In this document: positions 1 through 64,000 of the stretch, piece after piece
Position numbering within the stretch: position 1 is the first letter of the stretch
Layout of the letters: the number at the start of each line of letters is the position of its first letter
Source of the DNA: Blastocladiella emersonii ATCC 22665
Taxonomy: Eukaryota; Fungi; Blastocladiomycota
Reading direction: 5' to 3'
NCBI GenBank assembly: GCA_025594325.1
Contig: JANHCV010000006.1
Location: forward strand, 62,001-126,000
DNA: 64,000 bases
Notes under the pieces: model-generated
Database searches by the model: none
What the model saw: only the letters and a program-made list of their open reading frames with translations
What the model was told of the DNA's origin: nothing
Translations under genes and position numbers: made by a program

Positions 1-992
1 CGCCATCATCGACTCAAACTACGGCCGTTTTGCACCAGCAACAGGCTGAGCCCGCCGCCACGCAGGTTGAGGGCCGCGTCGTGGTCGGCCTCATCGAGCC
101 TGGCGCCTGTCCCCGCCAACTCGGCCTGCTGTTTGGCCGCCTTCGCCCATCAAGGCGTCAACGTCGCTGGGCTTCTCTCTATGGGCCTTCACACTGCGGC
201 TCCGCTCGACAAGGCGGCTGCAAGCAACGTCGACATCATCATCAAGTTCGGGTCGTCGCCCGCCGTGGTCATGAACGACCAGCGCGCGATTCATTCGCTC
301 CGAAATGCAGCCAGGGATTATGCTAAGCTGACGTCTACTCGATAGGACTACGTCGGACGCGATTGACTCTGTGAGCGAGCACAAGGTCGTATGATAGCGA
401 TAAAGCTGGCGGGCGCAGGTTTCTTTCGACCTCGGCCTTCTCGTGCATGGCCGCCCTCCAGGCCGCCTCCTCGAGCGAGCTGTCGCGGCGGTGCGAGACG
501 CGTTGCGCAATCGCGTGCCAGAGGGCGCCAGATCTGCCTGCCCCTCTCTCCTGCCCTCTCTCCATCCCCTGTTCGAACACACCACGCTCGAAACCCTACC
601 CATGGACTTGATGCAATCTCATGAATACAGCTCGGGTAACATCGAGCTCGCTTGGCTCGGCTTACCGCAGGTAGAAGTGTGAACGCCGCCCTGCAGCTGG
701 CCGAGCCGCGGTTCCCAAGCGCGTCCGCTTCAACTTTTGTTCACGCCACGGCCTGAGGTGGAAGTATCACTCGGCGCTCGTGGTTTTTCATCATAGCTGG
801 CCGGTTTCTTGCGCATCCCACCCGCACTCCCCGCTACATCCGCGCCCCGCTCAAGAACTCCCTGTCGCGCCTCGTCCTCCCGGACGTCAACCCAACTTTT
901 GGCGCAGAACCCGGATCTTACTGTATTTTTATGTGGAACTACAGGCTCGCTCCACCACCGGTTCCGCTGTTGCTTGAACTCGCTTTGCACCT

Positions 993-2411
993 GTGTCGCT
1001 GTATTCGCCTTGGCGACTTGGGGGCCGTCAAATTTACCCCAAGATCTGGAACGGTCGTTGTCTGCGGATGGACGGAATCTATTGTGTCAAGTTCTCAGTT
1101 CTCGACCTAATCGCTTTCGTATGCCATCAGCTCCTTGACGCGTGCAGTCACTGCCTTCCTGGCCCGGCCCAGTCTGGTTTGCTGATTGCGGCCCTCTTCT
1201 ACCTTGCCGTCTCGCGGTGGAAGTCTGCAAGCTATTCTTTTTGCGTTGCTTAGCAAGCCTTGGTATGCAGTTTACACGCCAGCACTTGAAGCTGTGCATT
1301 GCGCCAACGGTCCGTTGGAATTCGCCCTCCAAGGATCGCCAGTCCATCACGCTCCAACGAACTCCACGGATATGTGTCTTGTTTCCTCAGGCACAACTCG
1401 CAAATGTTGAACCAGGTACGCAGCGCCTGTGTGCAGGCGGCCGTGGATATACACATGAATGAGGCCTTTTTGCCGCTACTTGCCCGGTTCTCCAACCCGG
1501 TCGCGGCTGGTATTCCGTCTTGAAACGATATCGGGGGCGTATGCCTCAACGTATTGTGTTTTCCCAAATCGGACAAAGGCGACTGCGAGCCCTTCGACCA
1601 GCTTGGCGAGAGAGTCCGTCTCTTCCGTTGCAGACGGTCGTTTGCGGGTCAGCCCGCCTGGCGCATTCCTTTCCTCGCGCTTATGGACGTGAGTACCAGC
1701 AAGTCTCAGCACTACAAGTACCTCGTGCCGCCGTCCGGGATGGCTTCGTGCTACAATGCGAGCACGTTGAAGTTGGCAAAAACGATGATACTGGCTGGCA
1801 GTACACTTGCGACCGCCTCAGCTTGGATCAGCTTGTAAGCCGGGTCCTTTTCTTGGGTGATTCGTGTGAGATGTTCCGTTCGGTTCCGCGACCTGCAGGA
1901 TGAGGTAGAGGCGAAGGAGAAAACACTTTCCCTCCGCTGAACTGCAGATCCACGTTGAGCGACGTGACAACGTTACCTTCACGCTCGGCGGATCGGAACC
2001 CACTGCTGCTCCTGTTAATGCTACTGCTGGTTTTCCGCTGCAATCAATCAATCTCCTTGAGAGCTCCTGATCTGATCGACTGGAGAAGGGAGCGCGTCGA
2101 CTGCGCGTGAGTCGTGCACATACGCAACAACGTGTTGGTTGGGTGGTCAGTTGGCTGGTGGTTTGGCGCGAGTTTGCAGGCATGACATTGTTCTCAGCTG
2201 TAGCTTTAGCGAAGCTGAGTTTCTGTTTGAGCAATTGAAACCTATCAGAGACATCAACCTGCACGTGAACCAAGCTTTGTCTGCAGTTCTGGCCCCCGAC
2301 CCCAACTCTCTTGGTCTAGCTCTCATTCCAAGTCCCCGACTCCCCGCATTGGCCTCAGCCCGGTGTAATAAAAATTCTGACACTGCTTATTTGATGCGGC
2401 GACCTACTTGA
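993..2411 (+). pseudogene. Possible decayed long ORF of unknown family
   Basis: ORFs 993..1253, 1299..1523, 1554..1838 and 2139..2411 share one frame and are separated by stops; lower GC than core genes; no recognisable motif. Confidence 0.3.
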
Positions 2412-3328
2412 ACGTCTTTGAGTGCGCGGCAAGTCGCAGCGACAGTGGAGCGGTCAGTCGCTGGTGTCTCCCACTGCTGCGCCACCCGCTGAGCCACCCG
2501 CTGAGCCACCGCTCTCCGACCCCGCCTGCAGCTCCGTTGCCAACCGTTACGACTGCTTTCGAAGAACAACAATCAGCGCAGCATCAAGGTCGCGCAAAAA
2601 ATCATTATGAAGCAGCCGGCGCAAAATATAGGTCCTCTATTCCCGCTGTTTCCCCAAACTGACTTCAATCTGGCCGCCCGAACTGTCGCGCTTTGATCCG
2701 TCTTTTTCTTTTTCTTGAAGCGCAAAAAAATTGAAAGTTTGTGAATCGCCCGATTACCGAGGTAGTTCAAGGTCATAGATCTCGGTTGTCGTTTGCAAGG
2801 AAATGATTTCATTCTTGGCGATGGGTACCGTCTACAAAGTGATTACTGAGGGGTAGCGATGACGTGACGTACACATTGACTGGAGAAAGCTCAACATGCA
2901 CGCAGCAAGGCGAGAGCGGTGCAACGCGACCCCAAAACAGACAGAGTACAACACCGGGGTCCACAACCACGGCTGGATCGCGCCCGCTAACTGAGCCTAG
3001 CCCGGCGATAAGAAAGAAGGGTCAGCAGCGTCAGGCGTGTACGCGCCCGCTGTATCGCACTGAAAGTAGTCAGCCGCAAATTGTACTCGACACCGCGTAC
3101 TACGTCGTGCGGGTCGACCTGCACGACACAATTCTGTCTCGCTCCAACGCGTCGTTGATAAGGTTAAGGGCGAGGCGCACATGTACGTCGTTGACGCGAT
3201 GGACATCAAGGACGGGCCCTGCGTCGAGATCATCTTGGGCTCGGTCCTGATCGCTGGTCAGACGTCGGCCGCGTGCAAAAGATACTCACGGCGACGCTTG
3301 TTGCGTTCCGCTCGATAGCCATCGCCCA

Positions 3329-3425
3329 GAAACCACGCAGAACCGTAGGTGATGGATAAGCCACTTCACGTGATATTCGTAGACTAATAAAACCAAAACA
3401 AACGACCTGGTCTGAACCCCGCCTC
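3329..3425 (+). repeat. DIRS left inverted terminal repeat
   Basis: GAAACCACGCAGAACCGTAGG...GAACCCCGCCTC is the reverse complement of 7009-7105 with one mismatch (GACCTGG versus GACCCGG). Confidence 0.93.
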
Positions 3426-3518
3426 TTCACGTCACGCCCGACCGGCAACTGATTTGGTCCACGGCGACGCTGTCGCCCTGTAACTCCACGCAATCTGCTC
3501 TACACACACTACTCTTTC

Positions 3519-3596
3519 ATGGACGATGCAGCAGTCCTGGGCCAGGCGTTCCTCGGCCTCCAGCAGGAAGTCGCTGTACTCTGCCAGCAGCTCGGG

Positions 3597-3631
<35 letters not shown>

Positions 3632-4676
3632 ACATGAACAACAACAAGCAGAAGCTGATCCTCATGCGTCCTCCCCACTGGCGCCCTTGCACCGCGCGGA
3701 CCCTCCACGCGGCAGGGCTCTCGCCAGCTGGTACGAGCGCGCCCGTGGCGGTCATGCCCTCACGCAGCCGCTTCTGGACTCCTTCATCGACAACCGCGCG
3801 GGTGGCCGCCTCCAGAACCACGGGTTCGGCCAGCAGTACCCTGCGCCTGATCATCCCCTCTTCAACTCGCTGTCCGAGATCGACGTCTTTGCCCGCGTTG
3901 GCTTTGAGGGCGCTTCCGGTACCGGCTGGACCCATGCTGTGGTCGAGAAGCGCCTGCGCGACTACCAGTCCAAGCTCAACCTCAGTGCTCGCGTCGCGCT
4001 ACAGCAGCTGCACTACGCTCAAGAGCTTCTACGCCGCGTCGATCCAGACGGCTTCCGCCGCTGCTATGGCGACGCCGCCGGTGACGCGCTCGGTCCGGAC
4101 GACCTCGCCGGCTTCGTCTACCCGCCCAAGCCCATGTTCGACGCCAACGGCCAGCCCGTCCTTGACGGGGCAGGCCAGCAGCTCATCGAGACGTACCTGC
4201 ATCCCCCTCGTCTCGTCGCGACCCTCTGGGCCATGCACAATGCAGCGCGCGACCAGCTCGCGCACAACCGGCACCATTTCGGCCTTCTCAAAGCTGCGCG
4301 TCGCGACAACGTGGCCGCTGGCGCCCGCTTCCCGGCGGCGGTCGCCGAGTTCGTCCGCTCGGTCCCCAGCGACGGTGACCGGTTCCTCTTTGGTCCCAAT
4401 GTCGAGCGCACCTTCGACGCCGCTCGCACGGTCCAGTCTACCAACGCTATCATCAAGCTCGCCAACAGGGCGGGAAACGCCTCGGGCGGCGACGGCAGTG
4501 GTCGTGGCGGCGCCGCATCTTCCCAAGGCGCCCCAGCCGCGCAGGGGCGCGGCTGGGGTCGCGGTGGCTTCCGCGGCCACCAGCAGTACCAGCAGCAGTA
4601 CCAGCAACCTCAACAGCAGCGGCCTCAACAGCAGCAGCCTCAACAGCAGCCGCAGTCCAACCCAAAGCTCAACTAG
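3519..4676 (+). CDS. DIRS ORF1, gag-like protein with poly-Gln tracts
   Basis: 385-aa ORF just inside the left ITR and upstream of the RT. Assigned by position; no diagnostic motif. Confidence 0.7.
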
Positions 4677-6655
4677 CGGCCGTTGCAACAGTCGCGCCGG
4701 CGGCCAGCTCCGAGGACGAGATCTTCCTGTCGACGCTCGCCAAGGGCACGCGTTTCCCGCTCGAGGTGGTCAACACGTCCATGAGGGCGGACCAGTGGGC
4801 CTCGAGGACGACCAACGTCGAGGCGCGCAAGATGGCGACCAAGGGCGTCCGCCTGTCGTTCATGACGCCGCCGCCGGATCGTTCGGCGGCGCCGATGCGC
4901 GAGTTCCGCCACTCGGACAAGGACCTGGCCAAGATCACGCTGCAGATCGACGAGCTCATCGCGACGGGGGCAGTGGAGCCGTGCCCGCGTCCGCGGTACC
5001 TGTTGTCGCCGTTCCTTGTCCGCTAGCCCAACAAGGACCGGCTCTGCTTTGACATGTTGGAGCTGTCTGAGCACCTGACGCGCAACTCGTTCAAGATGGA
5101 GTCGCTCGCGGTGGCGACGCCGATGCTGTCCAGGGGATGCTACCTGGCCAAGCTCGACCTCAAGTCGGCGTACCACAGTGTGCCAGTGCACCCCGCGCAC
5201 CGCGACTTCCTGGCCTTCAACTGGGCCGGTCGGACGTGGCGCTGGCGCGTCCTCCCGTTTGGTCTTGGGTTGGCGCCGCGCCTGTTCACCAAGGTGATCC
5301 AGGGCGCGCTCCAGCCGTTGCGCGCGGCGGGGCACAAGTTCGTCCAGTACATCGACGACATTCTGGTGATTGGCGAGACACCCGAGCAGGTGCGCGCGAC
5401 TCTCGCCGCTCTTGCTCGCCAGCTGCTGGCCCTGGGCTACACCCTGAACCTGACCAAGTCGTGTCTCGTCCCCGCCCGCGTCCAGACGTTCCTCGGGTTC
5501 AAGATCAACACGACCAACATGACGCTGTCGCTCCCCAAGGAGAAGGTCCGCAAGATCGAGCGCGAGTGCCGCTCGCTGCTTGCGGCGGGTCGGTGCTCAG
5601 CGCGCCGGCTGGCAGCGGTCCTTGGCATGCTCAACTCAACGGCGCAGGGGTTCCGGCCAGCGCTGATCCAGCAGCGGTGGCTCCAGCGCTGCCTGTCATT
5701 TGGCCTCGCGCGCACGTCGTCGTGGGCGGCGACGATTCCAATCTCGCCGAGCGCCCGCAAGGAGCTGACGTGGTGGGTGACCAACGTTCGTCGCTGGAAC
5801 GGTCGTTTGTTCATCCCGCCAACCGCGGCCATCGAGTTCACGACCACAACAGACGCCAGCCAGACGGGCTGGGGGATCGTTTTCTCAGACGGCACAACGC
5901 AGGGGTCGTGGTCGCCGTGGGAGGCGGCGCAGTCGAGCAACTACCGCGAGCTCAAGACGATCCTGTTCGCCGTCAAGATCAAGTGCCGCGAGTGGTTGGG
6001 TCGGGCGGTGCAGCTCCGGTCCAACAACACGACAGCGATCGCCATGGTCAACAAGCAGGGCGGCACGGCGTCGCCCAAGCTGCTGGCGCTGGCCAAGGAG
6101 CTGTGGTCGCTCCTGCTCGAGTACAACATCCACCTGACGGCGTTGTTCATCAAGGGCGTCGAGAACGTGGCGGCGGACTGCGCGAGCCGGGTCCTCGTCA
6201 ATCGGCACCGGTACTCGCTGACGTTGGCGGCGTTCAAGCGCGCCATGGCGGCGCTGCGCGCGAGCCCGACAGTCGACCTGTTCGCCAACCAAGTCAACAC
6301 GCAGCTCCCGGCCTACTACTCGCTGCAGCCGGATCCGCAAGCACTGGGCACCGACGCGTTCAAGTTCCAGTGGCCAAGGACGGGCGCGTACGCGTTTCCG
6401 CCGCCGAACCAGATCGCGCGGGTCGCCCAACGGGTGCGATCGGCGCGGATTTGCGATCTGATCCTCGTCACGCCGGCGTGGCAGTCGCAGCCGTGGTACC
6501 TGGCGCTGCTCCCGCTCGCGACGGCCAAGCCGCTGCACCTGCCTTCCAGCGCGGTGCTGCGGGAGTCGCCGACTACGCACCGTGTTCATCTGTCAGCATT
6601 GGGTGTCTTTGTCTGGCGGCTACAACACGATGCGTGGCGCGACTCGAGCAGCTGA
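4673..6655 (+). pseudogene. DIRS pol: reverse transcriptase, RNase H and Dam-like N6-adenine methylase, interrupted by an in-frame TAG
   Basis: RT motifs KLDLKSAYHSVP, LPFGLGLAP, YIDDIL, FLG; RNase H TDAS...WG, NYREL, SNNTTA, NVAAD; methylase VDLFA and YAFPP. ORFs 4766..5026 and 5054..6655 share a frame, split by TAG at 5024-5026. Confidence 0.9.
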
Positions 6656-6848
6656 GCTCGCCCAAAACGCGTCCTTCCTTGGCCCGCCGCGTGCTCCAGC
6701 TCCTCGCACTCGCAGTGCACCTGTTCCTCGTCCTCTGCCGCCCGTCCCGCACCATGGTCAAGATCGCGCTCCGCGGCCAAGTGGGACTGCTGCCACGCGC
6801 CGCGTCCACAGCGCCTGCGTGCTTGGGGTTGTGGCTACGGCACAAAAA

Positions 6849-6924
6849 ATCCATCACCTACGGTTCTGCGTGGTTTCTTGAGGCACCACCGCTAGAGCCA
6901 CTGAAGGTGGCGTGTGGTGATGGA
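6849..6924 (-). repeat. DIRS internal complementary region (ICR)
   Basis: ATCCATCACCTACGGTTCTGCGTGGTTTCT is complementary to the left terminus and is joined to TGAGGCACCACCGCTAGAGCCACTGAAGGTGGCGTGTGGTGATGGA, complementary to the right-end extension. Together they form a pre-built circle junction. Confidence 0.9.
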
Positions 6925-7008
6925 AACCACACAGACCGGGCCCACCCACGCAGCTGCAGCCGCGTCTCCTCTCCCTTTGTTTCTCTCATCCGGTTGGGCA
7001 TGCCGCTT

Positions 7009-7105
7009 GAGGCGGGGTTCAGACCGGGTCGTTTGTTTTGGTTTTATTAGTCTACGAATATCACGTGAAGTGGCTTATCCATCACCTACGGTTCTGCGTG
7101 GTTTC
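7009..7105 (-). repeat. DIRS right inverted terminal repeat, followed by a right-end extension (7106-7160)
   Basis: Reverse complement of 3329-3425; the extension is complementary to the ICR. Confidence 0.93.
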
Positions 7106-7969
7106 CTCCATCACCCACCACACGCCACCTTCAGTGGCTCTAGCGGTGGTGCCTCAAGAACGCGAGTCAGGGTGACGCCCAGCTCATCATCCTCACGGGC
7201 TTTGCCGCGCTCAACAAGGAGCTCAGCTGCAATGTGTACACGACCAATATTGAGGTTGGCGGTGCCCAAATCATACACTGCGGCGCTTCATGGCGTTGTC
7301 CAAATTATCCAAGTTTTTATTAACCTTCCCGCCCACTGCAACACACCGCGCTTGATCCTTCACCCGCCAATCAGCAACCCAGCGACCGTCGCTGCCGCGG
7401 ACCTGGCCTTGGCCTTCTTGTCAGTGGCTTCTTTGTTTGCAAAGGGTGCCGCCAATGAAGCCTCGTACCAGTTCGGCGAGGTGGATCGCAAGCTTACGAA
7501 CCGCAACACAGAAAGCACACGGCTGGTACAGGTGCGTGAGGTCGACTGGTTCTTAGACTGCTTCTCATGGACCGGGACCATGAGCAGGTGCTTGGGCGAA
7601 CGTTCTCTCCAGCAAGGCTGCGGACAATCCGCGCTCAGGAACAAGGCGGCGTGGGCGGCTGCGACCTTGGTCACGAGGGCTTCTCCCGCTCCTCAACTTT
7701 GTTAACTCGGTTTACTTAACTGGCACAGACTATCAGGCAGCCAGCGCGACTTGTTTGAGTCCAGCTTCAGTTCCAACCATGAGCCACGGCTTTGAGTGCT
7801 TGCTCAACCGAATAACGTGATTTTCCGCGGCCACAATGCTCATGGCCGTGGGGGAGTTGGCCATGGACGCGTGCCTACTGCGCGCATTGTACCTGCGCTG
7901 CTGTTCTCATCATTGACACGGCAGACTAAAGCTACAGCTGAGACCCAAGTGTGTGCGCAGCACACACAC

Positions 7970-8006
7970 CTAGTACTTGATGCACCTAAACGCTTTCGCG
8001 TTTGGT
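7970..8006 (-). mobile_element. Candidate Helitron 3' terminus (mirror copy)
   Basis: Palindrome mirror. Confidence 0.5.
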
Positions 8007-8155
8007 TTTCAATTGAGGGCTAAAGCCCCCGCCACGTTTGGTGCACGAGTGGTGGAGGTGCTGTCGCGTGCGTCCCGCACAGGAGGTTTAGGTGATCAAG
8101 CTATGGAAATCGTGCTATTGATGGATTAGATGATGGAATACACTACGTTAATACT

Positions 8156-9613
8156 CTACTGTGTTTTCTGTTTCTTGGCGTTCTGTGAGCCGTCCTCGCC
8201 TCCAGCACGTTTGTTGGCCAATCGCCAAAACCTTGCATTGAGAGCATCTGACGCGCGCTTGGCGACTAGCTTCTCAGCCGCGTGCTGACGCGAGAAGAGA
8301 ATCGCGTCATTGAAGAGCTTGGCGATGCGCGGGTCGCCTGGTGCGATGGCTGTACCTTGATCAAAGGCAGGCTTGGTCAGCTCGTCGAGCATCTGGAGCC
8401 GCTTGTCCTCGGCCACTGCAAGTGGATCCGGCTTCCATGGACTTGAGCACGGCTCTTGGGATCGGCTGAAGCACCCACAGGTACTTTGAGCGACGAAGCT
8501 GCGATAACGCCACGTACAGGGAAGCGCCGCTGATGAGACGCTCCATGCCCGCGGGACGCAGATCTGCCAGGGCGATGGCGTTCTTGGTCACGCCTTGAAC
8601 CCCGTGGACCGTCATGGCGAAGGCTGGGACCATTGGGTACTGCTCAATGTGCGTGACGACGACATGATTAGGATACTTGCTCCTGTTGGCTTTGGTTTTG
8701 GTTTTGGTTTTGGTTTTGGTTTTGGTGTTGTTGACACAGAGCGGGAGCGAATCCCCCGTTGTGCTGACGACCCGCTCTCGCAACGTGGAACCGCCCGCCA
8801 TGTACAGGAAGTCCTTCTTCTCCACAGCAAGCGGGATGACCGTGTCAGGCCACGCGGCCAGCATGCCTGGGAAGCGAGGGCCACAAGGAGCGTCGGGCAG
8901 GTCGATCCACACGTTGAGTGGAGCGCAGGATGGCCGGTACATGTTGGACGCGGTTCGCGTGAATGTGGTCTCAGGCTTCCAGTCAATGTGGTGCACAACG
9001 CCAACCGCACTGTTCGCGCACCCCTTTGCTACGCACTCGTTGGTCTTGACGCGCATCTCCATTCCAACAAAGAGCTTGAGGATGGCTGGCAGTTCAGTCG
9101 TGGTTTCTGGCTCTCCTTTGAGGCAGAACACGTCCTTGTCGCAGATGGCGACGCGTTCACGCGTGCGACGCCTATCACACGGGCGCGTGATGTTGCCCTT
9201 GATCTGGAACATGATGCGGTTTGGGTTTGCTGCTGCAAGCCGTGTGTAGAGCAGGTTGAAGGCGTGGCGCGTGTGGTTGTTGGGCGCGATAACCGTGAGT
9301 CTGGGCTTCTTGAGGATCTCCTTGAGGACGTTTTTGCCGTTTTTGTCGACTCTGCTGCTGAAGCTGAGTGGTCGTACGCGAGTTGATCAGGTTGCACAGC
9401 GTGTCCGACGCCTCGACGAGGCAGAGCGCGTTCATTTCGTTGCCCCATGGTGGATTGTTGGCAAATCGGTTGCTCTTCACGAGACAAACAGCGCGTGTAG
9501 TGCGCCAGTGCGCGACCTGGACTCGATCCACGTGCTCGGGGACCGTCAATTGATTTGACGTCATGCGCAGGTAGAACGAGTCTGGCGCGTCGTTGAGCAC
9601 GGCGGGCACCTTG
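8156..9613 (-). pseudogene. Helitron-like PIF1 (SF1B) helicase, C-terminal half, frameshifted
   Basis: Motifs LPAILKLFVGMEMRVKTN...AN(S)AVGVV, QYPMVPAFAMTVHGVQGVT and YVALS(Q)L, then AEDKRLQMLDELT in another frame. Walker A/B are absent because the fold-back cuts the gene. Confidence 0.8.
9574..9613. other. 40-bp non-palindromic loop at the palindrome centre
   Basis: Sequence GAACGAGTCTGGCGCGTCGTTGAGCACGGCGGGCACCTTG; pairing fails at 9574/9613. On the minus strand it reads in frame with the helicase (YKVPAVLNDAPDSFYLRM). Confidence 0.95.
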
Positions 9614-11031
9614 TACCTGCGCATGACGTCAAATCAATTGACGGTCCCCGAGCACGTGGATCGAGTCCAGGTCGCGCACTGGCGCACTACACGCGCTGTT
9701 TGTCTCGTGAAGAGCAACCGATTTGCCAACAATCCACCATGGGGCAACGAAATGAACGCGCTCTGCCTCGTCGAGGCGTCGGACACGCTGTGCAACCTGA
9801 TCAACTCGCGTACGACCACTCAGCTTCAGCAGCAGAGTCGACAAAAACGGCAAAAACGTCCTCAAGGAGATCCTCAAGAAGCCCAGACTCACGGTTATCG
9901 CGCCCAACAACCACACGCGCCACGCCTTCAACCTGCTCTACACACGGCTTGCAGCAGCAAACCCAAACCGCATCATGTTCCAGATCAAGGGCAACATCAC
10001 GCGCCCGTGTGATAGGCGTCGCACGCGTGAACGCGTCGCCATCTGCGACAAGGACGTGTTCTGCCTCAAAGGAGAGCCAGAAACCACGACTGAACTGCCA
10101 GCCATCCTCAAGCTCTTTGTTGGAATGGAGATGCGCGTCAAGACCAACGAGTGCGTAGCAAAGGGGTGCGCGAACAGTGCGGTTGGCGTTGTGCACCACA
10201 TTGACTGGAAGCCTGAGACCACATTCACGCGAACCGCGTCCAACATGTACCGGCCATCCTGCGCTCCACTCAACGTGTGGATCGACCTGCCCGACGCTCC
10301 TTGTGGCCCTCGCTTCCCAGGCATGCTGGCCGCGTGGCCTGACACGGTCATCCCGCTTGCTGTGGAGAAGAAGGACTTCCTGTACATGGCGGGCGGTTCC
10401 ACGTTGCGAGAGCGGGTCGTCAGCACAACGGGGGATTCGCTCCCGCTCTGTGTCAACAACACCAAAACCAAAACCAAAACCAAAACCAAAACCAAAGCCA
10501 ACAGGAGCAAGTATCCTAATCATGTCGTCGTCACGCACATTGAGCAGTACCCAATGGTCCCAGCCTTCGCCATGACGGTCCACGGGGTTCAAGGCGTGAC
10601 CAAGAACGCCATCGCCCTGGCAGATCTGCGTCCCGCGGGCATGGAGCGTCTCATCAGCGGCGCTTCCCTGTACGTGGCGTTATCGCAGCTTCGTCGCTCA
10701 AAGTACCTGTGGGTGCTTCAGCCGATCCCAAGAGCCGTGCTCAAGTCCATGGAAGCCGGATCCACTTGCAGTGGCCGAGGACAAGCGGCTCCAGATGCTC
10801 GACGAGCTGACCAAGCCTGCCTTTGATCAAGGTACAGCCATCGCACCAGGCGACCCGCGCATCGCCAAGCTCTTCAATGACGCGATTCTCTTCTCGCGTC
10901 AGCACGCGGCTGAGAAGCTAGTCGCCAAGCGCGCGTCAGATGCTCTCAATGCAAGGTTTTGGCGATTGGCCAACAAACGTGCTGGAGGCGAGGACGGCTC
11001 ACAGAACGCCAAGAAACAGAAAACACAGTAG
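9614..11031 (+). pseudogene. Helitron-like PIF1 helicase C-terminal half (mirror copy)
   Basis: ORFs 9593..10012, 9975..10826 and 10771..11031 carry the helicase in successive pieces with frame changes. Confidence 0.8.
10461..10496 (+). repeat. (ACCAAA)n microsatellite inside the helicase frame (mirror near 8691-8726)
   Basis: About six ACCAAA units encoding TKTKTKTKTKTK. Confidence 0.9.
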
Positions 11032-11180
11032 AGTATTAACGTAGTGTATTCCATCATCTAATCCATCAATAGCACGATTTCCATAGCTTGATCACCTAAA
11101 CCTCCTGTGCGGGACGCACGCGACAGCACCTCCACCACTCGTGCACCAAACGTGGCGGGGGCTTTAGCCCTCAATTGAAA

Positions 11181-11217
11181 ACCAAACGCGAAAGCGTTTA
11201 GGTGCATCAAGTACTAG
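11181..11217 (+). mobile_element. Candidate Helitron 3' terminus (hairpin plus CTAG)
   Basis: Hairpin ACCAAACGC-GAAA-GCGTTTAGGT (11181-11203), then CTAG at 11214-11217, about 180 bp downstream of the helicase stop. The next base is G rather than the usual T. Confidence 0.5.
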
Positions 11218-12262
11218 GTGTGTGTGCTGCGCACACACTTGGGTCTCAGCTGTAGCTTTAGTCTGCCGTGTCAATGATGAGAACAGCAGCGCAGGTACAA
11301 TGCGCGCAGTAGGCACGCGTCCATGGCCAACTCCCCCACGGCCATGAGCATTGTGGCCGCGGAAAATCACGTTATTCGGTTGAGCAAGCACTCAAAGCCG
11401 TGGCTCATGGTTGGAACTGAAGCTGGACTCAAACAAGTCGCGCTGGCTGCCTGATAGTCTGTGCCAGTTAAGTAAACCGAGTTAACAAAGTTGAGGAGCG
11501 GGAGAAGCCCTCGTGACCAAGGTCGCAGCCGCCCACGCCGCCTTGTTCCTGAGCGCGGATTGTCCGCAGCCTTGCTGGAGAGAACGTTCGCCCAAGCACC
11601 TGCTCATGGTCCCGGTCCATGAGAAGCAGTCTAAGAACCAGTCGACCTCACGCACCTGTACCAGCCGTGTGCTTTCTGTGTTGCGGTTCGTAAGCTTGCG
11701 ATCCACCTCGCCGAACTGGTACGAGGCTTCATTGGCGGCACCCTTTGCAAACAAAGAAGCCACTGACAAGAAGGCCAAGGCCAGGTCCGCGGCAGCGACG
11801 GTCGCTGGGTTGCTGATTGGCGGGTGAAGGATCAAGCGCGGTGTGTTGCAGTGGGCGGGAAGGTTAATAAAAACTTGGATAATTTGGACAACGCCATGAA
11901 GCGCCGCAGTGTATGATTTGGGCACCGCCAACCTCAATATTGGTCGTGTACACATTGCAGCTGAGCTCCTTGTTGAGCGCGGCAAAGCCCGTGAGGATGA
12001 TGAGCTGGGCGTCACCCTGACTCGCGTTCTTGAGGCACCACCGCTAGAGCCACTGAAGGTGGCGTGTGGTGGGTGATGGAGGAAACCACGCAGAACCGTA
12101 GGTGATGGATAAGCCACTTCACGTGATATTCGTAGACTAATAAAACCAAAACAAACGACCCGGTCTGAACCCCGCCTCAAGCGGCATGCCCAACCGGATG
12201 AGAGAAACAAAGGGAGAGGAGACGCGGCTGCAGCTGCGTGGGTGGGCCCGGTCTGTGTGGTT

Positions 12263-12338
12263 TCCATCACCACACGCCACCTTCAGTGGCTCTAGCGGTG
12301 GTGCCTCAAGAAACCACGCAGAACCGTAGGTGATGGAT
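12263..12338 (+). repeat. Mirror copy of the DIRS ICR
   Basis: Palindrome mirror. Confidence 0.9.
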
Positions 12339-12531
12339 TTTTTGTGCCGTAGCCACAACCCCAAGCACGCAGGCGCTGTGGACGCGGCGCGTGGCAGCAG
12401 TCCCACTTGGCCGCGGAGCGCGATCTTGACCATGGTGCGGGACGGGCGGCAGAGGACGAGGAACAGGTGCACTGCGAGTGCGAGGAGCTGGAGCACGCGG
12501 CGGGCCAAGGAAGGACGCGTTTTGGGCGAGC

Positions 12532-14514
12532 TCAGCTGCTCGAGTCGCGCCACGCATCGTGTTGTAGCCGCCAGACAAAGACACCCAATGCTGACAGATG
12601 AACACGGTGCGTAGTCGGCGACTCCCGCAGCACCGCGCTGGAAGGCAGGTGCAGCGGCTTGGCCGTCGCGAGCGGGAGCAGCGCCAGGTACCACGGCTGC
12701 GACTGCCACGCCGGCGTGACGAGGATCAGATCGCAAATCCGCGCCGATCGCACCCGTTGGGCGACCCGCGCGATCTGGTTCGGCGGCGGAAACGCGTACG
12801 CGCCCGTCCTTGGCCACTGGAACTTGAACGCGTCGGTGCCCAGTGCTTGCGGATCCGGCTGCAGCGAGTAGTAGGCCGGGAGCTGCGTGTTGACTTGGTT
12901 GGCGAACAGGTCGACTGTCGGGCTCGCGCGCAGCGCCGCCATGGCGCGCTTGAACGCCGCCAACGTCAGCGAGTACCGGTGCCGATTGACGAGGACCCGG
13001 CTCGCGCAGTCCGCCGCCACGTTCTCGACGCCCTTGATGAACAACGCCGTCAGGTGGATGTTGTACTCGAGCAGGAGCGACCACAGCTCCTTGGCCAGCG
13101 CCAGCAGCTTGGGCGACGCCGTGCCGCCCTGCTTGTTGACCATGGCGATCGCTGTCGTGTTGTTGGACCGGAGCTGCACCGCCCGACCCAACCACTCGCG
13201 GCACTTGATCTTGACGGCGAACAGGATCGTCTTGAGCTCGCGGTAGTTGCTCGACTGCGCCGCCTCCCACGGCGACCACGACCCCTGCGTTGTGCCGTCT
13301 GAGAAAACGATCCCCCAGCCCGTCTGGCTGGCGTCTGTTGTGGTCGTGAACTCGATGGCCGCGGTTGGCGGGATGAACAAACGACCGTTCCAGCGACGAA
13401 CGTTGGTCACCCACCACGTCAGCTCCTTGCGGGCGCTCGGCGAGATTGGAATCGTCGCCGCCCACGACGACGTGCGCGCGAGGCCAAATGACAGGCAGCG
13501 CTGGAGCCACCGCTGCTGGATCAGCGCTGGCCGGAACCCCTGCGCCGTTGAGTTGAGCATGCCAAGGACCGCTGCCAGCCGGCGCGCTGAGCACCGACCC
13601 GCCGCAAGCAGCGAGCGGCACTCGCGCTCGATCTTGCGGACCTTCTCCTTGGGGAGCGACAGCGTCATGTTGGTCGTGTTGATCTTGAACCCGAGGAACG
13701 TCTGGACGCGGGCGGGGACGAGACACGACTTGGTCAGGTTCAGGGTGTAGCCCAGGGCCAGCAGCTGGCGAGCAAGAGCGGCGAGAGTCGCGCGCACCTG
13801 CTCGGGTGTCTCGCCAATCACCAGAATGTCGTCGATGTACTGGACGAACTTGTGCCCCGCCGCGCGCAACGGCTGGAGCGCGCCCTGGATCACCTTGGTG
13901 AACAGGCGCGGCGCCAACCCAAGACCAAACGGGAGGACGCGCCAGCGCCACGTCCGACCGGCCCAGTTGAAGGCCAGGAAGTCGCGGTGCGCGGGGTGCA
14001 CTGGCACACTGTGGTACGCCGACTTGAGGTCGAGCTTGGCCAGGTAGCATCCCCTGGACAGCATCGGCGTCGCCACCGCGAGCGACTCCATCTTGAACGA
14101 GTTGCGCGTCAGGTGCTCAGACAGCTCCAACATGTCAAAGCAGAGCCGGTCCTTGTTGGGCTAGCGGACAAGGAACGGCGACAACAGGTACCGCGGACGC
14201 GGGCACGGCTCCACTGCCCCCGTCGCGATGAGCTCGTCGATCTGCAGCGTGATCTTGGCCAGGTCCTTGTCCGAGTGGCGGAACTCGCGCATCGGCGCCG
14301 CCGAACGATCCGGCGGCGGCGTCATGAACGACAGGCGGACGCCCTTGGTCGCCATCTTGCGCGCCTCGACGTTGGTCGTCCTCGAGGCCCACTGGTCCGC
14401 CCTCATGGACGTGTTGACCACCTCGAGCGGGAAACGCGTGCCCTTGGCGAGCGTCGACAGGAAGATCTCGTCCTCGGAGCTGGCCGCCGGCGCGACTGTT
14501 GCAACGGCCGCTAG
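12532..14514 (-). pseudogene. DIRS pol RT/RNase H/methylase (mirror copy)
   Basis: Palindrome mirror, same stop codon. Confidence 0.9.
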
Positions 14515-15555
14515 TTGAGCTTTGGGTTGGACTGCGGCTGCTGTTGAGGCTGCTGCTGTTGAGGCCGCTGCTGTTGAGGTTGCTGGTACTGCTGCTGGTA
14601 CTGCTGGTGGCCGCGGAAGCCACCGCGACCCCAGCCGCGCCCCTGCGCGGCTGGGGCGCCTTGGGAAGATGCGGCGCCGCCACGACCACTGCCGTCGCCG
14701 CCCGAGGCGTTTCCCGCCCTGTTGGCGAGCTTGATGATAGCGTTGGTAGACTGGACCGTGCGAGCGGCGTCGAAGGTGCGCTCGACATTGGGACCAAAGA
14801 GGAACCGGTCACCGTCGCTGGGGACCGAGCGGACGAACTCGGCGACCGCCGCCGGGAAGCGGGCGCCAGCGGCCACGTTGTCGCGACGCGCAGCTTTGAG
14901 AAGGCCGAAATGGTGCCGGTTGTGCGCGAGCTGGTCGCGCGCTGCATTGTGCATGGCCCAGAGGGTCGCGACGAGACGAGGGGGATGCAGGTACGTCTCG
15001 ATGAGCTGCTGGCCTGCCCCGTCAAGGACGGGCTGGCCGTTGGCGTCGAACATGGGCTTGGGCGGGTAGACGAAGCCGGCGAGGTCGTCCGGACCGAGCG
15101 CGTCACCGGCGGCGTCGCCATAGCAGCGGCGGAAGCCGTCTGGATCGACGCGGCGTAGAAGCTCTTGAGCGTAGTGCAGCTGCTGTAGCGCGACGCGAGC
15201 ACTGAGGTTGAGCTTGGACTGGTAGTCGCGCAGGCGCTTCTCGACCACAGCATGGGTCCAGCCGGTACCGGAAGCGCCCTCAAAGCCAACGCGGGCAAAG
15301 ACGTCGATCTCGGACAGCGAGTTGAAGAGGGGATGATCAGGCGCAGGGTACTGCTGGCCGAACCCGTGGTTCTGGAGGCGGCCACCCGCGCGGTTGTCGA
15401 TGAAGGAGTCCAGAAGCGGCTGCGTGAGGGCATGACCGCCACGGGCGCGCTCGTACCAGCTGGCGAGAGCCCTGCCGCGTGGAGGGTCCGCGCGGTGCAA
15501 GGGCGCCAGTGGGGAGGACGCATGAGGATCAGCTTCTGCTTGTTGTTGTTCATGT

Positions 15556-15590
<35 letters not shown>

Positions 15591-15668
15591 CCCGAGCTGC
15601 TGGCAGAGTACAGCGACTTCCTGCTGGAGGCCGAGGAACGCCTGGCCCAGGACTGCTGCATCGTCCAT
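14511..15668 (-). CDS. DIRS ORF1 gag-like protein (mirror copy)
   Basis: Palindrome mirror. Confidence 0.7.
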
Positions 15669-16775
15669 GAAAGAGTAGTGTGTGTAGAGCAGATTGCGTG
15701 GAGTTACAGGGCGACAGCGTCGCCGTGGACCAAATCAGTTGCCGGTCGGGCGTGACGTGAAGAGGCGGGGTTCAGACCAGGTCGTTTGTTTTGGTTTTAT
15801 TAGTCTACGAATATCACGTGAAGTGGCTTATCCATCACCTACGGTTCTGCGTGGTTTCTGGGCGATGGCTATCGAGCGGAACGCAACAAGCGTCGCCGTG
15901 AGTATCTTTTGCACGCGGCCGACGTCTGACCAGCGATCAGGACCGAGCCCAAGATGATCTCGACGCAGGGCCCGTCCTTGATGTCCATCGCGTCAACGAC
16001 GTACATGTGCGCCTCGCCCTTAACCTTATCAACGACGCGTTGGAGCGAGACAGAATTGTGTCGTGCAGGTCGACCCGCACGACGTAGTACGCGGTGTCGA
16101 GTACAATTTGCGGCTGACTACTTTCAGTGCGATACAGCGGGCGCGTACACGCCTGACGCTGCTGACCCTTCTTTCTTATCGCCGGGCTAGGCTCAGTTAG
16201 CGGGCGCGATCCAGCCGTGGTTGTGGACCCCGGTGTTGTACTCTGTCTGTTTTGGGGTCGCGTTGCACCGCTCTCGCCTTGCTGCGTGCATGTTGAGCTT
16301 TCTCCAGTCAATGTGTACGTCACGTCATCGCTACCCCTCAGTAATCACTTTGTAGACGGTACCCATCGCCAAGAATGAAATCATTTCCTTGCAAACGACA
16401 ACCGAGATCTATGACCTTGAACTACCTCGGTAATCGGGCGATTCACAAACTTTCAATTTTTTTGCGCTTCAAGAAAAAGAAAAAGACGGATCAAAGCGCG
16501 ACAGTTCGGGCGGCCAGATTGAAGTCAGTTTGGGGAAACAGCGGGAATAGAGGACCTATATTTTGCGCCGGCTGCTTCATAATGATTTTTTGCGCGACCT
16601 TGATGCTGCGCTGATTGTTGTTCTTCGAAAGCAGTCGTAACGGTTGGCAACGGAGCTGCAGGCGGGGTCGGAGAGCGGTGGCTCAGCGGGTGGCTCAGCG
16701 GGTGGCGCAGCAGTGGGAGACACCAGCGACTGACCGCTCCACTGTCGCTGCGACTTGCCGCGCACTCAAAGACGT

Positions 16776-18194
16776 TCAAGTAGGTCGCCGCATCAAATAA
16801 GCAGTGTCAGAATTTTTATTACACCGGGCTGAGGCCAATGCGGGGAGTCGGGGACTTGGAATGAGAGCTAGACCAAGAGAGTTGGGGTCGGGGGCCAGAA
16901 CTGCAGACAAAGCTTGGTTCACGTGCAGGTTGATGTCTCTGATAGGTTTCAATTGCTCAAACAGAAACTCAGCTTCGCTAAAGCTACAGCTGAGAACAAT
17001 GTCATGCCTGCAAACTCGCGCCAAACCACCAGCCAACTGACCACCCAACCAACACGTTGTTGCGTATGTGCACGACTCACGCGCAGTCGACGCGCTCCCT
17101 TCTCCAGTCGATCAGATCAGGAGCTCTCAAGGAGATTGATTGATTGCAGCGGAAAACCAGCAGTAGCATTAACAGGAGCAGCAGTGGGTTCCGATCCGCC
17201 GAGCGTGAAGGTAACGTTGTCACGTCGCTCAACGTGGATCTGCAGTTCAGCGGAGGGAAAGTGTTTTCTCCTTCGCCTCTACCTCATCCTGCAGGTCGCG
17301 GAACCGAACGGAACATCTCACACGAATCACCCAAGAAAAGGACCCGGCTTACAAGCTGATCCAAGCTGAGGCGGTCGCAAGTGTACTGCCAGCCAGTATC
17401 ATCGTTTTTGCCAACTTCAACGTGCTCGCATTGTAGCACGAAGCCATCCCGGACGGCGGCACGAGGTACTTGTAGTGCTGAGACTTGCTGGTACTCACGT
17501 CCATAAGCGCGAGGAAAGGAATGCGCCAGGCGGGCTGACCCGCAAACGACCGTCTGCAACGGAAGAGACGGACTCTCTCGCCAAGCTGGTCGAAGGGCTC
17601 GCAGTCGCCTTTGTCCGATTTGGGAAAACACAATACGTTGAGGCATACGCCCCCGATATCGTTTCAAGACGGAATACCAGCCGCGACCGGGTTGGAGAAC
17701 CGGGCAAGTAGCGGCAAAAAGGCCTCATTCATGTGTATATCCACGGCCGCCTGCACACAGGCGCTGCGTACCTGGTTCAACATTTGCGAGTTGTGCCTGA
17801 GGAAACAAGACACATATCCGTGGAGTTCGTTGGAGCGTGATGGACTGGCGATCCTTGGAGGGCGAATTCCAACGGACCGTTGGCGCAATGCACAGCTTCA
17901 AGTGCTGGCGTGTAAACTGCATACCAAGGCTTGCTAAGCAACGCAAAAAGAATAGCTTGCAGACTTCCACCGCGAGACGGCAAGGTAGAAGAGGGCCGCA
18001 ATCAGCAAACCAGACTGGGCCGGGCCAGGAAGGCAGTGACTGCACGCGTCAAGGAGCTGATGGCATACGAAAGCGATTAGGTCGAGAACTGAGAACTTGA
18101 CACAATAGATTCCGTCCATCCGCAGACAACGACCGTTCCAGATCTTGGGGTAAATTTGACGGCCCCCAAGTCGCCAAGGCGAATACAGCGACAC
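16776..18194 (-). pseudogene. Mirror copy of the possible decayed ORF at 993-2411
   Basis: Palindrome mirror. Confidence 0.3.
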
Positions 18195-20218
18195 AGGTGC
18201 AAAGCGAGTTCAAGCAACAGCGGAACCGGTGGTGGAGCGAGCCTGTAGTTCCACATAAAAATACAGTAAGATCCGGGTTCTGCGCCAAAAGTTGGGTTGA
18301 CGTCCGGGAGGACGAGGCGCGACAGGGAGTTCTTGAGCGGGGCGCGGATGTAGCGGGGAGTGCGGGTGGGATGCGCAAGAAACCGGCCAGCTATGATGAA
18401 AAACCACGAGCGCCGAGTGATACTTCCACCTCAGGCCGTGGCGTGAACAAAAGTTGAAGCGGACGCGCTTGGGAACCGCGGCTCGGCCAGCTGCAGGGCG
18501 GCGTTCACACTTCTACCTGCGGTAAGCCGAGCCAAGCGAGCTCGATGTTACCCGAGCTGTATTCATGAGATTGCATCAAGTCCATGGGTAGGGTTTCGAG
18601 CGTGGTGTGTTCGAACAGGGGATGGAGAGAGGGCAGGAGAGAGGGGCAGGCAGATCTGGCGCCCTCTGGCACGCGATTGCGCAACGCGTCTCGCACCGCC
18701 GCGACAGCTCGCTCGAGGAGGCGGCCTGGAGGGCGGCCATGCACGAGAAGGCCGAGGTCGAAAGAAACCTGCGCCCGCCAGCTTTATCGCTATCATACGA
18801 CCTTGTGCTCGCTCACAGAGTCAATCGCGTCCGACGTAGTCCTATCGAGTAGACGTCAGCTTAGCATAATCCCTGGCTGCATTTCGGAGCGAATGAATCG
18901 CGCGCTGGTCGTTCATGACCACGGCGGGCGACGACCCGAACTTGATGATGATGTCGACGTTGCTTGCAGCCGCCTTGTCGAGCGGAGCCGCAGTGTGAAG
19001 GCCCATAGAGAGAAGCCCAGCGACGTTGACGCCTTGATGGGCGAAGGCGGCCAAACAGCAGGCCGAGTTGGCGGGGACAGGCGCCAGGCTCGATGAGGCC
19101 GACCACGACGCGGCCCTCAACCTGCGTGGCGGCGGGCTCAGCCTGTTGCTGGTGCAAAACGGCCGTAGTTTGAGTCGATGATGGCGGGCGACGACTTGGC
19201 TGCACGATCGTCCTGCAAGTCGTCGATCTTGGCGGTGGAACTCTCCGGGGCTCTCTGAAATGCTACACGACACAAACAGCGGTCAGTTTGTGCGCGCGGA
19301 TGGCAGTCAGTCAATCTTGACCAAAAATGCGTACCTCACACGGTCTTGACACGATTCTGCTTCTCGGCCTTGACGGCCTGGTCCGAGTCGTGCAGCTCGA
19401 ACGTCAATACAAGGGCCTTGGTGATGGCGGTGACGGGTACGGCGCAGGTTGGCGCGCGCTTGGTGGCGGAGGCGGGGACGGTTCTCAAGGTCACGGCCTA
19501 GGCGAGCTGTTCAGTCGATGCAGCGGAGAATGCGGCGAGGATCCCTAAGTCGATGATGACGAGCAATCCAAAGAGCTCGACAGACGCCGGGAACGATGGC
19601 GGGCGAGGGCGACGCGACGCAGAGTTGGTCACCTCGGCCTCGGCAATGGCGCGCGGATCGGTTGAGCCGACTCGACGACGACGTTGCGCTTGACGGCAGC
19701 GTTGGCATTACCAAAAGTCGACGCATCGAGGTTAGAAGCGTTTCATGGGACGAGCGAGCGAATCGGGGCCAGCAGAGGGAGAAAAAGCGGGCGGCGTGAT
19801 CTTGCTGCGCCACCACCACCGCTCCACCACCGCTCGCGTCAGCGAAACGCTTCCCTGATCATCACGAATCCGGCCTGGGCTGCTGCTGCTGCTTGATTGC
19901 AAGGCGAGAAGAAGATCAGAACCAATCGTGCTGCGGCATGTACACTATCCGATTGTGCGGCCCGGCGGGGGTGCCCGGGCTGGCGTTCACACATCGCAGT
20001 CGATGATGGGCAACGTTTGCTAGAAATCCTAGGTGGGTTTGTATTGCCAGTGTTGAGAGGGTAGTGGTGGGGGTGTAGGAGGTATTCACGCGATGATATG
20101 GGTTGATGCAAGGTCGAGGTTGGGTTTGTGGGGAGGGAAGGGACGGCGCGCGATGCACAGGGTGAGCGGGCGAGCCCCAAACGCTGCCCTACGGACGCCG
20201 CCGGATCCAGTGGTCGGA

Positions 20219-23200
20219 CTAGTCGAGAGGCAGGGGCGGAGGAAGGAAGAGCGCCAAGGCCGCCGCACGCGTTGAGGGAGATGACGAGCTTGATAGGTGC
20301 GCAGTAGGCGCCGCGCGCAGCGGACAGGGGTAGGGAGGCGGGCGGTGGCGCGGGTAGAGCGGGTGGAGTCGCGAGGAGGAGATGGGGTTGGGAGGGAGCG
20401 AGCGGCTTGACAACGACAACAAGGATCCCGATGCGGACAAGGACGCGGGCGCGGCGGGCGGGGCCCTGCGACGACAGTACGCGGCAATCTCGGCGAGAAT
20501 GTCGAGCACCACCTGCGGCGGGCCCGAGGCGGCGTCGCCGTTGCCGAAGCCCTCGCCGCCAATGTTGCCGTCGTGGTCGCGCTTGCGGTTGGGCTTGGGC
20601 TCAGCAAAGAGACCCGCGATCATGTTGGGCGCCACGGCACACAGCTTGGCGGCCATGGTGAGCCTCGGGTTGTCGTCGCAGCAGCAGCCGCGCTCGGACA
20701 GCGCCGCCGCGTGAGCGGGACCGTAGGGGCAATGGGCGAGGTAGCCGTGCCCGCCGTGATCCGTGCACGTCGCTGCCGCCCTGGCCACCACCGCTCCGAT
20801 CTGGATCAGGGTCGGCGGCGAGTATTTCTGCACGGCGAGGAGGTACATGCGGATGCCGTCCTTGATCGACAAAGTAGAAGCCGACAACAACGACGACGAC
20901 GACGACCCCAGCTGGTCCGACAGCACGCCCGAGTCGAGGACGGCGGCCCACAGCATGGCCTCGAGCGTCTGCCGCCACCCGCGCCGGTGCTGCAGCGGGC
21001 ACGGCGGGACGAGCGGGCAGCCGCCCGTGTCCTCGGCGTTGTTGGGCCCGATCGGCGCGAGATGGCGGACGGGCTCGAGGCTGATCTCGGTGGAACCGCC
21101 GCCGAACAGGACCGCGAGCATCCCCGAGACGAGGGTCTCGACCTCGCCGCTCTGCGCGATCGCCTTGACCACCGCCGTCAGCTTGTGCCCCACGGTCGGC
21201 AGCGCCATGCCGAGGGCCGCGCAGGTCAGCCGCGCGACGTACGGGTCGCGCAGCGTCGACTTGAGATGGGCGTGGAGGCGGCCGGCAGCGAGCCGGTCCT
21301 GCTCGCTCATGGACGACGTGGGACCCGCGTCGCGGATGCGCTTGCTGCTGAGCAGTAGCCGCAGCACGACGGCAATGAGGTCCCGCGGCGCAGCCCGTCG
21401 TTCTTCGGGTACGCCGGCGGCCGCGTCACCCGCGAGAATTTGGGCGAGCGACCCGAGCGGCGGGGCCTGGACCGCGGCGGCCGCCGAGTGGTCGTGTTGC
21501 TGCTTCTGTTGCCGTTTCTGCTGCTGCTGCTGCTCCTGGCAGCACGGCGCCGCTGACTGCCGGTCCGTCTGGATCTGCAGGTAGTAGTCAATGTGCGCGT
21601 CGAACCCATCAAAGAGCACGGCGCGGCACTCGTCGAGCACCTGGCCAAACTCGCAGTCGCCCTGGACCAGGTCGCGAACGCGCGCGACTGCAACGTGAAG
21701 GTGCTGCGGTCCCTTTTTCCTCGTGGAAAAGATCATGCTGCGCACGATCACTAGTAGTAGGAGAAGTAGTCGGTTTGGGGAGAGAGAGAGAGACGCGAGC
21801 GGTTAGCAGGGGCTGAGTGACGGGATCGGGATCGGGGCGGGCAGTAATAGGGGAAAGCGTACCCTCGCCGAGACTACGGAACCACTGCGCGGATGCCTTG
21901 GACTGCGTCTTCTGCTCGAGCATCAGGTCGCGGAACAGCTTGAGGTTGTCGTGCGGGACGTACGAGAAGCCAAGGGCCGCCCACGAGTGCGCGCCGAACA
22001 CCAGGTTGCGCGCGGCCGGGCGCACGTTCGAGATGACGCGCAGCAGGTCCACCTCGCCCGACAGCGCCGCGTCGAAGCGCTCGTGGTCCCACAGCGCCGC
22101 GGCCCAGTCCTGCTGCACGAGCTCGGCGAGGACCACACGGGCCTGCTGCTGCTCCTCCTCGATGACGGCCTTGGCCGTCGACGGCGATGCCGACGCCTTG
22201 GGTCTGCACGCGGAGGTCCACTCGCAGACGGGGCCGAGCACGAAAATCTCCTTGACGAGCTCCTTGAAGTTGGGGTGGGGGCGGTACGAGGGGCGGGGCA
22301 GGCTGTCGGCGGCGGCGGGTTCTTGGAACGGGTCGGCGAGGCGGGCGAAGCGGGCGAGGGCGGGCAGGTTCCGCGACGTGAGCGCGAGCACGCGGAGGAA
22401 CTGGTACCCGGTCATGGCGCCCTTGGTCGGGTCGGCTGCCCAGCACAGCTTGGCGACGGGGTGGTCGCCCAGGTTGACGAGCGCCAGCCACGCGTCCCAC
22501 GACCGCTTGACGGTGCTGAGGTACCACGAGACCACGCCGTCGGTCGCGAGCAGCAGCGCGTCGAGGAGATGGACATGGGCGGCCTTGGCGTCGGGATGAA
22601 GATCGGCCCACGCCGTGGCGCCCGTCGTGACCCCGCCGGCGGTGGCGATGGTCAGCAGGCGCAGGAGCGTCGCGAGCGCCGTGTTGGCGAGGTCCCGCAG
22701 CAGGGCGTCGTCGTCGGGCGCGGCGGCGGCGGCGGCGAGCGTGGTGCCCTCGCAGCTGCCCGAGTACGAGCGCGAGTACGAGTCCGAGTCGACCTGCATG
22801 GCCTCATCGCAGTCGGCGTCGGCGTCGGCATCGGCGGCCTTGGCGGCAGACTCGACGAAGCGCGCGAACACGGGCGACCGCACCGTGCCGATGGCCCATT
22901 TGGCGAGCCCCATGACGGCGCAGACATGGTCCTCGGGCGCCACGAGTTGCACGAGGGCGCAGCTGGCGGACTCTTGCCGATGGCGGCTCTCGCCGATCCG
23001 TCGGTCGCGGAGGTACGTGGCAGCGAGTTCGAGGGCACGCGAGGGAGAGTGCTGCGAGGACTGCGAGAACTGCGAGGACTGCGAGAACTGCGAGGACGAC
23101 GAGGACGACGAGGACGCGGCGAGCGGCGGGGAGGTAGACGACAGCGACTCGGCCGAGAGCATCACGGCGGCCGACAGGTGGTTGATGTACGCGAGAACCC

Positions 23201-23489
23201 CGAGGATCCCGCCCGATACCGGGACATGGGCCGTGTCCGTCGGCGTAGAAGAGGACGACGACGATGCGGCGGCGGGAGCGGCAGCGGCGGCAGCGGGCGG
23301 ATCAGGCACGGGGGAGAGGTCGGCCGCCGAGTCGGTACGGCCGCGGCCCTGGTTGACGCGGAGCGGCGGCGCCGAAAAGGTGGATTCTACTTCTCGGTTG
23401 CGCTGCCGCTGCCGCTTCGCGTCCTTGCGGCACTGCGCCCTGGTGCGCTTGCTGGCGGCGGGCGGATCGGCGGCGGGCGCGGCACCCAC
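20219..23489 (-). CDS. Large hypothetical protein (about 1050 aa, at least two exons)
   Basis: ORFs 21609..23489 and 20219..21751 join in frame via intron 21751-21862 (GTACGC donor, GCTAAC branch, CTAG acceptor). GC-rich coding style; no recognisable domain; 3' end uncertain. Confidence 0.65.
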
Positions 23490-24401
23490 TGCTGCTGCAT
23501 CACCGAGCGCTGCTTCTGCGAGTGCATCGGCGAGCGAGTCGTCGTCGGCAGCCGGACCAGCATTCGCCTAGAGGAACGAGCGGGTACATGGCAGTGAGCC
23601 TCCACTCGGTACGCGCACATCCCACACTGCCCACGAAGCCAACGTACCGCTTCTGCTTGCACGGCCGTCGAGGCAGCGGCACCGGCACCGGCACCAGCGC
23701 CAAAGAGCTTGGAGAAGGCCTCCGAGGTCGCGGCGAAGGCGGCCGTGACGGCGTTGGGCAGCAGCCACATCGGTCGGTCGGGGCGCCGGACGGGTGTGTT
23801 GGGCGGGCGGGCGGGCGGGCGGGCGGGCGGGCGAGCAAGTGTGTGTGTGCAAGAGTCGGTAGTAGTACAGTGCAGTGCGAGATCTCGCTTCTATCGCTGC
23901 GATGGTGAAGAGGGCGGCAGGAACCCGGTGCGGGGCGGAGACGAGTCGGCCGCCGCCACGCAGGCGTCCGCACGGCGCCGACCGCGTGGGAGCGGGCCGA
24001 TGCGTGGCGCGACTTTTGCGGGTGCCCGGCGGTGGGGGACGGTCACGCCATAGTCCCCCACCGGCGGTCAACGGGTCGGCCGTGGCGCCGCCGCCGGTCG
24101 GGGCGCGCGAGCGACTGGTCGGCCTCGCGCGGGGGCTGCGCTGCGGCTCGGGGCGCTGAGCGTCTCCTGCGATACATGTGTGTGGCTGGCGATATCGCTC
24201 TTGCAGCGGGCGAGAGAAAAGGTCGGGGTTGCGCCGCTCCGGCGAGTCGCGGCGCAGGTCGCCGAGTGGGAACGCGTGGCGCCGCCGCCTCACGTGTTTG
24301 ATCGTCGCGTCTCGCACGCCGTCTCACGCTGCGTCCTCGGCTCGGCTCAGGGTCCTCACTTCCCTCCCGCACGATGATGCAAACCGCGTTTATCTCGCTC
24401 T

Positions 24402-26748
24402 CTACTCTGCGATAACGGGCCGGTAACGCGCTGGCACAAGCGCCGTCTTCCACCAGGGACTCGCCGCCGTGAGCCGGAGCAGCTCGTCGCACACCCACTG
24501 CGAGTCGACCATGACCAGAAGCTTGCACAAGAGCGTCCGCGTCTTCATCGTCTGCGCGTATTCGTCGGGCTGCGCGGCCTCGGCCGCGAGTCGCGCGTGC
24601 AACGCGCCGTCCGTCGCAAAGCAGCTCCGCCACGGGGCGCCCAGTGTGCCGTACCTGGCCCGGCCGAGCGCCGCCGGGTAACTGGTGAGGATGGCGTGGA
24701 GCGCGAACTGCCACGCGGTCCACCCGACGGGTGCGTCCGGGTGCAGCGTCACATCGAGGTCGGCGACCGAGTAGGCGTGCGCGCACCACTCGTGCTTGAG
24801 GAGCAAGAGCTCGACGTAGAAGCTGGCAGCCTTTGCTTCAACATCATCTCCGTGCTCGTCCTCGACACCGCGACCGTCGCCGCCGATCAGGGACAGCGCG
24901 CGCGCGTGATGCTCCGGGTGGTTGAGCACGTACACGGTGAGTTCCGCAAGATGCAGCGCCGCCTCGGATTGCGGGATACTCGGGCAGGACGTGGCGACCG
25001 AGAAGAGGCCAAAGAAGATGGCCGCGGGGTCGTGCGAGTGCGGCGGGCTGAGCAGCGTCTGCGTCATGGTTGGAAAGGCTGCGAGGATTCGGCCGGCATT
25101 GCGCGCGTCGTTTCGAAAGTAGCCGTCGTAGCTACCATTGACCGCGAGGGCAAGCGAGAGCCCGAGGCAAATCGGCTCGAGCTCGTCAAACTTGCGGACG
25201 GCCTGCAGGGCTATTCGGCGGGTCGGGCCGGGTGGTGCGTGCGTGCGTGAGTGAGTAAATGAGTCACGATCGAGAGTGAGAGTGAGAGTGAGAGTGAGAG
25301 AGTGAGGGCAAGGCCTTCGTCGTCGTCGTCCATACTCGGTCTCGGCCCAAGACGACCTGGCCGGCAGGAGCGGAGAGTAGAAGGCGAGAGCGTAGCGTAC
25401 CCTGCGTGACGTCGAGCTGGTATCGGTCCGGATCAAGGACCTCCTCGGCAAAGCCAAGCATAGTGCGGTCGCAACGGCGCAGCGCGTCCTTCAGCTGCTG
25501 CCTCAGTACGGGGTACGACCGGAGGCCGGCATCCTCGAGCCGCTGCAGCTCGTCCACGCCGACATAAGTGCTATTGAGGCGGTCTGCAAGACGCCGCTCA
25601 AACTTTGTCCGCGCCGCGTCGCTCAGTGCCGGACTCGCGCGGTCAAACATGCGGAAGGCCTCGGCCATGAGCGCCAGATCCTTGCGGGCAAAGAACAGCT
25701 CGGCGCAAGTGGGGAACGTGGCGCGGCAGATGGTCCACCCGCGCGACTCGAGCCAGCGCAGCTGGGCAAGGATCGCCTCGGTCCGCACGTGTTTTTCGGC
25801 CGAGTATAGTTCGAGAAGCTTGGCCGCGGGCTCGCTCGAGATGTGGTCGAGGATGGAGCGAAAATCGAGTCCAAACGGCTGCTTCGCGAAGCGCTCGACG
25901 GCCGCAAAATCCCACTGGAGCACAGCGCGCGCGGCAAAGTACGGCACTAGACCGAGCGTAGGGAAGGCGGGGCCCGAGTTGGTCTGCTGCTGCGAGTTTG
26001 ACCAAGCGAGGAGATGGCCGGTCAGCTTGAAGTTCCATTCGGGCGAAAAGTGGAAAAGATCGATCATACGGCACGTCCAAGGATGGAACGAGCCGAGTCG
26101 CACGGCGAGGCTCGAAATGAGATGCTCGAGGAGGTCGAGATCGCCAATGAGCCCGAGGAACATGGCCGCTTGCAGGAGCATGACGAGCGGATGCCACGCC
26201 GCGGCACCCTCGGGGGCTGCGCCGGCGGCTTCTTTCAGCGAGGCGACGTGGTCAATCCACGCCGCTACCGCGCCGTCGCTGCCATCCAAGCCGCGCTGCT
26301 GGGCGTCCTTGAGCGCGTCGAGCACGAGGCGTTCGAGTAAGCCTCGTGTGAACGGGTGCGGCGGGACGGTGAGCTGAGCGGCAGTGACATTGGTAGTGTC
26401 GGTCCCGTCGTCCTCTTGTGCAGCAGCAGCAGCAGCCAAAGCAGCGGCCGCGCGGTTGTCCTGTAAGCGCCGGCTCAGGTACATGCCCATGTCGGTCCGG
26501 ATGGGCACGCTGCGGTTTGACCACTTGGGCCGAGCACCGCGCGAAGCGTTTTCGCGGACAGCCACGCGGCGGAGCCAAGCCAGGTGGATGGTGCCGGGCG
26601 CAAAGACCGTGCGGATCGCGCGCGAAGCGGCCACGGGCGCCGTCCGCGGCGTGGCGATGGCGATGACGCGCTCGAGGACGTCGGGCGGGAGGACGAGACC
26701 CGTCTGGTGCGAGGAATGCATTGCGTCAAGTGCCGCGGTCTGATTCAT
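24402..26748 (-). CDS. Lineage-specific protein with F-box-like N-terminus (two exons)
   Basis: LPPDVLERVIAIA...AASR and HPFTRGLLERL. Intron 25203-25335 (GTATGG...CTGCAG) joins ORF 25264..26895 to 24402..25457 in frame. Confidence 0.6.
25267..25305. repeat. (GAGAGT)n microsatellite within a predicted intron
   Basis: GAGAGT units visible directly. Confidence 0.85.
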
Positions 26749-27260
26749 GCGAGTACGTGTGCAGGGGGCCTTTCGAGACGAGGCAAAGTGCATCGCGCGC
26801 GCGAAAGCGTCAATCGGCGCGCGGGCGGACGCGTCACGTTTCACCCGCGTCGCTCTTTCGGGATGGGTATCGGGATATCCCAATCTCACGCCCACACGCC
26901 GGTGGTGAGCTCACTGGGTTTATAAAATATACGCCAGAGCTCAGTTGCGCAAGTCCTCCTGGTTACCTGCACCATCCATGTCTGAGTGAGTCGGAGCGAG
27001 CGCGTGGCGCATCGCGTCGCTGCGAGACAAACGTGATATCGCGACGCGTCTCTTGCGCAGGCTTGCTTCTCGCTAGTTGGCACGCACGCACGCACGCATG
27101 CTCGGCCTTACAGTTCCGCGCGGGCTCAGTCATCCCGCGGGTTTCGTGACCAGTGACTGATCAGCGGCGACCATCAACGGTGCACGCGAACGTGTCGATG
27201 GGGCCGTCCTGTTCGGGGGAGCAACTCTGTATTCCGTTGATGATTCCGGACACTCCGTTC

Positions 27261-28638
27261 TCATGACGAGGTCCTGGCCCGCTTCGCCGGCCGCGCGCTT
27301 TCCGGACCCGACTCGCTTGCGGGTACAGCTGCGGCGGGGTTGGCGGGAGCCGCTGTCGAGGTCGGCTCTGTGGTGGACGACGACGATGACGAGGGCGCCT
27401 TGCGCTTGATCAGCGAGCTGCCCAGCTGGTTGACGACAGGCCCTGCTTACACAAAAGGGCCAGTGAGTCGAGCTTCGTGTGCAGAACGCGGCGAGCATGA
27501 TCGTACCACTTGCTGTAGTCGGCTTCTTCTTGATCAGGCTGTTGAGGTTCATGGGCGCGGCGGCAGCAGTCGACGAGCTGGATCTCGCGGCAGCGGCCGA
27601 TGGCGTCGTCGACAGCGGAACGGCGACGATCGGCGCCCCTTCGATGCGGACGCCCGCCACCGCCGCGCCGCGGATCGCGTCGAGCACGGGCGCCATGACC
27701 TTGACCGTCTCCTCGACGTCAGCGGCGCGGAAATCGGCCTGCGCGAGCGCGTTGAGGATCTTAACAAAGACCTCGTCCGCTACCGTCTTCTCCACCACTG
27801 CATTCGTCTCCTCGACACCCTCGCGCGCCGAGCCTGCCGGGACAGTCACGGTGAGGCACCCCGGCTGCTCGCCCTTCATCTCCGCGATCCCGTCCCACAG
27901 CACCAGCAACTCGCGGACTGTCGCGACGTCCTGCGAGGCATCGGCCTCGTGAACGAGCCGGCCGAGCTCGTGGTCGGGGAGCAGCGGGACGACGTCGCGC
28001 GGGCGCGCGGCGAGTGGGTACGGCACACCGGCAGTCCATCCGGGCAGGGCGCGCGCGCCGCCGCCGGGGAAGTATGCAAACCGCTTCGCCCCCTCGCCCG
28101 CTTCTGCGAGCCGCAGCGCCTCGTCAATCACGCCCATCCACCACGCCGCGAGCTTCGGGTCCGACAGAACTCGCTTGGCGGGGTTCCGGTGCGAGTGCGG
28201 GAACAGGTACACGTCGGCCGCCTTGGCGTACACGTGCAAAGTTAGCTGGCTCCCGCGGGTGGAGGCGGCGCGGAAGTGCATGGCGAGGTACTGCGTGGCG
28301 AGGGCGCGCGCGAGCCCGCGAGCCGTCGCGTGGCCCGTCGAGTCGAGGCGGTCGAGGTACACGGTGGTCGCGCTGTCGGCGGCGGCAGCGGCGCACGTGT
28401 ACTCGTACGCGGTGAAGGCGACGAGCGGGACGTCGTCCGGCGACATGGCGACAACGAGGCGGCGGCGCTGGTACGTCTGCTGCGGGTCTGCGGGGCCGGC
28501 GTCCGCTGCGCGCGGGACGAGCGGTGCGATTGGCGCGACGTCGGTCACCACGTCATAGATGTCGACGGTCGCGGGCAGCGCGCCCTTGAGGTGCGGCGCG
28601 AGGGCAAGTGCATGGGGTTCGTTCTTCATTGGCTTCAT
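27261..28638 (-). CDS. RTT109: Histone H3K56 acetyltransferase Rtt109
   Basis: Motifs TVYLDRLDSTG, LHVYAKAADVYLFPHSHRNPAKRVLSDPKLAAWW, WTAGVPY and VPLLPDHELGR. ACCACCATG start at 28638; intron 27443-27506 gives a basic C-terminal exon. Confidence 0.88.
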
Positions 28639-28783
28639 GGTGGTCGTGGTCGCGGAGAGCGAGGACTGCTGCCGACCATCTCCGCCGAGTTGGACCACAT
28701 CGCAAGCGTGCTCCCATTGCGCCGGCGTCTGCATCCTCGAAACCTGCCAATATCACACGACTGACAGTCCAAGACTCGCTGCA

Positions 28784-29014
28784 ATGTGGCCCTCGTCGTC
28801 CTCCACGCCGTCCCCCGCGACCCCATCGCCCTCGTCCGCGACCACCGCCGTGTGCGACCACGAGCCGCTTCAGCGTTGCCTGGCGGCCAACCACGGCGAC
28901 CGGACCAAGTGCCAGAAGGAGTGGGACGAGTTCCGCGAAGCGTGCAAGGCCAAGATGCTCTCCTCATCCTCCTCGCCATCGCGCAAGTGGCCGTTCAGTC
29001 AATACACAACCTAG
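28784..29014 (+). CDS. Small cysteine alpha-hairpin (CHCH-like) protein
   Basis: CDHEPLQRCLAANHGDRTKCQKEWDEFREAC. Cys spacing resembles, but is not exactly, twin CX9C. Head-to-head with RTT109. Confidence 0.6.
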   Translation: MWPSSSSTPSPATPSPSSATTAVCDHEPLQRCLAANHGDRTKCQKEWDEFREACKAKMLSSSSSPSRKWPFSQYTT

Positions 29015-29038
29015 TCCATTCTCTACACCCTCGCTACC

Positions 29039-29830
29039 CTACGCCTTGGGCGCGGACGCCCAGACACCAACGACGTTCCGCTCGACGATCTCGACGCGGT
29101 TCGGCGACGTGAACTTGCGCAGCGCGTTGATCTTGGCCTCGGGGACGCCCGTGGCGGCGGCGAGGTCGGCAGCCGAGTGCGACAGGTCCCACACGGCCGT
29201 CAGCTGGTCGAGCGTCAGCAGGCCCGCGGCGGGCGCCGACAGCTGCGCGGCGTTGGCGGCCTGCAGCGCCTCGTTGAGCCGGCGCCGCTGCAGGATCGGC
29301 GTCGCGGACGAGGCCGGGCGGGTCGCGGGGTCCGACGGGCCGGGCGTCGGGGTTGACTATTCAAAGATGTGCGGACGGGATGAGCAGGAGCACTCAGCGA
29401 GAGTTGAGGGGGACAGGACGTACCACGTCCTCGGGCGTCGACGGCAGCCGCGTCGGGCGCCGGTCAATGTGCGGCCCGCGCGTCGCAAAGTCCTTGGCGA
29501 GCATCTGCATCTTGAGGTCCTCTACACCCGCCGCCGTATTAGTCCACGATCCCCTCACGGTACCGATCCCGCCGCTCACGCACCCTGCGCCTGGAACTCG
29601 ATCGTCTCGGGCTTGGGCTTCGACGACATGTCCATTTCCCAGCCGTACTTGGGCCGGCGCTCGCCGCGCGGCGCGTCGGGGTTCCACCCGGGCGGGAGCT
29701 TGGCGTTGGCGGGGAACGGCGACGCCGTGTGCGCGGGCATCGGCGGCGGCGGCGGGGCGCCCGCGGCCGTTGCCGCTGCCTTGGCCGCCGTCGACGCGGG
29801 GCGCGCTGCCTTGGAGACCTGGCCGCCCAT
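29039..29830 (-). CDS. Hypothetical spliced protein with an N-terminal MG (possible myristoylation site)
   Basis: MGGQVSKAAR start; segments 29576..29830, about 29400-29525 and 29039-29350 look coding and are separated by intron-like gaps. Confidence 0.5.
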
Positions 29831-29980
29831 AGTTACAAGAGTGTGTTGCAGCGAGTAGAAGAAGCGCTCGCGGGGAGCTGCGTTACATGGGATGCCGTGC
29901 GGGAGCCGCGATCAACACGCGCAGCGCGTCGCGATCTTTGCCAGGTCCGATCCAAAGTACCAGTACAGTGTATTCACCAG

Positions 29981-32066
29981 TCACGTCGCTGCGAGCCGCA
30001 CCTCCTCGCGCGCCTGCCTCAGCATGTCGGCGAGCCGCCCGAGCCGGTCCTCGATATCGCGCGAGTCGCTCCGCCTTGGGCCCGCCGCCGTCGATGAACG
30101 CGCCGGGGATGGCGAGTACGCCTTGCCCCTTGCCGGCGGTCTTACAAGGCCGTACCCGCTGCTGGACCGCGCGGGCGAGGGCGAGTAGTCCTTGGTCCGC
30201 GTTCTTGGCGGCGGCGATGGGGCGACGCCGTACCCGTACCCGCTGGACCGGACGGGCGAGCCGCGGAACGCATGGTCGAGCGGGCGTCGCGGGCTCGCAC
30301 CGCCACGGGGCGAGGATGGGCCGGGCGAGTACTGGCGCGGGTCCGACAGCGGGCGAGAGCGGGCCGGGGACGCGTCGAACTGGCGGTGCGGCGACCACGC
30401 GGTCCTTGACGAGGATGATGGTGGCGGGTATCGCTGCGGGCTCGCGCGCGGCGACACGTCAGCCGAGGATCTACGAGGACGGGCATCAGTCTCGCTCGAC
30501 GTTGAGCCCATTCGACGACGCGCGTACCGTCTCAGCGGCGACCCGCCCGCATTCCCGCGCCTTGCCGCCGTGGGCTCCGGGACCCCGCCGCCGATGCGCT
30601 CGGCGCGCTGCCTGGCCCACTCGGTCGGGTCGAACCGCTTGAACGGGGCGCGCGCCGGCGGCTGTTGCTGCTGTTGTTGACTCCTGGTACCCGCGTTGGC
30701 GCCGTACCCGGAACTGCGCAGGGGCGCGGACCGTAGCGGGACGTAGCCGGCCGCCGCCAACTTGGGCTTCGCCGTGGCCGTTGTATTCGGTAGCACGCGG
30801 TCGCGGGACCGGCTGTGGTGCCACGGCGGCCTCGTTGCCGCCGCGTTCGCGGTCCGCGGAGCTGGCGCCGGTTTTGCGCGCGGGGACGGCTGCTGCTGGT
30901 GCGGGTAGCGCGCGGGCGACGAGGCGGGCGTGTACCGCGACTGCCGCGCGCTGGTACTCCCGGTACTACTTCGGGCCGCAGACCCGGCGCGCGAGGACGC
31001 GGTGGCGGCGCTGACGGTGGCGGCGGCGAGCTCCTCGTACATGGCCTGCCACCTTAGCGCGTTGGCGCGGGCGTCGTCGAGGTCGTGCGACAGGGCGGCG
31101 ATCTGGGACTGGAAGTCGGCGAGCGTCGCCTCGATGTGGTCGAGGTCCAGCGGGGCGGGCGCGGTGGGAGCGGTCGCGAGCTGGTGACGCAGATCGGCGT
31201 TTTCCTCGCGTAGCGAGTGCACGATCGAGAGGAGTGTTGTGGGCTCGGCGTGTTGCGGCGAGTAGGCGAGCGGGAGCGGGTAGTGGACGCTAGGGCGGTC
31301 GCGTATTAGTGCGCGGTTGCTCGAGAGGGACGGAGAGAGCGCGTACCGGTCAAAGGCGACCATGTAAGTCAGGATGAGGTACCGCTTGCTGGCCGCTGGC
31401 GTCGGGAGCGGGAGTTGCGGGACCGCGGCGGTAGCGCCGTCGTGGTACCGCTGCAGGCTGGCGAGGTCGTCGGCGGTCAGGATGTCGAGGTGCACGCTCG
31501 GGTCCGACTACGCGGCGCGCAGGTTAGCCGGATGTGGAACGCGCTCGCACCGAGGCGGCGTACCCGGTTCATGCCCGAGACGAGCATGTCGACAAACACG
31601 TTGAACCGCTTGTAGTTGCCCGTCTTGCTCGTCATCTTCTCGATATCTAACGCGTCGCAAGCGTCAGCCGCCGGCCCCCGCGCTGACATCCCGAAAACGC
31701 ACACTCGGGCGAGAACTCGGCCCACCACGACTCGCACACGGTGCCGTCATGCGGCCCGCCACCGGCAGCGAGCAGCGGGTGGTCCTGGACGCGCGTGAGC
31801 CAGACGCGCAGGCGCGGCGGGTGGCCGGCGCGCGCCGACCCAGCGTAGTGCTGCACCGCAACCTCGTAGTCGCCATCGCGGAGCGCCAGAGTCGCCGTGT
31901 GCGTGCGCTCGGACGTCGGTGCGCGTTTGCGGCGGCTGCTCCTCTGCTGTTGCGGGTTGGGCGGGCGGCGCAAGGGCGGCGGCGGCGCGTCCGCGGTCAG
32001 GTCGGCGGTGGCAGCCGAGGGCTCGCTGCTGGCGAGGGTGTACGATTCGTCGTTTGCGGAGAGCAT
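29981..32066 (-). CDS. CCDC61: Centriolar coiled-coil protein CCDC61/VFL3 (multi-exon)
   Basis: Spliced reading WWAEFSPEYIEKMTSKTGNYKRFNVFVDML...LDILTADDL...SKRYLILTYMVAFDR|VHYPLPL, then a coiled coil and FKRFDPTEW. Matches the CCDC61 head-domain pattern. Confidence 0.88.
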
Positions 32067-32317
32067 TTCATGGGATTGGCATGCGTGGTCGTTGCTTCAG
32101 GGGAGGAGAGAGGGGAGGAGAAGCGCGACCCCGCTCAGCAAGGCGCGTCGCGGTCAGGCCACGCGCACGTGGGCGGCGGTCGAGCCTCGGCGCAGAGTCG
32201 CGCGGCGCGTCGCTCTGCCCGTGGGCGCCGCCCCGTTCTCTCTCCCTTCCCCCCTCGCCCATCCCGGCCCACGCTGCCGCTGCCCCCGGCAATGCATCGA
32301 GACTGTTGAGTTGAGCC

Positions 32318-33427
32318 ATGGAGAGCGCAAAGAAGGGAAAGCACGGCGCTCGCTCCAACGCGGCCGCCCGCAACGCCAACGCCAACAGCAGCAGCTCCGC
32401 CACCACACCCGCCTCGGCCACCAGTGCCGGCAAGGGATCGGCCAAGGACGGCAGCAGCGGCGGCAAGCCGCGTGGCGGCAGCGCCAAGGACAAGGACCGC
32501 GACGCGGACTCGTCCTCTGCCTCCACGCGCTCCCAGGCGGCCGCCCCTGCCGCTGAGCCGGCGTCCGCTACTTCTACAACCGCGCCCGATGCGCCGGCAC
32601 CCGAGGAGGACGCCGACTGGCTCGTCGGCAAGTGGGTCCGGTTGACGGTGCACTACGCGACACCGTCGTCGACGGACGCGGCGAGCGACCCCGCCGCTGC
32701 CGCTGCCTCGGAACCCACATCCGCGTCCACCTCCCCGACAACCGACCGGCCAAATTCGCCCGAGAACGTGGTCGAGGGCCAGGTGTACGCGTACGACGCG
32801 CGCAACGGGCTCATTGTGCTCCAGGTGCGTCGTTTCGTGGGAGAGATGCGATGGGACAGGCGAGCTCACCCACGCGTCGCGGTAGTGTCCGTCCAAGGAG
32901 ACGGCCAACACCGCCAACAAGCGGTACGACCTGCGCGCCATCAACACGCGCGCGGTCGCGTCGACGGCCGTGATCGCGGGTCCCGCCGGTTCCGCATCTG
33001 CGGCGGCGGGGCGCGCACGCACACAGCCCTCGGCCGCCGCACCCGAGTCGTGGCCGCAGGGCCTGTTCCCCGTGGGCGCCATCAACTGGGAGTCGTCGGC
33101 GCACCGCGAGGCGGCCAACATCCGCGTCATGGAGGCCAAGCTGGCCAAGATCAACGTGGGCGTGGGCCGCGACGCCCAGGTCCTGTTCGACGCCCTGTCC
33201 AAGACCATGGAGTGCCGGTGGGCCGACGCCACCATCGTGGTCATGGAGTCGGTCCTCGTCGTCCCGCCCTACCTCCCCGAGAACTGCAAGAGCAACAACG
33301 AGCGCGCCCTCATGCGCGTACGCAAAGTGGTGCGGTCTTCCGCAGCGATGGCTTTTACGGAGGCCGTGCTGACCTCGCCATCGTCAACGTGTAGCTCGAG
33401 GGCGAACGCCGCAAGCTGCGCCTGTGA
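32318..33427 (+). CDS. LSM12: LSM12-like protein (Lsm domain plus anticodon-binding AD domain)
   Basis: WLVGKWVRLT...VEGQVYAYD; AD domain GVGRDAQVLFDALSKTMECRWADATIVVMESVLVVPPY...ALMRVRKV|LEGERRKL; two short introns. Confidence 0.85.
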
Positions 33428-33705
33428 TACCGCTACACCACCCATCTCTCCTCGCGATTTTCATCACCCTCGTCCGCTTCCTGTCCATTTTTCTCTTGAA
33501 TCCGATCATTTCACCCTGCAATGAGCATCAAGCGATGGGCGTGATGGGAGTGACGGGCGGGCCAGCCGACCACTTTCAAACAGGGTCGCCGGCTCGGTCC
33601 AACGTTTGTCGAGCCGATCACCCTCTCCGCATGCTACGGCACCCATTGACGCATCAGAGAGCTCTCGCATAGCTCCGGCGCTCCATGCAACTCGGCCGGA
33701 ACCCC

Positions 33706-34971
33706 ATGATGATGCTCCTCTCGCGCACCCTGCTCCGCGCGTCGTCCGCCGCTACCACGGCCGCGGTCCGCACGCTGGCCACGGCTGCCACCTCGACGGC
33801 TGCCCCCGCCGCCGCTGCCCCGGCTGCTGCTGCCACCGAGACCGCCGCTCCTGCGCCCGAGACGCCCAACACCGATGCCGCCGCTGCCGCCGTGGCACAG
33901 GCCGCCAAGTCGATCCCGGCCACCCCCGCCAAGCCCGCGACGTTCGAGTCGGCGGTCAAGGACCTGCACGCTGCGCTGCGCTCGTTCCCGGCCGAGTACC
34001 CGGACCGCTCGCTCCTCCCGCGCCTCGTGCTCGCGGGCCGCCACGCGTCGCTCCCCGCGGACCGCCTGATCGAGGTGGAGCACGCGCTGCGCGAGTGGCG
34101 CTCGCGCGGCCTGCCCGTGTCGCAGGAGGTGACCAAGCAGGCGGTCCGCCTCGCGGCCGCGGCGTCCCCGTTCCGCGCGGTCGGGTGGCTCGGTGACCCG
34201 GTGACGCTGGGCCTGAGTCCGTCGCGCGCGGACCTCGAGCACGTGCTCGAGTCGCTCCTCTCCGCCTCCCGCGCGGGGACCAAGCACGGGCGCGTGCGCG
34301 GCGAGCCGAAGCGCGCGTACCAGGCGGGGCTCGGCGTGCTCGGCATGTTCGACGCGTACGCGCTCGGCGGGCCGTCGAAGCTCGCGTATGCGGCGGCCGT
34401 CGAGCTGTGCCGCGCCGACGGCACGCCCGCGGGCGACGCGGCGGCGCTCGCGCTGCTGGGTCTCTCGGGCGACGGCGTGGCCACGGGGTACGGGCGCAAG
34501 ACGAGCGTCGCGACGGAGCTCCAGCGCATGCGGTACCACCAGGGCGCGTTCCGGTGCGCGACGCCCGCGGACCAGGTCGGCGCGGCGCGCGCGCTCGCGT
34601 GCTTTGAGCGCGCGGTGAAGCTCGAGTCCCCCGCGACGGGTGCGGCGCCCTCGCCGCGCAAGGCGTTCGCGCCCGCGCTGATCCGCGAGTCGATTGCCGC
34701 CATCAACGCGCTGCGGCTCGCCCTCATGTCGTCTAAGGACGCCGCGGTCCGCGACCGGTCCAAGAAGGCGTTCGAGACGAGCTGGAAGAACCGCGGGATC
34801 GCGTACCACGCCGAGATGCTCACCAAGTACGTGGCGTCCAAGGCCGGCGTGTCCACGTCCGCGGCGCCCGCGCTCGCCCAGGCCAAGGCGGGCGCTGAGG
34901 CGGCGGCCGCGAAGGCGAAGAAGGCGGCGTCGGCTGCGGCGAAGAAGGCCGCGGTGCCCAAGAAGAAGTAA
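33706..34971 (+). CDS. Probable mitochondrial protein of unknown function
   Basis: Arg/Ser/Thr-rich presequence-like start MMMLLSRTLLRASSAA, strong GC3 codon bias, Ala/Lys-rich tail. Confidence 0.65.
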   Translation: MMMLLSRTLLRASSAATTAAVRTLATAATSTAAPAAAAPAAAATETAAPAPETPNTDAAAAAVAQAAKSIPATPAKPATFESAVKDLHAALRSFPAEYPDRSLLPRLVLAGRHASLPADRLIEVEHALREWRSRGLPVSQEVTKQAVRLAAAASPFRAVGWLGDPVTLGLSPSRADLEHVLESLLSASRAGTKHGRVRGEPKRAYQAGLGVLGMFDAYALGGPSKLAYAAAVELCRADGTPAGDAAALALLGLSGDGVATGYGRKTSVATELQRMRYHQGAFRCATPADQVGAARALACFERAVKLESPATGAAPSPRKAFAPALIRESIAAINALRLALMSSKDAAVRDRSKKAFETSWKNRGIAYHAEMLTKYVASKAGVSTSAAPALAQAKAGAEAAAAKAKKAASAAAKKAAVPKKK

Positions 34972-35772
34972 GCTGGTTGTTCGCCGCGCTTTTTGTTGTT
35001 TTCTCCCCTCGTTTGCACTAGTACACACATTTCCCCACCTGCACGCCGACGAAGCGAGAGGGAGCAGGCGGCGGGGAGACAAAACCCCGGTTTCCACTCC
35101 GCACGTGACTCGCACGCGGCGGTTTTGTGGCGCCGAGCGGCGGCATGAGCGACGCGAAAACCAGGCCGGCGTGACGCGCGATGGCCGCGGCAGCCGCCAG
35201 TGGAAAACGTCTCCCGGTTTCCGCCTCGCGCGCCTCGCGCGGCGCGCGCGTGCGCCACCATGGCGAGAGGTGGGAGGCGGCGCTGACGCCGCGCGTCCCA
35301 GCGGCGAGCGGGCGCGCATAAATATTTCGCACGCTCAGCTGTCGATGGTTCGCCGCGCCATGAAGTGAGAGAGGGAGAGGTGGGGGGTGGATCGAGTCGA
35401 TTCTTGGCCTTGGCGGGCACCTTGGCGCTGAGATCGCTTGGCGGCGAAGCCACCACCACGACGGCGTGGTGAGCGCGCCTTGGCGGCGAGGGTGAAGTGA
35501 AGTGAGGTGTGTGTGGCGGCGAGCAGCAACGAGTGCGAGACACAGGGCCGAACGCAAGGGGGCGAAAAAGAAGCGGGCGAAAAACCGTGGCCGCGTGTCG
35601 CCCGCGCCGCCACGCCCGCCCGCTGCCCGCCCCGCCAGCCGCCCGCCCGCCAGCGCGGCCCTCATAACAGGCGCGCGCCCCCCGCCCCCGGTCCTCGCTC
35701 TCTCGCCCAGACCGCTGTCCCTTGTGGTTGATCGCACACTCCCCCCCACCCCACCACCCAACAACATCCACC

Positions 35773-37633
35773 ATGGCTGACGAGGTTGCTGCTGTACGTA
35801 ACCGGCGTCGCCGTCGTCTTGCTCGCCCCCTCCCGCCCGCTCGCGCTCGTGGATCGTGTGGTGGCGCGCGCGCGCGTGCGTCTGCCCGGCTCGGCGCTGC
35901 GCCACGCGTGCACCGTCCTGCCTGCCTAGCTGTCCCTGCTGCTGCTGTCGAGGTCCTCAAGCTGCTGCCGCGCTCACGATCGGGCACCTGTCGACGCGCT
36001 CGAGCTGCGTGGATCCGCACGCGACGCGTCGCGGTGGCGTCGCCCGTGTCTCGCGCCCACACGTCTCGCCCGGCCGTGTGAGCCCTCGCCCTCGCTCGCG
36101 CGACGCGTCGGTCGCCTCGACAAGCACTCGGCCCAGGTCGACGAGCCAGCTCAGCAGCAGCAGCAGCAGCGCCACCGCACTTGTTCCGCGCGCTTCCTCA
36201 ACTGCCGCCCGCGCCCACGTGCGCGTGTGTTGCACGCGAGCCCGCCCCCTTCGCCACACCTCCCGTCCCACCACCCGCCCCTCGATCCCGATCCCGCCAA
36301 CCCAAGAGCATAATAACTCTAACGCCTCCACCCCCCCCCCCCACGCGCAAATGTAGCTTGTCATCGACAACGGCTCCGGCATGTGCAAGGCCGGTTTCGC
36401 CGGTGATGACGCGTACGTGTTTCTTGCTCGCGAGACGCGCGACGCGTGTGACCCGCTGAGCTGACTCGCTTGCCCCGCCTCATGTATCGCTTCCTTGCCT
36501 TGCCCGAAATGAAGTCCCCGCGCCGTACGTGTTTTTCTCGATCCTCTCACCGCTCGACCGAACACGACGCTAACCACCATGCAAACCAACAGGTCTTCCC
36601 CTCGATCGTCGGTCGCCCCCGCCACCACAACGTCATGGCCGGCATGGGCCAGAAGGACTCGTACGTCGGCGACGAGGCCCAGTCCAAGCGTGGTATCCTC
36701 ACGCTGCGCTACCCCATCGAGCACGGCGTCGTCAACAACTGGGACGACATGGAGAAGATCTGGCACCACACCTTCTACAACGAGCTCCGCGTCGCGCCCG
36801 AGGAGCACCCCGTCCTCCTCACCGAGGCCCCGCTCAACCCCAAGGTCAACCGCGAGAAGATGACCCAGATCATGTTCGAGACGTTCAACACCCCCGCCTT
36901 CTACGTGGCCATCCAGGCCGTGCTCTCGCTCTACGCCTCGGGCCGCACCACGGGTATCGTGCTCGACTCGGGCGACGGTGTCTCGCACACGGTGCCCATC
37001 TACGAGGGCTACGCGCTGCCCCACGCCATCCAGCGTCTCGACCTCGCCGGCCGCGACCTGACGCACCACCTCCAGACCATCCTCATGGAGCGCGGCCACT
37101 CGCTCACCACCACGGCCGAGATGGAGATTGTCCGCGACATCAAGGAGAAGCTGTGCTACGTGGCCCTCGACTACGAGGCCGAGATGGCCACGGCCGCCAA
37201 CTCGTCGGCCCTCGAGAAGTCGTACGAGCTGCCCGACGGCCAGGTGATCACGATCGGCTCGGAGCGCTTCCGCTGCCCCGAGGCGCTCTTCCAGCCCGCC
37301 ATGCTCGGCCGCGAGTCGTCGGGCATCCACGAGACGACGTACAACTCGATCATGAAGTGCGACGTCGACATCCGCAAGGACCTGTACTCGAACATTGTCA
37401 TGTCGGGCGGCACCACCATGTACCCGGGCATCTCGGACCGCATGCAGAAGGAGATCACGGCCCTGGCCCCCTCGTCGATGAAGGTCAAGATCGTGGCCCC
37501 GCCCGAGCGCAAGTACTCGGTCTGGATCGGCGGGTCCATCCTCGCGTCGCTGTCCACGTTCCAGCAGATGTGGATCTCCAAGCAGGAGTACGACGAGTCG
37601 GGCCCCTCGATCGTCCACCGCAAGTGCTTCTAA
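35773..37633 (+). CDS. ACT1: Actin (375 aa, four exons, divergent)
   Basis: Exons 35773-35793, 36357-36412, 36515-36524 and 36593-37633 total 1128 nt and give [40 protein letters not shown]...SIVHRKCF. Confidence 0.96.
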
Positions 37634-38344
37634 GCGCGCTCTCGGTCGCCAAGGTCGCCGCGGGCTCGGCTGCGTGTGCGGTCGCACCGTGCGCGTAGGT
37701 CGCGGTCGTCGGCTCCTCGGTCCCTCACTCCCTCCCTCATGTTTACCCAACCGCTCCCCCCCTCTCCCTGTTGTCTCTATGGTCACCATTTGAGTTATGC
37801 ATGTTTTCTTGACAATCACCGCTGGCCTCGGTGGCGTCGCTCGAGCTTAGACGGAGAAGGATGGCTGGTGGCGCGGCGTCTCGTTGGTCGGCCGTGGTTG
37901 CTCGGCGTAGTGGCGTCAGGTCGGCGCCGACCACTCGGTTGTCGACACGTGGTGGCGCAACACGCCTTCGCGGCCCTGCTCGCGGCTCCGTTGTCCCGCA
38001 TCGTAAACAACGTACGCTGCCGATGGCGAGTAATGAGTGATAGAGAAAGGTCCGGGGGTCATCATCAGCTTGCATCACGCGCGGCCGCGTCCGTCCAACG
38101 GGGAGGGGCAGGAGCGCACGCTGTTGGCCCGCGGCCGCCCTCGACCTCGCCGCGCCGCGCTGCACGTACCGAGGCGGACTGTGAGCGGCCGTATCGAGCG
38201 GTGACGGGACGTTTTCATGGCCATGACAGCGTGAGGAGGAGTGATCGAAGTCAGCTGGGCCGGCTTTTCACGTCCACGTCCACGTCCACGTTCGACTCGA
38301 GAGCGCGAGGGAGCATGCTCTTGAGCGTGATTCCTCAGCACCGC

Positions 38345-38830
38345 GGCCGCGACTTATCGTTCAACGCTGTTTACATCATCACGGCTTGGGCTTGCGTCAA
38401 CCACACGTTTCGCACTCGGTCGACGCCGGCAACTTTCAGGCCCTCGCAGCAAGGCCGTTCACGCTCGAGGCAGGAGCGAGCGTGATCGAGCCGTGCCCCC
38501 TCGCCATCGCGGCCGCGTCGTTCAGCGTTAACTGCATCACAGCTCGAGATTGCGCGAGGAGACAGCCGTATCGCACTCCTAGTCGGACGACAGCGTCAAC
38601 TTTCAGGCCCTCGCGACATAGCCCGTTCAACCTCGCGGCCAAGCGCGCCATGACCAGCGCCCGCTGACCACGATTGCGCCGTCGTCCGCGGCCGTGGCCA
38701 CGCGGGCCAGGGTCGATCGAATTCGACGTGCAATCTCGACATCGCGGGGTACGGTGGATTTCGTCATCCTGACGGAGGCGCGCGGACACGGCAGCGAATT
38801 CACGCGGGACGCAACTTTCAGACCTGGTCA
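38345..38830. repeat. Degenerate direct repeats (spacings 167 and 215 bp)
   Basis: CAACTTTCAGGCCCTCGC at 38430 and 38597, CAACTTTCAGACC at 38812; flanking similarity between the first two units. Confidence 0.55.
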
Positions 38831-39483
38831 GCGATGCTCCACGTTCGCGAACACGAACGAGTGGTGGACGGAATTCACGCCGCGCGTGGTCGCGCAGCAA
38901 TCGCGTCTTCACGTCGCCACCGACGCAGAAATTAAGCTCTCACGCGGGCCAGCAGCAGCAGGGAGGAACAACGTGCGCGCCGCCGACACGCGCGCACGGA
39001 ACGCTCGGCAGGAACCGCCGAGTGGGGACGCTCCGACTCCACTCACACCTCGCGGTGGCGGCTCTTGAAACGGGACGCGGGTGCCGAGCGTGCCGAGAGA
39101 GGGCCGTGGGACCGGCGCGCGGCGCGACGTCACCCACGTTGGAGCAACAACAACGACGGTGGGGAGGGACGGGCACCTTATCCAGGAGGGCCGCGACGGC
39201 GGGGAGTACAAGTACCGCGGGCCCCCCAACCAACCCGAGCTGATGTTCATCATCAATCACCAAGCTCGGTCAAGTATGTAACAATCAATGCAGTGCAGCG
39301 GAGGAGCCAGGCTTGGCAGCGGCGATCCCAGCGTGGGAGCAGGATGTCTCGCACCTCAAGCGCGAGGACGCGTCACGGCCGCGATGATCGTCGCGTCGTG
39401 TGGCCCGCCGACTCAGCCACCACCTCCATGTCCGCGTGCAGGAACTGACGACGGATCTACGCCCTCGCCCTAGCCAACGAACC

Positions 39484-40896
39484 ATGAATCTCGACACGCT
39501 CCCGACCGAGGTCCTCCTCGCCGTCGCCTCGTGGCTCGCGCCCGCCGACACCCGCGCGGTGCGCGGCGCGTGCCGCTCGCTCCGGTCCGCGCTGACGGCG
39601 GCCGCGCTACGCTCCGTGACCGTGTACTCGGCCGCGCACCTCCTCTCGGTCCTCGCCGCGCTCGTCGCGGCCGGGTGCCCGCGCGCGCTGCACGCCGTGA
39701 CCGTCTCCGACACGCACGCGGTGCGCGCGCAGCTGTATGGCGTCCCGCTCGACGACCCGTACGCGGCGCCCGCGGCGGCGCGCGGGCTAACCTGGGACGG
39801 GGTGCCGTGGGCCGAGTTCGCCGCGCTGCACACGGTGATTCTCGAGGGCGTCTCCCCCACGGCCGCCGGCGCGTGGCTCGCGGGCATCGCGCAGCCGCTC
39901 CTCGCGGCGCCGATCCCGGGTCTCGACACGCTCGCGCTCCGGTTCCTCGATGTCGGTAGCACCCACGCGCTGCTCGACGTGCTCGCGCTCACGCAGGCCG
40001 CCGAGGGGGTCACGGACCTCGCGCTCAACGTCATGGGTGTCATGGACTCGGCGAGCGGGGTGCCCAGCGACGACGAGGACGCCGGCGAGGACTCGGACGA
40101 TAGCGGGTGGGACTCGGGCCTCGACTCGCCGCTCACACCCACGCCGACCTCCGAGACCCCGCAGATGGACCGCGACCTCGCCGTCGCCACGGTCCTCGCG
40201 CGGCTCACGACGCTGCGGCTGCGCCACTGCGACCTGCACCGGCGCGCCGTGGCCCGCCTCCTCGCCGCGACCCCGCGCCTCGCCCACCTCGACCTGCACC
40301 AGTCCCTGCACCACGCGCCCGCCGACGATGTGCGCCTCGCGGCAGCGCACGCCCCGCATGTCCGCCGCGTCACCATCAAGCTCGACGCGCCGCCTGCTTC
40401 GGGTGAAGGTGTCGAGGAGGAGCTCGTCAGCGCGCTCGCGCGGTTGCCGAACCTCGTGCACCTCACGCTCGCGTACGACACGTGCGACGGCGAAGAAGTG
40501 GATGGCGCCAAGATCGCCGCCGACCTCGCCGCCGCGTGCCCGTCGCTCGCCGCGCTCGATCTCGTCGAGGAGGTCCCCGTCGCCGATTCCGACGCCGGAA
40601 CGTGCGCCGCGCCACCGAGCACGACCGTGGCGCTCGCTGGGTCGCACCGGCTCGCGAAGCGCCGGTCGTGGGCACGGCTCAACGCCGCGGCGGCGGGGGC
40701 GGCGGGGGCCAAGGGTGGAATGCATCCTATCGCCGTCACGCGGCGGAGCCAGTCGTGCCAGTCGCCCATGGCCGAGCTCGAGGCGCTCCAAGCGGGGCTC
40801 CGTCGCATGGACATGCGGAGCGGCAGTGGCGGGATGGCCCGCGAGGACCTCTTCGCGTTCGACCTTGGGAACTGGGGCGACGAGGTTGGCGTCTAG
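39484..40896 (+). CDS. F-box protein with LRR-like C-terminus
   Basis: MNLDTLPTEVLLAVASWLAPADTRAVRGACRSL; LxxLxL repeats (LTTLRLRHCDL, LAHLDL, LVHLTL). Confidence 0.75.
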   Translation: MNLDTLPTEVLLAVASWLAPADTRAVRGACRSLRSALTAAALRSVTVYSAAHLLSVLAALVAAGCPRALHAVTVSDTHAVRAQLYGVPLDDPYAAPAAARGLTWDGVPWAEFAALHTVILEGVSPTAAGAWLAGIAQPLLAAPIPGLDTLALRFLDVGSTHALLDVLALTQAAEGVTDLALNVMGVMDSASGVPSDDEDAGEDSDDSGWDSGLDSPLTPTPTSETPQMDRDLAVATVLARLTTLRLRHCDLHRRAVARLLAATPRLAHLDLHQSLHHAPADDVRLAAAHAPHVRRVTIKLDAPPASGEGVEEELVSALARLPNLVHLTLAYDTCDGEEVDGAKIAADLAAACPSLAALDLVEEVPVADSDAGTCAAPPSTTVALAGSHRLAKRRSWARLNAAAAGAAGAKGGMHPIAVTRRSQSCQSPMAELEALQAGLRRMDMRSGSGGMAREDLFAFDLGNWGDEVGV

Positions 40897-41522
40897 CGCG
40901 GGCGCAACGTGACCCGGATGTCTTCTTGTAAATACACTCACACCATTCATCCCTCCATCACGCGATCGCATGTCCCGGACAAACTGGTCCTTTTGAAGCC
41001 TTTGCGGCGAGGCGCGGCGGGAGAGAAGCCAGGCAGACCTCCCTGACCGCCGAGCGTAGAAACTCCCACGCGAGCTGATCCGGTCCCTGATCAGGACATC
41101 TTCGCGGCTGTGCCACCACCGCCGCGCATGCAGCACCCTGCAGGCCCCGATTCGTCCACCGCTCCCACACATCTCACCCCCACCCGCTTTGCGATTCACG
41201 CGAGGGAGAGAGAGCGGCCCGTCTGGGGACCCACCGCCACAACGCAACAAGAACACACGCGTGTTCGCGCGCGAACGGCTCAAGGGACCGCACGGCCGGG
41301 GCCTTGATTCGGATCTACAGCTGTTGATCCTGCTCTCACCCTTTCTTCCTCTCGCGGCGGCAGGGTCCCTGATCCGATCAGGCGCAGCGCGTGCGTGTGG
41401 GATTGCGCCCGTGCCGGCGGCCATGGCCGCGGCCGGCGTCTGAGTATAAGACTCGGCGAGGCCCGCTGGGTTCCTCGATCCTCACCAACCGTTCGACCAT
41501 CAAGCACCCGACCACCACCACC

Positions 41523-42821
41523 ATGATCCACACCCTCCCCTGCGAGCTGACGGCGCACATCGCGTCGTACCTGTCCCCCCGCGACGTGGCCGCCATCTCC
41601 CAAACCTGTGCGTCCCTGCACTCCGCGCTCCTCCCGTCGCTCTTCCGGCACCCGACCATCACGTCGCCCAAGCACCTCGCCGCCGTCGCTGCGACGCTCC
41701 AGGCGCGCGGGTGCACCGACGCCCTGCGCACGCTCACGCTCGCCGACACCTCTGTCGTGCGCGGCGACTACCAGCCGGCGCCCGACGCGGACCCCGTCCC
41801 GTGGTCCACTTCCCCCTCGGCGGTCTTCGCCGGCCTCGAGGCCATCGCGATCCACGGCACCAGCACGCGCGTCGGCGGCGCCGTCGAGGCGCTCGAGTCG
41901 ATGCTCGCGACCGTCGTTGACGCGGGCGCGGCCGCGCTCCTCCCGAACCTGAGCCGCACGTCGGTCCGGTTCCTCGACGTCGCGGGGGATATCGGCGCGC
42001 TCGCGTGGTGCCTCGACCTCGTCGCGGCCGCGCCTGGGATCAGCGAGCTGGCGGTCAGCGTTCTCGGCACGTCGCCCGCGGAGCCGGCCGTCGAGGCCGC
42101 GGCGACGACGACGTCGAACGAGCCCGACGCTACGGCGAGCCCCGTCCGCCGCGCGCGCCGCGGGTCGGCCGCGAGCACCCTGTCCACGGCCTCGTCGTCG
42201 TCGTCCTCGACTGCGACAACGACCGCCGCCGACGCCGCCATCCCGCCGCTCCCGCACATCACAACCCTCCGCCTCCACTCATGCCACCTGCCGTCCGCGG
42301 ACCTCGCCCTCCTCGTCACGCGGTGCGCCAACCTCGCGCGCCTCGAGCTCGGCGTCTCCGAAGCGCTGGCGCTCGCCCGCGCCCGCGCGGGGGTCCCAAC
42401 CGCGCCGTGTATCGCCCTCCGCGTCGACCCGAACGAGGCCGAGTCCGCGGCGGCGACCGTCGATGCCGTGCAGTGGGCCGCGGCCGCGGCACGCGGCAAC
42501 GTCGAGGTTGTTGTCGACGCGGACGACGCGGGCGTCAAGCGGACGTGGCGCGCGCTCGTTGACCATGCGCTTGTGGAAGCCGCGCCGGCGATCGCCGCTG
42601 CGGCCGCGGCCGCGGCAGCGGTGGGGAGTAAGAACGGAATGGGAAACAAGAAGGACCGCAGCAGCAGCAGCAAGTGGTTCGCGCGGCCGACCGGGATCAA
42701 GGACTGGACGCGCGCCGTGGCGGGCCTGTTCCAGCGGAAACCGTGTGCGGCCGAGTCGACGGATGGCGGCGCGGTGCTCGACGCCGACGTGTTTGGCGAC
42801 TGGAGCGACGTTTTCGCGTAG
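41523..42821 (+). CDS. F-box/LRR-like protein, tandem paralog of 39484-40896
   Basis: MIHTLPCELTAHIASYLSPRDVAAISQTCASL; shares RFLDV, LRLxxCxL and a C-terminal D-x-x-G-[DN]-W-x-D motif with the upstream gene. Confidence 0.75.
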   Translation: MIHTLPCELTAHIASYLSPRDVAAISQTCASLHSALLPSLFRHPTITSPKHLAAVAATLQARGCTDALRTLTLADTSVVRGDYQPAPDADPVPWSTSPSAVFAGLEAIAIHGTSTRVGGAVEALESMLATVVDAGAAALLPNLSRTSVRFLDVAGDIGALAWCLDLVAAAPGISELAVSVLGTSPAEPAVEAAATTTSNEPDATASPVRRARRGSAASTLSTASSSSSSTATTTAADAAIPPLPHITTLRLHSCHLPSADLALLVTRCANLARLELGVSEALALARARAGVPTAPCIALRVDPNEAESAAATVDAVQWAAAAARGNVEVVVDADDAGVKRTWRALVDHALVEAAPAIAAAAAAAAAVGSKNGMGNKKDRSSSSKWFARPTGIKDWTRAVAGLFQRKPCAAESTDGGAVLDADVFGDWSDVFA

Positions 42822-42904
42822 CCGCCGATGATGATGACGATGGGAATAAACCGTTTCTTCGAGTCCGAGTCGGTATATTGTGTGCGAGACAGATGAGGGT
42901 GCGA

Positions 42905-44203
42905 CTAGAATTGCATGAACTGCGCGCGCTGCGGGATTCGCGGAACCAGGGTCAGTTGAGGCGGAGAAAGAGCGCGGGAGGATCAAAATGTGTACGCACC
43001 ACCTGCAGCACCGTCGCCTTCTGCTCGGGCGGCATCATCTCGATCTGCGCGGGCGTCAGCGACATGACCTGCGCCAGCAGCTGGCGCTGCTGCTCCGAGA
43101 TGGCGGCCGCTGCCGCGGCTGGGTGAGGGGCTGCATGTACGCGCGCAGGGTGTCAGTGCCTCGCTCATGCTGGGTGAAGGGAGAGAGCGTACGCATGAAA
43201 CCGCCAGTCATCGGCATCCCTGGCGGCATCCCCGGGGCCATGGGCATCACGCCGGGGACCATGCCTGCGCCCGGCGGGAACCCGTACGGCGCGGCCGGGA
43301 CCATCGGGACCGCGGCCGCAGCGGGGACGGGTGGCGCGGCGGGCGTCACGGCGGTCACGATACGCTACACGACGAGCGTTTGGGTGTCAGCAGGGGCGGG
43401 AAGTATCGAGTTGCGGTGAGCGCGCGTACCTGGATCGCGGGCGCGTCAACCAGACCGCACGTCATCATGATCATCATGATGCTGTAGGCCAGCTGCGGGT
43501 TGGCGTTGAGCAGCTCGCGCGCTTGGTCCGGGTACGTCAGGGAGAGCGTCTACACGATTGCGTGCGGTTAGTCGCGGAAGTAGGACATGGGCCGGAGAAC
43601 GCGTTCGCACCTTGAGGTGCGACAGAATGTCGAGCTTCTGCTCCTTGGGCATGGCGTCAATCACCTTGGAAATGGCGTCGGTCGCGGTCATGCCCGGCTG
43701 CAGCGGCGTGCCGGCGACCGACGGGACCGACGGCGCTGGTGCGGGCGCCGGCTCGGGTTCCCGCTTCTACACGTATGGCGGTGCGCTGGGTCAGTTTGAG
43801 CGCGTAGTCGCGCAGCGAGGAAACAGCGTCGGACCAGCGGCTGCGGCGTGCCGGACCGTGGCGGCATCGGCGAATTGTTATCCCTGTTCGCGTTACTGCT
43901 CCCACCCACATAGTTGCCGCCGGCGCTCACGCTCTGGGTGTTGGGGTCGTCGGCAAAGTTGACGCGCAGCTTTCGTCCGCCGAGGTCGTGCTCGTTGAGG
44001 TTGCGCACGGCGCACCGGGCCGTCTCGTGGTCGTGGTACTCGGCGAACCCGTACCCGCGCGGCTTCAGCGCGTCCTTGTCGATGAGCAGGCGGAACGAGA
44101 CCAGCGGGCCCGCCTGGCTGAACAGCTCGGCCAGCTCGTCCTCGGTCCGGTCGAACGGGATGTTGCCCACAAACACAATCTTGCTGTCGCCCTGGTACGC
44201 CAT
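42905..44203 (-). CDS. CSTF2: Cleavage stimulation factor 64 / Rna15 (RRM, hinge, C-terminal domain)
   Basis: RRM VFVGNIPF...PRGYGFAEYHDHETARCAVRNLN; hinge DAISKVIDAMP...ARELLNANPQLAY; C-terminal QLLAQVMSLTPAQIEMMPPEQKATVLQV; several short introns. Confidence 0.92.
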
Positions 44204-44515
44204 GATAGGTCAAGGGGAGTTGCAGGGAGTCAGATGCATCCACGCTCGCGAACGAGGGTGTGAGAGGGTTGCGAGAGGAGGGGAAGTTGGCGACGGTCGC
44301 TGCCGTGCTTCGAGTCGTCGCGTCAAACGTTCGTCACGACGGCCCTTCCGGTTCTCTCTCTCCTTCAGCCGTAAAACATGTATGACAACGGCCATGACCA
44401 TGTATGAAGCTTTCGATGAATCCTGGAGCTGACGAACCGGCTCAACCATGCCCTACCAGGGACCTCTAGCCCCGCGCACGTCCTGCCGGCGTGCATGAAG
44501 CAAAGCGTCCTCGCC

Positions 44516-45056
44516 ATGGCCAAGAAGCAAAAGTGGCTCGTCTACGCCGTCGCGCGCGGCCGGAAACCCGGCGTGTACGGCTCCTGGGACGAGGTCCGCG
44601 AACAGGTCGAGGGCTACGCCGGCGCGCGGCACAAGGGGTTCAACTCGCTCGCCGAGGCCAAGGCCTTCGTTGTCGAGGGTATCAAGGCAGCGGCCGCCGC
44701 GGCTCCGCAGCAGCGTAAGAGCTCGGCGGGATCGAGGAGTGGTGCCTCGTCACCAGCCGAGGAGGAGGTGCGGACCCGTCGCGCAGCGCCATCCAGCCCG
44801 TCTACGCGTGCGCTGACCCGCCGAGACCCGCTTGTAGACCGAGCGTCAGCCGTCGAGCAAGGCCACGGCCTGGGCCGACAGCCTCCAGTGCGCGCCCAAG
44901 CTCGAGACCATGCTGAACGAGTTTGTCGGCAAGATCAAGATTACTGTCCCGCCCTCGTCGGCCGTCCCGGCAGCAGCCGCACCACAGCTAACCGCCGCGG
45001 TGTCTGACGCCGATGCCAAGGTCCGGAAGCGGAAGCGGAAGCGCGGCGAGTTGTAG
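44516..45056 (+). CDS. Stand-alone RNase H1 N-terminal (Cauli_VI / hybrid-binding) domain protein
   Basis: VYAVARGRKPGVYGSWDEVREQVEGYAGARHKGFNSLAEAKAFV; intron 44768-44837; the short second exon ends KVRKRKRKRGEL-stop; no catalytic RNase H domain. Confidence 0.75.
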
Positions 45057-45174
45057 CAGGTGTGGTGTCGGGAGCGATGAGTCGCTGCTGCGAGCGCGAG
45101 CATCTCATGAGACTCGCGGCCGCCGATGCGTCTGCTCTCCCGCACGCATACATGTATCCTTGCCTAGCACTACC

Positions 45175-46540
45175 ATGGAACGCAACAACTTGCTGCATTG
45201 ACTTTTTTATGACGACGGACGTTCGCGAACCGGCTTGCGCTTGCCCATGCTCGAAGGCAACGCACAGCGACCTCTCGCGTTGGCTCAGCCCCAGCACCAC
45301 CTTGTCCAACCTCGTTCGTCGCACTTCCGGTCCACGCGTCGAATGGATCCATTAGGTTCGAATGGATGGCGCTGTTGATTCGTCTTCTTGTCGAAAGGGG
45401 GGTTGCCGGCCTGCCTGGCGCCCCGTTCGATTTTGCGTATACGAGCGATCGATTGCGTGCATCTTCTTGCTCTGATTCCTGCGCACACCTCGCATTTCTC
45501 GTCGTTAGGTTTCGCGCTCTATATCGGGTACAAGGCTCGGCGTTACACCGAAGTCGCACTCTCCAGGCAGATGTGGACAAATCTCGCGCGGCAGGAGACT
45601 CGATGGCTACGAAGTCACCGAGTTTCCTGCTGCGTGAGTCTTGATCAATCGCCAGGCTCCGTGTGCTGCCTTCCTTGCCCTCATCGCTGATGCCGAAATC
45701 ACGCCCCTCACCTCACGCAACTCGAGCCACCCATCGAGCTCGCACTCGTTGCGCTCGCAGGCTGCAGCTCTGTCCCGCTCAAGCTACCTTTGTTTGCTCG
45801 CTCTCACCGTCGTTCACGCAGCAGCAGCAGATCTCGATTACTTTCGTTCTCGCTGGTCGGTACAGTCGCGACCGAAACCAGCCATTTGTGAATGGCAACG
45901 CACCATAAACCACTCAGGCAAATGGATTCAACTTTGCTCCTAAACTCTGTTCTCCTGGACGTGATTCGAAGCTTATCCTTCTGCCCGCAACGATGATGGC
46001 GCGCGTTTCACAGCCAGTTTTTCCTCGCTCCATCGCTTGGTTCGGTCGTAATCCTGTCGTGCGGCGACTGCTCAAAGATCCCAGCGACCCAGGGCTTGCC
46101 TGCAACGTCATGGGCACCGAGTATCTGACCGGCTCCCGTGCTTATCAGTTCGTTGACTTTCTGCGGGCCGCTTCAGTCGCACACGCACCCGACTTCCTCG
46201 ATGCATCACCTCCAGCTCGTTCTGACTTTCACTCGATCCAAGCTCTCGCACACGCGTTGGCCTTCGTTCAATCTCGACAGGTTTGGCTGCTACCGCTCGC
46301 CGATCTTCCTCGCCCGCTATGTGCGTGAACTCTGATAACCCGGGCTGGGAAGAGGTGGTCGCGCTACAGTCGCTCGCTCTCGTGTGGACCGCCATCGGGC
46401 GCGTGCGCGAGGTCGTGGGTCGAACCGGATTGTTGGGCTCCATGGATGCTGCTGCTTCAAGGTTGGCGCGCGGTTTCCAGGTGTACCGCGGCAAGGCGGG
46501 CCGGACGATGTATATGGAGGAAACGTGCGTTGAGGATTCA
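45175..46540 (+). pseudogene. Decayed paralog of the 46872 gene family (3' limit uncertain)
   Basis: CTACCATGGAACGCAACAACTTGCTGCAT resembles CTACCATGGAACATAATAACTTAATGCAT; remnants SNLVRRT and AHTSHFSSLGFALYIGYK correspond to ARTSHPFTAEVLDYLYQPK; stops and frame changes. Confidence 0.65.
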
Positions 46541-46871
46541 TAAAATACACTCGCTCGCTGCTCAAGCGCATTCGTGTGGGTCCGAGGTTGCGTGAAGAGC
46601 AGAGCGGAAGGGTCGAGGGAACCAAAGAGATACGGGCTCGCATGACCCGATCCAGGTGTCGCTTGCCGATCAGAACTTGAGTTCCGAGCAAATCTCGATT
46701 ATCGTATGCCGGCATCACGCATGTATCGCCTCGCTCGTTAAACGGCGGCCGAAGGCCGCAAAAACGAGACGCGTCGAGGAATCATGTGATCAAAGCAGCC
46801 CGCCGATCGAGGCGCTCGAGCGCTCAGCTTCGTGCTTCCTCCGCCACCCCTGCATGCAATGAAACGCTACC

Positions 46872-49211
46872 ATGGAACATAATAACTTAATGCATCGACC
46901 TCACCTTCCGCCGGAGATCCTCGAGCCGGTATTTGCACTTGCCCTCGCTCGGCGCCAGCTCGCGGCCGCCTCTCGTGCTAGCTACGGCGCCGTTGCGTCG
47001 AACCTCGTCCGCCGCACTTGGGCGCTGCAGGTCATCAACACCATCACCTTCGAGCAGTACCGCGACTGCTGCTTTGACATCGACGGAAACGCGGTCGACA
47101 GCCCAGACGGTGCCTCTCTCGATACCGCTTACCCCGACGTCTCGCAGCTTCAAGTCCCTTTTGCTTGGTACCTCAAGTCTCTCATCCCTGGTAAGCTGCG
47201 CGACGGAACTGGCGGGCTTCGCGGCGGCGACGATCCGGCCCTTGTCCGCGCGCGCACTTCGCACCCGTTCACCGCCGAGGTCCTAGACTATCTCTACCAG
47301 CCGAAAGGCGACAAACTCGATCCAATTACCGATCTGGGTGAGCATTGTCACCAGACTTTTGAAGACCACGGCACCGGCCTAATCAGCTCATCCAGGCTCC
47401 TTGGAGCGTTTCAACGGGTGCCCGAGTGTCTCATGCTGCCCTTTTACTTCCTCCTCGTTAACGACATGGAGAACATGTATGCGTGTTTCAAGCGCTTGGA
47501 CAAGCTGTTCCCTTGCATTTTTTCGGCTTACGCGCCCGTACGTGGGTGGTTCTGGTTCTGGCTCACCGAGGATACGGCTACTCGCGAGTATTTTCTCGAC
47601 GACGATGACTACTTTGACTCCATGCCCGGCGGATTTACTTTCTACGAGTCGTTCATGTTTGCATCGCTGGCGCACTGGAATCCCGACGCGTTTTGCATCA
47701 GTTCCAACGTGATGCTTCACAGTGTGACTCGCTTCACAGCACTTGAGTTCGCCAAATGGGACCCAAACATGCCCAAGCAAGCCGACTTTCTTCAGTTCAG
47801 AAACAGGGCGTTAGACCGCCCCCGATGTGGTCTATATCTCCATAACCTGCAGCTGCAACACAACGCGGGCGACGTTTTCACCAAAATGCTTGCGATGCTG
47901 AGGGATTTCGACCCCGCCCCTCGCAACAGGGTTCCCGTTTTCGCAAGCTTCATCACGGATACACGCCAGGCCGACTTGTTTCGTCTGGTGTACGATCGTC
48001 TCGACCGCCAGTATGTTTTGGAGAACCCCAAGATCATCTCCGAAGTCACGAGCATCGTTCTCAAATTTGTTTGCGCGGGCGGACTTGAAGTGATCCCTTA
48101 CTTTTCAGCGCTTGGCATCATCCGGGATCAAGATTGGGCGCCTCTCGTCGGACAAACGGTGCTGGATTGCAGCAGCTCGCTTGTCAATGGTCTTCATCAA
48201 CTCCAGCACAGCGAAGCTCAGTTCATCCTGACTCGACGTACGTCATGCAAGGTGGTCACGCTTGGTGCATGCTGATCTCCGACTCTCTTGTAGTGGCACG
48301 CGAGCAGCCATTTATGCAGCCAGATAATCTGGCACAACTTTGCAGTATCGCCGCCGCACTCAGCGTTAACCTGCTTGCCTTAGCGTCGGCCGCACTTGCC
48401 AGTCCGCACGTTTCTGATCAACTCATCGAGTTCTTAAGTAGCCCTCAATCGCCAGTCGACCCGTACTTGGCCTGCACGATCGTCTTGCTACGCGTGTTTG
48501 CGGGCTACTATCACGCAAACATGACACACAAGTTCATGTGGCGCTTCCTTTCGTGCTCGCAGGGCGACACAAGCTTTGCGCGCGCGCTCGAGTTTTTCGA
48601 CCAAGAAAGCCTCCGGGTTTCATCAAACGTTCCCAACATCGACCCGCGCGCCCTGGCGGGTCGATTCATTGGCGCAGCGGCTGTCGAGCGCGCCAACTCC
48701 TTCAGGCAACAAAGCCAACCATTTAACTCCTGCCGCCTCGTTGATCTCCTCGACGTTTTGTCCGGCGTTACCCCGACACGGCGATTTCGCTTGAGACTGC
48801 TGATGTCGGGTGCTGGTTTGCCCCGCTGGGGAGCCGCCAGTCGCTTCCGCCCCTGCTGAGTACCAGCTCTTTGCAACTCTCCTTGCACACGATCCAATCT
48901 ACGTGACCAGTTACCTCATCGAAGAGTGGTCGAGCGAGCTTCCCCTCTGGATTTGGGAGGCTATTGCGGACCGCGAGCCCGCCCGCGCCGCTCTTGCAGT
49001 CGTTGTCGAGCGCTACATGCCCTCGATCCGCGATGTCGCGCGCGTGTTCGTGTACCGGAACGAGATTGCTGCGGCACGAACAGTGCTTCGTGCTGTTCCA
49101 AAAGTGCTCGAGGACGAGCAGTTCCGCGAGTTCATCTCTAGCATCGAGGGACTCGACCTTGCGGACTTTTGGCCCGCCCGGCCCGTCCCGAATCCTCTCA
49201 CGTCCTCCTGA
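46872..49211 (+). CDS. Lineage-specific F-box-like protein, full-length copy
   Basis: LPPEILEPVF...AASR start. Intron 48237-48294 (GTACGT...TGTAG) joins 46872..48275 to the 48134..48859 frame. A further frame change near 48810-48866 is either a second intron or a frameshift. Confidence 0.6.
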
Positions 49212-49311
49212 GTTTCCGGGCAATGTTGTTTGGCTTGAACTATTCCGCATACATGTTCCATTGATGAACGGTCTAGTGCGTGAAAAGGGAGGGCGTTGGG
49301 GACCCGCGAAA

Positions 49312-49336
49312 CTCGACGCGTCGAGGAATCATGTGA
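49312..49336. promoter_or_regulatory. Palindromic upstream motif CTCGACGCGTCGAG-N3-TCATGTGA
   Basis: Also at 46768-46789 (partial) and 51216-51240, each about 80-200 bp upstream of a start codon. Confidence 0.4.
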
Positions 49337-49434
49337 TGCAGTGGTGACCAAACCAGCGCTCAAACCCAAAACCAGGGGCTCTGTCGCGGCGTCTACGCTC
49401 CCCGCACCACCCCTGCATGCAATGAAACGCTACC

Positions 49435-51126
49435 ATGGAACATAATAACTTGATGCAACCACCTCATCGACCTCATCTACCACCGGAAGTCCTCGAGCCG
49501 GTCTTTGCACTTGCTCTCGCTCGGCGCCAACTCGCGGCCGCCTCTCGAACTGGCTACGGCGCCGTTGCGTCGAACCTCGTCCGCCGCACTTGGGCGCTGC
49601 AGGTCATTAACACCATCACCTTCGAGCAGTACCGCGACCGCTGCTTTGACGTTGATGGAAACGTGGTCGACAGTCAAAATGCTCAATCGCCTGATTTCGC
49701 ACACCCCGACATCTCGCTTCAGGTCCCATTTGCTTGGTACCTCAAGTCTCTCATTCCCGGCAAATTGCGCGACGGAACTGGCGGGCTTCGCGGCGGCGAC
49801 GATCCGGCCCTTGTCCGCGCGCGCACGTCGCACCCGTTCACCCCCGAAGTCTTGGACTATCTTTACCAGCCGAAAAGCGACAAACTCGATCCAATTACCG
49901 ATCTGGGTGAGGCTTGTCGCCGACGCTACGAAACTGACAACTTAAACGACTATTTTCCCACTTCGAGGCTCCTCAGAGCGTTTCAGCGTGCGCCCGAGTG
50001 CCTCATGCTGCCCTTTTTCTTCCTTGTCATCAACGACGTGGAGAACATGTACGCGTGCATTGAGCGCCTCGCTAAGCTCTTTCCGCACTACTACTGGCTT
50101 CTCGTGCCCCTCCGTGGGTGGCTCTGGTTCTGGCTCACCGAGGACAAGTTTACTAGCGAATGTTTGCTTGCCGACGATCGCGTTGACGACGAAGACTGCG
50201 GAATCACTTTGCACGAGTCGCTCATGTTCGCATCGCTGGTGTACGCCACGCTGCTCTCGCACAGCCCTTACTACGTTGTTTCTTGCCTTGTTCCCAAGTG
50301 GACAAGCGAGCTCCCGCTTTGGATTTGGGAGTCGATTGCGAACAATGCAAGAGGCCGGATGGCCCTTGGAAACACCTTTTTGACTCGGATGGGATCGTTC
50401 CGCGACATTGTGCGCGCATTTCTTCAACGCGGCGACATCGTAGGAGCACGGACGGTGCTCCGCGCGTTTCCTACGCTGCTCTCAGTTGAGCACTTCTGCC
50501 AGTCGCTTGCAAGTGTTGAGGGCCTCGATCTTCCAAGCTTGCAGCCTGCGCCTGTCGTGCCCGGATACAATCCTTCGAGCCTGCCGCTTCTGCCTGCTGC
50601 GCTCTATCCCGGTCAGTCGGACCAACCGCTTCCGCCTGTCGCGCATAATTTTGGTCAGTCGAGCATGCAGCCTCCGCCTGTCGCACTCAATTTCGATCAG
50701 CCGAGCCTCCTGCCTCTTTCGGCCACGCTTGATCTACCCTCTCTGCCCGGCCCGTCCCACTTTTCGGGCCCACCCGCCCTTCCTGGCCCGTACGCCGTTC
50801 CCGGTCTGCCCGCCCTTCCCGGTCCTTACACCGTTCCCGGTCCGTCTACCGCTCCCGGTCCGTCTACCGCTCCCGGTCCGTCCACTGCTTCCAGCCAGCA
50901 CGCCGTTTCCAGCCCGTATCCCGCTTACGGCCAGCCCGCTCTCCCTGATCCGTCGATCTTGCCCGGCTCGTCCATTCATCCTGGACCGTCCACCCATCCC
51001 AACCCAATCTTCCCTTACGGTCTCCCCGCCTATCTTGGCCCGTCTGTTCCTTCCGGCCCTCCCGCATATCCTGCGCCGTCCTCCCTTCCCGATTTCTCCA
51101 ACCCTACGCTGAACAAGCCCTATTGA
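49435..51126 (+). CDS. Tandem paralog with an internal in-frame deletion and a Pro-rich repeat tail
   Basis: N-terminus closely matches 46872; after FASL it jumps to the homolog of 48867-49200 (ATLL...ELPLWIWE...ARTVLRA...EGLDL); then about 190 aa of low-complexity repeats. Confidence 0.7.
   Translation: MEHNNLMQPPHRPHLPPEVLEPVFALALARRQLAAASRTGYGAVASNLVRRTWALQVINTITFEQYRDRCFDVDGNVVDSQNAQSPDFAHPDISLQVPFAWYLKSLIPGKLRDGTGGLRGGDDPALVRARTSHPFTPEVLDYLYQPKSDKLDPITDLGEACRRRYETDNLNDYFPTSRLLRAFQRAPECLMLPFFFLVINDVENMYACIERLAKLFPHYYWLLVPLRGWLWFWLTEDKFTSECLLADDRVDDEDCGITLHESLMFASLVYATLLSHSPYYVVSCLVPKWTSELPLWIWESIANNARGRMALGNTFLTRMGSFRDIVRAFLQRGDIVGARTVLRAFPTLLSVEHFCQSLASVEGLDLPSLQPAPVVPGYNPSSLPLLPAALYPGQSDQPLPPVAHNFGQSSMQPPPVALNFDQPSLLPLSATLDLPSLPGPSHFSGPPALPGPYAVPGLPALPGPYTVPGPSTAPGPSTAPGPSTASSQHAVSSPYPAYGQPALPDPSILPGSSIHPGPSTHPNPIFPYGLPAYLGPSVPSGPPAYPAPSSLPDFSNPTLNKPY
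50735..50895 (+). repeat. 18-bp tandem repeats encoding LPGP/PSTAPG-like hexapeptides
   Basis: CCGTCTACCGCTCCCGGT twice plus degenerate units. Confidence 0.75.
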
Positions 51127-51432
51127 ATTTGATCTTGTTTCCTGTCCCCATCAACCCGCTCGTTTGACGCGTCCAGCCGCGGCGAAAAAAGCCGGGGACC
51201 CTCGCGTGCACGCGTCTCGACGCGTCGAGATATCATGTGACGCGTTGCTGACCAAGAAGTCGAGTGGCGCGCGTGCGCCACACCGCCGCGGCGAACGCGT
51301 CTGTCTCTCCCTTGTTCGCCTCCCTCCCCTCCCGCTCGCCACCTAAACTCGCGGCACTGCTCCGCTCTCAGATCCTGCAACGCATCCAACGCATTGAGCA
51401 CTACGCGCGCGCGCCGGGAAGAGCCGACCGAC

Positions 51433-53681
51433 ATGGCGCTCAACAACCTCTTCTCGTCGACGCTCGGCGCCATGGCCGGCGTCGCCCAGGCCATCAACCA
51501 GATTGGCGCCGGCGGGCCGCGCACGCCGATCGACGACTATCTCGGTGAGTTGATTCGCTCGAGTGGGTGGCGGAGAGCTGATCCGTTTGTGCACGGGTTC
51601 TAGAGAGCGCGTGCAGCCCGCACCGCATGGACCCGGACCTCGCGCTCAACCTCGAGATCTGTGACCTCATCAACACCAAGGGCCGGACATAGTGCGTAGC
51701 GTCGCTGCCGCGCGCTGGTGTGATCGAGGCGCCGGACTGACTGACGCGCGGTGCGCCACGAGTGTAGCCCGCGCGACGCGGCCATGGGGATCGTCCGGCT
51801 CGTCAACAGCCGGCACGAGACGATTTCCTCGCACGCGCTCGAGGTGCGTTCGATACGAACGTGGCGGCCAGGATCACGGCAACTGACGCTGAGTGGACCG
51901 ACCCCGCGTAGCTGCTCGACATTTGCGTCAAGAACTGCGGGTTCCCGTTCCACCTGCAGATCGCGTCCAAGGAGTTTCTCAACGAGCTCGTCAAGCGGTT
52001 CCCCGAGCGACCTCCGGTACGTCTCCCCCACGTCCAACGCCGCCACGCCGCTCACCTCTCGATCGCGAGTAGATGCTCCTCCCGCACGGCCACCGGCGGA
52101 TCCTCGAGTTCATCAACCAGTGGAACCTGACGCTGGTGCAGAACGGCAAGCACAAGGAGGACCTGCGCAACATCACGGAAATGTACCGGCTCCTGTCGCA
52201 GAAGGGATACCGATTCCCGGGCGTGGCGCAGTCGGCGGTCGCGGTCCTCAACCAGCGGAACGAGGTACGTTTGCGGGTGGGCGCGAGGGCGCGCGTTTGG
52301 AGGAAACTGACTCGGTATGCACGAGTAGACACTGCGGTCGGCGGACGAGCTCGAGGAAGAGGACGTGATGGTGAAAAAGGCCAAGCTGCAGGAGCTGCTG
52401 CGGCGCGCGTCGCCGGCCGACCTCGAGCAGGCGAACCAGCTGATGAAGGAGCTCGTCGGCTTCGTACGTTGCCCTCTGATACGCGACTCAATGCGACGGA
52501 CGCTAACCCGCATCGCTACATGCGAGTAGGAGGGGCAGGTGGACTACAAGGCCAAGGAGCGCGAGGAGCTGACCAAGTTCGAGGACAAGGCCAAGCGGCT
52601 CGAGGCGATGCTGCAGGAGGTGACGTCGCCCGTCGAGCTGCAGTCGGCGGCGATCCAGGACCTGCTGATCCACTGCAAGTCGGCGCAGGCCAAGTGCGTC
52701 AAGCTGATCGAGACGCGCGAGGACGACGACCACCTGCAGCGGCTGCTCGACCTCAACGACCAGCTCAACCGCGTCATCGGCGCGTACAGGGCCATCCAGA
52801 CTGGGACCCCGGTCCAGCAACAGCAGCAGCAGCCAACCAACACCACGCTCATCAGCTGGAGCCCGTCCACGTCGCCCGCGCACCCGCCCGCGCAGCCTCC
52901 CGCGGCGGCGGCGGCGCGTAACGGCGGCGGGAACGTCATGGACGACCTCCTTGATCTGTCGTTTGGCGCGCCACCCGCGGCCCCGCTCGCGGGCGGGTCC
53001 CTCCTCGGCGGCCCGTCGCCGTCGGCCGGGCTCGGGTTCGGCGGCGGGCTCGCGCCCATGGCCGGCATGGCGGCCGCGCAGCAGCCCGACCTCCTCGGCG
53101 GTGGCGGCGGCGAGGGCGCCATCTTCCTCGCGGCCAACACGCCGCCGACGCAGGCCACGACGCTCGACTTTGGCGGGTTCTTCGGCGGTCCCTCCTCATC
53201 CCCGGTGCCGGCGGCGCGGCAGCAGAGCCCCGTCTCGGTCAAAACGACGGGCACGGGCGGCATGGACCTGCTGGGCATGGGCCTGGCGACGCCGCCGGCG
53301 AGCGCGGGCACGCCGACCAGCAGTTCCGCGGCCACGATGCAGACGCAGACCGTGTACGACGCGAACGGTCTCTGCGTGACGGCGACGTGGGCGCGCAACG
53401 CGGCGCGCGCGGGGCAGGTGGACGCGCAGTGCGAGTTTGCCAACCGCACGCTGACGCCGATCCTCGCGCTGTCGTGGCAGGTGGCGGCGCCGCGCGGCGT
53501 CCAGCTCAAGGTCGAGCCGCTCTCGGCGCAGGTGATCCCGGCGAGTGCGGCCAAGGGCGCGTACCAGCGGTTCTCGGCGCAGGTCGGCGATGGAGCGGGT
53601 GAGCTCAAGGTCAAGTTCAAGGTCGGGTTCGCGAGTAACGGCGTCAATGTCGACGGCGAGGGCGTGTTCTCGCTCGCGTGA
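51433..53681 (+). CDS. GGA: GGA clathrin adaptor (VHS, GAT, GAE domains), multi-exon
   Basis: VHS: DLALNLEICDLINTK, LLDICVKNCGFPFHLQIASKEFLNELVKRFPERPP; GAT: KLQELLRR...DLEQANQLMKEL, LLDLNDQLNRVI; GAE ear: WQVAAPRGVQLKVEPLS. Confidence 0.92.
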
Positions 53682-54515
53682 TGGACGGTTTGGGCAGGGA
53701 TTTCATGCGGACGAATGAAGACTAGCTTGCTTGTTGTTCTCGCGGCCACGCTCATGCTCAGGGTCAAGGCTGGGCAGGGGAAGTGGAGCTAACCCATCGG
53801 CGGCCGCGGTGCGCCGCGTCGCGGGATCCACCGCATGGCGCGCCGCCGCGCGAACCATGGGCGCCCGGTCCCTGGCCCCTGGAGGGCACCATCCCTCTCC
53901 AGCGTCGCCGACGACGTGGCGACGCGTAGCACGGAGACTTGCAGCAACGTCACGGCGAAGCGGTCATGACGACGATGACCGAGCGGCCCCCATCGCGTCA
54001 TCGACCGCGGCCGCGACCACGATGGCCGCCAGCACCGACCGCATCGTGGGAGCGGTGAAGCTCACACGTTTCGCGCGCGTCGGCGGCGGCGACGGCCACG
54101 GCGGCGCGAAGATGTGCTGACAGCGCGGCCCGGAAGGATGGATTCCGCTCGGGATCGCCCTGTGGAGACCGCGATGGGCCCGCGTTGGGCGCGTGCGCGC
54201 GCTTATCAGCGGCGTCCCTTGTGAGGGTGCGAACAAGCACAGACGCCCGCGGCGAGGGCGTGCGAGGACGATGGAGCAGCGAGGGATCGGACCTGCTGCA
54301 CCGAGCGGCAAGGGCCGTGATGGGCGCGCCGCCGATCGCGTCCCGCTCGCTTCCGCCGCCGCCTGGCTGGCTGACGCAACGCACTTTCGAGGGCGAGGGC
54401 GGGCCTGATCTGCTACGCCGCAGCCGCAGGCTCTGACACACGCTCGCTCGCCTTGTGTGAAAAGTTTTCGATCGGCCGAGGCTGCCGCGGCCATCGAGAC
54501 CGAGTCTCTCGCGAG

Positions 54516-54521
54516 TATATA
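54516..54521 (+). promoter_or_regulatory. Candidate TATA box of the lactone oxidase gene
   Basis: TATATA in GC-rich DNA about 135 bp upstream of ATG 54652. Confidence 0.35.
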
Positions 54522-54651
54522 GGACCGGCCGGCCCCGCTCCCTCGACCGGTCCTAGCTCTCTGCATTGCACACACACGGCATCAACTACGCATCAACAAC
54601 CCGCGCGGCACCTCGCCCCTCTACCCTCGTCCTCGTCCTCCATCAGCAACC

Positions 54652-56704
54652 ATGTCGTCGTCCGCCAACACCATGCTCACCGAGGGCCAGCGCATCACGC
54701 TGTTCAAGGAGCAGCTGACCAAGGAGCAGGGTGCGGTCGCATCTCTGTGTCGTCGTTGTCGCTGTTGCGACGCTGCTGCTCGCGTCGCCTACGGCATCTG
54801 CGTGCCCTCCCCCGCACGCGCGCCACGATGATGCTGCTGCGCCGCCGTGCGGGGCGAAGCGAGACATGCCCGCCACCGCCACGTCCACCGCGCGCCCGGC
54901 CTTCGTGCTGGAGTTCTGGAACCCATCGGCGGCGCCGCCTGGACATCATCGCACGCTGCCCGTCGTCGTCGCGATGCGCGATGCAGTTGGTGGTGGTGGG
55001 GCGCTCGCAGCCACACCGAGATGCCGTTCCTCCGGTCACGGCGGCGGTCACGGCCGTGGCGCAGCACAGCAGGAGCAGCAGCAGCAGTGAGCGGCTCCGA
55101 CAACGGCGCTCACTCTCCCTCTCCCTGTGAAGCAACTCTAACCGCCGACCATGCCCACGTCCGTAGAGGCCAACTCGATGCTCAACTGGGCGGGCACGCG
55201 CGCGCTCGCCAGCAAGTCGCAGGTTCGGTCGCCGCGGTCGGTCGCCGAGCTGCAGGAGCTGGTGCGCACGCACCGGTACGTGCGGCCCGTCGGGTCGCGC
55301 CTGACGTACGAGGCCCTGACCTCGGTGCAGTCGGCGCCCGACGCCGTCATGGTCGAGCTGTCGCACCTGCGCGGGCTCGTGTCGCTGGACCCCGCGGCCA
55401 AGACGGCCACGTTCTGGGCCGGCACCACCATCGACGAGGTCTCGGCCACGCTCAAGGAGCACAACCTGTACATCAACTGCTCGCCCGGCGTCATTGGCGT
55501 GCAGACGCTCGCCGGCGCCATCGGGACCGGCACCCACGGCCAGGGGCTCGGCCAGTCGTTCCTGTGCGATATCGTGACGCGCGTCGAGGTCGTCCGCGCC
55601 GACGGGTCGCTCGTGGCCGTCGACGGCGACGCGCACCCGGAGCTCCTCAACGCGCTGCGCATCCACCTCGGCGTGCTCGGGCTCGTCACCAAGGTCACGC
55701 TCGAGGTGCAGCCCCTGCGCGTCCTGACGTGCACCAAGGCGACCATCGCGCTGCCCGACTTCCGCGACTCGTTTGTCGAGCTCAACCGCCGCGAGGAGTT
55801 CTGCAAGGCGTGGTGGTTCCCCGACACCAACCTCGTCCACGTGTGGGCGGCGTCGCCCGCCGGTGCCGCGGACCGCGCCAAGTACGAGGCCAACGGGCGC
55901 GAGATCACGGACGTCGAGGCGGCCGGCGCCGGCGAGGACCGGCTCGCGTCCACCATCTACGCGCTCGAGCAGAAGATGGCCGCCGACACGTGCGACTCGG
56001 GCAGTGGGCGGCAGTTCGAGACGGTGCAGCGGTTCAAGAAGGCCGTCTCCGTGACGGGCACGATGCAGCAGATCTACATGAAGGGGATCCCCGTCCCGCA
56101 GATCAACTGCGAGATCGCGATCCCGCTCGCCAAGTTCGACGCGTCCATTGCCGCGCTGCAGCAGTGGCTCGCCACGACCAAGCACTCGCTGCACTACCCG
56201 TTCATCTTCCGGTGCACGGGCGCGTCGCGCGCGTGGCTCGCCCCGCACCGCGGCGACGAGCTGTGCTACATCGGGTTCCTCGTGTACCTCGCCAAGGACG
56301 GCACCGCCAAGCCCGGGTCGCTCGAGATGATGCGCGAGCTCCAGGAGGTGCTCGCCCCGCTCGGCGGCACCCCGCACTGGGGGAAGCACATGTGCCTCGA
56401 CCTCTACGCGTGGCCCGCCCTGTTCCCGCGCCTCACCGACTTTGTCCGCCTCATGGCCGCATGGGACCCCGCTGGCAAGTGGCAGAACGACTTCACCCGC
56501 ACCATGTTCGCCCCCGCCGTCAAGGCCGTCGCCGAGGAGGAGGCGGCGCGCGCCGCCGCGCAGGCCGCGCTCATGCTGCCCGCGGTCGCGCCCGCCGCCG
56601 AGGAGGCCGACGAGGAGCAGAAGCAGGTCGTCCGCGTCCGCCGGACACCGTCGTCGTCGTCGGTCGACTCGGCCGTGTCCATGAGCATGCGCGCCCGCCT
56701 CTGA
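54652..56704 (+). CDS. FAD-linked sugar-1,4-lactone oxidase (ALO/GULO family)
   Basis: NWAG, RPVGS, TLAGAIGTGTHG, EIAIPL, FIFRCTG, GGTPHWGK and WDPAGKWQN. Exon 54652-54730 splices (GTGCGG...CTAAC...GTAG) to 55167 in frame. Confidence 0.88.
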
Positions 56705-56925
56705 AGGGTCGGGTCGCCGCACGCAGCAGTTGACAGTTTTGTTTCCCTCTTCTTGATTGCATTCCGCCCCACACTAGTACCATGATAGAACTCGTATTGT
56801 GATCAACTGCTTGTTCCGTCGGCTGATGGGAGACACGCGCGCGTGCTTGGAGCCTCGCGCGTCGCGTCGGTCCCTGAGCCGATTGGCCTGCCGCCGCCGC
56901 TCCTTCTCCCGCTCCGTAAACAGCC

Positions 56926-58750
56926 ATGGACGAAGCGAATGAATTCAAACTGACCGCCGCGTCGGCCGCCGCCATCGCGGGGTTCCTCGTCAGCAACCTG
57001 TTCGTCGTGCGCCCGACCAGCGTCACGGTCCGCGTCCCCGCGCGCTGGTGTCCCGCGGCGCTCCTGCCGCGCAACGACGGCGGTGACGGTGACAATGGCG
57101 TGCCTGAGAAGAAGCACGCGGACGCGTCCGCCGAGTCGCTTCTGATCCGGTCCACGGCCGCCATCGCGCGCGACGCTGAGGGCGAGGGCGAGGGCGAGGA
57201 GATCGCGCTCGAGCCTGTGGGTCTCAGCACCGGCGCCGCGCCCGTCTCGCTGACCGACGACGACGACGGTGAGGACGAGAGCGCCAAACCCATGGGGTTT
57301 CGGGGGGACGGCCGCGTCCCGTTCACGCTCCCGCTCAACTACGCGACCGTCGCGCTGCCCATCGCGCTGCTCCTGACCGCGACGGGCGTCCTCCCGCCCT
57401 CTGGGTTCGCCGCCGCCGTCGCAGGCACCCCTGGGTCCCCGCTGCACCCGTGGGCCGTCCTCGTGCTGCTCGCCTCGCTCTCATACGTGTGCGTCGCGCT
57501 CGATATCACGGGCGCGCTTGAAGCGGTCGCGGTCCGGGTCCTCGCGCGCGCGGGAGATGATGGGAGGAAGGTCCTGCTCGCGGTGTGGCTGCTCACGTCG
57601 GCGATGACGGTTGCGACGAATAACGGTTCGTTTCCGCGGTGCCGCGACGTGCGAAGGAGAACTGACACCGTGGAGGAGCGTAGACGTGGTGATCCTCACC
57701 CTAACCCCCGTCCTCGCGCACGCCGCCGCACACTCGGGCGTCGACCCGGCCCGCACGCGCGGCCTGCACCTGACGCAGTTCTACGCGGCCAACGCCATCT
57801 CGGCCGTCTGGTACCTGTCGAACCCGACCAACCTCGTCGTCGCCCAGGCCTTCGCGCTCGACCCGCTCCGCCTCGCCGCCGTCCTCGCCCCCGCCGCGCT
57901 CGCGTCGCACGTGTTGCTGTTCGCCAGCGTCGCGTACTGGTTCCCCCTCCCGCGCAAGCTGCCCGCGGTGCGGGGTGAGGAGGAGCGGGTCGGGCCGAAA
58001 GACCCGCGCGGCGCGGTGGTGCACGGCCTTGTCCTCGCCGCGTGCATCGCGGCGCTGATCGTCTCGACCGCGCTGACGTCCGCGTCCGGCGAGGGCAAGG
58101 AACCCGTCCCCGTGTGGACCATCGTGCTCGCTGCTGGGCTAGCGAGTCTCGCGTGGGACCTCGCCAACGACGCTTTGCGGATCGCGCATTTCGACTTGCG
58201 CCCGTGGCCCCGCACCCGCGCCGCGCGCAGCCGGTTCCCGCTCGGCATTTTCCCGTTCCTCGTCGGTCAGTTCGCGCTCGTCGAGGCGCTCGTCGCCACG
58301 GGCGCCCTCGCCCCCGTCGCGCGCGGGCTCGCGTGGGCCGCGATGGTCGCGGGAGGCGGCCCGCTGGCCGCGGCGGTCGCCGTCGGGTGTATCGCGGCCG
58401 CGCTGTGCGCCGTCATGAACAACCTCCCGACGACGGTACTCCTGGTGCGCGCGATGCAGCACCCGGCGTGGCGGGATGAGGTTGCGGGGGAGGGGGCGGA
58501 CGGGGTGCATGCGGCGGCGGTCGCGGCGCTCGTCCTCGCGAGTAACACGGGACCCTGCACCGCGCTCGCCGGGAGTCTTGCCGGACTGCTGTGGGCGCAG
58601 GTGCTCAAGGGGTTGGGCGTGAGCGAGGAGGTGGTGCCTGGTGCGTTTGCGCGGATCGGGGTGCGCGCAGCGGTGGTGCCGGTCGTTGTTGGGTTCTTCG
58701 TGCTCGGCGCCACGGTCGCGGCGGCGCCCGGGTTGTTGTTGGGAGAGTAG
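56926..58750 (+). CDS. ArsB/NhaD-superfamily permease (arsenite-pump-like)
   Basis: Many hydrophobic helices; ALDITGALE, ATNN|DVVILTLTP, SNPTNLVVA, MNNLPTTVL, LASNTGP...GSLAGLLW; intron near 57626-57683. Confidence 0.85.
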
Positions 58751-58858
58751 TGGGGAATGGATGCGGTGGGAGTGATACAGACTCGCGTGTATGTGTGAGA
58801 TGAGGGAGGCGTGGTATGGTACAGGATGAGATGCGGAAGCGTAGTAGACGCGGCGGGT

Positions 58859-59382
58859 CTAGTACGCGGCGGGCAGGATGGCGCGGAGGACCTTGGGGAA
58901 CACTACATGCCGCGACATCAGCAATCATTGACGCACAAACCCGCATCGAACGGAGCGTACCCGCGAGCGCAAGACGGCGCCCAAAGAAACGCGCGGCGAA
59001 CGGCAGCATGACCGTGGTCAGCATCATCTTAAAGTCGCCCATCTGCTTCTGGTACTCGCGCTCGAGCGCCGCCCACTCCTCGTCGTCCGTGTCGAGCCCG
59101 CTGTAGTCGGCGACCGACCCGTCCGCGTCGCTGTCGCTCCCGCTCGACGTGTGCTCGCCGCCCGCCAGATCCTCGAGCCGCGCGCTGCTGCGGCGGCGCA
59201 CGGAGGTCGGGAGCGGCGTCGCGGCCGCATCGGCCTCGGTCGGCGAGCGCGGGACGGGCGTCGTCGCGGACTCGGCGCCCTCGGGAAGGCTACGCGAGGG
59301 ATGCGGATCAGCGCACGCGTAGGGGTGGGAGGGGGAGGCGGGGCCCGGCGTACATCTCCTCCCAGGTGCGCGACGAGGTCAT
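58859..59382 (-). CDS. MIM2: Mitochondrial import protein Mim2-like
   Basis: Acidic stretch then EWAALEREYQKQMGDFKMMLTTVMLPFAARFFGRRLAL; three short exons with GTACGC donors. Confidence 0.65.
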
Positions 59383-60329
59383 GGACTCGGTCGTCAGGAT
59401 GTAGCCCTCAGTGTCGATCTCGGACGCTACGCCGTGAGGGGCACCGTCAGATCGCGCGGCACGACGGGCGCGCGGGAAAGTTTCATTGCATACGCGACGA
59501 CATGGTTTCGGTGCTTCTTTCTTTCCTCGTTGCTGGTTCAGAGAGAGAGGAGAGCGGAGGGTGCCCGAACGAGGAGCAGCGTGTGGCGGCGGCGAGCGGG
59601 AGAGGAACGCGAGCTGCCAGCCGCGTCACCTGAGGGATGCGCCACGCGCGGTACGTTTGCTGATCAGCCCACAACCGCTCCTCGCCCGCCGCAACAAAAC
59701 GGGTCGGCGCCCCGCGCAACCTAGCTTGAACTTCATACGTACCTTGTCAGGTCGTGGGGTTATCTCGAAGGCTCTGCGGCGGCCGAGGAGGCTCTAGCAT
59801 CGCACTGCCGCTAGGGGATCGCCTCGGTCTCGGTGGTTCCTTCGGGGCTGCCGATTGGCGCAATTTTTGCTATTGCCTCCGTGCGCTCGTCGCACGGGGG
59901 CTCAGGAATCTCCATCTCGCGATGACCCGCGATATGTTGCTACTTTGGCCTACGACTGTACACATGACCATGAACACGTTCGCTCCTTCCGTCGCTCCTG
60001 AACGGTGAATTAGACTTGTTCTCGAGTCAAACGACTAGCTTGCTTCCGGCGAGCCCTCTGGATGCACGACGCCGTGTCGCGTAGCAGCGATCAATCAGGT
60101 CTGTGTTCCGAGGTGATATGATCTCCCCGCCCTACGTTTCTTGATCGTGGTCCCACTCGCACCCGTTCTTGCACGCGTTGTACGCGCTCTTTCACAACGC
60201 CTGCAGCCGGGCGATGTGTTGTAAGTCCCCAAGGTCCGCCGTGGGCGTTCGCACTCGGCCAGAGCTCGCCAGGAGGCTGCAGGATGGTTCCTTGACATCG
60301 CTCGCTCTCCCCAGAGACAACACGTACGC

Positions 60330-60986
60330 ATGGAACCAATGAAAACCACGCGCAACTTGGTGCAACTACGACTCGTCCAAGCTGAGGATCTCCTTACGCG
60401 TGTAAACTTGCGCGGCGGGCGAGTTGCGCGACGCAGCGAGTTCGCCGTGACACGGGTTAGCCGAGACTTGCGCGCCCACGCTCTGGACGAGTCCGTTGGC
60501 CACGCTTCCTTCCCGTTTGCTTTGCCCGCGGCCTCGCTCTCTTCCCGTTTACTTCACCCGCGGCCCCGCTCGCGACATGTGTGGACTCTCGCCGCGCTTC
60601 ACGGCCTTGCCCCTGCTTGGTGGGCCATCTTCCGTGATCAGGCCCGCGCTCGCCGCACCTGGATCCGCGACGACTTTGATGTGACGCAACTCGACTTTGC
60701 CGCGCCAAACGACCCGACCGACATGACCAAGCCGTACAAATCGGTCAGTTTCGACAAGGACCACTTGGTCGTGCTCGCGTCCCGCTGCCGCGAGAAACCA
60801 TCTGGGCACAATACTAAGGACCACTGGCCCGACTGCGCGCACGTCTTTGCGCGGCTGTCTTTGCACTGTCGTTGCCTGGTGGGAACTGCATCTTGCATTG
60901 ATCTCGCTCCGTTTTGCGAGGTGGTGGCCCTGCGTGTGCTCGTCGACTTTTGTGAAAGTCCGCGGGTGAGAACGGAGGGTGACTGA
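60330..60986 (+). pseudogene. Degenerate partial paralog of the 62047 gene
   Basis: DESVGHA and WWAIFRDQARARRTWIRDDFDVTQLDFAAPNDPTD...DHLVVLA correspond to DESVGHA and WWAVVRDQACVHRTWTRGAHNVTHIDFAAPSDPTD...DHLVALA; the F-box-like part is lost and the ORF ends early. Confidence 0.65.
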
Positions 60987-61509
60987 GCTTCAACTGCGTG
61001 AGCAAGTCCGCGTTGAATGGGATGCCTTGAAAATGGCGCGAGCGTGTCGTGCCGCTGGGCAAGACCAATGGCGGCTGACGGATGAGGTGGTGGATCGAGC
61101 CGCCGCCCACGTTGCGAGACACGCCCGCGAGACGCGTCGCGAAAATGCGTGACCTGATCAAGGGCAACTATGCCACAGCTCGCGCTCGCCTTCCCTCGAC
61201 CGCCGCCACCCGCGCTTCCATTCCTGCTTTCGAAGACCACAGCAATAGACGAAGAACGCATGAAACTCGATGCAACATGTTCCATGAACCCCGTTTTGTC
61301 GTCCTCTGAACAGTAGCGAAGCACGCGCGAGTCGCTGCGGCCGCTCGCGTTTTCTCCTGCCGCTCACGCATCGTCCTGACCGTTTCCTGGAAACGCGAGC
61401 TCACTGCTCAGCGAGTTGACAGAGGTTGTGCTGATTCGTGACCCAGCAAGCGCGTCGCCGTGCCGTTCCTATAAAGAGACGCCATCACCGGACTACGCTC
61501 ATTCTCCGC

Positions 61510-61857
61510 ATGCCCGTCGAGGATCGCGAGAACGCAATCGCGTCTGGCCCGCCGCCCGAGTGCGTCCAGCTCTTCCGCCTTGCAGACTCGGTCCTCAAAC
61601 GTCGCGACAAGCAGCAGCTCGACGAGCTCGTAGTTGCCACTGCGATCCTCAAGGATTCCGAGGCGCTCGTCTCTGAGCTCCAAACCACTCTCAACACCAT
61701 GTCGACGATGCTGGACCAGGCTCGCCGGCAGAATGAGTCGACTGGGCGAATCCTTCGCAGTGTTTGCGCTCGCGTCGACGCAAACTACACCTTTCAGAAC
61801 CCGTCGTTCCTGGACGAGGTTAGCGGCGTGGATGACCTCAACAGCATCGATGATTAA
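61510..61857 (+). CDS. Small hypothetical coiled-coil protein
   Basis: Heptad-like LVSELQTTLNTMSTMLDQARRQ; TATAAA near 61469. Confidence 0.35.
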   Translation: MPVEDRENAIASGPPPECVQLFRLADSVLKRRDKQQLDELVVATAILKDSEALVSELQTTLNTMSTMLDQARRQNESTGRILRSVCARVDANYTFQNPSFLDEVSGVDDLNSIDD

Positions 61858-62046
61858 GAAGTCTTGATAACGAATACAATTTTTGCACTCTCCCAGAATC
61901 AGTCAGCGAATTGAGTGATCAAGTGACGGCTTAGGGAGTGCCAAGTCAAGAACGCGATGCGCCACCGCGTGACAGAGTGGCGGGTGAGTTCACACGGCTG
62001 ATCGCACTGCTGCTCGCCTCTTCTCTCGCTTCAACCCGCGGCACCA

Positions 62047-63898
62047 TGAATCAAATGGACGAATCAACAAAGGACTTGGCGCAACCGCCCTTGCATGAAC
62101 GTTTATCGCCCGAGTTATGGATTTCGGCACTCGTCAAGCTCGCTGAGATCGGCGAGCCCGACGACGTGCTTGCCACGATGTGCACCAGTCGCAAAATGCA
62201 TGCTCTAGCACGCGATGAAAGCGTTGGCCACGCTCTCTTTCTTGCATTTAATAAGCAACTGGCCCAGGACATGAACGGGCGCCCGCCGCGCGTCGCCGAC
62301 CTCCCGTTCTCGTGGTGGGCCGTTGTGCGCGACCAGGCCTGCGTTCACCGCACATGGACCCGCGGCGCTCACAATGTTACCCACATTGATTTTGCCGCGC
62401 CGAGCGACCCGACGGACCAAGTCGTGCTCTACAAATGGGCCGAAACGAGCGACGACCACCTCGTGGCCTTGGCACTCCGCCGCCGCGAAGTCGGGTATGC
62501 CGGTCCAACTTTCGATTCTTACAATTTCGACTTTGAGACCTATTACTGTGCTCACGTTCTTGCCTTGCCGTCGCTCGATCCCGTTGCAACGCTTCGGTTT
62601 ACTGGGCTCAAGTCGCGGAACTACCAGTTTACTGATGACTACCGCTTCGAGTTTCTCGTCATGGACTCGCCCCGGTCCCGTTTCTTGGTCGCTATTTCGA
62701 GCATGGATCCCAACGAGCTAGCAATTACACTAGCGTGGTGGTGCTGGAATCGAAGCGAGGATGACGCGCTTCTTGAGTGCCGAGACCTAATTTGCGACCC
62801 TTTCGGTTCGTCTGTCACGGCCCTTGTCCCTCTGGATTAGCAATAGCTAACAAAAGTCGTGTAGGCGTACAAGCGTTCTTTTTACAAGCAGACACTCTTG
62901 TTCTCACGTATTACGAGCGGGAGACCATTTTCCCTGTGATTGAAACGCTTAATCCGATCACCCTCGCCTCCACCTCGCGCACCCTTATCGAGCGCCGATG
63001 CGAGTCTGTCAACCGCCTCGACTCCTTTTCTCCGGACCTGCTCGCGCTTGGATTCTCGCACGGGCCGATTGCCATCTACTTGATCGCCAAGCGCGCTATT
63101 CTCGAGGAGTTTCAAGGCACAAACGGTGTCAATCCCCACAGAGTTAATCCGCGGCCTTGGTACCGCCATTCTCTTCGCTCGGAACTCAAACCAATTAGGA
63201 ATTCCATTCTCTTGCCACTCGAACAGCGACGCTGGCATCAGTATCTGGTCGAATATCCCAATTGCCGCCCAGGCGAAGAAGACGAGGTCGGTTTCATGGT
63301 AGACACCATGCGTCTCATTTGTGCGCTCCCGCCCGTCCCTCAAACAGATCCTGTGACCGATCACTTGATGCCATCGCATGGACGAGTACCGCACGCTGGC
63401 AAGCTGCCGCACACCATCAACTTTTCTGTCGTTGGTTACCACCTGCAAATCGCGATTACAGTACAGCATACCATCTACGTCACCGATCTCCGTACTGGTC
63501 AGCTACTTCCGCCACTTTTCCTGGTCGACTTTGTGCCCGCCAAGGTCATGGAGGTGCGCGGTACGGTCGTTCGGCCGGGACCCGAATGGACCGCAGCCGA
63601 ACTCCAGCACGCCATGCATGCGTCTCGTTCCTTGTGTGCGCCTGGCTTGTGGCTCGACAAGCTTACCTTCCGATCCGAGGCGGATGGGTCAGCCCCGCTT
63701 GTGATGTGCGAGCGCAAGTTGTCAAGCAACGCGCTTGCACTGTTCGATTACGAGCACCGGGTGAACCCGAAGAAAACCGAGCTTACAGCAATGCTGGAGT
63801 CGGCAACCTCGGGTATCCGCTGGATCGGAGAGTGCTACGATGAGCTGGTTGCGTTCCACGGACCGTATCTCTACCTTCTCCAGGCGCATCAGAGCTGA
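62047..63898 (+). CDS. Lineage-specific F-box-like protein with a beta-rich C-terminus (two exons)
   Basis: LSPELWISALVKLA...ATMCTSRKMHALA. Intron 62806-62864 (GTTCGT...GCTAAC...GTAG) joins ORFs 61938..62840 and 62777..63898 in frame. Confidence 0.65.
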
Positions 63899-64000
63899 GT
63901 GGAACGGGCAAGATCGCGGTATTGCAATACATTCAAACTGATTTATGAATTCAAGTCCACTGGACGGGGGTTTTGAGGAACGGGTCTCGGCCAGGCACCG

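Follow-up and report, generated by a model that had tools for sequence, protein, structure and literature searches.

How a long and apparently perfect palindrome came to be centred within the remains of a transposon helicase gene, and whether the chromosome really contains it, are the questions raised by a stretch of DNA from the water fungus Blastocladiella emersonii. The window, by which we mean the whole 64,000-nucleotide stretch that was analysed, corresponds to C18:62001-126000 (contig JANHCV010000006.1), and the symmetry was traced over C18:1-156000. We propose that the chromosome probably does contain the structure, as an inverted duplication of some 18.55 kb that arose in B. emersonii through fold-back or template-switch synthesis, accompanied by a second joint.

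Extent and position of the palindrome

Alignment of the arms within the window shows positions 1-9573 and 9614-19186 to be exact reverse complements with 0 mismatches, separated by 40 bp (9574-9613) that lack internal symmetry. This agrees with the initial annotation of the locus, which had also given the palindrome a size of 19.2 kb. That size proved too small: the symmetry continues leftward past the start of the window, and the full structure occupies approximately 37.2 kb (C18:52991-90196), with arms of about 18.55 kb each at C18:53023-71573 (left) and C18:71614-90164 (right). Contiguous chromosomal sequence is thus present in two inverted copies, with 18,551-bp arms whose inner 18,326 bp, counted from the centre, contain no mismatch; a blastn comparison of arm to arm returns a single match of 18,586 bp at 99.968% identity with 0 gaps. 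In window coordinates the arms and their edge are as follows.

1-9573, no strand: left arm, inner 9,573 bp, continuing left to C18:53023 and frayed from there as far as C18:52991
9614-28164, no strand: right arm, 18,551 bp, perfect to 27939, one mismatch at 27940, then perfect to 28164
28165-28196, no strand: frayed outer edge, pairing with C18:52991-53022, with 4 arm differences counting the adjoining base

The arms differ at five positions in total, all within the outermost 257 bp. The first mismatch met from the centre pairs C18:53247 with window position 27940 and is followed by 224 bp of perfect identity; the remaining four fall in an outermost zone of 33 bp, the most diverged anywhere in the arms, beyond which similarity stops. 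Three of these four are synonymous third-codon changes, and the blastn match at the frayed edge covers 31 bp at 90% identity (E=5e-5). The five differences near the outer edge show each arm end to be a genomic sequence in its own right.

The suggestion that the window might begin at a contig end is not borne out, since its start sits 62 kb into C18, a contig of 2.02 Mb. The palindrome lies within the contig, flanked by 53 kb of other DNA on the left and 1.9 Mb on the right, and the possibility that it reaches the contig start is ruled out by the end of the symmetry at about C18:52991. The start of C18 is not telomeric; the starts of contigs C2 and C11 bear AAACCT repeats. Given a structure of 37.2 kb that is internal and whose arms stop at 18.55 kb, neither a hairpin-capped end nor an isochromosome, both of which had been put forward as candidate causes, is what the assembly shows.

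Beyond the edges, the left and right flanks resemble each other no more than control regions do, and the same comparison revealed no diverged homology continuing past the identical arms. A collinear tblastx chain had suggested that the flanks might be old, diverged copies, but control regions gave equal counts and scores, inverted matches equalled direct matches, and the left side holds no homologue of the N terminus of the gene described below. The 3 kb of left flank adjoining the edge are single-copy in the genome, which leaves telomere capture by copying of a donor chromosome end unsupported.

A single-copy gene marks the parental edge

One gene crosses the right boundary of the palindrome.

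27130-28734, minus strand: complete Rtt109-type histone acetyltransferase gene (Pfam HAT_KAT11), straddling the right outer edge

The HAT_KAT11 match covers residues 55-223 of the predicted protein (E=1.8e-18) and is the only one in the genome; the unique right flank supplies the codons for about the first 190 residues. The left-arm copy comprises residues 180-534 only, with a stop codon 17 codons upstream of the edge, and a search of the left flank for the Rtt109 N-terminal region found no homologue. The right outer edge is therefore the original, parental one, marked by the intact gene, and the left edge, which joins the truncated copy to unrelated unique DNA, is a second, novel joint.

The turn

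Three features make up the centre.

9574-9613, minus strand: loop, 40 bp, being the next 40 bp of the helicase element, collinear with the left arm
9571-9573, no strand: GTA, one half of the microhomology, facing TAC at 9614-9616
9614-9616, no strand: TAC, the other half, at the novel joint between loop and right arm

Sister copies preserve the sequence as it stood before the turn arose: in about 20 other copies of the element, the reverse complement of window positions 9574-9616 directly precedes arm-type sequence, and in most of them the match spans all 43 bases, GTA included; the sequence specific to the joint is missing from the canonical copies. The GTA/TAC microhomology noticed earlier is accordingly present, with other copies carrying GTA and the reverse complement of the loop ahead of arm sequence, albeit that 3 bp would be expected by chance in 1 of 64 cases and are weak evidence by themselves. 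The helicase frame also runs through the turn as originally described: from 9615 the minus strand has an open frame, beginning YKVPAV, that crosses the loop and enters the left arm, and the placement of the turn inside a PIF1-type helicase reading frame is supported. So is the view that the duplication postdates the decayed sequence inside it. An imperfect hairpin already present at the turn was considered, the two halves of the loop pairing at 8 of 14 positions by eye, but rejected, since the single strand there shows no unusual tendency to fold back when compared with shuffled sequences (z -0.05 to -1.15).

Contents of the arms

The turn lies in a repeated element, and a second mobile-element gene is recognizable further out in each arm.

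9614-11217, plus strand: the element's 3' 1.6 kb, comprising a frameshifted C-terminal half of a PIF1-type helicase and then a hairpin and CTAG; mirrored at 7970-9573
12532-14133, minus strand: retroelement reverse-transcriptase ORF (Pfam RVT_1, E=9.4e-24); mirrored at 5054-6655 on the plus strand

The element belongs to a family of at least 20 copies at 90-97% identity, and sister copies have PIF1 matches (PF05970) just 5' of the position equivalent to the loop. The copy here carries a frameshift and has lost the 5' half with its PIF1 domain; Pfam searches of the local helicase fragments gave no match, and the C-terminal fragment has weak matches to PIF1 and Helraiser chains (E 0.01-0.75). 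At its 3' end a hairpin with a 6-bp stem is followed by CTAG (11214-11217), where the repeat stops, a configuration of the hairpin-CTRR type. None of the 12 matches to the Rep (HUH) domain PF14214 in the genome adjoins a copy of the family, as judged by match position. The Helitron label given at first is thus shown in part, through the PIF1-type helicase and the hairpin-CTAG end; no Rep domain was found beside any family copy. Outside the element the arms consist of other repeats and host genes, and most of the long arm ORFs gave no Pfam match.

Three further large inverted repeats were checked, at C18:4802-33812, C16:371658-401643 and C17:1881572-1918229. Those on C17 and C16 were examined as paralogues of this palindrome and rejected, since they share with it only fragments of 0.3-0.7 kb at 63-75% identity. 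Instability would be expected of a perfect palindrome whose spacer is very short, a point against the reading proposed here. Loss of the hairpin-opening machinery is ruled out, since the genome encodes both Mre11 (E=9.5e-43) and a Sae2/CtIP-like protein (a match of 42 bits summed).

Origin of the palindrome

In the reading that we consider probable, a break or stalled fork within the dead helicase-bearing, Helitron-like element would have produced a 3' end finishing in TAC, which would have paired with the GTA 40 nt behind it; synthesis would then have copied the neighbouring chromosome backwards for 18.5 kb, until a second joint within the Rtt109 gene attached the copied arm to unrelated sequence on the left, with loss of the 5' part of the element. 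The anatomy, the parental state of the turn and the identity of the original outer edge can be read from the sequence; we infer the order of these events and the enzymology. The mechanism described in yeast proceeds from very short inverted repeats with spacers of more than 12 nt and is followed by a stabilising second rearrangement (PMC10622511). It counts in favour of fold-back that loop and arm together form canonical element sequence and that the element's 5' half beyond the break is lost. Other large inverted repeats nearby, with kilobase-sized spacers and equally frayed outer edges, point the same way. The perfect identity of the arms may reflect youth or later copy-correction between them.

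The orientation of the loop is at odds with the simplest one-step model: the loop is collinear with the left arm, yet it is the right arm that the intact gene identifies as parental. To reconcile the two, either one crossover between the arms must have flipped the loop, or the inverted repeat is older and its centre was later remade. The latter is a possible but distinctly less probable history, in which an old inverted repeat with a kilobase-sized spacer, kept identical by copy-correction, suffered a break in the spacer, after which the broken end folded back at GTA/TAC, was extended outward by copying and annealed again to the other arm, with loss of the remaining spacer. It accounts for a left-collinear loop and a parental right edge without an extra flip, and inverted repeats with kilobase spacers, perfect inner arms and frayed outer edges do occur on C18 and C16. 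The last 33 bp, with their 4 differences, are also more diverged than the rest of the arms, but these differences are few and could also have been made by error-prone synthesis at a template-switch joint; furthermore, there is no trace of an old boundary inside the arms, and the flanks past the edges share nothing.

We regard it as improbable that the central joint was made by an in vitro fold-back molecule or a graph error and that the real genome differs there. Fold-back chimeras with short microhomology are a known class of artefact (PMC6218980, PMC12870357), the turn sits in a repeat with at least 20 copies, and the arms exceed the mean read length of 10.5 kb. The published assembly, however, was made with LJA from unamplified PacBio HiFi reads at about 186x, and fold-backs hardly occur among genomic HiFi reads (PMC12870357). 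A palindrome built from one fold-back read would run to the contig end; here neither that nor the same flank on both arms is seen. The structure lies within the contig, its two flanks are unique and unlike each other, and 5 differences set one arm apart from the other. The nature of the data, the unlike outer flanks and the differences near the outer edge together weaken the chimera explanation. Moreover, because the joint-specific sequence is absent from canonical copies, the sequencing reads must contain it.

A rolling-circle error, in which Helitron replication folded back to give a head-to-head dimer, is very improbable indeed, even though the turn falls within an element that carries a helicase and whose 3' end is Helitron-like: it is nearly refuted by the arm content, since only 1.6 of the 18.55 kb in each arm are element and the remaining 17 kb or so are ordinary chromosomal DNA beyond its 3' end, extending into the single-copy Rtt109 gene where it originally lay; the element copy at this locus carries a frameshift and has no 5' half; and the turn lies within an ORF and not at a Rep nicking site, in a family for which no Rep domain was found.

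Significance

If reads confirm the structure, it will serve as a clear-cut case of fold-back inverted duplication from nature: about 20 sister copies record the turn as it was before the event, and a single-copy gene identifies the parental outer edge. It would also mean that a 37-kb perfect palindrome with a 40-bp spacer persists in a eukaryote equipped with both Mre11 and a Sae2/CtIP-like protein, and such persistence bears on how long spacer-poor palindromes can survive. The word 'palindrome' has 0 occurrences in the published genome paper, and users of the assembly should therefore be aware that the arms hold duplicated genes and warrant validation at the level of reads.

A broader proposal, which we offer as speculative and rather doubtful, is that B. 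emersonii regularly makes and tolerates large perfect palindromes throughout its genome, through fold-back template switching and copy-correction between arms, and that this extends to almost spacer-less palindromes of a kind that other eukaryotes destroy; Helitron-like elements would be favoured turning points, and the present locus the freshest product.

Comparison with known systems

Fold-back chimeric reads share with this palindrome an inverted joint, a short loop and a microhomology of a few bases, but they are single-molecule events that occur at random places and run to the end of the read, whereas the palindrome has defined edges and different flanks. The palindromes of the human Y and X chromosomes are near-identical, are maintained by arm-to-arm gene conversion, and have kilobase spacers and a demonstrated age. 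They resemble the present structure in having gene-carrying arms of tens of kilobases with more than 99.9% identity and differences confined to the outer edges; the structure described here differs in its 40-bp spacer and in a turn that can be dated as younger than a transposon insertion. The other inverted repeats checked in the B. emersonii genome are similar in arm size (6-10 kb), in their perfect or near-perfect arms and in their frayed outer edges, but their spacers are 4-24 kb, in contrast to the almost spacer-less palindrome, whose turn, unlike theirs, can be compared one base at a time with the element's other copies.

The fold-back inverted duplications of yeast sae2/mre11 strains (PMC10622511) are alike in their inverted arms, short parental spacer and microhomology at the turn, as well as in the loss of sequence beyond the break and the second joint that stabilises the product. 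Unlike these, the B. emersonii palindrome ends after 18.5 kb, lies within a chromosome with unique sequence on either side, and has no copied donor segment, its left flank being single-copy; its pairing involved just 3 bp with a 40-nt spacer, and it is fixed in a wild-type laboratory strain, whereas the yeast cases arose under selection in a nuclease mutant. The same class takes in the fold-back inversions of cancers as well as human inverted-duplication rearrangements. The palindrome looks like a further case of this known phenomenon, the fold-back inverted duplication.

Extent and contents of the palindrome

Direct comparison of window positions 1-9573 with 9614-19186 confirms the exact arms described in the initial annotation: they are reverse complements without mismatch around a 40 bp loop, which itself lacks symmetry. 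The 19.2 kb size reported there was an underestimate, because the window edge had cut off the left arm; DNA to the right of window position 19186 matches C18:59187-62000 on the opposite strand at 100% identity, where C18 is the 2,021,495 bp contig that carries the window at C18:62001-126000. Walking outward from the centre, with C18:1-62000 and 126001-156000 added to the window, we found no mismatches in the first 18,326 bp, a single mismatch at C18:53247 followed by 224 bp of perfect identity, and four mismatches in an outermost zone of 33 bp beyond which similarity is gone. The arm alignment that had been proposed for counting mismatches thus gives five, all near the outer edge, and blastn returns one ungapped arm-to-arm alignment of 18,586 bp at 99.968% identity. 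The full palindrome spans 37.2 kb (C18:52991-90196) with arms of 18.55 kb, and the window start, for which a check against a contig end had been proposed, is not one: the palindrome is contig-internal, with 53 kb of C18 to its left and 1.9 Mb to its right. C18:1-200 is a CAG-rich, coding-like repeat without the AAACCT telomere repeat of Blastocladiella emersonii (PMC9730499), which is present at the starts of contigs C2 and C11.

The main features are as follows.

Innermost 1.6 kb of each arm: element fragment, a repeat family copy
Within each arm: retroelement with reverse transcriptase (RVT_1, E=9.4e-24)
Window 27130-28734, minus strand: Rtt109-type histone acetyltransferase gene (HAT_KAT11, E=1.8e-18)

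Each arm also contains other repeats, and some 9 kb of its ORF-rich sequence gave no Pfam matches; the long ORFs at window 20219-23489, likewise without Pfam matches, lie inside the right arm and so exist in two identical copies.

The central turn

A repeat family of at least 20 members at 90-97% identity supplies the innermost 1.6 kb of the arms. Its sister copies have window 9574-9616 (the loop plus TAC), in reverse complement, immediately before the stretch with which the right arm begins. The loop is therefore not filler: it continues the same element for another 40 bp and is collinear with the left arm. The sole novel central joint is that between loop and right arm, whose two sides share GTA/TAC, in keeping with the short microhomology proposed initially. 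The initially reported reading of the loop in frame with a minus-strand helicase also holds: beginning YKVPAV, the frame stays open from window 9615 across the loop and on into the left arm. The Pfam PIF1 match in sister copies stops a few bases before the loop-equivalent (C15:218149-218490 and C15:218499-218541, respectively, in the closest copy), and the turn therefore sits right after the helicase N-terminal domain; the 5' part of the element is absent at the palindrome. The local C-terminal helicase fragment is frameshifted, has no Pfam match, and matches PIF1 and Helraiser chains weakly (E 0.01-0.75). A folding check found no special hairpin at the turn.

Assignment of the element to the Helitrons is likely rather than fully demonstrated: the PIF1-type helicase and a 3' end formed by a hairpin with a 6 bp stem and then CTAG (window 11214-11217) agree with it, but genome profile matches place no Helitron_like_N domain adjoining any copy of the family. 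At only one place, C2:728386-731715, do Helitron_like_N and PIF1 matches fall within one open frame, of 1,481 aa, which makes it a candidate intact Helitron.

The outer edges

On the right, the edge runs through the Rtt109-type gene, which gives the genome's sole HAT_KAT11 match; the unique right flank codes for its first ~190 residues. At the end of the left arm the copy is limited to residues 180-534, a stop lies 17 codons upstream of the edge, and no N-terminal homologue occurs within 60 kb. Because the gene is whole on the right and partial on the left, the right arm and right flank are the original arrangement and the left joint, at about C18:52990, is new. The left flank by this joint is single-copy, and the flanks beyond the two edges are unrelated. 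A collinear-looking tblastx chain might suggest diverged copies, but controls match it and inverted hits do not exceed direct ones. The right flank has real protein-level similarity to the next 20 kb, and direct repeats pair window 46844-47670 with 49407-50239 (82% identity) and window 62205-63564 with C18:127047-128414 (75% identity), which points to tandem paralogues on the right-hand side of the palindrome. The 33 bp frayed edge has three candidate origins: synthesis errors made as the second joint formed, a short run of partly similar sequence through which that joint was made, or, in an older repeat subject to copy-correction, a rim that conversion could not reach.

Origin of the palindrome

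The anatomy is consistent with the fold-back or template-switch mechanism worked out in yeast (PMC10622511). In that model a 3' end anneals to a very short inverted match some tens of nucleotides behind it, and Mre11 does not act where the spacer is longer than 12 nt; fill-in synthesis next copies back along the chromosome, and the product is stabilised by a second rearrangement. Both Mre11 and a Sae2/CtIP-like protein are encoded in this genome. Fold-back priming at a microhomology, as first suggested, agrees with GTA/TAC and with this anatomy, but its simplest one-step version does not explain two details, the frayed edge and the orientation of the loop, which is collinear with the left arm although the right arm is parental. 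A single arm-to-arm crossover would invert the loop. In the other scenario the palindrome may have begun as an older inverted repeat with a long spacer, whose centre was remade when a later fold-back annealed again to the opposite arm, which would yield a loop collinear with the left arm while leaving the right arm parental.

That a library or assembly chimera made the central joint seems unlikely. LJA, purge_dups and Pilon were used to build the assembly, the input being PacBio HiFi reads of unamplified DNA (mean 10.5 kb, ~186x; PMC9730499), and a survey found fold-back artefacts virtually absent from HiFi genomic data (PMC12870357). One fold-back read would give a palindrome reaching the contig end with the same flank on both arms, whereas here the flanks differ and five edge positions tell the arms apart; the canonical copies lack the joint-specific sequence, and reads must therefore carry the joint. 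A rolling-circle replication error, also raised initially, is very unlikely because most of each arm, ~17 kb, consists of ordinary chromosomal DNA.

Other inverted repeats in the genome

Three other large inverted repeats were checked, all with kilobase-sized spacers.

C18:4802-14896 with 23718-33812: 10,095 bp, 2 mismatches, 8.8 kb spacer
C16:371658-401643: inner 7,088 bp perfect plus 9.2 kb at 99.6%, 4.1 kb spacer
C17:1881572-1887670 with 1912131-1918229: 6.1 kb, 95.1% identity, 24 kb spacer

In the C18 and C16 repeats, as in the palindrome, the arms are perfect and such differences as exist cluster at the outer edge. The former lies only 19 kb to the left of the palindrome and has one mismatch 33 bp from its outer edge; the latter includes a 5.8 kb tandem duplication and has ~23 differences within 90 bp of its outer edge, then 9 kb of perfect identity. 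The C17 repeat is older and shows that identity is not maintained in every inverted repeat of this genome.

PIF1 matches are often paired at equal scores, inverted or direct, on several contigs, and the pattern suggests that many segments were duplicated recently.

C20:622059-622475 (minus) with 634048-634464 (plus): inverted; two head-to-head copies of the turn-element family, 11.6 kb apart
C12:7051-7503 (minus) with 51278-51730 (plus): inverted
C1:341485 (minus) with 368640 (plus): inverted
C20:1092420 with 1392140: direct

Comparison with known systems

The genome paper (PMC9730499) does not mention palindromes, and a full-text literature search turned up no work on nuclear palindromes in Blastocladiella emersonii. 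The structure is a fold-back inverted duplication, an already-known type. It resembles sex-chromosome palindromes in arm identity but differs from them in spacer size and in shown age, and three features are distinctive here: the spacer is nearly absent (40 bp), sister copies allow the turn to be reconstructed to base level, and a single-copy gene marks the parental edge.
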